Positions 1 through 36,865 of a stretch of 36,865 bases of DNA are shown here, in pieces. This DNA is from Candidatus Aminicenantes bacterium (lineage in GTDB: Bacteria; Acidobacteriota; Aminicenantia; Aminicenantales; Saccharicenantaceae): contig JBBIRN010000001.1 in the NCBI GenBank assembly GCA_037441785.1, forward strand, positions 1-36,865, written 5' to 3'. A program made the position numbers and the translations under genes. The notes under the pieces are model-generated. The model was not told the origin of the DNA and made no database searches. It saw nothing but the letters and a program-made list of their open reading frames with translations. Numbering within the stretch: the first letter of the stretch is position 1; each line of letters opens with the position of its first letter.

Positions 1-411
1 TCAATATTTTTTTCCAGTTGGCTTTGATAATTTCAGCCAGCATCTTTCGCCTCTTTTTTTGAAATTATGCTCATCTTATTTCATCTTATTAAACAAGACG
101 AAGGGCAGCCAAAGAATTTCTCATGAAGCATAAATCTGGGGAAGAGATTTTTTGAAATTATTACCTTATTCCCTATTTTTTAAAAATTATTTTCTGCGTG
201 AGAAAAAAAGCGGGTTTTAGCAGTCATTCTATGTTAGGGAAAAATTGGTAAACAGGAGTTTGCTATGGCTGCGGCCAGGAAAACAGTTGTTTACTTAAAA
301 ACTGGCGATGGTGAGCTTTTTACGGGGAAATTCTTTTCCAAAATGCTGACATTAAACTTGCCTTTATGGAAAACGAAGCTCGCGAGCAGAAAATTTTCTG
401 AGGAGGTAAAA

Positions 412-654
412 ATGAGGAAAAAAGGTTTAATCAACACCATCGTCGTGCTGCTGCTTCTTTTCACCGTTTACGGCACCCTGGCCATGCCTTTAAAGGCGGC
501 AGTCGAACAAAAAGAAGAACCGAGCACCAACTGCTTTGCCCAGTTTGAAAAGTGCACGCAGAAGGTGAGGACTTCTTTTATTGGAGGCACGGTTGGCTAC
601 CTGGACTGCGAACTGGCCCTAGCCCGCTGCATCAAGAAGGCTCTTTTAGATTAA
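412..654 (+). CDS. Small secreted Cys-rich protein (signal peptide + twin C-X6-C), family not recognised
   Basis: GAGGAGG at 400-406 sits 5 nt upstream of ATG 412; the longer ORF from 265 has no such RBS. Signal-peptide-like N-terminus MRKKGLINTIVVLLLLFTVYGTLAMPLKA. The ~50-aa mature part has two C-X6-C pairs (NCFAQFEKC, DCELALARC). Confidence 0.55.
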   Translation: MRKKGLINTIVVLLLLFTVYGTLAMPLKAAVEQKEEPSTNCFAQFEKCTQKVRTSFIGGTVGYLDCELALARCIKKALLD

Positions 655-760
655 AAGAAGCCTGAGGGAAAAAGTGGAAATCGTAAGCCGGTCAGAGAAG
701 GGGGTGGAGGACACTCCCTTCTCTATCATTTTTAAAATTTTTGCTATGGAGCAAGGGAAA

Positions 761-1795
761 ATGAAAATTTTAAGAAAATTGTTTTTAGGGATGGTGATAA
801 GTTTGCTCACTGGTTTTTGGGGATTGAGGGCTGAGAATAAAGTTGTAGAAAAAGTAATCAGCGTCTCTGAAGATAAATCCTTTGTCGTGAACGTGGTCCC
901 AGGAGCCCTGCTCAGCGGGCCTTCCCGCTTGGAAACAGCTGGTGGCCGGATTTATATCCTGGATTCAGAAGAAAGCCAGGTTAAGGTTTTTGATTTTACC
1001 GGTAAGTTTGTCCGGGCTATAGGTCGAAGAGGCAAGGGCCCCGGAGAATTCAGCCGCCCGGAAGGCTTTTTTGTTAACCGAAGCAGGAAGATTATGGGAG
1101 TGGCTGATACCGGAAACCGCCGGATACAGGTGGTTAATGAAGAAGGGCAACTCCTAACTTCTGGCAAACTGACTTATCCACCCTGCGGGCTGAGCCAGAT
1201 AGATGATAAGTACTATGTAGCAAGTTTTCCCGGAAGCAGCGTAACTTTAGGCGAGGAACCTCTAATTAACGTCTATCAACCGGATTTTAAGTTTGAGAAG
1301 GGCTTTTATAAAGCTATCAAGACCGAAGACCTGATGTTGAACATGTTGATCAACACCATCCTGATTAAAGCTGACCGGGCCGGAAACCTGGTCTGTGCCC
1401 ACCAGTTTGGTTTGAATAAGATTTTAGTTTTTGACCCTCAGGGGACAATGATCAAAAATTTTGAGATTATTTACAAGGGGGAAAAGCCCGAGGTCCCGGT
1501 TCTAAAAATGAGGATTAGAAGTGACCGGGATGCGCAGAAGATGCCTTATATTCTGGCAGACATGACTTTTGATGCCCGCAATTATTATTATTTTCTGGGC
1601 GGCGAGATGGGCCAGGGCCCGGATGGAAGGACAGAGAAAGGACGGGAAATTTATAAATACGATAGCCAGGGCCGTTACCAGGGTACCATAATTTTGCCCT
1701 GTGAAGCCAGGTTGATAGCCATTGGTGATGACGGAGCTCTTTATCTGGTGGATGATAACTACGAGCTCAGGAGGTTTGTCTTCAGGGGGAAGTGA
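761..1795 (+). CDS. NHL-repeat / six-bladed beta-propeller protein, exported
   Basis: ORF 674..1795. Start placed at ATG 761, which gives a hydrophobic leader MKILRKLFLGMVISLLTGFWGL. NHL-type repeat signatures are present: GKGPGEFSRPEGFFVN and VADTGNRRIQVVNEEG. The exact start is uncertain (746 or 761). Confidence 0.8.
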   Translation: MKILRKLFLGMVISLLTGFWGLRAENKVVEKVISVSEDKSFVVNVVPGALLSGPSRLETAGGRIYILDSEESQVKVFDFTGKFVRAIGRRGKGPGEFSRPEGFFVNRSRKIMGVADTGNRRIQVVNEEGQLLTSGKLTYPPCGLSQIDDKYYVASFPGSSVTLGEEPLINVYQPDFKFEKGFYKAIKTEDLMLNMLINTILIKADRAGNLVCAHQFGLNKILVFDPQGTMIKNFEIIYKGEKPEVPVLKMRIRSDRDAQKMPYILADMTFDARNYYYFLGGEMGQGPDGRTEKGREIYKYDSQGRYQGTIILPCEARLIAIGDDGALYLVDDNYELRRFVFRGK

Positions 1796-2418
1796 TGGTG
1801 AGGAAATGGTTTGTTCCTATGTGATTTTTCCTTCTTCTTTCTATTTCATTATTCTGGGGCTGGACCGGGCGATGCGAATTAGCTGAATGCCAGAAGATAA
1901 ATCAGGAATTAATGGCCGAGATAAAAAAAGGAATTTACCAGGCGGAAGAGAAAAATTACCTGGAAGAAGGTGATAGTTTAGCTTCTCCTCTGATTCTAAG
2001 CTCACTTGACGGACAGGCGGTTTACCTGATTATAAACCGGGTTTGGTTTCTGATGTTTATCAGCACGGCCTGTCCGGCATGTCTGGAAACAGCCCAGGAT
2101 GTCTACAGGGAGCTGGCCGGGTACCAGGAAAACGGGCTGGAGATAATTTCCCTCAGTCGAGATATTGTGGAAGATTTAAACGAGCTGGTTAAATCAAAGT
2201 ACTGGTCGATTCCTGTGGTCCGGGATGCCAGCAGCCAGGCTTATCGGTTGTTCCGGGTAGGAGCCGAGCCCTACTTTGTGTTGATTGACCGGTGACGGGT
2301 TAGTTTTAAAGCTGATGCCCTCACCTTTGAAGGCCGTTGGCCTGAGCTGGACGGTTTGATTAAAAAAAGCTCTGGGCAGGTGAAAATTACCTATTTAATT
2401 ACCGAACTTTCCAGATAA
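1795..2418 (+). pseudogene. TlpA/ResA-like thioredoxin-fold thiol:disulfide oxidoreductase; frame carries two in-frame TGA codons (1822-1824 and 2293-2295); uninterrupted ORF is 1912..2295
   Basis: CPAC active site (STACPACLE) in the called ORF. In the same frame, ATG 1795 overlaps the upstream stop (TGATG) behind a GGGGGA RBS and encodes MVRKWFVPM-TGA-FFLLLSISLFWGWTGRC, a typical membrane anchor or signal. After TGA 2293 the frame continues RVSFKADALTFEGRWPELDGLIKK to TAA 2416-2418. That segment supplies the final strand and helix expected after the ...FVLIDR strand of TlpA-like folds. Confidence 0.6.
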
Positions 2419-2704
2419 AAAGCCCTGGAGCTAATTCTTGAGCGCCATTCGCCAGCGCCCGGGTGTGGGCTCTGTTTTCCTGCCATTCAGAAGAAAGTTC
2501 CGGCAAGCGCAAAAGGTTAATTAACAAGCATGTTGATTGCCAAAAAGAAGGAAAGAAGAATATATTAATAGGTGAGGCAACAAACAAAAATTTAAAAACG
2601 GGAAGATTTCTTTTAGAAAAGAAGAGTTCAAGCACTGGTGGAAGAGACAGATGGAGAAAGAGGCTGGTCATCTCGGTTAGACGCTGGAAATCAGGCTGGG
2701 GCGG

Positions 2705-3175
2705 GTGATGAAATTCATAGCTGATTGTATGGTCGGGAAACTGGCCCGCTGGCTGCGCATTCTGGGCTTTGATGTAGCTTATTTTCCAAGAATTGAGGAT
2801 GATGAATTAATTAACCTGGCAGCCAGTGAAAAACGTATCATTTTGACTCGGGACCATGAACTCATAGCCAAAGCCAAAAAGAGGAAGTCTCTGTCCGGCA
2901 GAGTATTGCTGATAGAGAGCGAAAAGTGGGAAGAACAGGTAGAACAGGTGCTGGAACATTTTAAGCTGCGCCCGAAAATTGACCCCAACTCACGCTGTCT
3001 GGAATGCAACGAGAAACTGAAATTTTTGCCAAAAACGCGGGCAAAAAACCTGGTCCCTCCTTTTGTTTATGAAAAAGCAGAAGCCTTTGCTCTGTGCCCG
3101 AAATGTGGCCGCGTTTTCTGGAAGGGCACCCATTTCCGTGACATGGAAAAAAAGATTTCTCGCTTCCAAAAATAA
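2705..3175 (+). CDS. Mut7-C (DUF82) PIN-like RNase domain protein with C-terminal zinc ribbon
   Basis: N-terminus MKFIADCMVGKLARWLRILGFDV is the characteristic Mut7-C opening motif. C-terminal CLECN...CPKCG forms a zinc ribbon. Start is GTG 2705 or ATG 2708. Confidence 0.8.
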   Translation: MMKFIADCMVGKLARWLRILGFDVAYFPRIEDDELINLAASEKRIILTRDHELIAKAKKRKSLSGRVLLIESEKWEEQVEQVLEHFKLRPKIDPNSRCLECNEKLKFLPKTRAKNLVPPFVYEKAEAFALCPKCGRVFWKGTHFRDMEKKISRFQK

Positions 3176-3359
3176 ATTTCTTCTGGTGCGTTTAGCCTGG
3201 TAGACAAAAAGTTTAGTTCCAAAAAGATAATTAATTAGGCTAAACAACTGGGCAAAAATTTATTGATTTCTGAGTAAATGATGTAATAAACTGGGAACAG
3301 TCGGTTTGGAAATTTAAAGATTTTCTCACCGGGCATTTAATTTCCTAAGAGGAGGAATT

Positions 3360-4718
3360 ATGAAAAGGTTAGGAGCGGGGCTTTTGCTCATTCTTTTTGC
3401 TCTAAGCCCAGCAGTTTGGGCTCAGTTGGTTAATCCGGCTCAGAAAAAGGCTGACCAGGTTAAAAAGCTGGAAATAATTGAGCCGACCAGCATTAAACTC
3501 AACCGGACGGAAGTTTATGTCTTTTACAATCGGGGGTTAGTCACAGCTTCCAAGGAAGGCTATAAGCTGGTTGCAACTATACTTCCAGAGAATGCCACTA
3601 ATAAGAATGTTATCTGGGAATCAAGCGACCCAACAGTGGTGGAAGTGAGCAAAGATGGTTATCTGACACCAAATAAACTTGGTTCAGCCGTGATTACAGC
3701 TACGGCTCAGGCCAATGGTATTAAGGCTCAATGCCGGGTCTATGTGCAGCGCCGGAACCATCCTTTTGGCAATACCGTAAGCAATCTGAATAACTTGGGT
3801 TATCTGGCTGTTCAGAATGACTGGATATATTTTGCCAATCCTTCATTCGGCATGGGACTTTACAAAATGAAGCTGGATGGTAGTGAGAAACAAATGGTAT
3901 TGAAAAATACCATTTATCATACTGGCTGTATAAATGTTATTGGTAACCAGATTTATTATCTGGCCAGTGGGTCGTGGGTTCATAAAGTTGATATTTATGG
4001 AGAAAATTTAAAAGTGTTAAATCCAGCTCTTGCAGCCATACATATCTTAGCTGTCCCGGGCAGAGTTTTCCATCTTTCTGAGCGGCCGAACACAGGATAT
4101 GGTGTTTACTATGTTGATACTGAAGGAATGAATAGAAATGTACTTGATTGGGAATTCCCCCAGAGCATATGGAGGATTGCTGGAATTGATGATTGGTTTG
4201 TTTTTGCGGATGGAAGAGGAGACATTTATTACATACGCAAGATAAATAATACGCAGTGGTCTGAACCTGATAAGATATCTGGAGAAGGTCAATGGAATTT
4301 TGTGCTTGAGACATTCTCTGTTGGTGACTATGTAGATGCAGCTGTTAGTCCGGCGTTTGTTTATGTGATTGACTATAAGATGAATTCCATTAAAAAAATC
4401 GGGCCTGTAGGCGATAAAAAGAAGAGGAAAACTGAAGTACTATTTAGAAGCCAGGGGCAGGAGCCTATTAAAGGATTGGCTGAGTCTGAAGATTGGTTGT
4501 TCTATTCTACTGAAGGTGTTTTAAGTAAGATAAAGAAAGACGGGACGCAAAACCAGATAATAGATAACCGCTTGCCGGCCGGGCAACATTTTCTTTTTCC
4601 GGTCAGGACGGGCAATAATCCCAATGACCTGTGGATTTATGTTTATACTCTTGACGCCAACAAAAAATTCAGCCTGTTCAAGATTCGGCACGACGGGATG
4701 GGCAAAACCAACATCTAA
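3360..4718 (+). CDS. Secreted protein with Big_2 Ig-like domain and DUF5050-like beta-propeller
   Basis: Strong RBS AAGAGGAGG before ATG 3360. Signal peptide LLLILFALSPAVWAQ. Big_2-like block VIWESSDPTVVEVSKDGYLTPNKLGSAVITATA. Repeated WIYFAN/GLYKMKLDGSEKQ-type blades resemble DUF5050. Confidence 0.75.
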   Translation: MKRLGAGLLLILFALSPAVWAQLVNPAQKKADQVKKLEIIEPTSIKLNRTEVYVFYNRGLVTASKEGYKLVATILPENATNKNVIWESSDPTVVEVSKDGYLTPNKLGSAVITATAQANGIKAQCRVYVQRRNHPFGNTVSNLNNLGYLAVQNDWIYFANPSFGMGLYKMKLDGSEKQMVLKNTIYHTGCINVIGNQIYYLASGSWVHKVDIYGENLKVLNPALAAIHILAVPGRVFHLSERPNTGYGVYYVDTEGMNRNVLDWEFPQSIWRIAGIDDWFVFADGRGDIYYIRKINNTQWSEPDKISGEGQWNFVLETFSVGDYVDAAVSPAFVYVIDYKMNSIKKIGPVGDKKKRKTEVLFRSQGQEPIKGLAESEDWLFYSTEGVLSKIKKDGTQNQIIDNRLPAGQHFLFPVRTGNNPNDLWIYVYTLDANKKFSLFKIRHDGMGKTNI

Positions 4719-4760
4719 AAAAATGGGAACACTTTCTATATTTCCTATTTTTTTTTCTGG
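4719..4760 (+). repeat. Solo 'unit A' arm of the GGGGAC repeat family (no core attached)
   Basis: AAAAATGGGAACACTTTCTATATTTCCTATTTTTTTTTCTGG starts at the base after TAA 4716-4718. It aligns with the first ~40 nt of the elements at 14792, 22226 and 26771. Confidence 0.6.
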
Positions 4761-5248
4761 AAAACTTAGAACCTGATAATTGTTGGCCAAGGATGTTTGC
4801 CAAGTATTTGTAAATAATTTGAAGGGTATGAACAGCAGCCAGCCGGCCAAATTTTTTCTAATTTAGTATTGCTTTATTTCCATATATTTATTTGGTTTGG
4901 CTTTTGCCCTTGAATTACTCATCCCGCTGCTAAACCAACTTGCAGCCAGTCAGAATGATTCTGCCAAAATAATTCTGGACCTTTAGACGAAGGCCCAGAA
5001 GTCTCAGGGCCTTAGCGGTCCATTATCTTGAGCTTCAAGATGCTATGATAAAAGTAATCAGGTGGAGTTTTCCCTTAAAAGTAAAATTTAGCAATTAGGG
5101 GAATAAAAAATGATTTTATGGCCAGCTGGTTTAAATGTTTTCCCTGTGCCCTAAATTGATCTGCCAAGACAGCCGTCGCCTTTCTCGTTGACCTGGCAAA
5201 CCAGATTGAGTTATCTTTGGTAGGCACTGAATAATTGGGGAGGGCACA

Positions 5249-7981
5249 ATGAAAGTTAAATTTTTAGCCCGGATAAAGAGAGCCGGGACCTGGCCTCTTT
5301 TTCTAATTTTCCTCCTTATTCTTGAGATGTTTTTAAATGGCCAGGCTTGGGCTTCAAGCCCAGAGAGAAAGGCGACTATTTTCAAATATAGCCAGCAGCA
5401 AGAAATAAAAATTCCTTATTCTGACGAAGAACTTTTCACTTTTGGGCGCCCATCGGTCTACAGCGGTGAACAACTGCGAGAGATAGCTTTTCCCCTCGGC
5501 GGTATCGGCACCGGAACCATCTCGCTCGGCGGCCGTGGTAATCTTCGCGACTGGGAAATTTTTAACCGCCCGGGCAAGGGCATTAATTTTCCTTTCACTT
5601 TCTTTGGCATCTATGTTGAGGCCGGCGGGAAAAAATTCAGCCGGGTTCTGGAAAGCCAGCTCTTTCCACCTTACACCGGCGGCCACGGCTACCGCCGCGA
5701 GGAAGTTCCGGGTCTGCCGCGCTTTCGTCAGGCCGTTTTCCGCGGCGAATACCCCATGGCTGAAGTGGAGCTAACTGACCCGGAGCTACCGGTTAAAGTT
5801 ACCCTGGAAGCTTTTAACCCCTTTATCCCCGGCGAGGCTGAAAACTCCGGCTTGCCTGCGGCGGTGCTTAAGTACCGCATAAAAAACCTGACTGACCATG
5901 AGCTCAAAATAACTCTGGCCGGCTCCGTAGCCAACCCCATCGGTTTTGACGGTCAGGGTGAGTTTAATTCGCTGTTCAACGCCGCTTTTGGCCAGAACCT
6001 AAACCGGCTGGTCAAAGGGCCGGTTTCCGGGCTCTATTTTCTTTCCAAAAAAGTTCAGCCCGACTCTCCGGCCTACGGCACTCTGGCTCTGGCCACCACC
6101 TGGCCAGATCTCACCTACATTACTCACTGGGTCAGGGGCGAATGGTGGGACGACCTGCAGATTTTCTGGGATGATTTTTCCGCTGATGGTCAGCTCCGTG
6201 ACCTGGCTGAGGAAGACCCTTCCCCTGATGGCCGAACCGATGTTGGAACGCTTGGACTCAAAGCTGTCGTCCCGGCCGGGGGCGAAGTGGTTTTACCTTT
6301 CGTCATAAGCTGGCATTTTCCTAATTTCCTTGATTATTTTGATGTGGTCAGCGAGCAGCGCGGCCGGGTTTATCATCCCCACTACACCGCTCGCTTCAAA
6401 GATGCCTGGGAAGTGGCTGAATATCTTTTTCAGAACCTTGAGACGCTTGAAAGCAAAACCCGCCATTTCCGCGAAACTTTCTTTTCCTCCAGCCTACCAA
6501 CCTATGTTCTGGATGCAGTTTCCAGCCAGGCTTCTATCATCCGTACCCCAACCTGCCTCTGGCTTGACGACGGCCGCTTCTTTGCCTTTGAGGGCTGCAG
6601 CGACCGCTCCGGTTGCTGCCCGCTCAACTGCGCCCACGTCTGGAACTATGCTCAGAGCCTGGCCTTTCTTTTCCCCGAGCTGGAGCGTTCCATGCGCGAG
6701 ACTGATTTTCTGGTAAACGTCAAACCTGATGGCTCCATGGTCTTCAGGACCAGCCTTCCGCTTGGCGAAAAATACTGGAACTTCAAACCGGCGGCTGACG
6801 GCCAGCTCGGCCGCCTAATAAATCTTTACCGCGACTGGCAGATAAGCGGCGACCTTGCCTTCCTCAAAAAGCTCTGGCCCCAGGCTAAGAAAGCCCTGGA
6901 GTATGCCTGGGTCGCCTGGGATAAAGATCGTGACGGACTCCTTGAAGGTGAGCAGCACAACACCTACGATATTGAATTTTACGGCCCCAATTCTATGCTC
7001 AGCGGCTTTTATCTAGGGGCACTGGAAGCCGGAGCCCGAATGGCTGAAGCCGTGGGGGATAAGAAGGCAGCAGCTCAATACCGCGAAATTTTCCGGCGCG
7101 GCCAGAAAAATTATGAAAGCCAGCTCTGGAACGGTGAGTTTTTCATCCAGAAATATGACCAGGCTCTGCAGAAAAAATACCAGTACGGTGAAGGTTGCCT
7201 TTCTGACCAGCTCCTCGGCCAGTGGCTGGGAATGGTCGCCGGCCTCGGCCGTTTCCTGGATGAAGCTAAAATCAAAAAAGCTCTGGAATCAATCTACCGC
7301 TACAACTTCCGGGAAAACTTTTATGATTTTGCCAACGTCCAGCGCACCTACGCCCTGGCTGACGAAAAAGGACTTTTGCTTTGCAACTGGCCTCGCGGCG
7401 GCCGTCCGCCGCTTCCTTTCCCGTACTCAGATGAAGTCTGGACCGGCCTGGAGTACCATGTGGCCAGCCATCTGATTTATGAAGGAATGGTCAAAGAAGG
7501 TCTGACCCTGGTGAAAGCTGCCCGCCAGCGCTACGACGGCCGGCGCCGCAACCCCTGGGATGAAGTGGAATGCGGTCATCATTACGCCCGGGCTATGTCC
7601 TCCTGGGGCCTGCTTCTGGCCCTGTCCGGGTTCAACTACTCAGTGCCTGAGGGGCGGCTCGGATTTGCTCCGGCTCTTCGTCCGGAAGATTTTCGTACCT
7701 TCTGGTCTCTGGGCTCCACCTGGGGCTTCTATGAACAAAAGGCAGGGGCAGAAAACACTTTTAGCTGTATGCTTAAAGTTGAAAACGGCCCGTTTGAGCT
7801 GCGCGAATTCACCTTTGAGCTTCCGTCCCTTTTGGCCGGGAAGAAGATCAGGTCCATTGAGTGCCTGGCCAATGGTGGGAAAATAAAGTCGTCTTTTGAA
7901 CAGGCTGGCTCCAGAATTAAGATTAAGTTGCCGCGGACCAACCTTCAGGCCGGCAGCTCTTTGACGATTAGGGTGCATTAA
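5249..7981 (+). CDS. GH116-family beta-glucosidase / glucosylceramidase (GBA2-like), with signal peptide
   Basis: GGAGGG RBS. The N-terminal domain motif FPLGGIGTGTISLGGRGNLRDWEIFNRP is typical of the GBA2 N-domain. It is followed by a long DUF608-type (alpha/alpha)6 catalytic region; total length 910 aa. Confidence 0.85.
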   Translation: MKVKFLARIKRAGTWPLFLIFLLILEMFLNGQAWASSPERKATIFKYSQQQEIKIPYSDEELFTFGRPSVYSGEQLREIAFPLGGIGTGTISLGGRGNLRDWEIFNRPGKGINFPFTFFGIYVEAGGKKFSRVLESQLFPPYTGGHGYRREEVPGLPRFRQAVFRGEYPMAEVELTDPELPVKVTLEAFNPFIPGEAENSGLPAAVLKYRIKNLTDHELKITLAGSVANPIGFDGQGEFNSLFNAAFGQNLNRLVKGPVSGLYFLSKKVQPDSPAYGTLALATTWPDLTYITHWVRGEWWDDLQIFWDDFSADGQLRDLAEEDPSPDGRTDVGTLGLKAVVPAGGEVVLPFVISWHFPNFLDYFDVVSEQRGRVYHPHYTARFKDAWEVAEYLFQNLETLESKTRHFRETFFSSSLPTYVLDAVSSQASIIRTPTCLWLDDGRFFAFEGCSDRSGCCPLNCAHVWNYAQSLAFLFPELERSMRETDFLVNVKPDGSMVFRTSLPLGEKYWNFKPAADGQLGRLINLYRDWQISGDLAFLKKLWPQAKKALEYAWVAWDKDRDGLLEGEQHNTYDIEFYGPNSMLSGFYLGALEAGARMAEAVGDKKAAAQYREIFRRGQKNYESQLWNGEFFIQKYDQALQKKYQYGEGCLSDQLLGQWLGMVAGLGRFLDEAKIKKALESIYRYNFRENFYDFANVQRTYALADEKGLLLCNWPRGGRPPLPFPYSDEVWTGLEYHVASHLIYEGMVKEGLTLVKAARQRYDGRRRNPWDEVECGHHYARAMSSWGLLLALSGFNYSVPEGRLGFAPALRPEDFRTFWSLGSTWGFYEQKAGAENTFSCMLKVENGPFELREFTFELPSLLAGKKIRSIECLANGGKIKSSFEQAGSRIKIKLPRTNLQAGSSLTIRVH

Positions 7982-8045
7982 GGTAGCCGCTGCGGGTCCC
8001 GGGCTCTCTCACAGGTTCAGCTTTTAAAAATTTTAAACGCCCGGC

Positions 8046-8504
8046 TTATTTTAAACTTTCCAGCAACTGCTCAAGCCGTTCTACGTGCTTTTCGTCTTCT
8101 CCGGCCAGCACCCGGAAAAGCTTTTTTAGACTTTCATCCTGGATTTCTATCAGAGTGTTAAGATGAATTTTCTCAAACTCTCTTTTCAGCTCCCTTAATT
8201 CTTCCAGCATTTGAGGGAGGAGCAGCTTTCTGTTCTCTATTTTAGCCAGCAGCTCCTGAGCTTTTTTTAAGCCCAGAAGCATTTCTTCCTCAGAGATGGC
8301 TGGCTGGCCAAAAACTTCCGGCGCTTTGGTCAGATAATTTCGTCCCGTTCTTAGCAGGTTGACGTGTTGCTGTTCTTCCTCAGCCAGGCGAGCTAACTCC
8401 TTGCCGATGTTTTCTTCAGGCGAAAGGTTAGCCGCCAGACGGTAGATTTCACCAATGAGGTTTTCCAGCTCAATGGCCAGGGTAACAATTTTGGCTAAGC
8501 TCAT
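8046..8504 (-). CDS. Ferritin-like / rubrerythrin-like di-iron four-helix-bundle protein
   Basis: All-helical 152-aa protein with paired E...ExxH-type motifs (LAEEEQQHV, GEDEKHVE). The assignment is family-level only. Confidence 0.6.
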   Translation of the reverse strand: MSLAKIVTLAIELENLIGEIYRLAANLSPEENIGKELARLAEEEQQHVNLLRTGRNYLTKAPEVFGQPAISEEEMLLGLKKAQELLAKIENRKLLLPQMLEELRELKREFEKIHLNTLIEIQDESLKKLFRVLAGEDEKHVERLEQLLESLK

Positions 8505-8589
8505 CTTCTCTCTTTCAGCTCGTTTTCAAGCCAGGTTTTTTAGAATTAAAAGATAAACTAATTCAGCTTCTAAATCAATAATCTCAGGC

Positions 8590-8617
8590 TTGACAACAAG
8601 TATTTTTGTTTTATAAT
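8590..8617 (+). promoter_or_regulatory. sigma70-type promoter for the TetR/MMPL operon (TTGACA-16-TATAAT)
   Basis: TTGACA at 8590-8595, a 16-nt spacer and TATAAT at 8612-8617, about 33 nt upstream of the tetR-like start. Confidence 0.6.
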
Positions 8618-8620
8618 GTG

Positions 8621-8634
8621 AGTGAATATTCACT
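8621..8634. promoter_or_regulatory. Perfect 14-bp palindrome AGTGAATATTCACT, candidate TetR operator
   Basis: Lies immediately downstream of the -10 hexamer, the usual position of an autoregulatory TetR operator. Confidence 0.55.
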
Positions 8635-8649
8635 AACAGGATAAGGGTC

Positions 8650-9255
8650 ATGAAAAAATCCGTCTTTTTCCAGGCTCCGGACAGTCGCAAAGGAGATATC
8701 ATTACTTCCGCCCTGCGCATCATTGACCAGAATGGCATCAAAGCTCTGACCATCTCCCGTCTGGCTAAAGAAGTGGGTTTTGTAGAATCAGCTCTTTACC
8801 GGCATTTTAAATCCAAAAAAGACCTGATTCTGTTTATCATTGATAACATTCTCCAGGAAGCCAGGAGTCATTTTAGAGAAGTGGAGGAAGCCGGCCAGGA
8901 AGCAGTTGAAGCCCTGCGCAGCCTACTTTACCTCCATCTTAATTTCCTGGAAGAGTACCCAGGTATTTTCAAGATAGTTTATTCTGACGAAATTCACCTC
9001 GGGGATCAAGAATTACAGGATAAGATTAACAGTCTGATTTCGGAAATAATTATTTTTATAAAAAAGGTTATCCAGAAGGGCCGGGCCGAGAAGAAGTTAA
9101 AAACTGACCTGGACGTGACCGTGGCGGCCATGCATTTTCTTGGCCTGGTTTACACTGCTTTTTCTTACTGGACCATAAAGAAAAGGAAGGTGTCGTTGAA
9201 GAAAATCTCCCAGGCTCTCTTTGAGCAGTACTTGATGGGTGTTAAAGCTCAGTAG
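8650..9255 (+). CDS. TetR/AcrR-family transcriptional regulator
   Basis: N-terminal HTH ALTISRLAKEVGFVESALYRHFKSKKDL; about 200 aa and all-helical. Confidence 0.85.
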   Translation: MKKSVFFQAPDSRKGDIITSALRIIDQNGIKALTISRLAKEVGFVESALYRHFKSKKDLILFIIDNILQEARSHFREVEEAGQEAVEALRSLLYLHLNFLEEYPGIFKIVYSDEIHLGDQELQDKINSLISEIIIFIKKVIQKGRAEKKLKTDLDVTVAAMHFLGLVYTAFSYWTIKKRKVSLKKISQALFEQYLMGVKAQ

Positions 9256-9311
9256 GGGTTTATTTTAAAAGAAAGAGCTGAGAATGAAAGGATGGCTTTT
9301 CGCTTTTTAGT

Positions 9312-9327
9312 GAGTGAGCCTTCACTC
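9312..9327. promoter_or_regulatory. Second inverted repeat GAGTGA-N4-TCACTC sharing the AGTGA half-site, candidate operator
   Basis: Located between the tetR-like stop and the MMPL start. Its half-site is related to the palindrome at 8621-8634. Confidence 0.4.
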
Positions 9328-9371
9328 TTGAGCACCTGGAAGATAAAGGCTGAATAAGGGAGGAGGCGAAC

Positions 9372-12242
9372 ATGGAGAAAATCTGGGCCCGTGGCCTCAA
9401 GTTCAGCTGGCTGATTATTTTCCTTATCCTCGCCCTAACCGTCTTTTTTGCCTTACATTTCAAATACATCCAGTTCCAGAATAAATTTACTTCCTGGTTA
9501 CCCCAGGAGGACCCAGTGGTCAAGCTGCTCCTGGATACTGGAGAAAAGTTTGGTTCTAACGAGCTGGTGCTGGTAACCATTAAGGCCCGGACTGGAGAAA
9601 CGTTCCGTCCGGAAATTCTTCAGGCCTTGAAAAAGGCTACCGAAGAACTCAAGCAGCAGAAGGAAGTTTTTTATGTCACCTCTCTGATTACTGCCCCGCA
9701 CGTAGAAAGAGCCGGAGATGAGGTAGTGGTTAAAGATTTTCTTGATGAAATTCCCGTGTCTCAGGACGAACTAAACCAAAAATTAAAAGAAGCCCTCCTC
9801 AAAGAAAATTATGTTCACACGTATTTGTCACCGGATGGTCAGTGGCTGGGCGCAGCTGTTTATCTCCGGAGTGGGGTGGACAGTGCCGCGGCTTTTGAAC
9901 AGGTGGTTAAGCGAATTATGGAGAAGCATCTTGGAGAAAAAGCCGAGCTCCATTATTCAGGGGAGCCCTGTTTTACTTATTATGCTGACTTCTACCTGAA
10001 AAAAGATTTGCGGGTGTTAATCCCCATCATCATCCTGACGGTTCTGTTAATTCTTTATTTAAGCTTCAGAACACTGCGCGCGGTTTTCCTGCCTTCTCTG
10101 GTGGTTTGGCTGTCCACAGCCTGGGTGTTCGGGCTGATGGGCCTTTTCCGTGTACCCATGAACCTGATGACTCCAGCCCTGCCGGTTCTGCTTATCGGGT
10201 TAGGCTCAGCTTACGGCCTGCATCTGGTAAATGCTCTGGAACAGAATAAGCACGAAGGCCTGAGCCGGTCTGAGTGGGTGGCTCAAAGTTCCAGCCGGGT
10301 GGCTTTGCCTATTTTTATGGCCGCGGCTACCACCGCGGTGGGCTTTGCCTCTTTTCTTACCGCCAAGTTGGGACTGGTTTATAATTTCGGCATTTTTGCT
10401 GCGGTCGGTATTATGCTGGCCATGGTTATTGCCTATGCTCTTATTCCCTCGGTCTTCTATCTTCTTCCTGAAAGACCGGCCAAAAACAGAGAAAGAACCA
10501 TTTCTCTGGTAAACCCCCAGTTTTTTCGCTGGCAGGCCGCCAAGGTCATCAAATACCATAGAGTCATCATCGTGGCCACGCTGGTAGTGTTAATTTTCTT
10601 TGTTATCTGGATTCCTCGGATAAAAAGGGAAGTGAATTTCACCAGCTACTTCCCCGCGGATAGTGAGCCACGTCAGGCAGACCGGATTGTTCGCAGCCAT
10701 TTTGATGGGGCTTCTCCGCTCAGCCTTTATTTTAAGACGGCCAACTTGAAATCAGCCTCCGCTCTGAGAGTTCTTAGAAGGGCAGAAAATTTCCTGTTTT
10801 CCCTGCCTGATTGCGGCTTGCCGCTCTCCGTGGCTGACCTGGTGGAAGAACTCAACGAGAAAATGAACGGTCGTTACAGCCTGCCCGAAACTGACGGCCA
10901 GGTAGCCAACCTGTGGTTTTTCCTTGAAGGGCGGGATGAGCTTCGCCAGTTAATAAGCGATGATTTTACTGAAGGCTTGGTCTTTTCCCGCACTTCAGCC
11001 ACCAGAACAGAAAAACACTGGGCCCTGAGGCGGGCCATCAGTAATTTTTTGAGCCAGGAAATGCAGCAAAAATTTAAAGCCGTATCCCTGGATGGTCTTT
11101 CTCCCGAAGTGGCCGCGGAGCTGAGAAAAAAAGAAGCTTACTACCTTCTGGAGGAGCTTGAATGGCTGCTCAGCCGCTACGCTCCCGGGCAGCAAATGCC
11201 GCGGGCTGAAGTTCAGAAGCGGCTAGAAAACATTCTGGATAGCTGGCCAGCAGTTTCGGACCAAGAAGTTGTAACAGAATGGCGTTCAGAACTGGAAAAG
11301 TATATACGGCCAGAGTCCTTTGATTTTGCCCTCAGCGAAAGCGACGCCAGAAAACTAATTGCTCAATTGACAGATGCTCTGGCCAGGAACCATTCTACCA
11401 GGGAAGATTTTCAGATAGTCCTGAAGAGCGTGGTGGCAAAAAATCAGTACGACGAGGAGACCGCCGGAAGAGTTGTTTCCACCCTTGAGTTGAGGCTTAA
11501 GGAAGCCAGAGAAAAAGTTGCTCTGGAAAGAGAAAAACAAGCCCTCTGGCCTTTGATTCCAGAGCCAGCGCGGCAGAATTCTAATTTCCTCAGGCGGTTT
11601 GAAGGGCTGCTGCTGGAAATAAACGACGAGCTGGTAGTGCTGCCAGAAAAGAATCTTGGCCCGGTGGAGCAGACCGCAGCCGGTAAGGTCAGGGAAGTTA
11701 CTTTTGACCGCATTGATCAGAGCGGCTTGCCTCCAGCTTTAACTCAGCTTGACCACTACCTTTTTGTCTCTCAGCTTCAGTCTTTTGCTCTGGCGCTGCT
11801 GCTGACTTTTATCATCATGCTGCTCATCAGACGTTCCTTGAAGCTGGGGCTTACTTCCGTAACTCCGATTGTTTTCACCCTGGGTGTGGTTTATGGATTT
11901 TTTGGCCTGGCCGGGGTGGAGCTTGATTACGTAACCATGATGGTGGCTTCAGTGTCTATCGGCGTGGGTATTGACTACTCCATTCATTTTGTCCATGGAG
12001 TGATGATGGGCTTGAAGCAGGGCAAGAGTATGGAAGAAGCCATAACCCTAGCTTTCCAGGAAAAGGGCGCGGCCATCATGGCCAATTCTCTTGCGGTGAT
12101 GCTGGGGTTTGCCGTGCTGCTGCTGGCTTCTATGAGTCCGTTGCGCACTTTCGGTGGAATAATGGTTGGTTCAATGTTCCTAGCTGCTCTGTCGGCTCTG
12201 ACTATTTTGCCCGCTTTGTTGTTGCGGGTGAAGGTTAAATAA
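9372..12242 (+). CDS. MMPL / RND-superfamily exporter (HpnN/MmpL-like) with an enlarged second extracytoplasmic domain
   Basis: GGAGGAGG RBS. Two 6-TM bundles carry the conserved blocks GLGSAYGLHL and GVGIDYSIHF. About 340 charged, helical residues lie between the bundles. Confidence 0.85.
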   Translation: MEKIWARGLKFSWLIIFLILALTVFFALHFKYIQFQNKFTSWLPQEDPVVKLLLDTGEKFGSNELVLVTIKARTGETFRPEILQALKKATEELKQQKEVFYVTSLITAPHVERAGDEVVVKDFLDEIPVSQDELNQKLKEALLKENYVHTYLSPDGQWLGAAVYLRSGVDSAAAFEQVVKRIMEKHLGEKAELHYSGEPCFTYYADFYLKKDLRVLIPIIILTVLLILYLSFRTLRAVFLPSLVVWLSTAWVFGLMGLFRVPMNLMTPALPVLLIGLGSAYGLHLVNALEQNKHEGLSRSEWVAQSSSRVALPIFMAAATTAVGFASFLTAKLGLVYNFGIFAAVGIMLAMVIAYALIPSVFYLLPERPAKNRERTISLVNPQFFRWQAAKVIKYHRVIIVATLVVLIFFVIWIPRIKREVNFTSYFPADSEPRQADRIVRSHFDGASPLSLYFKTANLKSASALRVLRRAENFLFSLPDCGLPLSVADLVEELNEKMNGRYSLPETDGQVANLWFFLEGRDELRQLISDDFTEGLVFSRTSATRTEKHWALRRAISNFLSQEMQQKFKAVSLDGLSPEVAAELRKKEAYYLLEELEWLLSRYAPGQQMPRAEVQKRLENILDSWPAVSDQEVVTEWRSELEKYIRPESFDFALSESDARKLIAQLTDALARNHSTREDFQIVLKSVVAKNQYDEETAGRVVSTLELRLKEAREKVALEREKQALWPLIPEPARQNSNFLRRFEGLLLEINDELVVLPEKNLGPVEQTAAGKVREVTFDRIDQSGLPPALTQLDHYLFVSQLQSFALALLLTFIIMLLIRRSLKLGLTSVTPIVFTLGVVYGFFGLAGVELDYVTMMVASVSIGVGIDYSIHFVHGVMMGLKQGKSMEEAITLAFQEKGAAIMANSLAVMLGFAVLLLASMSPLRTFGGIMVGSMFLAALSALTILPALLLRVKVK

Positions 12243-12312
12243 CGCAGGAGAAAATAAAATAATTCATTCCTGAGATGGGTTTAAATTAAAGATGAGAAAA
12301 GAGGAGGTAATC

Positions 12313-13134
12313 ATGAGAGGAAAAGAAGGAATCAGAAAAAGAAACAACCATCGTTCCTGTGCCATGATGTTTGGACTTCTTATGTTATCGGTCATTCTGA
12401 ATTTGAGCTCCAGGACCAACCTCCTGGCTCAGGACCGGGGGCAGGAGATACTCAAGAAAGTTGAAGCTCGAACCATCGGTGAGCTTGCTCCCTCGGACAT
12501 CCAGGCCCGGGTGGTTATGATTATCAGGTCGCCGAAGGGAGAAGAAAAAAGGCGGGAGCTCATGGTCTGGACCAAAAACAACCCCACCGGCGATGACTGG
12601 CGGTTGATGAAGTTTGTCTCTCCCGCGGATATCAAGGACCTGGGACTGCTGGTCCTGGCTGATGACCAGATGTACCTTTATCTCCCAGAATTCCAGCGCG
12701 TCCGGCGCCTGGCTTCCCACAATAAAAAGGAAAGTTTTGTCGGTTCGGATTTTTCTTATGATGACCTGGGTACCTCTGGTTTTTCTGCCTTTTTTGTGCC
12801 CCAATTCAAGCAGGAAACTGAAAAAACCTGGGTACTGGAGTTAAAGCGGAAGCCGGAAGCTAAAAAACAGTATGCCAGAATTATCATGACCGTGGACCGA
12901 GAAACAGAGTTGCCGGTGCGGCTGGAGCTTTTTGATGATACCGGCTAACTTTTCAAAGTGGAAACTCAGGAAAATAGCCGGGTGGGCAAATACTGGATAC
13001 CGACCAAGTTCATAATGGAAAACGTGAAGGCCGGAAGCCGCACGACCATGGAGTTGACGGAAGTGAAGGTTGACCAGAACCTGAGCCCGGAAATTTTCAC
13101 GGAGCGGAACCTGAAAAGAAGCCTGGTCAAGTAA
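12313..13134 (+). pseudogene. LolA-like outer-membrane lipoprotein-sorting protein (LolA_like/DUF4367 type) interrupted by an in-frame TAA at 12946-12948
   Basis: GAGGAGG RBS before ATG 12313 (the ORF track starts at 12292). After ...LELFDDTG-TAA the same frame continues LFKVETQENSRVGKYWIPTKFIMENVKAGSRTTMELTEVKVDQNLSPEIFTERNLKR to TAA 13132-13134. That is the canonical C-terminal block (YWIPTK...FTERNL) of this family. Confidence 0.7.
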
Positions 13135-13258
13135 GAAAGTAAGAAAAAAGAAGGAAGAAGTAAGAAGAAAAGAGAAGAAGGTAAACGACCTTAACCAGGG
13201 AACAGCCAAAATGACGGCCAAAAATTTTTACTAATAAGCAGTGGAAAGGAGGAGGGAA

Positions 13259-14791
13259 ATGAAAAGACAGACGCTTGTTTCTTTGATAAAAAATATGGGC
13301 AGAGAGAAAATTTCGGCCCGACCTGTCAGACAGCCAGCTGGGAAGCGGCTAATTCCTACAATAATAGTAGGAATTGGGCTACTTCTGTTTTCTGGCTCCA
13401 GCGCCTGGGCCCAGGTGAAGTATGATTTTTCCGGTATGGTCAAGTTATTCCTCTCCTGCTATGTCAGCCAGAATCAGGCTGGCCCATACTTCTTCCACGA
13501 AAGCGGCGATTTTGCTTTCAAGCGTCTGGAAGGCCGCTTCCGGCTGAAAGCCGCTGTGTCTGATAATGTCTCGGCGGAAGTGAGACTTGACGCTTTTTCC
13601 CGGCCGGATGCGCTTTTCTCCAACCGGAGTTTTCCAGAAGCTGGCCTGCTGGCCGGGCCGGGGCAGAGCGAGCCTTTTGAACTTTCGCTCTACGAGGCTT
13701 TTATCCGAGTTAACCACTTTCTGCTGAAAAACCTGGACCTGGTGGTCGGCAATCAGAGAATTCAATGGGGCACGGCTGATAAGTTGAACGTCATTGACAA
13801 CTTAAACCCGATAGACTTTGCCAATTACCTGACCTTTGACCCGGATTATTACCTTGAACGCCGGCCGCAGACGGCTCTGAACCTGGAATATTACCCCTTT
13901 AAAGACAGCAAACTTCAGCTGGTCTGGTTGCTCAGCAGACAGTATTCACCTCTGCCGGCGGGCTTTTCGGAAATGCTAAAAACCAACCTGGCCGCTCTGC
14001 CTGAACCTCAGGTCAACCTGGAAACCGAAACTTCCAGCTTGAAGCACACCAATTTTGGGCTGCGCTTTTCTACCGTGCTGTTCAATGTTGATGTTGGCTT
14101 AAGCTATTACCGGGGGAATTACAGCCTTCCCTACATTCAGGGAGTTGAAATAAGCCCGCCCTACCAGCCAGGGCCAACGCAGGTTTATTTCCGTTATCCC
14201 GAGAAACAGGTTTTGGGCCTGGACCTGGCTGGAGAAATAAAATCAGTGGGTTTCTGGGCCGAGCTGAGCCGCACCAGACCGGACAAAAAACTGGCCTGGC
14301 TGGATTCCTTTATCTTTGTTGGCCCACAAGTTTTGCCCGTTAACGTTGAATTTCCCCTGATGGATAGCTATTACTGGCAGTGGGTGGTTGGTGCAGATTA
14401 CACTTTTTCTGTGGCTGATGGCCTTTATGTTAATGCTCAGTATCTGCACGGGTTGTTTGATGAGGTGGCCTTCAGTCCTCTGGCCAGAAATTATTTTGGA
14501 CTGCGCCAGGGCATGTGGTTCGGGCAACTTCAGGATTACCTGGCCGGACGGGCGGAGTTGAGACTGCTGAAAAGCGACCTTAAGCTGAGTCTTAATTCCA
14601 TGGTGTCATTTAACTCTAACGAGACCACCAAAGCCTCGGCCATTCTTTACCCGAGCGTAGAATACAAGATTCACGACGCCTTTTATCTTCAGGCCGGCGG
14701 CATCCTGGCTTTCGGCGATAAAGACAGGTCAAAGTTTGGCAGCTTCAGCCGCGACCGGATAGTCTACTTGATGACCAAAGTCTCCTTTTAA
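13259..14791 (+). CDS. Putative outer-membrane beta-barrel protein of the MMPL/LolA-like module, function unknown
   Basis: GGAGGAGGG RBS before ATG 13259 (ORF track starts at GTG 13241). Signal peptide ...GIGLLLFSGSSAWAQ. The sequence is aromatic-rich with an alternating pattern. The C-terminus YLMTKVSF ends in Phe, as in an OMP beta-signal. Confidence 0.6.
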   Translation: MKRQTLVSLIKNMGREKISARPVRQPAGKRLIPTIIVGIGLLLFSGSSAWAQVKYDFSGMVKLFLSCYVSQNQAGPYFFHESGDFAFKRLEGRFRLKAAVSDNVSAEVRLDAFSRPDALFSNRSFPEAGLLAGPGQSEPFELSLYEAFIRVNHFLLKNLDLVVGNQRIQWGTADKLNVIDNLNPIDFANYLTFDPDYYLERRPQTALNLEYYPFKDSKLQLVWLLSRQYSPLPAGFSEMLKTNLAALPEPQVNLETETSSLKHTNFGLRFSTVLFNVDVGLSYYRGNYSLPYIQGVEISPPYQPGPTQVYFRYPEKQVLGLDLAGEIKSVGFWAELSRTRPDKKLAWLDSFIFVGPQVLPVNVEFPLMDSYYWQWVVGADYTFSVADGLYVNAQYLHGLFDEVAFSPLARNYFGLRQGMWFGQLQDYLAGRAELRLLKSDLKLSLNSMVSFNSNETTKASAILYPSVEYKIHDAFYLQAGGILAFGDKDRSKFGSFSRDRIVYLMTKVSF

Positions 14792-15396
14792 AAAATGGGG
14801 ACACCTTCTATATTTCCATTTTTTCTGTGACCCAGCTGGTAGAAAATGGGGACAGGGAAAATGGCGACAGAAAAGGGGACACAGAAAATGGGGATAGAAA
14901 ATGGGGACTTAATCTATATTTCCGATTTTCTTTGGCTTCCGCGGTGGGAAATAACTCACCCCGGGGAAATTAGAGACTCTCTAAATTTGTAGGGAAACTG
15001 GGCACGGTCGGGGAATAGGCAGGCCATAAAAGTGGCCATGCTTTAAAAGTTGTTATTTTCTACCACGACCATTTCCCCTTATTCACCAGTTTTCTTGTTC
15101 CATTATTTTAATAACGCAAATGTAAACAAAATTGTTGGACACGATAAGTTCCTCTCTGTTTTTGCCGCGGTAGATGGATGAAACATAAATTGATTTTCCT
15201 GCGGTTTTGACCTTGTTTAAGGTTCAGGTAGGTTCGGTGGGTGCCTTTCGGGTTAGTCCATCAGGTTATTCCCGAGCAGGTAAGTCATTTGCTCTTCACC
15301 CGTCTTTAAAGCCAGAAATTGGGGTTTAAGTATTATGTCCCCCATTTCCCTAATGTCTCCCGTTTCCCTAATGTCCCCCCGTTTCTCCCGTTTTCC
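14792..15396 (+). repeat. GGGGAC-arm repeat element, copy 1 (605 bp, non-coding)
   Basis: Left arm has 6 GAAAATGGGGAC-type units (14791-14908). The spacer follows, then the 299-bp core at 15036-15334. Right arm has 3-4 inverted units (15337-15396, 18-nt period). It aligns end to end with 22226-22771 and 26771-27292. Confidence 0.9.
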
Positions 15397-15441
15397 TGAT
15401 TGAAGGAAGCAGGAGAAAAATATAAACTTAGATTATAAAAA

Positions 15442-16695
15442 ATGCGTAGAAGAGAAGTCTGGGTCTTTTTTTTGCTGCCATATTTTCTGGTCCTGGGCCT
15501 CTTTACCCTTATGTCCCACCTTAACCGGCAGGCCATCCAGCATGGCGTGGAAAGCCTGGCCAAAGAACAGCTTCAGGCCACGGCTGCAATTTTAAAAGCT
15601 AATATCAAAGAATACATAGAAGCCAAAGGTTCACCTGAAGGTGCGCTGGATAAATTCACTCAACTGGAAGAGGTCTACTTTATGGCCCTGCTGGATGAAA
15701 ATGAGGAGATTATTGACTGGCACTCTCGCTTTGAGGGTTATCTGCCTTTTTCCAGGCGCAACCGCCCGGCCTCAGAATTCTGGGTGACTGATTCTCCGGT
15801 GGGTTCCGTTTTCAACCATTATTCTTCTTTTAAGACCAAGGACGGCCAGGTTTACCGTCTTTATTTAGGCTACTCACTTCACGGGCTGGACCAGCTCCTG
15901 GCTCGCTCGCAAAAGAATTTCTACCTGATCCTGACCATAATGGCCCTGGCCGGTTTGATAATTTTTGCCGGCATTTACCGGTTACACCAGAGTTTTCAGC
16001 GAGCCACAGAGGAAGCCATAAGGCAGGCGGAAGAAAAGGAAAGGTTTAAGGAAATTTCCGGCTTCACGGCTGGCGTGGCGCACGAAATCAAGAACCCGCT
16101 CAACAGCCTGGTGCTGCTCTTTGAACTGCTGGAGAAAAAGGCTCCGCCGGAATTTTCCAGACTGGTCAGCCAGGGAAAAGCTGAAGCCCATAAGGCGGCG
16201 GCGGTGGTGGACCGTTTTTCTGAAATTATCAAACCCCTTAACCTGAAAAAAGAGCGGATAATCCTGAACGAAGTCCTGCAGGAAGAGATCAGCAGCCTGC
16301 GGGGAATGGCCGAAGCCCGTCAGGTGGAAATTGAGCTCAGAGCACCAAAAAAAATTAGCCTGGAGGCTGACCGTCTGTTGCTCGGTCGGGCGGTGCACAA
16401 CCTGATTAAAAATGCCCTGGAAGTATCTTCGCCGGGCCAGAAAGTACTGGTCCAGGCCGAACTGGTAAAGAAAATGGCCGTCTGCTCGGTGATTGACCAG
16501 GGACCGGGCCTGGCACAGGAAGGGGCTGAAAAAATTTTTGAGCCGTTCGTCACCAGCAAGGAAAGTGGCCTGGGTGTGGGCCTGTACCTAGTCCGGAAAA
16601 TTGTAGAAGCCCATGGCGGAAGAGTCTATTTCAGAAAAGGATCCGAGGGCGGTTCCATCTTTACCATGGAAATTCCTGGAGGTCAGGATGTCTGA
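15442..16695 (+). CDS. Sensor histidine kinase (HisKA + HATPase_c), membrane-anchored
   Basis: Two TM segments are present. H-box GVAHEIKNPLNSL, N-box HNLIKNALE, and G-boxes DQGPGL and GLGVGL. Confidence 0.85.
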   Translation: MRRREVWVFFLLPYFLVLGLFTLMSHLNRQAIQHGVESLAKEQLQATAAILKANIKEYIEAKGSPEGALDKFTQLEEVYFMALLDENEEIIDWHSRFEGYLPFSRRNRPASEFWVTDSPVGSVFNHYSSFKTKDGQVYRLYLGYSLHGLDQLLARSQKNFYLILTIMALAGLIIFAGIYRLHQSFQRATEEAIRQAEEKERFKEISGFTAGVAHEIKNPLNSLVLLFELLEKKAPPEFSRLVSQGKAEAHKAAAVVDRFSEIIKPLNLKKERIILNEVLQEEISSLRGMAEARQVEIELRAPKKISLEADRLLLGRAVHNLIKNALEVSSPGQKVLVQAELVKKMAVCSVIDQGPGLAQEGAEKIFEPFVTSKESGLGVGLYLVRKIVEAHGGRVYFRKGSEGGSIFTMEIPGGQDV

Positions 16696-18082
16696 AGCAA
16701 AAGAGAAAAAAGCAAGCCGGGGATTGGTCCTGGTGGTGGAAGATGATGAGATGCAGAGGGTTTTGATCTCGGAAAACCTCAGGCAGGAAGGCTACCAGGT
16801 GGTAGAGGCGAGTAATATTCAGGAGGCTCTTCAGCTTGTCCATCAACATCCGGTAGAAATTGCCGTGGTTGATTACAAACTGGGTTCGGAATCGGGACTG
16901 GAGCTGGTTAAAGAGCTAAGAAAAATAAACCCGCTGATTACTCCGGTCATGGTCACCGCTTTTGCCAGCATTGAAACGGCTGTGGAAGCCATCAAACAGG
17001 GAGCCTATGATTATGTGGTAAAGCCCATAGATTTTCAGCGCTTTCTTCTTGTTCTGGAGAGAGCCCGGGAAAGATTTCGCCTGCAGCGGGAAGTCCACGA
17101 GCTGCGAAACCGCCTGGAAGAGAAATTCAGCTTCAAGAATTTCATTTTTGCTTCCAGAGCCATGGAACAGGTAGTCAGGCTGATGAGCAAGGCTGCCCGG
17201 AGCGAAGCGACTGTTTTAATAACCGGCGAGACCGGAACCGGGAAAGACCTTATTGCTCGGCTGATTCACTACTCTTCAGAGCGCAGCCAGGGGCCTTTTC
17301 TGGCTGTTAACCTGCCTTCCATCCCGGAAACTCTGGTAGAGAGTGAATTGTTCGGTGCTGAAAAAGGGGCTTACACTGATGCCCGGGAAAGGAAAATCGG
17401 TAAGTTTGAAGCAGCTGATGGCGGAACGCTTTTCCTGGATGAGATTGGAGACTTGCCCCTTTCCCTTCAGGTTAAACTTTTGCGTTTTTTACAAGACCGG
17501 GAATTCTATCGTCTGGGCTCCACCAAACCCCTTAAGGCTGAGGTCAGAATTATTGCCGCCACCAATAAGAATCTGGAAAAACTGGTTAGCGAGGAAAAAT
17601 TTCGGGCTGACCTTTATTACCGCCTGAATGTCATCAGAATTGATGTTCCACCCCTGCGTGAAAGAAAAGAAGACATCCCGCTGCTTGTCGACCATTTTAT
17701 AAGGGAATACAGCCGGCGGGAGAAAAAGAATATCAAGGGGATTTCGGCTGAAGCTATGGAGGCCTTGATAAAACATGATTTTCCGGGAAACGTCCGGGAA
17801 TTGGAGAACGCTATAGAAAGGGCCGTTGTTTTTGCTGAAGGCGAGTATATCACCCGGGCTGACCTGCCGGTCTTCTTGGAAATCAGGTCAGAAAAAGAGC
17901 TGGCAGAGGCCGCAGAAGCAGATTTTTCCCGGCCTCTGCCTGATAAAGTGCGCGAGCTGGAAATCAGGGAAATAAAACGGGCCCTAGAAAAAAGCGGCGG
18001 GGTTAAAAGCCGGGCAGCCCGGCTCTTGGGCATCACTGAGCGCATGCTGTCGTACAAAATGAAGGTCTACGGACTGTATTAG
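16688..18082 (+). CDS. NtrC-family sigma54-dependent response regulator (REC + AAA+ + Fis-type HTH)
   Basis: ATG 16688 overlaps the kinase stop (ATGTCTGA). REC domain LVLVVEDDE. Walker A GETGTGKD. The sigma54-contact loop reads ESELFGAEKGAYTDA, a variant of GAFTGA. C-terminal HTH SRAARLLGITERMLSYKMKVYGL. Confidence 0.9.
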   Translation: MSEAKEKKASRGLVLVVEDDEMQRVLISENLRQEGYQVVEASNIQEALQLVHQHPVEIAVVDYKLGSESGLELVKELRKINPLITPVMVTAFASIETAVEAIKQGAYDYVVKPIDFQRFLLVLERARERFRLQREVHELRNRLEEKFSFKNFIFASRAMEQVVRLMSKAARSEATVLITGETGTGKDLIARLIHYSSERSQGPFLAVNLPSIPETLVESELFGAEKGAYTDARERKIGKFEAADGGTLFLDEIGDLPLSLQVKLLRFLQDREFYRLGSTKPLKAEVRIIAATNKNLEKLVSEEKFRADLYYRLNVIRIDVPPLRERKEDIPLLVDHFIREYSRREKKNIKGISAEAMEALIKHDFPGNVRELENAIERAVVFAEGEYITRADLPVFLEIRSEKELAEAAEADFSRPLPDKVRELEIREIKRALEKSGGVKSRAARLLGITERMLSYKMKVYGLY

Positions 18083-18604
18083 CTTGACAAAGGCCATAAA
18101 AAAGAAAAACTATTAAAAAATGAAATAAATTATGACCGCAATAAATCATACACTGACGGCAGCTGTTGTCTGTACTGTGTTTAGGTTCGCTCTTTCAGGC
18201 AGGCGATGGCCGTGCCTGCGGATATGGCCGAGTTCAGAGACAGCGGCCTCGCTCTTCAAATTTCCTTTCTGGTCTGATGAAGCTGGAGCTACGGCCGAAA
18301 AGTATGAAGGGTCAACCAGATGAGATGGTTTCTTGACCCAAGACCTAAAAACTACCACAACGCTGATGGCAAGATGGCCGACGAGCTAAAACGCGCATGT
18401 ATCAAGAAATATGAGACTGAACCCATCAGTGCCGCGGAGGCAGCATTCTCTGAGCTATTGTTCTGTAAACGAGACAACTCAGATTTCCGGCTACAATTAT
18501 TTAACTTTGGCCAAAACTTTTGTGCTGATGGGCCAAGCCTTTGCTGCAGCCAATCTCAAACTTCTGGAGTCCAGGACTCACCATTTTTATAACGAGGCTA
18601 TCTT

Positions 18605-21600
18605 ATGAAAATATTGTTAGGTCCAAACACCAATACCCGCAGGTCTTTTGTAAAAATATTCTTCACGACGCTGGTGATTTTGTTGTTGATGGGACCGTTG
18701 AGCCCGGCCTGGGGCTCTAAGCCGGTGAAGCTCGCAAAATCTCTACCTCTGCCAGGAGAAGTGTTTGAAATTGATGGCCACACGGCATTTGTAATTCTGC
18801 CGGCCAGGGAAAACCTTTATCCCAACCGTCCAATCCCGTGGGTGTGGTATGCGCCTACTTTACCCGATCTACCTGACCAGAACGAACGCTGGATGTTTGA
18901 GCGCTTTCTGGCCGCCGGGATGGCTATCGCCGGTATTGATGTCGGTGAATCGTATGGCAGTCCTCAGGGGCGCGCTGGCTTTTCCGCTCTCTATCGTGAA
19001 CTGGTGGAGAAGCGCGGTTTCAGCCGTAAGCCTTGCCTGCTGGCGCGCAGTCGTGGCGGTCTTATGCTTTATAACTGGGCGGTGGAGCACCCCGATTCAG
19101 TTTCCTGTATTGCCGGCATTTATCCTGTCTGCAACCTGCGGAGCTATCCGGGTCTTGATAAAGCTTGCGGCGCCTATGGTATGAGCGCTGAGCAGCTTGG
19201 CCAGGAACTGGCCAAACACAACCCCGTTGACCGTCTTGCGCCGTTAGCCAGAGCCAGGGTTCCCATATTCCACATCCACGGCGATAAAGACGACCTGGTG
19301 CCACTGTCCGATAACTCCGCCTTGCTCGCCAGTCGCTACCGCGAGCTCGGCGGTTCGATGCGCTTACGGATTGTTCCCGGTCAGGGACATAATCTCTGGG
19401 AGGGATTTTTCCAATGCCAGGAACTTGTTGAGTTCGTCATAGAACATGGCATCCCACCTGCTGAGCGCGAACCCAATGCGGCCTTGTTTAAAGAACCACC
19501 TCTGGAAGCCAGGCCCGGCGCCTTCTGGTCGTGGATGAACGGCTATGTTGACTTAGACAGGTTAACCTACGAACTAGAGGAGATGAAGGCAAAAGGAATG
19601 TCCGGCGCAGAGATCTGGGATATCGGCGTCTACCGCCCGAATCCGGAAGAACCGATTCCGGCTGGTTCGGCTTTCCTCAGCCCTGAATCACTAAAAGCCA
19701 TTAATCACGCCATCAATGTGGCAGACCGTCTGGGACTACACCTGGGAATGGTCGCTTCCAGCAGCTGGAATGCAGGCGGCAGCTGGGTTCAGCCTCGCCA
19801 GGCAATGAAAGGGCTTTACGTGAGTGAAATAAAGGTCAGCGGGCCAACCAGGTTGTCGCGGGTGTTGCCTTTCCCGGCCTGCAGCGCGCCAAAGGGTGCC
19901 AACGGCTTGCCACTTTACTACAAGGAAATTGCCGTGCTGGCTTTTCCGTACTCGCCGGATAATACCATCCGGGATGTCTCCGCGGTCATTAACCTCAGTG
20001 ACAGGATGGACCACAACGGACGGCTCACCTGGGACGTCCCGCCGGGGTCGTGGGTAATCGCCCGTTTCATTACGAGCAACACTGGCGAGAAACTTATGGT
20101 GCCAAGCCCGAACTCAAACGGACTGCTCATTGATCATCTTGATGGCCAGGCCATCAGAACCCATTTTCAGTATATTATTGACCAGATTCTTAAAGTGCGA
20201 CCCAGTCTGGATGCCTTGCGCTACCTGGAACTTGACAGTGTGGAAGTTGATAATCAAACGGACTGGACCGATTCCTTTGTGGAGGAATTCCGCAAGAGGC
20301 GTGGCTATGACCCGACTCCTTATCTGCCTGTTCTGAAAGGTAAGAAATTTGCTGACCCGCAGATTACCGCTCGTTTTCAGCACGATTATAACAAGACGGT
20401 CAGCGATTTGTGGATTGAAGGTCATTACCGCAGTGGTGCTGAGTTTCTGAACCGGTATGGGATGAAACTGGTGGCCGAGGCGGGTCACGGAGGTTACCCG
20501 CGCGCCGAACCACTGCGCGCCTGCGGCGTGGTGGATGTCCCGCGCGGCGAATTCTGGAACGGTGCGCAGTTCTGGATAGTGAAAGAAGCAGCCTCCGCGG
20601 CGCACATCTACGGCCGACAGATTGTTGATGCGGAGTCATTTACCGGCTGGCGGCACTGGCAGGACGGACCTCTGGAGTACAAGCGCCTGGCCGATACCGC
20701 GTTTTGCGATGGGTTGAATCGCCTCACCTTTCACACTTTTGCCCATACACCACCGCAGGGCGGCGTACCCGGACATATGTATCACGCCGGTGAACATTTC
20801 AACGTCAACACCACCTGGTGGCCAAAATCTGGCCCGATGCTTTACTACTTCTCCCGCTGCTGCTATCTGCTGCAGTTGGGGTTGCCTGTGGCTGATGTTT
20901 GCTTCTATTACGGTGATGATGCGCCAAACTTGGTGGCCACCCGCCGTATCGGACCTGATTCCAAGCGGCTGGATTTCGGTCCCACCTGCGCCCATTGTGG
21001 GAGACCCAACCCGGCCCCGGTTGATGTGCTCGGAGCTGGATACGACTATGACGTTGTCAATTCTGATGTGATTGAAAATATGATGGAATTCAGGGACGGT
21101 CGCCTGGTCCTGCCCCACGGTGTAAGTTACTCGGTCATTGTTCTACCGGAACGCTCAGACATTCCTCTTTCTGTGCTGAAGAAACTGGAAAAACTTGTTC
21201 TGGAAGGCGCTATACTGCTCGGTCCCAAGCCTGTGCGCGATGTTACCCTGGCCGATTATCCCCGCTGTGACCAACAGGTTCAGGCTATTGCAGATAGAAT
21301 GTGGGGACCAGGCCAGGTTGATCAGACGGCCGATCGCTCCTACGGCAAAGGCAGGGTAATTGCCGACCGCAAACGTCTCCGGGAAATTCTTCAGCAGTTA
21401 GGCATAGGACCAGATTTCACCTACAGCAGTCCGGATAATCAGGCAGACCTTGATTACATCCACAGACGCACCCCTAACGCCGACATCTACTTTGTCAGCA
21501 ACACAAAGATGGAAGAAGCTGTGGCTGATTGTACCTTCCGCGTCTCCGGACGTCTGCCGCAGTTCTGGTATCCGGACACCGGTAAAATAGAACCCTGCAA

Positions 21601-22225
21601 TCGTTACACCTATGTTTCGGGAGGAACGAAGCTGAGATTGCGGTTGCCTCCGGCCGGCTCGGTTTTCGTCGTCTTTTCCGGGGTAGCGCCTGAAGTCGTC
21701 CCGGCCCCGGCGCCGGAACCAACCGTCAGGACCGTAGCCACACTCGAATTAACAGGTCCCTGGGAAGTTCGTTTCCCACCCGACCTGGGGGCGCCACCCT
21801 CGTACGTTTTTGAAAAACTTGTTTCCTGGACTGCAGTTCCCGATGAGGGAATCAAATATTTTTCGGGAACCGCGACCTATCTGAAAGAATTTGAGGTCCC
21901 GGCCTCTATGGTGGGTGATGGTCAGCGCCTGGAATTGGACCTGGGACAGGTTCGCAACGTCGCCGAAGCCACCTTGAACGGAAAGCCGCTCGGGATTGCC
22001 TGGAAACCTCCCTACAGCTACGATGTCACCGGTGTGGTCCGGGTCGGCAAAAACGAGTTAAAAGTTGAAATTGTAAACCTCTGGGCCAACCGGCTGGTCG
22101 GCGACGCTAAACTTCCGAGGGAAAAAAGGATAACGCGCCTTACCCAAAAAGTGAAAATCAACGGCCCGCTTGAATCCGGGCTTCTCGGACCCGTGCAATT
22201 ACGTGTGTTCAAAGAGACAAAATAA
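18605..22225 (+). CDS. Fusion protein: N-terminal alpha/beta-hydrolase (esterase) + GH106-like glycoside hydrolase with C-terminal GH2-type sugar-binding domain
   Basis: Signal peptide present. Esterase part has RSRGG...HIHGDKDDLVP...GQGHNLW. The GH106-type opening PGAFWSWMNGYVDLDRLTYELEEMKAKGMSG follows. The C-terminus FSGTATYLKEFEVP...LDLGQVRNVAEATLNGKPLG...NELKVEIVNLWANRLVGD is typical of this family. Confidence 0.8.
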   Translation: MKILLGPNTNTRRSFVKIFFTTLVILLLMGPLSPAWGSKPVKLAKSLPLPGEVFEIDGHTAFVILPARENLYPNRPIPWVWYAPTLPDLPDQNERWMFERFLAAGMAIAGIDVGESYGSPQGRAGFSALYRELVEKRGFSRKPCLLARSRGGLMLYNWAVEHPDSVSCIAGIYPVCNLRSYPGLDKACGAYGMSAEQLGQELAKHNPVDRLAPLARARVPIFHIHGDKDDLVPLSDNSALLASRYRELGGSMRLRIVPGQGHNLWEGFFQCQELVEFVIEHGIPPAEREPNAALFKEPPLEARPGAFWSWMNGYVDLDRLTYELEEMKAKGMSGAEIWDIGVYRPNPEEPIPAGSAFLSPESLKAINHAINVADRLGLHLGMVASSSWNAGGSWVQPRQAMKGLYVSEIKVSGPTRLSRVLPFPACSAPKGANGLPLYYKEIAVLAFPYSPDNTIRDVSAVINLSDRMDHNGRLTWDVPPGSWVIARFITSNTGEKLMVPSPNSNGLLIDHLDGQAIRTHFQYIIDQILKVRPSLDALRYLELDSVEVDNQTDWTDSFVEEFRKRRGYDPTPYLPVLKGKKFADPQITARFQHDYNKTVSDLWIEGHYRSGAEFLNRYGMKLVAEAGHGGYPRAEPLRACGVVDVPRGEFWNGAQFWIVKEAASAAHIYGRQIVDAESFTGWRHWQDGPLEYKRLADTAFCDGLNRLTFHTFAHTPPQGGVPGHMYHAGEHFNVNTTWWPKSGPMLYYFSRCCYLLQLGLPVADVCFYYGDDAPNLVATRRIGPDSKRLDFGPTCAHCGRPNPAPVDVLGAGYDYDVVNSDVIENMMEFRDGRLVLPHGVSYSVIVLPERSDIPLSVLKKLEKLVLEGAILLGPKPVRDVTLADYPRCDQQVQAIADRMWGPGQVDQTADRSYGKGRVIADRKRLREILQQLGIGPDFTYSSPDNQADLDYIHRRTPNADIYFVSNTKMEEAVADCTFRVSGRLPQFWYPDTGKIEPCNRYTYVSGGTKLRLRLPPAGSVFVVFSGVAPEVVPAPAPEPTVRTVATLELTGPWEVRFPPDLGAPPSYVFEKLVSWTAVPDEGIKYFSGTATYLKEFEVPASMVGDGQRLELDLGQVRNVAEATLNGKPLGIAWKPPYSYDVTGVVRVGKNELKVEIVNLWANRLVGDAKLPREKRITRLTQKVKINGPLESGLLGPVQLRVFKETK

Positions 22226-22771
22226 GAAAATGGGGACACCATGTATATTTCCATTTTTTCTGTGACCCATCTGGTAGAAAATGGGGACAGAAATGGGGGC
22301 AGGGAAAATGGCGAGAGAAAAGGGGACACCATCTATATTTCCGATTTTCTTTGGCTTCTGCGGTGAATATAACTCCCCCCGGGGAAATTAGGGACTCTCT
22401 AAATTTGTAGAGAAAAATACTGGGCACGGTCGGAAATTGGGCATAACCTAAAAGCGACCATGCTTTAAAAGTTGTTATTCTCTACTACGACCATTTCCCC
22501 TTATTCACCAGTTTTCTTGTTCCATTATTTTAATAACGCAAATGTAAACAAAATTGTTGGACACGATAAGTTCCTCTCTGTTTTTGCCGCGGTAGATGGA
22601 TGAAACATAAATTGATTTTCCTGCGGTTTTGACCTTGTTTAAGGTTCAGGTAGGTTCGGTGGGTGCCTTTCGGGTTAGTCCATCAGGTTATTCCCGAGCA
22701 GGTAAGTCATTTGCTCTTTGCCCGTCTTTAAATCCAGAAATTGGGGTTTGAGTATTGCGTCCCCCGTTTTC
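22226..22771 (+). repeat. GGGGAC-arm repeat element, copy 2 (546 bp), filling a convergent intergenic region
   Basis: Left arm has 5 units. The core at 22458-22756 differs from copy 3 at a single position. There is one inverted unit at the right end. The element is bounded by TAA 22223-22225 (+) and by the TAA on the complement of 22772-22774. Confidence 0.9.
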
Positions 22772-24052
22772 TTAGTCGTAGAGTTGCCATTCGCCGGAAT
22801 GGTTTTCAGGAAGTTTTGATTTCTCTTCCCATACCTTGAGCAAGTAGTCTTTGCTATCCTCAAAAATCTGCGCCTGCCGCTCCACCTCCTGTTCGGCCTG
22901 CTCTGAACTCAGGTCCCAGGTGCTGCGGATAAAATCAGCTATCCGGGCGTAATAAAGCGGTGTTACTAACTCGATAATCTTGAACCGGTTCCTGGGCCAG
23001 GCATGGAAGGTAGCAGCCAGCTCGTACAGGATTTTTACCCAGGCCTCAACCGGAAGTCTGAAGTCCTGGACCGTTAGCCTGGAGGCAGCTTCCACGGCGG
23101 CATAGGCTTCCTCGGAAAACAATTCTTTCCACAGTGGCGAGAATTGCTTGAAACCCACTTTAAAACGGTAAATCAAGTCGGGCAGGGCCACTTCCACTGG
23201 TTCTGGTTCCCTGGCCTCTATCTGGCCCAAGATTTCCACCGGCTGGCTCCCTTTCACCATTTTCCAGTACGGTTCATACTGCTCCATCAACGTAAACAAT
23301 ATCCACAGCACCTGCCGGAACATCGGTCCCAGTTGCCTGGAAGGATCCTTGACGTCGTGAATTTTAACCCCCAGGTTGGCCTGGCAGATTTTGAAGCCTT
23401 GGATAATAGCATTGGTAGTCATCCAGATATCAATGCCAAAGCGAGCCACGTCTGTGTCCCAGACCTCCTGGCTTATGTAAAACTCAGCTACCTTCCGATT
23501 GAAAGCAAAATCCCCGCCGATAGGCTGGCGAATTCTTTTGCCGTAAAGAGCTCGGGTCAGGTTATAAACAATATTATTAGTAATGGTGCCATCGTACTTG
23601 TGCCGCTGATAAATCGGTGCTACGAAGTCATAGCCCTTTGCCAGGACAGGGTTTAGCAGGTTAAAGACCCAGTCCGAAGTAATGCTGCGCAAATCGGCAT
23701 CAACCACGGCACAGGCCTGAACTTTGAGTTTGCAGGCCGCTTCAAAAACCGATCGCAGGGCCGAGCCTTTTCCGCCAATACCACGGTAAATGGAAATCAA
23801 TTTTTCCTGCCAGGGTTTTATCTGGAATTCCTTGGCCATTTCTCGAGTGTCGTCTGTTGACCCCCCGTCAGCGATGAAGATAAGATTCCGCTTGTTCCGG
23901 TAATATTTATCCAGCCCGTGGGTAACCATCTGGATGACGTGGGCGATTGTCTTTTCATTGTTGAAGCAGGGAATGCCGACGATTATATCAGCCTGGCCGA
24001 TTTCTTCCAGACGTTTCAGAGTATAGGCCCTTAATGAAGTTGAATAACTCAC
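22772..24052 (-). CDS. GT-A fold (GT2-like) glycosyltransferase, possibly a glucosylglycerate / mannosylglucosylglycerate-type synthase
   Basis: GIPCFNNEKTI...ADGGSTDDT...VVDADL (DxD) motifs. GTG start with no clear RBS. The functional guess rests only on the neighbouring GpgS-like and MPGP-like genes. Confidence 0.7.
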   Translation of the reverse strand: MSYSTSLRAYTLKRLEEIGQADIIVGIPCFNNEKTIAHVIQMVTHGLDKYYRNKRNLIFIADGGSTDDTREMAKEFQIKPWQEKLISIYRGIGGKGSALRSVFEAACKLKVQACAVVDADLRSITSDWVFNLLNPVLAKGYDFVAPIYQRHKYDGTITNNIVYNLTRALYGKRIRQPIGGDFAFNRKVAEFYISQEVWDTDVARFGIDIWMTTNAIIQGFKICQANLGVKIHDVKDPSRQLGPMFRQVLWILFTLMEQYEPYWKMVKGSQPVEILGQIEAREPEPVEVALPDLIYRFKVGFKQFSPLWKELFSEEAYAAVEAASRLTVQDFRLPVEAWVKILYELAATFHAWPRNRFKIIELVTPLYYARIADFIRSTWDLSSEQAEQEVERQAQIFEDSKDYLLKVWEEKSKLPENHSGEWQLYD

Positions 24053-24297
24053 ATTTTGATTATCACGGTTTTTCTTCCGGATGTCAAAATTTCATTTTAG
24101 TTAGGAGAAACGGCAGTATTTTTTGGTAAATTATCAAAAGATATTTGACCGTCGGGATAGAAAAGAAAATACTTTTTAACTTGAAGCCTGGGGAAAAACC
24201 AGAAGAGTGACCTGTTATAAGGTTGGCCCGAAGAAAAATTCAAGAGGCCGTGGGTATTGAATAACAATTACTTACTATTAAGCACAAACTTAAAAAA

Positions 24298-24312
24298 GCA
24301 ACCGACGAACCA
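24298..24312 (-). promoter_or_regulatory. Candidate sigma54 -24/-12 promoter (TGGTTCGTCGGTTGC on the minus strand)
   Basis: GG and TTGC have the correct spacing relative to TGGCACG-N4-TTGCW, about 245 nt upstream of the minus-strand GT start. The -24 element deviates from consensus (TTC instead of CAC). No UAS was identified. Confidence 0.25.
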
Positions 24313-24473
24313 AGGTCCCTAAATAGTGTTACGAAATTAAATAAAAGTAACATCAAAACAAAAAGATGTTGACAGCCATGAGTTTTTTAGTTTATGGTAA
24401 AAATGTAAACAATAAAAGTCAGCCAGCACCGATATAAAATATCTTTTATAAATAAATTAAAGAAGAGGTTTTC

Positions 24474-25538
24474 TTGTCTTTTCAATTGGTTGTCTTCACT
24501 GACCTTGATGGCACCTTGCTTGACCACCAAACATATAGTTTTCAGGCTGCCCGACCCATGATCAATAAATTGCTAAGGCTGGGTATTCCCATAGTCATCA
24601 ACACCAGCAAGACCAGGGCTGAGACCGAAATCCTGTCTAGAAGACTCAAGCTTAATCATCCATTTATTGTAGAAAATGGTGGTGCAGTTTTTATACCTGA
24701 AGGATGCTTCGAGCCGGCTTTTTTCAGAAGACTAAACATTCGAACGCTGAGAAAAGACCACTATTTGGTTATTCAGCTGGGGACTCCCTATCCGAAGTTG
24801 AGAAAATATTTGGAGGTTATAAAAAAAAGAACCAAGGCGAAGCTGGTGGGATTTGGTGATTTAACCGCAAAACAGATAGTTTATTTTACTGGTCTGAAAA
24901 GAAGCGAAGCGAATCTGGCCCGCCGTAGAGAATTTGATGAACCTTTTTTGATAGATGGTGACCTGGAGCTTCAATTTTATAAGGCGAATAGAGAAAAAAC
25001 AAGAAAAGGGAAAAAACAGCGGTCTGCCTTTAACCACGAGAAGAAAGTTAAGTATTTTTCTTTACAAAGTGAAAAACCAGTCCTGACCAGAGATTTTAAA
25101 AAGACCTTGCCGGAAGTCAAAAAGGAAGCGAAACGATACAGACTTAAGATTACTGAGGGTGGGAGGTTTTACCATCTGACCGGCCATAACGACAAAGGCC
25201 GAGCAGTGCGCTTGCTCCGAAAACTATATCAGCTGAAGTTTGGCAAAATCGTTACCATTGGGCTGGGGGACTCAACCAATGACTGGCCGTTGTTTAAGGC
25301 GGTTGATTATCCAGTGATGGTAGCCAGGCCGGATGAGTCTCATTCGAAATTACCACCTGGACTTAAAAATACTTACAAAACCAAGAAACCCGGCCCATGG
25401 GGCTGGGTTGAGGCTTTAGAATATTTTCTCTCGCGTTTCCAGATTAATAAAAGCCGGACTAAAAATTTGGCCGCCGAAACTTTGTCTAAAAGAGCTCTGA
25501 ATAAAAAACCAGAACGAGAGAAAATAAAAAATTTATAA
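24474..25538 (+). CDS. HAD-IIB phosphatase of the mannosyl-/glucosyl-3-phosphoglycerate phosphatase (MpgP/YedP) type, with Lys-rich insertion and tail
   Basis: TTG start 5 nt after AGAAGAGG. HAD motifs FTDLDGTLLD, NTSKT and GDSTNDWPLF. About 80 extra residues rich in K/R (REKTRKGKKQRS...KKEAKRYRLK; C-terminal KKPEREKIKNL). Confidence 0.8.
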   Translation: MSFQLVVFTDLDGTLLDHQTYSFQAARPMINKLLRLGIPIVINTSKTRAETEILSRRLKLNHPFIVENGGAVFIPEGCFEPAFFRRLNIRTLRKDHYLVIQLGTPYPKLRKYLEVIKKRTKAKLVGFGDLTAKQIVYFTGLKRSEANLARRREFDEPFLIDGDLELQFYKANREKTRKGKKQRSAFNHEKKVKYFSLQSEKPVLTRDFKKTLPEVKKEAKRYRLKITEGGRFYHLTGHNDKGRAVRLLRKLYQLKFGKIVTIGLGDSTNDWPLFKAVDYPVMVARPDESHSKLPPGLKNTYKTKKPGPWGWVEALEYFLSRFQINKSRTKNLAAETLSKRALNKKPEREKIKNL

Positions 25539-25558
25539 AAGTATAAAAGGAGGCTGCC

Positions 25559-26770
25559 ATGTCTGATGTTCACCAAACAGGTGTGGTGCCCACTTTCCAT
25601 CGCCTGGGAGAGTTGAAGATTGAGCGCATGGAACAGGAGCTCAGGGAATTTAATCGCCATCGGCCGATTGCTCTGGTTTTGCCGGTAACTCCGGCTGAAC
25701 TTGACTCGCCGGCTCTAAAAGTAATCCTCCATCATCTTCAAGACATAGATTATTTAAATGAAATAGTGGTGGTGCTTGGCCGAACTGATAAGGAAGAAGA
25801 TTTTCACAAGACAAAAAAGCTATTTTCTGTTTTACCGCAACGGCATCGGGTTATCTGGGCCTCGGGACCTCATCTGGGCGAGCTTTATAAAGTCCTGGAA
25901 GAGGCCGACCTCTCACCCGGTGGCGATGGCAAAGGAAGGTCAGCCTGGGTGGCTTATGGCTATATTCTGGCCCGGGAAGAAAGCCGGGTCATCGCCCTGC
26001 ATGACTGCGATATCGTGAATTACTCCCGGGAATTGCTGGCCCGACTCTGTTACCCGGTGGCTTCGCCCCATATTGATTATGCTTTCTGCAAAGGTTATTA
26101 CGCCAGGGTTACGGATAGACTGCATGGCCGGGTGACGCGTCTTTTTGTGTTTCCGCTCGTCAGAAGCCTTATCAGGATTTATGGCCACCTGCCTTTTCTG
26201 ACCTACCTGGACAGTTTCCGCTATCCGCTGGCTGGTGAATTTTCCATGGTGGCTGAGCTCGCCCGGATAAACAGAATACCTTCAGACTGGGGACTTGAAA
26301 TTGAGACTCTGGCCGAGGTTTACCGGAATTTTTCCCTCAGGCGAATCTGCCAGGCTGAAATCATGGAGACTTACGAGCACAAACATCAGCCTCTCTCAGC
26401 CGAAGATCCCAGCACCGGTCTGATGAAAATGTCCATAGATATTGCCAGGGCCGTCTTCAGAAACCTGGCCATTGAGGGAATTGTTCTGGCCGAAAGCACT
26501 TTGCGGACCCTGATTGTCAATTACCAGCGCACAGCCAAGGACTACGTCAAGCGCTTTCAAGATGAATCAGAAATAAACGGACTGGTATTTGATTATCACA
26601 AAGAAAGCCAGATGACAGAAGCTTTTACCCGGGCCCTGCAAATTGCCGGCCAGAAGTTTCTGGAAGACCCGCTCTATTCACCGCACATCCCCAACTGGAC
26701 CAGGGTGGTAGCTGCCATCCCCGATTTCCTGGACCAGCTTAGCTCTACTGTAGAAGAAATGAACCGCTAA
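25559..26770 (+). CDS. Glucosyl-3-phosphoglycerate synthase-like glycosyltransferase (GT81-type)
   Basis: AGGAGG RBS. The blocks GDGKGRSAW, HDCDI (DxD), HGRVTRL, YPLAGEF and GLEIETL match the conserved blocks I recall for GpgS enzymes. Confidence 0.7.
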   Translation: MSDVHQTGVVPTFHRLGELKIERMEQELREFNRHRPIALVLPVTPAELDSPALKVILHHLQDIDYLNEIVVVLGRTDKEEDFHKTKKLFSVLPQRHRVIWASGPHLGELYKVLEEADLSPGGDGKGRSAWVAYGYILAREESRVIALHDCDIVNYSRELLARLCYPVASPHIDYAFCKGYYARVTDRLHGRVTRLFVFPLVRSLIRIYGHLPFLTYLDSFRYPLAGEFSMVAELARINRIPSDWGLEIETLAEVYRNFSLRRICQAEIMETYEHKHQPLSAEDPSTGLMKMSIDIARAVFRNLAIEGIVLAESTLRTLIVNYQRTAKDYVKRFQDESEINGLVFDYHKESQMTEAFTRALQIAGQKFLEDPLYSPHIPNWTRVVAAIPDFLDQLSSTVEEMNR

Positions 26771-27292
26771 AAAAATGGGGACGCCATCTATATTTCCATT
26801 TTTTCTGTGACCCATCTTGGGGAAAATGGGGGCGGGAAAATGGGGACATAATCTATATTTCCGATTTTCTTTTGCTTCCGCGGTGAAAATTAACTCACCC
26901 CGGGGAAATTAGTAACTCTCTAAATTTGTAGGGAGAAAATTGGGCATGGTCGGAAAATAGGTAGGCCATAAAAGTGGCCATGCTTTAAAAGTTGTTATTT
27001 TCTACTACGACCATTTCCCCTTATTCACCAGTTTTCTTGTTCCATTATTTTAATAACGCAAATGTAAACAAAATTGTTGGACACGATAAGTTCCTCTCTG
27101 TTTTTGCCGCGGTAGATGGATGAAACATAAATTGATTTTCCTGCGGTTTTGACCTTGTTTAAGGTTCAGGTAGGTTCGGTGGGTGCCTTTCGGGTTAGTC
27201 CATCAGGTTATTCCCGAGCAGGTAAGTCATTTGCTCTTTGCCCGTCTTTAAATCCAGAAATTGGGGTTTGAGTATTATGTCCCCCACTTTTT
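26771..27292 (+). repeat. GGGGAC-arm repeat element, copy 3 (522 bp)
   Basis: Left arm has 3 units, the core is at 26978-27276, and one inverted unit ATGTCCCCCACTTTTT lies at 27277-27292. The element starts at the base after TAA 26768-26770. Confidence 0.9.
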
Positions 27293-27351
27293 AACCAAAA
27301 ACTAACATTTGACTCTCATTTTTTTAACATCTTCCCGGTAATTTATAGCCG

Positions 27352-28545
27352 ATGTATATAGCAATATTAATACTACTGGGTTTATCGGGCTTTTATCTCA
27401 GTTTGCTGACGGTCATGACCCTGGTTTACCGGCCGAAGCGGGAAAAACCTGGTCTGTCCAACGTTTTTCTGAAACAAAGTGATTATCCCTGGGTCAGCAT
27501 CTTAAAGCCGGTAAAAGGTGTTGATGATGGCCTGGAAGCCAACCTGGAATCTTTCTATCACCTTGATTATCCTGTTTATGAGATTCTGTTCGCGGTTGAT
27601 AGCTGGCAGGATAGAGAGGTCGAAATAATAAGAAGGGTGGTCGACCGACATCCGAAGATTTATACCAGAATTCTGGCCACGGGACATCACCCCACGGAAA
27701 ACCCTAAAATTCACAAATTGAGCTTTCTGGAGAACGAAAGCCGAGGCCGCCTGCTGTGGGTGACAGATGCTAATGTCAGAGTGGAACCGGATACTCTGAG
27801 ACGCCTGGTGGCTGAGTATAAAACAAGCGAGGCCAAGTTTATTTTTTCTCAAATTATGGGCGCTGGTAGTAATACTTTTGCCAGTCTGATGGAAAACACC
27901 AGCCTCAATTTTTTTACTTCGGGCAACGTAATTACTCTTTGGAAAATCTTTTCCAAGCCGGTAGTGGTCGGGAAGTCGATGTTGATTGACCGAGCGGCGC
28001 TTAAAACTCTTGGCGGTTTTAAGTACTTCAAGGATTATTTGGCCGAAGACTATCTGATTGGCAAATCCTTTATGGAAAGTGGGTTCAGAGTCAGCACTGA
28101 CTATACCTGGGTGACCAACATCAACCAACGAGTCACCATCAAGAGCTTTTACAAGAGAATGGCCAGGTGGGCCAGGCTGCGCTATCAATTGCATCGGCCT
28201 GCCTATTTATCTGAAATATTACTTAACCCCATATTTCTGGCGCTGGCCAGCCTGCCCCTGCTCGGGGCCAGTTTCTGGTGGCTCATTCCGCTGGCTGCCG
28301 GCTTTAAGATTTTACTGGAATATCTGAATTTCGTCGTGGTTAATGCTCAGGACCGTGGCCGTTGGCAAAATCATCTTTTATTTCCACTGACGGTAGTTAC
28401 CAAAGATTTAATACTTCTGGCGGTTTATCTGACTCCGTTTTTCAGTTCTACCGTAGACTGGCGCGGCGGCCGGATTAAAGTGGGCAAGAATTCATTAATC
28501 TGCCATAAGCCGAGTTTTGAACCATTAATTTATGAAGAAGCCTGA
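27352..28545 (+). CDS. GT21-type glycosyltransferase (ceramide glucosyltransferase / HpnI-like)
   Basis: N-terminal TM segment. SILKPVKGVDDGLEANLESFYHLDYPVYEILF is the typical Glyco_transf_21 opening. Also VTDANV and an RMARW (QxxRW-like) motif, with C-terminal TM helices. Confidence 0.75.
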   Translation: MYIAILILLGLSGFYLSLLTVMTLVYRPKREKPGLSNVFLKQSDYPWVSILKPVKGVDDGLEANLESFYHLDYPVYEILFAVDSWQDREVEIIRRVVDRHPKIYTRILATGHHPTENPKIHKLSFLENESRGRLLWVTDANVRVEPDTLRRLVAEYKTSEAKFIFSQIMGAGSNTFASLMENTSLNFFTSGNVITLWKIFSKPVVVGKSMLIDRAALKTLGGFKYFKDYLAEDYLIGKSFMESGFRVSTDYTWVTNINQRVTIKSFYKRMARWARLRYQLHRPAYLSEILLNPIFLALASLPLLGASFWWLIPLAAGFKILLEYLNFVVVNAQDRGRWQNHLLFPLTVVTKDLILLAVYLTPFFSSTVDWRGGRIKVGKNSLICHKPSFEPLIYEEA

Positions 28546-29881
28546 TTTAGCCCACATCATAGCCGTTCATATGGGGTTGGGTCATCTAAGGGCAGCTTAT
28601 CCTCTCCGAAATTTTTCCAGTAAAAGCATAATTATCTGGGGTTCTCGGAATTATGCTGCCCCCGGTGAGAAAAAATACTGGCGGTTAATAAGGAAAACTT
28701 ACTATTTCCTCTCAAGAGTCGGGTCCTTGCCGATTTTTGGCCGATTGGCTCTCAAGGTAATCATGGCCATCCAAAGGATTCCTCCTTTCTACCCGAAGAA
28801 GGATTTAAGCCGGCCCAACCTGGCGGTAAGGTTTCTTAAAATTCTGATAAAACGGGCCAGGCTGTGCAGGACTCTGCCTGATTATTTAGCTTCTGACAAC
28901 CTTCCTGTGATCAACACCTTCTATGCTACAGCCATAGCCCTGGAAAGCCTGAAAGAAAAAATACCCAGCCACAGAGAAAATTTTCTGATTATTTGTGATG
29001 CCGATATCAACCGGGTCTGGGTTCCAGAAGATCCAGGCGCCAGCAGCATCAAGTACCTGGTTCCCTGTACCCAGGTCAGAAACAGGCTGCTAACCTATGG
29101 GGTCAGGCCCGAACATATTTTTCTGACCGGTTTTCCATTGCCAGTAGAAAATGTGGGAACAGAAACCGGGCTGGAAGTTTTAAAGATAGACCTGCTGGCC
29201 AGGCTTTTACGCCTGGACCCATCCGGCAAATTCTTTGCCTATCACCGCTATTCGGTCTGCCACTGGCTGGGTCGCAAAACCATCCCGGAGCACAGAGAAA
29301 ATCATTTTACCGTGATGTTTGCTATCGGCGGGGCCGGAGCCCAGACCGAGCTGGCCAGGCGTATCTTGAAGAGTCTTGGTCCTTTAATCCGGACGGGCCG
29401 GGTCCGGCTGCTTCTGTCCTGTGGGGTTCAGCGCCGGGTTCTGGAAAAGACCCTTAAATTCATCAACCAACAGGGGCTCTGGGACGAAATCGGTCGCGAT
29501 ATCCATCTGATTTTCAGCGATAATGTTTTTGAGTATTTTGATTTGTTCAACCGCTGGCTCAGACAGACTGATGTCCTCTGGACCAAGCCCAGCGAACTTT
29601 CTTTTTATTGCGGCCTCGGCTTGCCAATTATTATGGCTGATCCTATAGGGCCACAGGAAGAACTCAATAAACGCTGGTTGATGGAAATCCATGCCGGGGT
29701 GGTTCCGCCTGGACCGCCGGAGTACTGTCAGGAATGGCTATTAGACCTCAGAGAGAACGGCCGCCTCGCCGAAGCCGCCTGGGACGGTTTTCTAAAGGCG
29801 CGCAAGCTCGGCACCTTTAAAATAAAAAAATTGCTTGAAACCGGGGAATATGCAGAAGAAATCTCGCCTTTAAAGCAGTAA
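28532..29881 (+). CDS. Putative GT-B glycosyltransferase (MGDG-synthase/GT28-like), function unknown
   Basis: Overlaps the GT21 gene by 14 nt. N-terminal HMGLGHLRAA resembles the G-x-GH motif of MGDG-synthase-like enzymes, and a second glycine loop FAIGGAGAQ is present. The assignment is weak. Confidence 0.5.
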   Translation: MKKPDLAHIIAVHMGLGHLRAAYPLRNFSSKSIIIWGSRNYAAPGEKKYWRLIRKTYYFLSRVGSLPIFGRLALKVIMAIQRIPPFYPKKDLSRPNLAVRFLKILIKRARLCRTLPDYLASDNLPVINTFYATAIALESLKEKIPSHRENFLIICDADINRVWVPEDPGASSIKYLVPCTQVRNRLLTYGVRPEHIFLTGFPLPVENVGTETGLEVLKIDLLARLLRLDPSGKFFAYHRYSVCHWLGRKTIPEHRENHFTVMFAIGGAGAQTELARRILKSLGPLIRTGRVRLLLSCGVQRRVLEKTLKFINQQGLWDEIGRDIHLIFSDNVFEYFDLFNRWLRQTDVLWTKPSELSFYCGLGLPIIMADPIGPQEELNKRWLMEIHAGVVPPGPPEYCQEWLLDLRENGRLAEAAWDGFLKARKLGTFKIKKLLETGEYAEEISPLKQ

Positions 29882-29959
29882 AGCACAGAGCCTTAAAATC
29901 TAAAATTTTCTGGCAACCATTTTGTCTTTTCGTCTGTCTTTATTTACGAGGTTTTAAAA

Positions 29960-30640
29960 ATGATTTCCATCAATTATTCGCTGGTTTTAAGAGTGGCGAT
30001 GGCCGATAATATGTTCGGGACCAACCTGACCAGCGATTCCACAGGAGAAAAGCTCTTGGAACTAACCACAAAAAACCAGCCCCCGGCTGAGCTGGCTCGC
30101 CTTATCAGCCTGGCTCAGTCCGGAAACCTGGAAGCTTTTGAACAACTTTACACTCTTTACAAGAAAAAAGTTTATGGCCTGGCTTTTAATTTGACCCGCG
30201 ACCACCAGACAGCAGAAGACCTGGTTCAGGACATTTTCCTGAAGATTTTCTCCTCCATAAGAGACATCAGCCGACCCGAACTTTTTCCCGCCTGGGTTTA
30301 CCGCATTGCCTTGAACACCTGTTACAGTTACCTGCGCCGGGGAAAATCCCTGGACCGCAAGCTGGAAGAAATTTTGCCCGCATCAGAAGGACAAACCGAT
30401 GAAGCTTTTGATTCCAGTGAAGATGACCTGGCCAGGTGTCTCAACCAGGTGCTGGCGGAGCTTCCCGAAAAACTGAGAACAGTCTTCCTGTTGCATGAAG
30501 TGGAAGGTTTAACTCACGAAGAAATTGCCGAGCTGCTAGGCTGTCAGGTAGGCACTTCCAAATCTCAACTTTTCAAAGCCAGAATGAAGTTGAGGAAAAT
30601 CCTCAAAAAAAAGAATCTCCTCAAAGGAGCAACCGTATGA
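29960..30640 (+). CDS. ECF (group IV) sigma-70 family sigma factor
   Basis: Region 2: DLVQDIFLKIF and WVYRIALNTCYSYLRR. Region 4.2: LTHEEIAELLGCQVGTSKSQLFKARMKLRKIL. Confidence 0.85.
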   Translation: MISINYSLVLRVAMADNMFGTNLTSDSTGEKLLELTTKNQPPAELARLISLAQSGNLEAFEQLYTLYKKKVYGLAFNLTRDHQTAEDLVQDIFLKIFSSIRDISRPELFPAWVYRIALNTCYSYLRRGKSLDRKLEEILPASEGQTDEAFDSSEDDLARCLNQVLAELPEKLRTVFLLHEVEGLTHEEIAELLGCQVGTSKSQLFKARMKLRKILKKKNLLKGATV

Positions 30641-31353
30641 AATGCCATAAAGCTTGGCGCTTGATAAACGAGCTGCTGGACGGGGAAATCCGGGAAAAAG
30701 ACCGGCTGCGGCTAGAAGCTCACTTGAAGGGCTGCTCTGCCTGCCGGCAAGTTCACGCTGACCTGAAAGCTATGAAAGCACTGGTTGCTCCAGCCGAAGC
30801 AGTTGAACCAGCAGATAGTGTCTGGGAAAGAGTGAAAAGCCGGCTGCAAGCGGAAGTTATTCCTGGCCTTCAAGAAGAATCAGCCAGAAACGCCCGGGAA
30901 AAGTTGGCCGAGAACAGAATTCCCTGGTTTAAACAGCCAAGTACGGCTATCAGGTATGCGATGGCCACTATAGTTTTTGTGGCTTTGGTGGCGGCGGCCT
31001 TTTTCCTGGGACGTAATTTTGAGAAAAGCGCGAGACCACAACTCCAGGCGGCGGCCGGCAATCCAGCTCTCCAGAAAATCCAGGAAGCGGAATATTACTA
31101 CAAGAAAGCTATTGAATCACTTTTTCAGGCAGTAAGAGAATCAGAGAACAATCTGCCGCCAGAGATGGTTGAAGTTTGGCAAGCTAACCTCAATGTTTTA
31201 GACCGGACCATTGAACGTTGCCAGCAGGCGGTTAATGACCAGCCGGATAACTTTCAAGCCCGTGAGTATCTGCTGAGTGCCTACAATTCCAAGCTGAATT
31301 TCCTTAACAACATGCTGGAAACAAAGAAATCCCTGGTGGCCCCGGGGGCTTGA
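30637..31353 (+). CDS. Anti-sigma factor (zf-HC2, single TM)
   Basis: ATGA overlap with the sigma-factor stop. H-x3-C-x2-C motif (HLKGCSAC). TM segment AIRYAMATIVFVALVAAAFFLG. Confidence 0.75.
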   Translation: MKCHKAWRLINELLDGEIREKDRLRLEAHLKGCSACRQVHADLKAMKALVAPAEAVEPADSVWERVKSRLQAEVIPGLQEESARNAREKLAENRIPWFKQPSTAIRYAMATIVFVALVAAAFFLGRNFEKSARPQLQAAAGNPALQKIQEAEYYYKKAIESLFQAVRESENNLPPEMVEVWQANLNVLDRTIERCQQAVNDQPDNFQAREYLLSAYNSKLNFLNNMLETKKSLVAPGA

Positions 31354-31457
31354 GCACGCTTAAGCAACTATGAGGAAGACAGAAATCACAAAATAAAAAA
31401 AATAAAAACAAGAAAAAATCAAAAGAAATGCGAAAAAAACATGAAAGGAGAAAAATC

Positions 31458-32426
31458 ATGAGGAAAAAAGAAAAACACCAACTCCAGGGTTTTATGGTCG
31501 GCCTGATTTTGCTTCTTGGTTGCTGGCTGGTTCTTCCCCTGGCCGCGGAGCATAAGTTTGAACAGAAATTTGAGAAGACTGTAAACCTGGCCAGAGATGG
31601 TCAGGTCCTGGTCAGCAATGTTTCTGGCGACATCAAATTTCTGGTCTGGAAAGAGGAGAAATTAAAAATAGAAGCAGTTAAGTATTCCTCCGCTTCTTCT
31701 GAAGCCAGGGCTAAGGAAAATGCTGATAAGGTAACGATTGAAGTCAGTGATAAACCAGGACTGGTAAAAATTGAAACCAGGTATCCGGAGTCAGGTAAAT
31801 GGTTCGGGGGCAATATAAATGTCACCGTGAATTACATCATCTGGGTTCCGGAACAAGCTTCCATAGAGAGCAAGACCGTCAGCGGAGATGTTCAGGTGGA
31901 AAACGCTGGTGGTGCCGTTAAAGTAGAGACCGTCAGCGGCGACGTCACGGTTATTGGCGGGAAAAAATCTGTCTACGTTAAAGCGGTCAGCGGAGATATC
32001 AGAGTAACCGGGGCGGAAGGCGATTGTGAGCTTAATTCTGTTTCCGGGGATATCCAGGTCAGTCAGGTCCAGGGCTCTGTTGAAGCTGAAGTAGTCAGCG
32101 GTTCCATAAAACTTGAAGATATCAGAGGGGCCAAAAAAGTTTCTGCCAAGTCCATAAGCGGCAACATCGTCTACCGTGGTCAGGTTTTACAGGATGGAAC
32201 CTACAAGTTCTCCAGTCATTCAGGCGAGGTGAAGTTGTATTTGCCGGCAGATTCTTCTTTTGACCTGGAAGCCTCTTCTTTTAGTGGCTCGGTTACCACC
32301 GATTTTCCAGTGGAAGTTGTGGGCAAGTTGAGCGGCAAGACTATTCAGGGCAAAGTAGGCAAAGGCGGAGCCGAAGTTTCAGCCAAAGCTTTCAGCGGCA
32401 ATGTGGAAATCAGGAAAGGCAGCTGA
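31458..32426 (+). CDS. DUF4097-type (putative adhesin / beta-helix) exported protein
   Basis: AAAGGAG RBS before ATG 31458 (ORF track starts at 31428). Signal or anchor LILLLGCWLVLPLAA. More than 8 repeats of the VSGDI/VSGDV/ISGNI motif. Confidence 0.75.
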   Translation: MRKKEKHQLQGFMVGLILLLGCWLVLPLAAEHKFEQKFEKTVNLARDGQVLVSNVSGDIKFLVWKEEKLKIEAVKYSSASSEARAKENADKVTIEVSDKPGLVKIETRYPESGKWFGGNINVTVNYIIWVPEQASIESKTVSGDVQVENAGGAVKVETVSGDVTVIGGKKSVYVKAVSGDIRVTGAEGDCELNSVSGDIQVSQVQGSVEAEVVSGSIKLEDIRGAKKVSAKSISGNIVYRGQVLQDGTYKFSSHSGEVKLYLPADSSFDLEASSFSGSVTTDFPVEVVGKLSGKTIQGKVGKGGAEVSAKAFSGNVEIRKGS

Positions 32427-32487
32427 TGGCCTAAGCTAAAACATGCCTGGCGCTGATTAAAGAATTAATACCAGAATAAGCCAAACA

Positions 32488-32518
32488 GGGGCGGGAAAAT
32501 TCCCGCCCCTTTTTTTTT
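32488..32518 (+). terminator. Rho-independent terminator
   Basis: GGGGCGGGAAAATTCCCGCCCC forms a perfect GC-rich hairpin, followed by nine T residues. Confidence 0.85.
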
Positions 32519-32572
32519 ATGGGTTTCAACCACCGGTAAAGGACAAAAAAAATAATATTGCAGATGTTTTTT

Positions 32573-32581
32573 TGCTATAAT
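32573..32581 (+). promoter_or_regulatory. Extended -10 promoter element TGCTATAAT upstream of cstA
   Basis: TGn plus a consensus TATAAT about 33 nt upstream of ATG 32614. No good -35 element at 17-nt spacing. Confidence 0.35.
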
Positions 32582-32613
32582 TTAGACTAATTATTTATAA
32601 AAGGATTAATAAC

Positions 32614-34434
32614 ATGCATGGATTAACGCTGGTAATTTTAGGTGCCTGTGTTTATGTTTTAGCCTACCGCTTCTATGGAGCTTTTATTGCGGCCAAGGTT
32701 CTGGCTTTTGATGCCAGCCGGACAACTCCGGCTTATCGCCTGCAGAATGGCTATGATTACGTGCCCACGCATAAGTTAGTGTTGTTCGGGCATCATTTTG
32801 CGGCCATTGCCGGAGCCGGACCGTTGGTCGGACCGGTGCTGGCGGCGCAATTTGGCTACCTGCCTGGCGTACTCTGGATTTTAATCGGGGCTGTGGTGGC
32901 CGGTGCGGTGCATGATATGGTTATTCTCTTTGCTTCCGTCCGCTACGATGGAGCTTCCATCATTGACATCACCAGGAAAGAAGTGGGAAAAGTTTCTGGA
33001 GCGGCTACGGCGGTGGCCGTTATTTTCATCCTGGTTATTGCCATGGCTGGGCTGGCCCTGGTCATTGTTAACGCTTTGTTTAATAGCCCCTGGGCTACCT
33101 TTACCGTCGGGGTTACCATTCCGATTGCCTTTCTGATGGCCATTTACATGAAGTGGATAAAACCGCATGACATTGTCGGGGCTACTGTCATCGGCGTCAG
33201 CCTCTTAATCCTGGCCGTGGCTTCCGGACCATTTATCGCTCGCTCCAGCCTGGCTCATTTCCTGACTTTTAATGCCAAACAAATGACAGTCATCCTGGCT
33301 TCTTACGGCTTCATGGCGGCCGTGCTGCCGGTCTGGTTGTTGCTTGTTCCGCGGGATTACCTGAGCACTTACATGAAGCTTGGGGTTATCTTCCTTTTAG
33401 CCATCGGGGTTATCGTGGTTAACCCGGCCATTAAAATGCCAGCTTTTACTTCTTTCGTCCACGGTGGCGGCCCGGTGATTCCTGGTAAAGTCTGGCCTTT
33501 CCTGTTTATTACTATTGCCTGCGGTGCCCTTTCGGGCTTTCATGCTCTCATTTCCAGCGGTACCACGCCCAAGATGATAAAAAATGAAAAGGACATGCTG
33601 CCCATTGCTTACGGAGCCATGCTGGCTGAAGGATTTGTGGCCCTGATGGCTTTAATCGCGGCTACCAGCCTGATTCCAGCCGATTACTTTGCCATCAACG
33701 TCCCGCCTGAGGTTTTCGAGAAATTAGGCATGAAAATAGTAGACCTGCCAGCTCTGTCTCAGCTGGTGGGTGAGAATGTGGCCGGACGTCCCGGAGGGGC
33801 GGTAACCCTGGGAGTCGGCATGACTTTTATTTTTTCTAAAATTCCTTTTCTGGCCAAGCTGGGAGCTTACATCTACCATTTTGTCGTCCTGTTTGAGGCC
33901 CTTTTTATCCTGACTACCATTGATGCCGGTACCCGGGTCGGTCGTTACCTTCTGCAGGAAGCTGGCGGGCTAGTTTTCAAGCCTTTAAAGAATAGAGACT
34001 GGTGGCCTGGCATTCTGCTGACCAGCTTTTTGATTTCATTTTCCTGGGGGTACCTGGTTTACGGCGGAAACATATCCACCATCTGGCCCTTATTCGGCAC
34101 TTCCAACCAGCTGCTCGGTGGCATTGCCCTGGCCCTGGGCACCACGGTGATTATTAAAAAGGGTAAAGCCCGTTACCTGTGGATAACCTTCATTCCTTTT
34201 CTTTTTATCAGCGCCACCACTCTGTATGCAGCTTATCTCAACATCGTCACTAACTACTGGCCCAAAGGAAACACCCTGTTGGTGGTCTTGTCTGTGGCCA
34301 TTATCATCCTGGCCCTGATTGTCCTGGTAGAGTCATTTATCAAGTGGTACAGGTGGCTGTTTAAAGAAAAATTGACGCTGGAACAGATTAAAGCCAGCCC
34401 CTTTGACGGCGAACTCAAGGTCGGCGAGGTATGA
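32614..34434 (+). CDS. cstA: Carbon starvation protein A (peptide/pyruvate transporter family)
   Basis: 606-aa polytopic membrane protein. Conserved CstA blocks include LAYRFYGAFIAAKV, HHFAAIAGAGPLVGPVLAAQFGYLPG and CGALSGFHALISSGTTPKM. Confidence 0.9.
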   Translation: MHGLTLVILGACVYVLAYRFYGAFIAAKVLAFDASRTTPAYRLQNGYDYVPTHKLVLFGHHFAAIAGAGPLVGPVLAAQFGYLPGVLWILIGAVVAGAVHDMVILFASVRYDGASIIDITRKEVGKVSGAATAVAVIFILVIAMAGLALVIVNALFNSPWATFTVGVTIPIAFLMAIYMKWIKPHDIVGATVIGVSLLILAVASGPFIARSSLAHFLTFNAKQMTVILASYGFMAAVLPVWLLLVPRDYLSTYMKLGVIFLLAIGVIVVNPAIKMPAFTSFVHGGGPVIPGKVWPFLFITIACGALSGFHALISSGTTPKMIKNEKDMLPIAYGAMLAEGFVALMALIAATSLIPADYFAINVPPEVFEKLGMKIVDLPALSQLVGENVAGRPGGAVTLGVGMTFIFSKIPFLAKLGAYIYHFVVLFEALFILTTIDAGTRVGRYLLQEAGGLVFKPLKNRDWWPGILLTSFLISFSWGYLVYGGNISTIWPLFGTSNQLLGGIALALGTTVIIKKGKARYLWITFIPFLFISATTLYAAYLNIVTNYWPKGNTLLVVLSVAIIILALIVLVESFIKWYRWLFKEKLTLEQIKASPFDGELKVGEV

Positions 34435-34468
34435 ACATGGTGTGCCGATTTTTGGTAGAATTATCAGG

Positions 34469-36106
34469 ATGATAGGCCTTACCGGAAAAGATTTTGATAT
34501 CATTCTGGTGAGCGGCGACCCCTACGCTGACCACCCCCTGTCGCCGGTTGGCGTCATTGCCCGCGTTCTGGAGGCAAAGGGTTATAAGGTTGGCATCATA
34601 GAACGGCCAGACTGGACCTCGGACCAGGATTTTCTCAAACTCGGAAGCCCGCGCCTTTTTTTCGGCGTGACCTCCGGTTCAATAGACAGTTGCCTGGCTA
34701 ATTACACGCCGCTTCTCCGCCGCCGGGAGAAAGATGAATATGCGCCGTATTCATCGGGGAAGCCTGACCGGGCTGTAATCGTCTATTGCAACAAGATCAA
34801 GCAATTATTCCACGGTATTCCGATAGTAATAGGTGGAATTGAGGCCTCGCTGCGGCGCTTTGCTCATTACGACTACTGGGAAAACCGGGTCCGGCGCTCT
34901 ATTCTCCTTGATTCCCGGGCTGATATCCTGGTCTACGGCCCCGGCGAACTCCAGGCCATAGAGATCGCCAGCCGCCTGGCTGCTGGCCAGGACCTTATCG
35001 GTATACCGGGCACAGCCATCATCAGCCGTGAACTGCCGCCCGGTTTTGAGGAAGTCCCGTCTTACGAAGAAGTGTCTTTAGACCCGGAAAAATTTCTTCA
35101 AGCCCAGCGCCTGCTGGCCAACTACAAAAGCCTGGCGCAGAAACATGCTAACCGCTATGTGCTGCAGTACCCGGCTCCCGAGTATACACCGGAAATCCTG
35201 GACTGGATTTATGGCCTGCCTTTTACCCGCAGCATCCCGCCTGATTACCCGGAGCTGGAAATGGGAAAATTTTCCATCGTTACCCACCGCGGCTGTATCG
35301 GGCGCTGTTCCTTCTGCTCCCTTTCCCTGCATCAGGGAGACCGCCTTGTTTCCAGGAGCGAGGAATCCATTCTGGAGGAAATACGTCGCCTGACGCGCCA
35401 TCCTGACTTTAAGGGCTACATAGATGATTTGGGTGGTCCCACAGCCAATATGTATGGCATGGATTGCCACCGCTGCCAGCAGGGGTTCTGCCTGACCTGC
35501 AAGAAGCTTGACCGTTCTCACCGACGACTGATAAACCTCCTGCGAAGGGCCCGGCAAATTCCAGGGGTAAAGAAAATCTTTGTCCGCAGCGGCATCCGCT
35601 ATGACCTGGCCCTGAGCAGCCCTGAGTATGTGAAAGAACTGGTAGAGCACCACGTTTCCGGTCTGCTGAAAATTGCCCCGGAACATGTTTCGCCGAAGGT
35701 TCTGCGACTGATGAACAAAAGTGAGGTTCCCGTGGAAGAATTCCGCCGGCTCTTCCTCAAATTAACCGGCAACCGCAAGCAGCATCTTAAATATTACTTC
35801 ATGGTGGCCCACCCCGGCACCACCATGAAGGAAGCTGAAGAACTGGCCGCCTACATCAAGAAGCTTGAGGCGGAAGGCGAAAAGCCGGTGGAAGGCGTTC
35901 AGATTTTTACTCCCACGCCTATGACGCGCTCAACCTGCATGTACTACACGGGCCGCGACCCGGAAACAGGTCAGCCGGTCTACGTTCCGCGCACCTTTGA
36001 AGAAAAGAAAGCCCAGAAACGACTTCTCTACCAATCTCAGGGTGCAGCTTCAAAGTTTCCAACGCAGACTCAGCCGAAGAAAAAGCCCCCTAAACCCCAC
36101 CGATAA
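34469..36106 (+). CDS. ygiQ: YgiQ-family radical SAM protein (UPF0313)
   Basis: Start placed at ATG 34469 (ORF track starts at 34403, overlapping cstA). Blocks shared with E. coli YgiQ: DIILVSGDPYADHP, RPDW, LFFGVTSGSIDS, GGIEASLRRFAHYDYW, CIGRCSFC (CX3CX2C), DLGGPTANMY, LKIAPEH. Confidence 0.85.
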   Translation: MIGLTGKDFDIILVSGDPYADHPLSPVGVIARVLEAKGYKVGIIERPDWTSDQDFLKLGSPRLFFGVTSGSIDSCLANYTPLLRRREKDEYAPYSSGKPDRAVIVYCNKIKQLFHGIPIVIGGIEASLRRFAHYDYWENRVRRSILLDSRADILVYGPGELQAIEIASRLAAGQDLIGIPGTAIISRELPPGFEEVPSYEEVSLDPEKFLQAQRLLANYKSLAQKHANRYVLQYPAPEYTPEILDWIYGLPFTRSIPPDYPELEMGKFSIVTHRGCIGRCSFCSLSLHQGDRLVSRSEESILEEIRRLTRHPDFKGYIDDLGGPTANMYGMDCHRCQQGFCLTCKKLDRSHRRLINLLRRARQIPGVKKIFVRSGIRYDLALSSPEYVKELVEHHVSGLLKIAPEHVSPKVLRLMNKSEVPVEEFRRLFLKLTGNRKQHLKYYFMVAHPGTTMKEAEELAAYIKKLEAEGEKPVEGVQIFTPTPMTRSTCMYYTGRDPETGQPVYVPRTFEEKKAQKRLLYQSQGAASKFPTQTQPKKKPPKPHR

Positions 36107-36234
36107 AAACTGTGGTTAAAAAATGCCCGCCTTGTGGAGCTGAACTTGATTTATAAGTAAGACGAAGCCCGGGGGAAAATTTAAGAGAGAATTTTCCGTT
36201 CCAGGAGGCCGCAGTTTCGCTACTTTTTATGAGC

Positions 36235-36840
36235 CTAAATCATATCTGAAGTGATTAATTTGCCGCCGCGCCTGAGAAGCTGTTCTTTGGCTTCTTTAAA
36301 TCCCTCCTGGCTCAGGGCCCTGGTAGCATCTTCAAGGTAATAAGTTTCAAAGCCCAGCTCTATGGCATCAAGCGCGGTGTAAAGAACGCAGAACTCAGCC
36401 GCCAGGCCGCAGACATAAACCTGTTTGACGCCGCGACCTTTGAGATAATCGCCTAGCCCGGTTGATTTTTTCCGGCCGTTGTCAAAAAAGCCGGAATAGC
36501 TGTCAATTTCCGGGTTGGTGCCTTTCCTGAAAATAGCTTCCACCCGGCGGTCATCATACCCTTTGACGAACATCGCTCCTTTCTCACCCTGAATACAGTG
36601 GTCTGGCCAGAGAATCTGTTCCACTTCGCCGAGCAAAACAGTGTCATAAACATTTTTCCCCGGATGGTTGGAGGCAAAACTCAGGTGATTCCGGGGGTGC
36701 CAGTCCTGGGTGGCCACCACCAGTTCAAAATTTTCCTGCAGCTGATTTATGAGCGGGACGATTTCGTGTCCTTTAGGGACCGCCAGGCTTCCACCCGGCA
36801 CAAAATCATTCTGAAGGTCAACCACGATTAAGGCCTTCAT
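36235..36840 (-). CDS. pncA: Nicotinamidase / pyrazinamidase (isochorismatase family)
   Basis: GGAGGG RBS. MKALIVVDLQNDFVPGGSLAV opening, WPDHC metal site and the VCGLAAEFCV catalytic-Cys block. Confidence 0.85.
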   Translation of the reverse strand: MKALIVVDLQNDFVPGGSLAVPKGHEIVPLINQLQENFELVVATQDWHPRNHLSFASNHPGKNVYDTVLLGEVEQILWPDHCIQGEKGAMFVKGYDDRRVEAIFRKGTNPEIDSYSGFFDNGRKKSTGLGDYLKGRGVKQVYVCGLAAEFCVLYTALDAIELGFETYYLEDATRALSQEGFKEAKEQLLRRGGKLITSDMI

Positions 36841-36865
36841 GGTTACCCTCCTTTACCCTCCTTCA

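Follow-up and report, generated by a model that had tools for sequence, protein, structure and literature searches.

A REP-bounded composite repeat in Candidatus Aminicenantes: a probable hybrid BIME/REPIN-like element in a strain-variable gene island

Copies and layout of the element

What is a non-coding sequence of 520 to 605 nt that occurs three times in one short stretch of a Candidatus Aminicenantes genome, and how did it come to stand where it does? An initial annotation of the window (the whole stretch of DNA that we analyzed, 36,865 nt) had described three same-orientation copies and one solo arm. A repeat search of the window and an alignment confirmed this arrangement, with copies at 14790-15396, 22225-22771, and 26770-27290 and the solo arm at 4718-4754. 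The repeat search resolved a 300-nt family (14995-15294, 22417-22716, and 26937-27236), a 71-nt left arm with 87 to 89% identity between copies, and a 111-nt spacer. The second and third 300-nt segments were 96% and 98% identical to copy 1, lower than the 98 to 100% given for the core in the annotation, and the spacer was more diverged than the core, as described (61 to 89% ungapped). A 48-nt unit was found at seven places in the window, including 4705-4752.

The homology between copies began in an A-run that shares bases with the stop of the plus-strand gene preceding it and ended at GTCCCCC(A/G)(T/C)TT, after which copy 1 has two or three extra inverted units, to 15396. The motif GTCCCCCRTTT occurred in the window at the three right ends only. 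The two units of the left arm, annotated as "A" and "B," proved to be imperfect palindromes of about 35 nt (AAAAATGGGGACACAATCTATATTTCCTATTTTT) with a gap of 4 nt, not 5 nt, and are called type-1 REPs below. A profile of this unit matched only seven sites in the window (nhmmer), in agreement with the claim that clustered or arrayed units occur nowhere else there. In the left arm, two complete type-1 REPs point the same way and enclose an array of REP 5' half-sites whose number varies. The right end had been read as inverted copies of a 13-nt unit and is really a complete palindrome of about 35 nt belonging to a second type, in the opposite orientation, to which copy 1 adds half-sites. The features are as follows.

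4718-4754, plus strand: solo type-1 REP (REP profile)
14790-14827, plus strand: copy 1, type-1 REP "A" (AAAAAATGGGGACACCTTCTATATTTCCATTTTTTC; REP profile, nhmmer E=3.7e-12)
14842-14896, plus strand: copy 1, array of four 13- to 15-nt REP 5' half-units (GAAAATGGGGAC-like)
14897-14932, plus strand: copy 1, type-1 REP "B" (GAAAATGGGGACTTAATCTATATTTCCGATTTTC; nhmmer E=3.6e-10)
14933-15296, no strand: copy 1, variable spacer of ~105 nt and core of ~260 nt, non-coding and species-specific
15297-15349, minus strand: copy 1, inverted type-2 REP (reverse complement GGAAATGGGGGACATAATACTTAAACCCCAATTTC) with ~18 nt of conserved inner flank (type-2 profile, E=8.5e-18)
15350-15396, minus strand: two or three extra inverted REP half-units, copy 1 only (ATGTCTCCCGTTTCCCTA, ATGTCCCCCCGTTTC, and so on)
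22225-22262, plus strand: copy 2, type-1 REP "A" (REP profile)
22277-22317, plus strand: copy 2, three REP half-units (alignment, REP profile)
22318-22352, plus strand: copy 2, type-1 REP "B" (REP profile, E=1.5e-11)
22353-22718, no strand: copy 2, spacer and core (repeat search, alignment)
22719-22771, minus strand: copy 2, type-2 REP (type-2 profile)
26770-26807, plus strand: copy 3, type-1 REP "A" (REP profile)
26822-26835, plus strand: copy 3, one REP half-unit (alignment)
26836-26871, plus strand: copy 3, type-1 REP "B" (REP profile, E=6.2e-12)
26872-27237, no strand: copy 3, spacer and core (repeat search, alignment)
27238-27290, minus strand: copy 3, type-2 REP (type-2 profile)

The ends of the element coincided with the outer REP termini at all six ends, and in the three copies these termini abut stop codons. 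Complementarity between the two ends is limited to about 12 nt, and inverted repeats of at least 40 nt were absent from the output of the repeat search. The number of half-units varied between 1 and 5, with four in copy 1, three in copy 2, one in copy 3, five in the same-species contigs L058 and L047, and three in L049.

Since the copies differ in arm unit number and spacer sequence, and since independent same-species contigs from seven other metagenome samples (L047, L049, L058, and L060-L063) also carry the element, the copies are real and duplication during assembly is dismissed. It is hardly credible that the element is an assembly artefact or, alternatively, part of an integron-like attC/cassette system. 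The contigs of L058, L060, and L061 do break inside the element, but sites 1 and 2 were reproduced in several independent assemblies. The gene blocks between copies are present or absent in a cassette-like fashion, and the elements stand directly after stop codons, as attC sites do; against a cassette system, we found no integrase gene in the window and saw no RYYYAAC/GTTRRRY core sites by eye, the length of the element is 4 to 10 times that of attC sites (57 to 141 nt), and the supposed cassettes hold several genes on both strands.

REP sequences and their RAYT partner in related genomes

The type-1 unit had been taken as private to the element and turned out to be a lineage-wide REP sequence, dispersed in the intergenic DNA of many Aminicenantes and Saccharicenans metagenome-assembled genomes (MAGs). 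The pattern AATGGGGACNNNNTNTATATTTCC was present at 46 loci and had no match in viral sequences; for 45 of the 46, the source was a MAG labelled Aminicenantes, Saccharicenans, or Acidobacteriota or one of two MAGs labelled Eubacteriales and Bacillota, which are probably mislabelled. The REP profile gave 116 matches in ~340 kb from the loci of about a dozen MAGs, a density that is biased because these loci were picked for carrying the motif, and ~107 of the matches lay outside long open reading frames (ORFs). The window itself contains seven type-1 and three type-2 REPs in 37 kb, and convergent REP pairs 110 to 340 nt apart were common in related MAGs. Units of 33 to 36 nt folded at -3 to -6 kcal/mol into stems of 9 to 10 bp with conserved loops of 14 to 17 nt. 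Hairpin z-scores ranged from -1.2 to -3.1 over seven folded oligonucleotides, the weakest being near -1.2 to -1.6, and the DNA hairpin of copy 1 REP "A" reached -5.0 kcal/mol (z=-2.5). The units are short, hairpin-capable imperfect palindromes, as expected of REPs, though with weak stems compared to those of enterobacterial REPs.

The initial annotation had suggested looking for a longer unit with the same arms and a transposase gene, and such units exist in relatives (L007, L050, and L041). The L007 unit has a plus-oriented REP at 1543, a 219-amino-acid (aa) gene at 1814-2473, and a minus-oriented REP at 2891; the L050 and L041 units are similar. The gene encodes an IS200-like enzyme of the REP-associated tyrosine transposase (RAYT) kind, a domesticated transposase that occurs across Aminicenantes. 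The product of L007:1814-2473 matched PF01797 (Y1_Tnp) at 51.7 bits (cut-off, 23). Among NCBIfam models, REP_Tyr_transpos (NF047646) fitted it best, at 60.3 bits, under the equivalog cut-off of 80, and the protein is a divergent relative that lacks equivalog status in this curated set. The sole PDB match was 4ER8, the E. coli TnpA_REP (E=0.0014); in the alignment HVH stands opposite HMH and YVERNPV opposite YIYINPV, these being the HUH motif and the segment with the catalytic Tyr. Inverted REPs, either type-1 or a lineage-specific variant, flank a Y1/HUH gene in seven of seven loci (L007, L041, L050/51, L053, L054, L056/57, and L036), one of which is a remnant (L036), and in L056/L057 the type-2 REP flanks the RAYT gene. 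Type-1 REPs accompany RAYTs that are 65 to 74% identical to that of L007, and three RAYTs with 56 to 58% identity (P0042, P0053, and P0057) carry three distinct REP variants, that of P0053 being the type-2 REP. REP sequence thus co-varies with RAYT lineage. Most RAYT protein clusters were on one to five contigs, with two paralogues on one UBA6228 contig.

Because the unit flanks a Y1/HUH gene related to TnpA_REP, we conclude that the arms are the REP sequences of a REP/RAYT system, which upholds the earlier view of the arms as transposase-related repeats. A tblastn search detected no RAYT gene or pseudogene in the window or the core, so the REP-RAYT link is seen in relatives only. Like other REP/RAYT systems, these sequences are short imperfect palindromes, mostly extragenic in the loci scanned and present on either strand. 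They sit in inverted orientation around one short Y1/HUH gene, they vary with the RAYT lineage, and they lack target-site duplications. A-runs and T-runs flank the palindrome in the GI doublets of P. fluorescens, as they do in Aminicenantes REPs (PMC3337134). The Aminicenantes sequences differ in their A+T-rich, weak hairpin with a large and sequence-conserved loop, in the fusion of the 5' A-run to TAA/TGA stops in ~60% of co-oriented cases, and in a RAYT of ~220 aa with a C-terminal extension, compared to 165 aa for E. coli TnpA_REP. Against the REP/RAYT reading are the lack of a RAYT gene in the window, the NCBIfam score under the equivalog cut-off, the weakness of the hairpins, unlike the G+C-rich enterobacterial REPs, and the two ends of the element, which are different REP families. 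We found no description of REP/RAYT in Aminicenantes (Acidobacteriota) in the literature.

The partner of the arms is of the Y1/HUH RAYT type (PF01797, REP_Tyr_transpos, 4ER8), while the initial annotation had proposed a MITE of a DDE transposon with a multimeric transposase acting on subterminal repeats (Tn7, Mu, IS21, Tn402-like). That proposal is now very improbable. The arrayed 13- to 15-nt units in inverted arms, the terminal inverted identity (AAAATGGGGGAC/GTCCCCCATTTT), and the lack of an ORF are what it would predict, but target-site duplications were found neither at the three copies nor in the flanks of 24 REP pairs, and the window has no DDE transposase gene. Moreover, the units are halves of the palindrome that flanks the Y1/HUH genes, and their number varies between strains in a VNTR-like manner, which is unexpected for functional binding-site arrays. 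The element is indeed non-coding and has neither a transposase nor a target-site duplication, as first described, and with ends from different REP families it is no classical MITE. It resembles classical MITEs such as the Neisseria Correia/NEMIS elements in being small, non-coding, and intergenic, with inverted termini and effects on neighboring genes. Classical bacterial MITEs have a target-site duplication and a DDE-type parent, neither of which we found for this element.

The core and spacer

The ~400-nt interior of the element forms no fold-back structure. Among the sequences searched, this ~400-nt core appears in this species only: blastn and nhmmer detected no homologues in 46 Aminicenantes loci except the terminal REP, there were no plasmid, phage, or viral matches to the element, and a search of a protein collection with concatenated spurious core ORFs gave no match. 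An Rfam 15 search, which the initial annotation had called for, returned nothing at gathering score for the window and 12 loci and only noise at E<=10 for the element, so it belongs to no catalogued RNA family. No tRNA or tmRNA genes were found.

ORFs of 40 to 48 codons with GTG or TTG starts, and one with ATG, exceed the maximum of 27 codons given earlier, and none is coding-like. A coding or type I toxin reading was rejected, with ORFs of 48 codons at most, stops in all frames of the core, and a synonymous excess in none. We also rejected the REP unit as a promoter by eye, since the GG/GC spacing does not fit sigma-54 and the spacing is wrong for sigma-70. Neither a promoter scan nor inspection by eye gave a convincing sigma-70 or sigma-54 promoter shared by every copy, and the scan showed no terminator.

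The possibility that the core is functional, as a small non-coding RNA, a type I toxin-antitoxin-like locus, or regulator iterons with the REPs as terminators or insulators, seems remote to us but has some observations behind it. A block of ~47 nt (window ~15086-15133) had a single variable site among 10 copies, while elsewhere ~20% of sites vary; every same-species strain seen had kept the element at sites 1 and 2; and single-sequence minimum free energy z-scores were -2.0 for the plus strand and -1.7 for the minus strand. However, the RNAalifold covariation term was unfavorable on both strands over five copies, with many substitutions breaking predicted pairs, and inspection of 10 copies revealed no convincing compensatory base pairs. 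A functional core is also at odds with the absence of an Rfam match, of a coding-like frame, and of a common promoter, with the absence of the core from the 46 related loci and from a 77% relative (L059), and with the position of copy 2, which drives nothing downstream because it lies between convergent genes. The rate of change points the same way. Core differences amount to 5 to 10 of ~310 positions between window copies and 36 to 40 within L060 and L062, and flanking third-codon positions differ by just 2.6 to 3.0%, so that the core diverges 2 to 4 times faster than those positions. The near-invariant ~47-nt block could still have some function.

Recombination, class of element, and neighboring genes

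Comparison of strains showed rearrangement at the element itself. In L047 and L049, a single mosaic element replaces the stretch that in the window comprises copy 2, 4 kb of genes, and copy 3, and a spacer allele found at one site in one strain can occur at another site in a second strain. In L062, window 29616 directly follows the REP2 terminus (window 22770), a 6.8-kb deletion that starts exactly at the right REP end and has T-run microhomology at its breakpoint. These results show that the copies exchange sequence between sites, that recombination between them deletes the intervening genes, and that a deletion has broken at the right REP terminus. Because of this exchange, inter-copy deletion, and REP-terminus breakpoint, we consider the element a hot spot for recombination and for the gain and loss of genes, set in a glycan-gene island that varies between strains. 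The comparison of orthologous loci, proposed earlier as a source of empty sites and target-site duplications, supplied neither: in the loci compared, neither a clean empty site nor a product of whole-element excision turned up, the deletions seen take flanking genes, and L059 has an unrelated sequence in its site-1 spacer, which is not empty. It did show that the solo REP is kept at the orthologous position in MAG-76 (L039), in a region that is 87% identical.

We judge that this is probably a non-autonomous composite bounded by REPs, hybrid and BIME/REPIN-like in build, and a recombination hot spot. The unit would have been copied to three neighboring intergenic sites, either by a RAYT acting in trans or by REP-anchored gene conversion. 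By the RAYT route, REP hairpins in single-stranded DNA would be cleaved and joined in an IS200/IS605-like manner, without duplication. The half-site arrays may have come from slippage or from repeated cleavage and rejoining. Movement of the whole unit by a RAYT is putative.

It is possible, but rather unlikely, that the unit is instead a passive intergenic module that spread by RecA-dependent gene conversion or unequal recombination in pre-existing REPs, without a transposase acting on the whole unit. The REPs would then simply be palindromes of the sort that bracket most intergenic regions of such genomes, and in other MAGs convergent REP pairs bracket many intergenic regions unrelated in sequence. 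All three known sites lie within 12.5 kb and in a single orientation, ectopic exchange is abundant (the mosaic in L049 and the spacer alleles), and one RAYT would not be expected to act on ends from two REP families together (PMC3337134). A core 20-mer was found in a JGI metagenome scan on only two other contigs, both at the same locus, although this count is a lower bound, as the known copies in L060-L063 do not contain that 20-mer. What a passive module does not predict is homology that stops precisely at the outer REP termini at six of six ends or the L062 deletion that begins exactly at the REP2 terminus, which resembles end-directed cleavage even with the microhomology present.

The composite that we favor shares features with several known classes. 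Like REPINs, it has two inverted REPs bounding a non-coding spacer, is non-autonomous, and is presumed to be RAYT mobilized. REPINs (Bertels and Rainey 2011) are ~70 to 110 nt long, with two REPs of the same group that form one long hairpin (PMC3116915, PMC3337134), and hybrids between types do not occur among the REPINs of P. fluorescens SBW25 (PMC3337134). In contrast, this element ends in a type-1 and a type-2 REP, has a long interior, and carries two direct REPs and a half-site array at its left end; same-group inverted REPs and a single long hairpin are both lacking. Its likeness to BIMEs lies in a mosaic of REP types that alternate in orientation and are separated by non-REP sequence, the position after gene ends, tandem amplification of sub-units, and rearrangement join-points. 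E. coli BIMEs combine REP types Y and Z with other motifs, some of which bind IHF or gyrase, and their internal motifs measure tens of nucleotides, as opposed to ~400 nt here. With PATEs, which derive from IS200/IS605, it shares sub-terminal hairpin ends for a Y1/HUH transposase and the lack of both TIR-dependent DDE chemistry and target-site duplication. A PATE retains both ends of a single IS and inserts on the 3' side of a tetra- or pentanucleotide that is fixed, whereas for this element we could define no fixed target beyond a T(A/G)A and A-run context. The kind of element is thus already known, and the initial description of an unrecognized family holds for the 0.55-kb composite and the Aminicenantes REPs, which were unrecognized before.

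These findings extend the REP/RAYT system to the uncultured, environmentally abundant lineage Aminicenantes/OP8 and supply consensus sequences for two REP families, along with evidence that they co-vary with RAYT lineages. The element combines hybrid ends, a long core, and REP boundaries, an arrangement reported absent from the best-studied REPIN populations. It accounts for structural differences between strains in a polysaccharide-related gene island and for the assembly breaks seen here in the species, which is useful for MAG curation.

The REPs are closely fitted to neighboring genes. The A-run of copy 1 REP "A" is fused to the TAA stop of a DUF1302-like gene (13241-14791), with the stop ending 5 nt before GGGG. 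REP "A" of copy 2 is fused to the TAA stop of a GH106 gene (18605-22225), REP "A" of copy 3 to that of a 403-aa gene (25559-26770), and the solo REP to that of a DUF5050/Big_2 gene (3360-4718). The outer end of the copy 2 type-2 REP abuts the TAA stop of a convergent minus-strand GT2 gene (22772-24052). Stop fusion fits all four of these window REPs, as well as the copy 2 type-2 REP on the other strand. Among 54 REPs with a co-oriented ORF stop no more than 40 nt away, 34 had the stop 2 to 6 nt before GGGG (26 TAA, 8 TGA, and no TAG), and reverse-oriented Aminicenantes REPs lay 0 to 20 nt upstream of ribosome-binding sites.

This tight fusion to stops and ribosome-binding sites hints at wiring into gene expression. 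We offer as speculation, and think it doubtful, that Aminicenantes REPs are more than selfish repeats, with a role involving RAYT or another protein or mRNA ends, or else that the hybrid-element termini are active RAYT cleavage sites that shuffle gene blocks. If REPs were wired in this way, the two ends of a typical transcript would carry 33-nt REP sequences complementary to each other, and REP ends that are paired or bound by RAYT or another protein could set mRNA ends, stability, or insulation. If REP termini were cut by RAYT, the gain and loss of adjacent gene blocks would amount to a RAYT-dependent gene-cassette shuffling system. At the right ends of the element, the GT21 gene starts 62 nt downstream of the copy 3 type-2 REP, and homology between the window and L059 resumes after copy 1 at 15398, at the HK promoter-like sequence TTGAAG-17-TAAACT.

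Repeat copies and layout of the element

A repeat search of the whole window returned four families and bore out the repeated segments reported in the initial annotation. These were a 300-nt family (14995-15294, 22417-22716 [96%], and 26937-27236 [98%]), a 71-nt left-arm family with 87-89% identity, a 111-nt spacer family more diverged than the core and left arm, and a 48-nt unit with seven occurrences, one of which is the solo arm (4705-4752). Three-way alignment placed the left end of homology at an A-run overlapping the stop codon of the upstream plus-strand gene (14791, 22225, and 26770) and the right end just after GTCCCCC(A/G)(T/C)TT, with extra inverted units in copy 1 reaching 15396. 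A profile of the unit gave no further site in the window, in line with the earlier claim that clustered or arrayed units lie nowhere else, and GTCCCCCRTTT was confined to the three right ends. Several details required minor revision: identity across the core is 96-98% rather than 98-100%; the gap within the unit measures 4 nt, not 5 nt; and ORFs of 40-48 codons exist with alternative starts (one with ATG), although none above 27 codons had been reported. The right arm had been described as inverted 13-mer units, but each copy ends in ~35 nt that make up a full palindrome of a second kind.

Because of this second palindrome, the element reads, in order, as a type-1 REP (the ~35-nt palindrome of the left arm), an array of REP 5' half-sites, another type-1 REP, a ~105-nt spacer, a ~300-nt core, and an inverted type-2 REP.

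Type-2 REPs in the window
15297-15349, inverted, type-2 palindrome of copy 1
22719-22771, inverted, type-2 palindrome of copy 2
27238-27290, inverted, type-2 palindrome of copy 3

Half-sites beyond the type-2 REP occur in copy 1 only, and copies and strains have between 1 and 5 half-sites, a VNTR-like variation. The type-2 REP, whose reverse complement in relatives is AAAACGGGGGACACAATACTCAAACCCCAATTTT, was seen again in loci L006, L020, and L032 from other genomes, and the P0053-type REP-associated tyrosine transposase (RAYT) in L056/57 has this variant on its flanks. At L006:7390-7480, degenerate tandem copies of a type-2-like unit (TTTTTTGGGGTTTGAGTATTGTGGCAC...) adjoin a full type-2 REP, a further case of REP sub-unit amplification.

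REPs and their transposases in Aminicenantes

A pattern scan with AATGGGGACNNNNTNTATATTTCC across one genome per species (GTDB) gave 46 loci, 45 of them in MAGs labelled Candidatus Aminicenantes, Saccharicenans, or Acidobacteriota or in two MAGs that are probably mislabelled; the single Pseudoalteromonas match is probably due to chance. The same pattern had no match in the viral collection. Only the ~35-nt unit, never the core, matched between these loci and the window. The type-1 unit is an imperfect palindrome (consensus AAAAATGGGGACACAATCTATATTTCCTATTTTT), and a profile search found 116 copies in ~340 kb of loci, on both strands and nearly all between long ORFs. Convergent pairs are frequent, 110-340 nt apart, with the A-run ends facing outward and tight against the neighboring genes. 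By eye, the interiors of two such pairs in L003 (328-562 and 6564-6819) contain near-consensus sigma-70 promoters (TTGGCA, 17-18 nt, TATAAT) that read through the reverse-oriented REP straight into the ribosome-binding site, an arrangement in which the 5' and 3' ends of a transcript would carry REPs complementary to each other. Intergenic regions bracketed by convergent pairs were also present in L034, L022, and L017. At orthologous loci (L003, L011, and L012), the unit and adjoining sequence are better kept across species than the adjacent coding sequence.

On L007, a small contig, an ORF of 219 aa lies between type-1 units. This ORF matched Pfam Y1_Tnp (IS200-like) at 51.7 bits (cut-off, 23), and its best NCBIfam match was REP_Tyr_transpos at 60 bits, under the equivalog cut-off of 80. 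The only solved structure related to it was E. coli TnpA_REP (4ER8); the alignment matched the HxH motif and the YxxNPV tyrosine. The ORF has many close homologues, and those with a name always belong to Aminicenantes or Saccharicenans. We fetched seven RAYT loci (L007, L041, L050/51, L053, L054, L056/57, and L036, a truncated remnant), and inverted ~35-nt palindromes flank the gene in all seven. RAYTs 65-74% identical to that of L007 accompany the type-1 REP, and those 56-58% identical accompany three differing variants (AAAATGGTGACGCCCTAC..., AAACTGGGGACAGTTCCCC..., and AACGGGGGACACAATACTCATTCACCAATTTT). These loci show the hallmarks that define REP sequences and their RAYTs in genomes, namely inverted flanking and the REP/RAYT co-variation known from Pseudomonas (PMC3116915, PMC3337134).

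Some REP-bearing MAGs are filed as "uncultured Eubacteriales" (L002, L006, L007, L018, L020, L026, and L035; CAYQZX...) or "Bacillota bacterium" (L023 and L045; JAKPEE...). Their REPs are of the Aminicenantes type, their RAYT shares 60-74% identity with Saccharicenans proteins, and they are probably mislabelled or mis-binned.

We conclude with high confidence that the arms of the element are REPs. The best description of the unit as a whole is a hybrid composite with a long core and REP boundaries. It does not fit the DDE-transposase MITE model favored earlier, as it lacks a target-site duplication and its transposase partner is of the Y1/HUH type. It most resembles BIMEs of E. coli and REPINs of Pseudomonas, but we rejected identity with REPINs because the ends come from two REP groups and the 400-nt interior does not fold back.

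Relation to neighboring genes and the core

Among 121 non-redundant type-1 REPs, 54 had, no more than 40 nt upstream, the stop of an ORF in the same orientation that was 80 codons or longer. In 34 of these 54, the stop ended 2-6 nt before GGGG (26 TAA, 8 TGA, and no TAG), and therefore the stop codon runs into the A-run of the REP. In the window, the rule holds for the REP at each of the four element starts, and the type-2 REP of copy 2 also fits it relative to GT2, the convergent gene on the minus strand. On its right side, the element at site 1 ends (15396/7) 2 nt short of a promoter-like TTGAAG-17-TAAACT that is common to both species (window 15399-15441; L059:7940-7981, from a 77% relative lacking the element), so the element occupies exactly the dispensable part of the spacer. 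The histidine-kinase ATG lies 11 nt past this -10 without a Shine-Dalgarno sequence, which suggests a leaderless or very short-leader mRNA.

The core matched no Rfam family and had no homologues among the 46 related loci, plasmids, or phages; within it we found no similarity to RAYTs, no evident coding frame, and no covariation on either strand of the alignments. Across 10 element copies, an A+T-rich 47-nt block (CAGTTTTCTTGTTCCATTATTTTAATAACGCAAATGTAAAC; ~15086-15133, and also in copies 2 and 3) has 1 variable site, versus ~20% of sites in the rest of the core. By comparison with the IHF site of BIME-1, this block could be a protein-binding site. A spurious 30-codon ORF (15253-15345, minus strand) is annotated as a gene in public assemblies (P0241-P0243).

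Recombination between copies and possible routes of spread

Same-species contigs were obtained via a core 20-mer, the upstream protein, and the spurious 30-aa core ORF in the protein collection. Every strain seen carries the element at sites 1 and 2, and several contigs end within it. L047 and L049 have one element between the GH106 and GT21 genes and lack window 22766-26767, as expected if copies 2 and 3 had recombined; their one element is a mosaic made up of segments resembling copy 1 and copy 3. In L062, window position 29616, inside the gene for a 449-aa protein, directly adjoins the outer end of the type-2 REP (window 22770), a 6.8-kb deletion that leaves the last ~90 codons of the gene; a T-run is the only sequence shared at the junction (reverse complement, 15630-15650). 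L059 entirely lacks block 18083-29959, and at site 1 its spacer consists of 430 unrelated nt that include no REP. This block, which holds a 90-aa ORF, GH106, copy 2, GT2 (minus strand), a HAD/S6PP-like gene, a 403-aa unknown, copy 3, GT21, and the 449-aa DUF6938 protein, behaves as an accessory glycan-gene island whose outer borders have no REPs. These comparisons show that the copies are recombination substrates that add or remove glycosyl-hydrolase and glycosyl-transferase gene blocks between strains.

Spacer alleles are common to different sites in different strains. Over ~310 core positions, sites differ at 5-10 in the window and at 36-40 in L060 and L062, versus 2.6-3.0% between strains at third-codon positions of flanking genes. 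The paralogous copies are therefore old; they exchange sequence ectopically, and in the lineage of the window they became homogenised recently.

The unit could have been copied into three neighboring spacers by either of two routes. A RAYT would act in trans on the terminal hairpins, consistent with boundaries exactly at REP termini and with the L062 breakpoint; we judge this roughly twice as likely as REP-anchored gene conversion, for which the clustering and single orientation of the copies, their hybrid ends, and the plentiful ectopic exchange argue.

L049 (3985-4000) also lacks window 30136-32263 (2.1 kb), with a junction in a 9-nt microhomology (CCTGGAAGC) that fuses an ECF sigma factor N terminus to a DUF4097 protein C terminus; the junction reflects either a true deletion or chimeric assembly. 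In L059 (10618-11167), an ECF sigma factor directly follows a sigma-54 response regulator, and a perfect palindrome upstream of the sigma gene (11095-11125; GGGGACACTTATTTGTGTCCCC) may be another REP variant; the contig otherwise has no type-1 or type-2 REPs.

We found no paper tying Aminicenantes to such repeats. Systems of the REP/RAYT kind are already well known; the details that are new are these REP families, the way they fuse to stop codons, and the hybrid composite. Unrelated to the element, window 2705-3175 encodes a Mut7-C RNase-domain protein (PF01927, E=6e-49; weaker DUF5615 match) that may be a toxin-like nuclease.

Follow-up and report, generated by a model that had tools for sequence, protein, structure and literature searches.

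A 35-nt REP-like repeat at stop codons in Candidatus Aminicenantes and its association with Y1 transposase genes

Why would one repeated sequence begin, time after time, at the stop codon of a gene? The window (the whole stretch of DNA that we analysed, 36,865 nucleotides from a Candidatus Aminicenantes bacterium) raises this question at several gene ends. Four TAA codons (4716-4718, 14789-14791, 22223-22225, and 26768-26770) end the ORFs 3360-4718, 13241-14791, 18605-22225, and 25559-26770, and at each of these ends the repeat starts 0-1 nt from the TAA. The complement of 22772-22774 is also a TAA, and it ends the minus-strand GT2 gene 22772-24052. In total, four direct copies of the repeat (unit A) and one inverted copy (unit B) lie at, or one base past, the TAA of a co-oriented gene, and 5 of the 26 gene ends in the window have a unit. 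A 26-nt pattern for the unit matches the window seven times, with 0.04 matches expected. The original prediction gave the TAA positions and ORF ends of the four unit A copies correctly, along with the strings TAAGAAAATGGGGAC (plus strand) and TAAGAAAACGGGGGAC (minus strand).

The feature at 22223-22774 is a mosaic of about 0.55 kb that consists, in order, of unit A, an array of half-units, a second direct unit (A'), a core of 0.4 kb, and an inverted unit B. Two sister copies of this mosaic lie within the window. The features are as follows.

4719..4754, + strand: solo unit A (candidate REP-like repeat), directly after TAA 4716-4718 of the DUF5050/Big_2 gene 3360-4718
14792..14826, + strand: copy 1 unit A, flush with TAA 14789-14791 of the DUF1302 gene 13241-14791
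14842..14897, + strand: copy 1 tandem array of ~13-nt half-units (GAAAATGGGGACA-like), whose number differs between copies
14898..14932, + strand: copy 1 unit A', second direct unit, the ...TTTCCGATTTTC variant
14933..15314, no strand given: copy 1 core, ~0.4 kb
15315..15350, - strand: copy 1 unit B, inverted unit (minus strand GGAAATGGGGGACATAATACTTAAACCCCAATTTC; inverted repeat I1)
15351..15397, - strand: copy 1 additional half-units in inverted orientation (TAGGGAAACGGGAGACAT-like), past unit B
22223..22225, + strand: stop codon (TAA) of the GH106-family gene 18605-22225, one base before copy 2 unit A
22227..22261, + strand: copy 2 unit A
22276..22316, + strand: copy 2 half-unit array
22317..22351, + strand: copy 2 unit A'
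22352..22736, no strand given: copy 2 core
22737..22771, - strand: copy 2 unit B, its head (GAAAACGGGGGAC, minus strand) flush with the GT2 stop
22772..22774, - strand: TAA stop of the GT2 (glucosylglycerate-synthase-like) gene 22772-24052
26772..26806, + strand: copy 3 unit A, after TAA 26768-26770 of the 403-aa gene 25559-26770
26837..26871, + strand: copy 3 unit A', with one half-unit ahead of it (26822-26836)
26872..27256, no strand given: copy 3 core
27257..27292, - strand: copy 3 unit B, with no gene end here

When the three 0.55-kb copies are aligned, similarity starts at the TAA and there is none in the coding 3' ends, which bears out the claim that the repeat stops short of the coding sequence. 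A TAA had also been placed at the right end of copy 3; it is there (near 27290-27294 on the minus strand), but it is not the stop codon of a gene, and the next gene (27352-28545) is on the plus strand. The solo unit A at 4719..4754 is also present at the orthologous site in MAG-76 (L049).

The unit itself is a 35-nt repeat with sharp borders, (A)AAAATGGGGACACAATCTATATTTCC(T)ATTTTT. It has a conserved head, AAAA-YGGGGACAC, and is weakly palindromic. In an alignment of units, positions -1 to +34 have a high information content, whereas beyond them it falls to about zero. We looked around the units for a conserved flank and for a target duplication and found neither: positions -20 to -2 hold at most 0.2 bit, with only a preference for A/T at -1 and -2. 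The repeat matched 54 loci, the majority from Aminicenantes or Saccharicenans metagenome-assembled genomes (MAGs), and is present in at least 14 such MAGs. The Aminicenantes loci contain 123 distinct units, nine of them inside ORF calls, and units are scattered on both strands of the genomes. Solo 35-nt units are the commonest form, and unit B also occurs alone (in L042, L029, and L010). Across four metagenome runs, the depth of unit A was 13-36x that of its flank and the depth of the core was 3-11x; at copy 2, the Logan contigs have 13-36x the flanking depth across 22228-22268. Logan contigs terminate within the element or right at it, and the 0.55-kb mosaics, perhaps along with the high-copy unit A, break short-read assemblies here. 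Overall, the unit agrees with one part of the definition of a REP, that of a short (20-40 nt), high-copy, mostly extragenic imperfect palindrome.

The link to stop codons holds across the clade. Among the 123 distinct units, 35 lie directly against the end of a co-oriented ORF that is 90 aa or longer, and 1-6 nt separate its stop codon from ATGGGG; these 35 include orthologous copies, and about 30 are independent. The null expectation is 1.0% if any intergenic position is allowed and 1.9% for intergenic A-runs, which gives binomial p values of 9e-40 and 1.4e-30, respectively. The original prediction had held that the placement at stops exceeds chance and had proposed a survey of the distances from copies to stop codons; a survey of this kind, over the Aminicenantes loci, found the enrichment (35/123 against a null of 1-2%, p ~1e-30). 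Furthermore, the association is specific to one end of the unit. At abutted stops, 35 units are in the sense orientation versus one that is not, and in a count that does not use ORF calls, 41 long ORF ends lie at the GGGGAC head versus two at the tail. Non-abutting units have no orientation bias (18 versus 17). With 41 versus two and random orientation elsewhere, this is among the cleanest quantitative cases of a head-specific association between REPs and stops, and it sets limits on models for the placement or maintenance of REPs by RAYTs, a question that concerns the whole class.

The junctions vary in detail. The offset is 1, 2, or 3 nt in 10, 8, and 9 units, respectively. In 18 of the 35 abutting units, those with offsets of 1-2 (ORF-free count: 20 of 41), it is the A-run of the unit itself that completes the TAA. 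TAA is the stop codon at 28 of 35 abutted stops versus 153 of all 286 stops. In 4/4 metagenome runs examined, the loose-end consensus of contigs entering unit A ends in TAA. The unit A consensus has no stop codon in any plus-strand frame.

The window has no transposase gene; those that we found sit in other Aminicenantes loci, none of which could be tied to this exact genome. In five loci (L011, L051, L066, L069, and L070), a transposase gene lies between inverted cognate units, and in L069 the gene has its own GGTGAC variant of the unit beside it. The ORF in L011 (1814-2473) reaches 51.7 bits with Pfam Y1_Tnp, for which the cut-off is 23. Its best and only NCBIfam match is the REP-associated tyrosine transposase NF047646 (E = 1.8e-16), at 60.3 bits versus the RAYT equivalog cut-off of 80. 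Its sole PDB match is E. coli TnpA_REP (4ER8, E = 1.4e-3), with the HUH and ...Y..NPV motifs aligned. Homologues of 205-245 aa come from Aminicenantes/Saccharicenans, and the homologues from Aminicenantes, Saccharicenans, and Acidobacteriota are named simply "transposase".

Which class of element is this? Where species have no GTAG REPs, RAYT-like genes are flanked by terminal inverted repeats (TIRs) that share the motif GGGGWSAS, and one group of these transposases (TIRYT) is specific to Acidobacteria (PMC3733652). The core of our unit, GGGGACAC, matches this motif, and the five loci show what defines a TIRtron: a Y1 gene, inverted GGGGWSAS repeats, and no GTAG REPs. The unit has no GT(A/G)G head (GTAG or GTGG); its head is AAAA-(T/C)GGGGAC. 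The unit is thus not a GTAG-tagged REP, and with a transposase that scores below the NCBIfam equivalog cut-off, it would fall outside the strict RAYT/REP class. The fit to GGGGWSAS and the Y1 transposase flanked by inverted units therefore point to a system of the REP/RAYT type. We consider the best explanation for the whole to be that units A and B are REP-like repeats of such a (RAYT/TIRYT) system, with a probability of about 75%. The units would then be DNA substrates of a RAYT/TIRYT-type HUH Y1 (IS200-like) transposase across Candidatus Aminicenantes. The original prediction was right that the ends of the element are linked non-randomly to stops, but it missed what the element probably is, a mosaic of REP-like units. 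In this way, a repeat that is abundant in the uncultured, phylum-level lineage Aminicenantes/OP8 and had so far gone unannotated can be assigned to the REP/RAYT-TIRtron class, and its consensus can be used for masking or annotating Aminicenantes genomes.

The closest published systems are the TIRtrons (Di Nocera, De Gregorio and Rocco 2013, BMC Genomics 14:522, PMC3733652). These also have a RAYT-like Y1 gene flanked by inverted, partly self-complementary repeats that occur as dispersed singles, dimers, and clusters, and they include a distinct transposase group in Acidobacteria, the phylum that contains Aminicenantes; the comparison with the published TIRs is at the level of the GGGGWSAS motif. 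The published cases are from cultured Acidobacteria, Stenotrophomonas, and others, and Aminicenantes are not listed; nor does PMC3733652 have the A-run head, the overlap with TAA, the tandem arrays of half-units, or the 0.55-kb mosaics with their 0.4-kb core. A head-first habit at stops is known for such repeats: REPs lie less than 20 bp from the 3' ends of upstream ORFs, and GTAG REPs frequently supply a TAG stop with their termini (PMC3733652). What is new here is the lineage and the sequence family.

REPtrons (E. coli REP/BIME and TnpA_REP 4ER8; Nunvar et al. 2010, PMC2817692) are likewise short, high-copy extragenic imperfect palindromes found near the 3' ends of ORFs, with a transposase gene between two inverted units and with unit variants that track transposase variants; our clusters and mosaics resemble BIMEs and REPINs. 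Besides the GTAG/GTGG head and the equivalog score, they differ in that here the palindrome is a weak one that covariation does not maintain, the transposase has ~220 aa versus 165 aa for the 4ER8 chain, and the spacer within a mosaic is 0.4 kb instead of tens of bases. IS200/IS605 elements and their non-autonomous derivatives (PATEs) share the HUH Y1 domain, subterminal hairpins, and the lack of target duplication, and insertion of one defined end beside a short target would yield the asymmetry between head and tail that we observed. However, there is no fixed 4-5-nt target 5' of the unit head (see the flanking positions above), so their fixed-target rule does not apply. Also, the transposase loci here look single and fixed, not like a multi-copy IS, and the ends are inverted copies of one unit, not two different direct hairpins.

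How might a REP-like unit come to lie flush with a stop codon? The original prediction had suggested that the element targets TAA followed by an A-run. A simple sequence target of this kind is insufficient, because there is no conserved flank and no fixed offset and because an A-run target alone predicts just 1.9% of units at stops. The A-run itself could be an IS200-like target, but the stop bias would not follow from this. Nor does a simple rule of strand-specific insertion fit, because non-abutting units have no orientation bias. Instead, we propose that the transposase spreads or renews the units as single-stranded DNA, without target duplication, and that units are placed or retained head-first at the 3' ends of genes. 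(Mobility is our inference: among these loci, we found no clean pair of empty and occupied sites in near-identical sequence.) A junction after an in-frame T, TA, or complete stop codon would end the ORF at once in TAA or leave the native stop intact because the head begins with AAAA. Elsewhere in a gene's tail, an insertion would add at least 12 residues because unit A has no stop in any sense frame, and it would be purged. The net outcome would be units flush with stops, at offsets that range from 1 to 6 nt. Selection against longer ORFs accounts for the lack of units inside gene tails, but the explanation is incomplete, as it does not explain why 28-33% of units lie within 6 nt of a stop rather than elsewhere in the spacer. 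The ends of orthologous genes bear different, species-specific variants of the unit, which could reflect renewal in situ rather than fresh insertion.

The most serious alternative is that the unit is a selected 3'-UTR RNA module: it would be held flush and in the sense orientation because a predicted transcribed hairpin works in the mRNA, with the transposase as the supplier of raw material. Candidate roles could be protection of the 3' end, termination or attenuation, or a brake on terminating ribosomes. Such mRNA roles have been shown for some E. coli REPs. The strict orientation at stops and its randomness elsewhere are as expected for a module. In addition, stop-abutting units are kept at orthologous sites even where the downstream spacer has diverged (L010/L031; L007/L015/L016), two convergent genes in L060 each have their own co-oriented degenerate unit, and most REPs are viewed as transcribed (PMC3733652). 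The sense RNA is also predicted to fold better than the antisense (-8.3 versus -5.3 kcal/mol, z = -2.9) because two stem pairs are G-U. But the hairpin has only two G-C pairs and a loop of 11-12 nt, in an organism from a hot spring or the subsurface. In the common AAACAG variant of the head, two stem pairs are broken with no compensating change in the tail, and the loop is as conserved as the stem, which suggests sequence-specific recognition by a protein. Also, the genome has ordinary G+C-rich terminators (such as 32487-32510), and most gene ends in the window have no unit. Among the RNA-seq runs searched, none contained the locus. The module had been among the explanations of the original prediction, and it gains no support from the weakness of the fold (about -8 kcal/mol) or from the variants, in which a covariation check found no compensatory changes in the stem. 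We view selection for an mRNA function as unlikely, though as a real contender. An intrinsic (Rho-independent) terminator in particular is rejected: the unit does have a U-tract, but the terminator scan missed it, and the stem is weak, the loop long, and covariation lacking.

A bolder version of placement by the transposase is that transposition itself makes the head-to-stop junction. The Y1 enzyme would insert or renew units at single-stranded DNA where ribosome release uncouples translation from transcription; the unit would be a portable "TAA plus 3'-end" module, and the mosaics would be points of gene-cassette exchange in Aminicenantes. We think that this is quite improbable. If it is true, what a transposable element recognises here would be a translational landmark, not a DNA sequence.

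It is very doubtful that the element clipped genes and that its terminus became their stop codon, as had also been suggested. GTAG REPs provide a published precedent in donating TAG (PMC3733652), and the TAAs completed by an A-run in 18/35 abutting units amount to a weaker form of this idea outside the window. In three pairs of orthologues, the C-termini are 1-6 codons apart: L024 ends in ...ESL* and L056 reads four codons into half-units (...EALKRGT*); the gene in L017 ends six codons before its orthologue in the window; and L034 and L069 differ by one codon. On the other side, the stop positions in the window are ancestral, which refutes clipping as a general cause. The GT2 protein has 426 aa and the same last residues (...W(Q/H)xYD*) in 12 orthologues at 77-96% identity. 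DUF1302 ends in ...VSF* in the window, in L060 (TGA), and in L059 (TAG), and in L060 a degenerate unit follows 9 nt after the same stop position. The 403-aa gene ends in ...NR* both in L059 and in the window, and TGA is the stop codon of its orthologues in L059 and L060. For both of these genes, the stop position is the same in relatives that have no flush unit. The comparison of C-termini that had been proposed thus shows no truncation of GT2, DUF1302, or the 403-aa gene. The conserved domain of GH106 is intact; its tail after ...GPVQLR varies among orthologues, and its length is within their range. The orthologues in L010 and L034 also have their stop position in common.

The presence or absence of gene blocks of 3-8 kb coincides exactly with the 0.55-kb copies. 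By synteny, 14793-22772 and 26770-29906 of the window are absent from L060, and 22772-26767 is absent from L002 and L004, in which one hybrid element joins GH106 to GT21; the element in L004 is a hybrid of copy 1-like and copy 3-like sequence. A mosaic lies at every junction of blocks that are present here and absent in relatives, and these mosaics mark where gene blocks have been gained and lost in a neighbourhood of polysaccharide metabolism and compatible solutes. Could the units be integron-like or Xer-like sites at the stops of cassette ORFs, where a site-specific recombinase moves the blocks? As with attC, the units are orientation-specific imperfect palindromes that begin at or overlap the stop of the upstream ORF and are tied to the gain and loss of gene blocks. 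But the enzyme that goes with the units is a Y1 HUH transposase and not an integrase or Xer recombinase, whose genes we did not find in association with them; the consensus has no R''/R' core sites; and the units are dispersed on both strands, not arrayed. Furthermore, ordinary homologous recombination explains the block boundaries, because these lie inside 0.5-kb direct repeats with a near-identical core, and it accords with the hybrid in L004. Sites for a cassette recombinase are thus extremely improbable, and the mosaics act, at the least, as portable homology for recombination. Finally, two further ideas can be dismissed: that an A-rich context follows TAA by chance, and that the element is a DDE-type MITE with duplication of a TA/TAA target. 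In these loci, AAA follows stops more often than any other triplet (41/286), and both ends of the mosaic are inverted repeats that begin with TAA and an A-run. But the units themselves make up most of these AAA triplets, the enrichment is significant even against the A-run null (p ~1e-30), there is no direct target duplication or conserved flank, solo units predominate, and we saw no DDE transposase with these ends.

The 0.4-kb core is a non-homologous segment, and we found neither covariation nor similarity to RAYTs in it. A scan of the window with Rfam gave no matches at the gathering thresholds, and over 22200-22800 the only matches were at chance level (at most 20 bits versus cut-offs of at least 50). 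The distal ~270 nt of the core are identical in the three copies in the window, and the D1 block (14995-15294) is 96-98% identical. In copy 2, two small plus-strand ORFs in the core (22472-22603 and 22611/22629-22751) had no credible homologues in our search and are nowhere called as genes; they are open in 5/5 known copies. Half-unit arrays like that of copy 1 adjoin the RAYT-type genes in L066 and L070.

The repeats in this window form a REP-like (TIRtron-type) family that belongs to a RAYT-like Y1 transposase of Aminicenantes, and some of them are assembled into mosaics. (RAYT stands for REP-associated tyrosine transposase, and a TIRtron is the repeat-flanked system of a RAYT-like gene.) The window contains three long copies, which are in one orientation and are 0.52–0.60 kb each, and a solo unit:

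14792 to about 15397: copy 1, long
22226–22771: copy 2, long
26771 to about 27292: copy 3, long
4719–4754: solo unit A

Every long copy has the same internal order: unit A (the 35-nt repeat), a spacer, a half-unit array, unit A' (direct), a core of ~0.4 kb, and unit B (inverted and diverged), whose minus strand reads GAAAACGGGGGACGCAATACTCAAACCCCAATTTC. Solo copies of unit B were also found elsewhere. The half-units are ~13 nt, GAAAATGGGGACA-like, and in tandem, with about five in copy 1, four in copy 2, and one or two in copy 3. The distal ~270 nt of the core is identical across the three copies (96–98% for the D1 block), and the left 190 nt is only ~85% alike among them. In a position matrix built from 127 units, the consensus is (A)AAAATGGGGACACAATCTATATTTCC(T)ATTTTT, which is near-invariant from -1 to +34, and this includes six unconstrained "loop" positions. 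Outside of this interval, the information content of the 127 units is about zero, and the units have neither a conserved target nor a target duplication. The sense frames of unit A, as read off the consensus, have no stop codons.

The transposase was identified at L011. (L numbers denote related loci or contigs, mostly from Aminicenantes or Saccharicenans MAGs.) L011 has a 219-aa ORF between units that passes the Pfam model Y1_Tnp (IS200-like). Its sole NCBIfam match is "REP-associated tyrosine transposase" (E = 1.8e-16; 60 bits, which is below the 80-bit equivalog cut-off), and its sole PDB match is E. coli TnpA_REP (4ER8), with which the HUH and Y..NPV motifs align. Homologues of 205–245 aa occur widely among assemblies of Aminicenantes and Saccharicenans. 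At five loci from different assemblies, the transposase gene is flanked by inverted cognate units:

L011: units at 1540 and 2482 on the + strand and at 98 and 2891 on the - strand
L051: units at 4796 and 4839 on the + strand and at 6406 on the - strand; the gene is on the minus strand
L066: units at 1909 and 2690 on the + strand and at 2895 and 3001 on the - strand
L069: units on either side of the gene, all of a GGTGAC variant specific to this locus
L070: units of yet another variant, plus half-units in a tandem array as in the window's mosaics

At L066, the upstream gene's TAA directly precedes the first + unit, and the TAA of a convergent peptidase gene lies partly within the last - unit. 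REP/RAYT systems are defined by a transposase gene that lies between inverted copies of the repeat dispersed in its genome, with matched variation of the two (PMC2817692). Because the Aminicenantes gene is flanked by inverted dispersed units of the matching variant, we assign the family to the REP/RAYT type. Classical REPs have a GTAG head, which the Aminicenantes unit lacks. However, Di Nocera et al. described RAYT-like "TIRYT" genes in species without GTAG REPs, including a well-defined group in Acidobacteria; these genes are flanked by inverted repeats, many with GGGGWSAS, that are partially self-complementary and are dispersed singly, as dimers, or in clusters (PMC3733652). The GGGGACAC of the Aminicenantes unit fits this motif.

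Half-unit arrays are found in the window (14842–14897, 22276–22316, and 26822–26836) and recur beside transposase genes (L066, about 1897–1912; L070, about 1890–1935); L056 has three copies of the half-unit AAAAAGGGGGACGT. Half-units of 12–14 nt consist of the GGGGAC head only, and copies that are alike in other respects differ in how many they contain. The arrays resemble products of slippage or of abortive transposase action.

To describe the dispersal of the family, we mapped Logan contigs from four metagenome runs (subsurface, hot spring, and sediment) onto copy 2. Across the four runs, the depth over 40 nt of unit A was 13–36 times that of the flanking gene, and the depth of the core was 3–11 times. 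The contigs that enter unit A have many different flanks, and the consensus before the unit always ends in TAA. A scan of one genome per species with a degenerate 26-nt unit pattern gave 54 loci, including seven single chance matches. All of the other loci are from Candidatus Aminicenantes, Saccharicenans, or Acidobacteriota MAGs, if we include two MAGs that look mislabelled. In MAG-76 (JACIYK01, L049), the window's solo unit is present at the orthologous site.

The two oddly labelled MAGs are an "Eubacteriales" MAG (GCA_964422165.1; repeat in L006, L010, L011, L026, L029, L037, L046, and L059) and a "Bacillota" MAG (JAKPEE01; repeat in L033 and L056). Each of them has synteny or repeats in common with the remaining Aminicenantes MAGs, and the CAYQZX "Eubacteriales" MAG has the transposase (L011) and synteny with the window at 68–78% nucleotide identity. 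These labels or bins look wrong. Another short repeat or hairpin family (GGAACAGGAG... / AAAGGCAGACACTCCTGCCCTTT) is found in L059 at the gene ends that correspond to those in the window (CAYQZX010000001.1, 7280–7400 and 7870–8060), and GGGGACAC units are present elsewhere in that genome.

As the original prediction stated, TAA ends the ORFs at 3360–4718, 13241–14791, 18605–22225, and 25559–26770, and unit A starts 0–1 nt after each. The right end of copy 2 also abuts a stop as described: the GT2 gene on the minus strand (22772–24052) ends with a TAA at the complement of 22772–22774, and the element's end reads TAAGAAAACGGGGGAC on that strand. An alignment of the three long copies bears out that similarity starts at the TAA and stays out of the coding 3' ends. 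The claim for the right end of copy 3 was overstated, as its TAA-like string is not the stop of any gene.

It had also been argued that these placements were unlikely by chance, and this holds for the family. With a simple greedy ORF set (minimum 90 aa), the stop of a co-oriented ORF lies 1–6 nt before the ATGGGG in 35 of 123 distinct units; about five of these duplicate another one by orthology. The numbers of units at distances of 1, 2, 3, 4, 5, and 6 nt are 10, 8, 9, 5, 2, and 1. The expectation is 1.0% for any intergenic position (binomial p = 9e-40) and 1.9% for intergenic runs of four or more A's (p = 1.4e-30); at the latter rate, a plain A-run target does not account for the bias. The enrichment at stops holds across the Aminicenantes loci with dispersed copies. 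In a test that does not depend on ORF calls, open frames of at least 90 codons ended within 12 nt of the head (GGGGAC) side of 41 units versus the tail side of two, even though an A-run also starts the tail on its own strand. We conclude that abutment is a family-level and head-specific property that is far above chance.

This is an already documented habit of REP-class elements, since REPs are mostly found between unidirectional and convergent genes and typically follow the 3' end of the preceding ORF by <20 bp (PMC3733652). The sequence family is different: GTAG REPs supply TAG from GTAG, while the Aminicenantes units supply TAA from their A-run. The unit's own A's complete the TAA in 18 of the 35 abutting cases (those at 1–2 nt), and the stops of abutted genes are TAA in 28 cases, TGA in 7, and TAG in none, versus 153, 99, and 34 overall. 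For the cases at 1 nt, we looked for a split stop that had moved to the 3' side of the unit and found no consistent AA, GA, or AG past the T-run. Among non-abutting units in unidirectional spacers, 17 are antisense versus 18 sense; in convergent spacers, 21 of 24 units are closer to the co-oriented gene. The sharp asymmetry between head and tail usefully constrains models of REP placement by RAYTs.

There is also a second and smaller class, in which the head of the unit lies against the ribosome binding site of a divergent gene, 16–26 nt from the start codon (L007 at 328, L015 at 3025, L016 at 1550, L020 at 5281, L028 at 5610, and L041 at 3355). An example of the junction is ...CATTTCTTCCTCCTG followed directly by AAAATGGGG. 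There are about 6 independent cases versus about 2 expected.

Abutment could be caused by insertion bias, by in-place renewal of units, or by selection on the transcript. The first two are related to what we see at orthologous gene ends. In three pairs of loci (L034/L069, L036/L034, and L024/L056), the same gene end carries each species' own unit variant, and in L060 both convergent stops are followed by degenerate units, whereas the units at these stops in the window are flush and canonical. Either gene ends are struck repeatedly or units are renewed in place. Some orthologues also differ in codons at the junction (four for L024/L056, six for L017 and the window, and one for L034/L069), so units sometimes remodel the last few codons.

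Selection on the transcript would imply that the unit is a working 3' RNA element after the stop. This alternative is still alive because units at stops are exclusively in the sense orientation. The sense RNA is predicted to form a stem of 10–12 bp that is rich in A-U and includes two G-C pairs and two G-U pairs (at 37 C, -8.3 kcal/mol with z = -2.9, versus -5.3 kcal/mol for the antisense). However, the frequent AAACAG head variant, which keeps the TATTTTT tail, breaks two pairs without compensation; loop and stem are equally conserved; and the genome has standard G+C-rich terminators. These observations favour recognition by a sequence-specific protein over a structural RNA role, and the simplest such protein is the transposase. 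A search for RNA-seq runs found none. At 32487–32510, 60 nt past the gene at 31428–32426, the window has a bidirectional intrinsic terminator of textbook form (AGGGGCGGGAAAATTCCCGCCCCT with T8), so this organism uses ordinary terminators. The L034 orthologue of the unit at L036 4571, TAACAGGGGACACCCTACGGTGTCCCTTTTTT, has the GGGGACAC head and a perfect GTGTCCC arm and then a T-run. This variant is a canonical terminator-like hairpin that is flush with the stop, which hints that the repeat family and terminator hairpins might be linked.

The idea that the element clipped genes and supplied their stops fails for the window, as the stop positions of GT2, DUF1302, and the 403-aa gene match those of orthologues when C-termini are aligned. 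The twelve closest orthologues of GT2 (77–96% identity) all have 426 aa and end in ...W(Q/H)xYD, whether the 3' context is a degenerate unit 10 nt on (L060), the other repeat family (L059), or a convergent gene 10 nt away (L063). DUF1302 ends in ...VSF* with TAA in the window, TGA in L060, and TAG in L059, and the 403-aa protein ends in ...NR* with TAA in the window and TGA in L059 (the stop of the L060 orthologue is also TGA). GH106 keeps the conserved ...GPVQLR end, and its 6-residue tail is within the orthologues' range of 0–20 residues. Outside the window, L010 and L034 also have a stop position in common.

Rfam, tRNA, and tmRNA scans of the element gave no matches, and it contains no sigma-70 promoter by our scan and no ORF above 72 aa. 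Folds of the whole element as RNA are not distinctive on either strand (z of about -2.2 to -2.3), and RNAalifold with five copies found one compensatory pair and an unfavourable covariation term, so a structured RNA is unsupported. The core was also considered as a decayed transposase and this was rejected: neither blastx with 120 RAYT homologues nor blastn with RAYT loci showed any similarity beyond the units. Two small + strand ORFs in the core (22472–22603 and 22611–22751; 43 and 46 codons) are open in all five known copies (copies 1–3, L002, and L004). Their variable codons include 11 synonymous versus 12 non-synonymous changes, a mild synonymous excess given that changes in the other frames are nearly all non-synonymous. 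Together these are only suggestive of a protein-coding core. The two ORFs have no ribosome binding site and are never called as genes, and a search against 1.84 billion representatives gave only multi-stretch matches to long repetitive proteins. A scan with 21-mers of the core had 0 matches in genome_contigs and two real loci plus one chance match (L003) in metagenome_contigs.

A mosaic copy is present at every junction that is novel in the window relative to its relatives. In L060–L062, DUF1302 and GT2 are directly convergent, with 108 nt between them. The interval between the two genes in the window (14793–22772) starts with copy 1 and ends with copy 2, and it also holds a histidine kinase and three more genes, one of which is GH106. 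L060 also lacks 26770–29906 (copy 3, GT21, and DUF6938). L002 and L004 lack 22772–26767 (GT2, a HAD phosphatase, and the 403-aa gene), and a single hybrid element joins GH106 to GT21. GT2 and GH116 are convergent in L063. No dedicated recombinase is needed to explain these junctions, because recombination between direct repeats that are nearly identical would suffice, as would circles with one copy that integrate and excise. Less probably, the mosaics have a site-specific role at the junctions.

L004 (3991–3999) lacks a further 2.1 kb that corresponds to 30135–32264 of the window, from inside an ECF sigma-factor gene (29960–30640) to inside a DUF4097 gene (31428–32426); repeats do not bound this deletion. 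The block at 22772–26770, which is present or absent between strains, encodes GT2 ("glucosylglycerate synthase" in some sources), a HAD/S6PP-like phosphatase, and the 403-aa protein, and it may be a cassette for the synthesis of a compatible solute.
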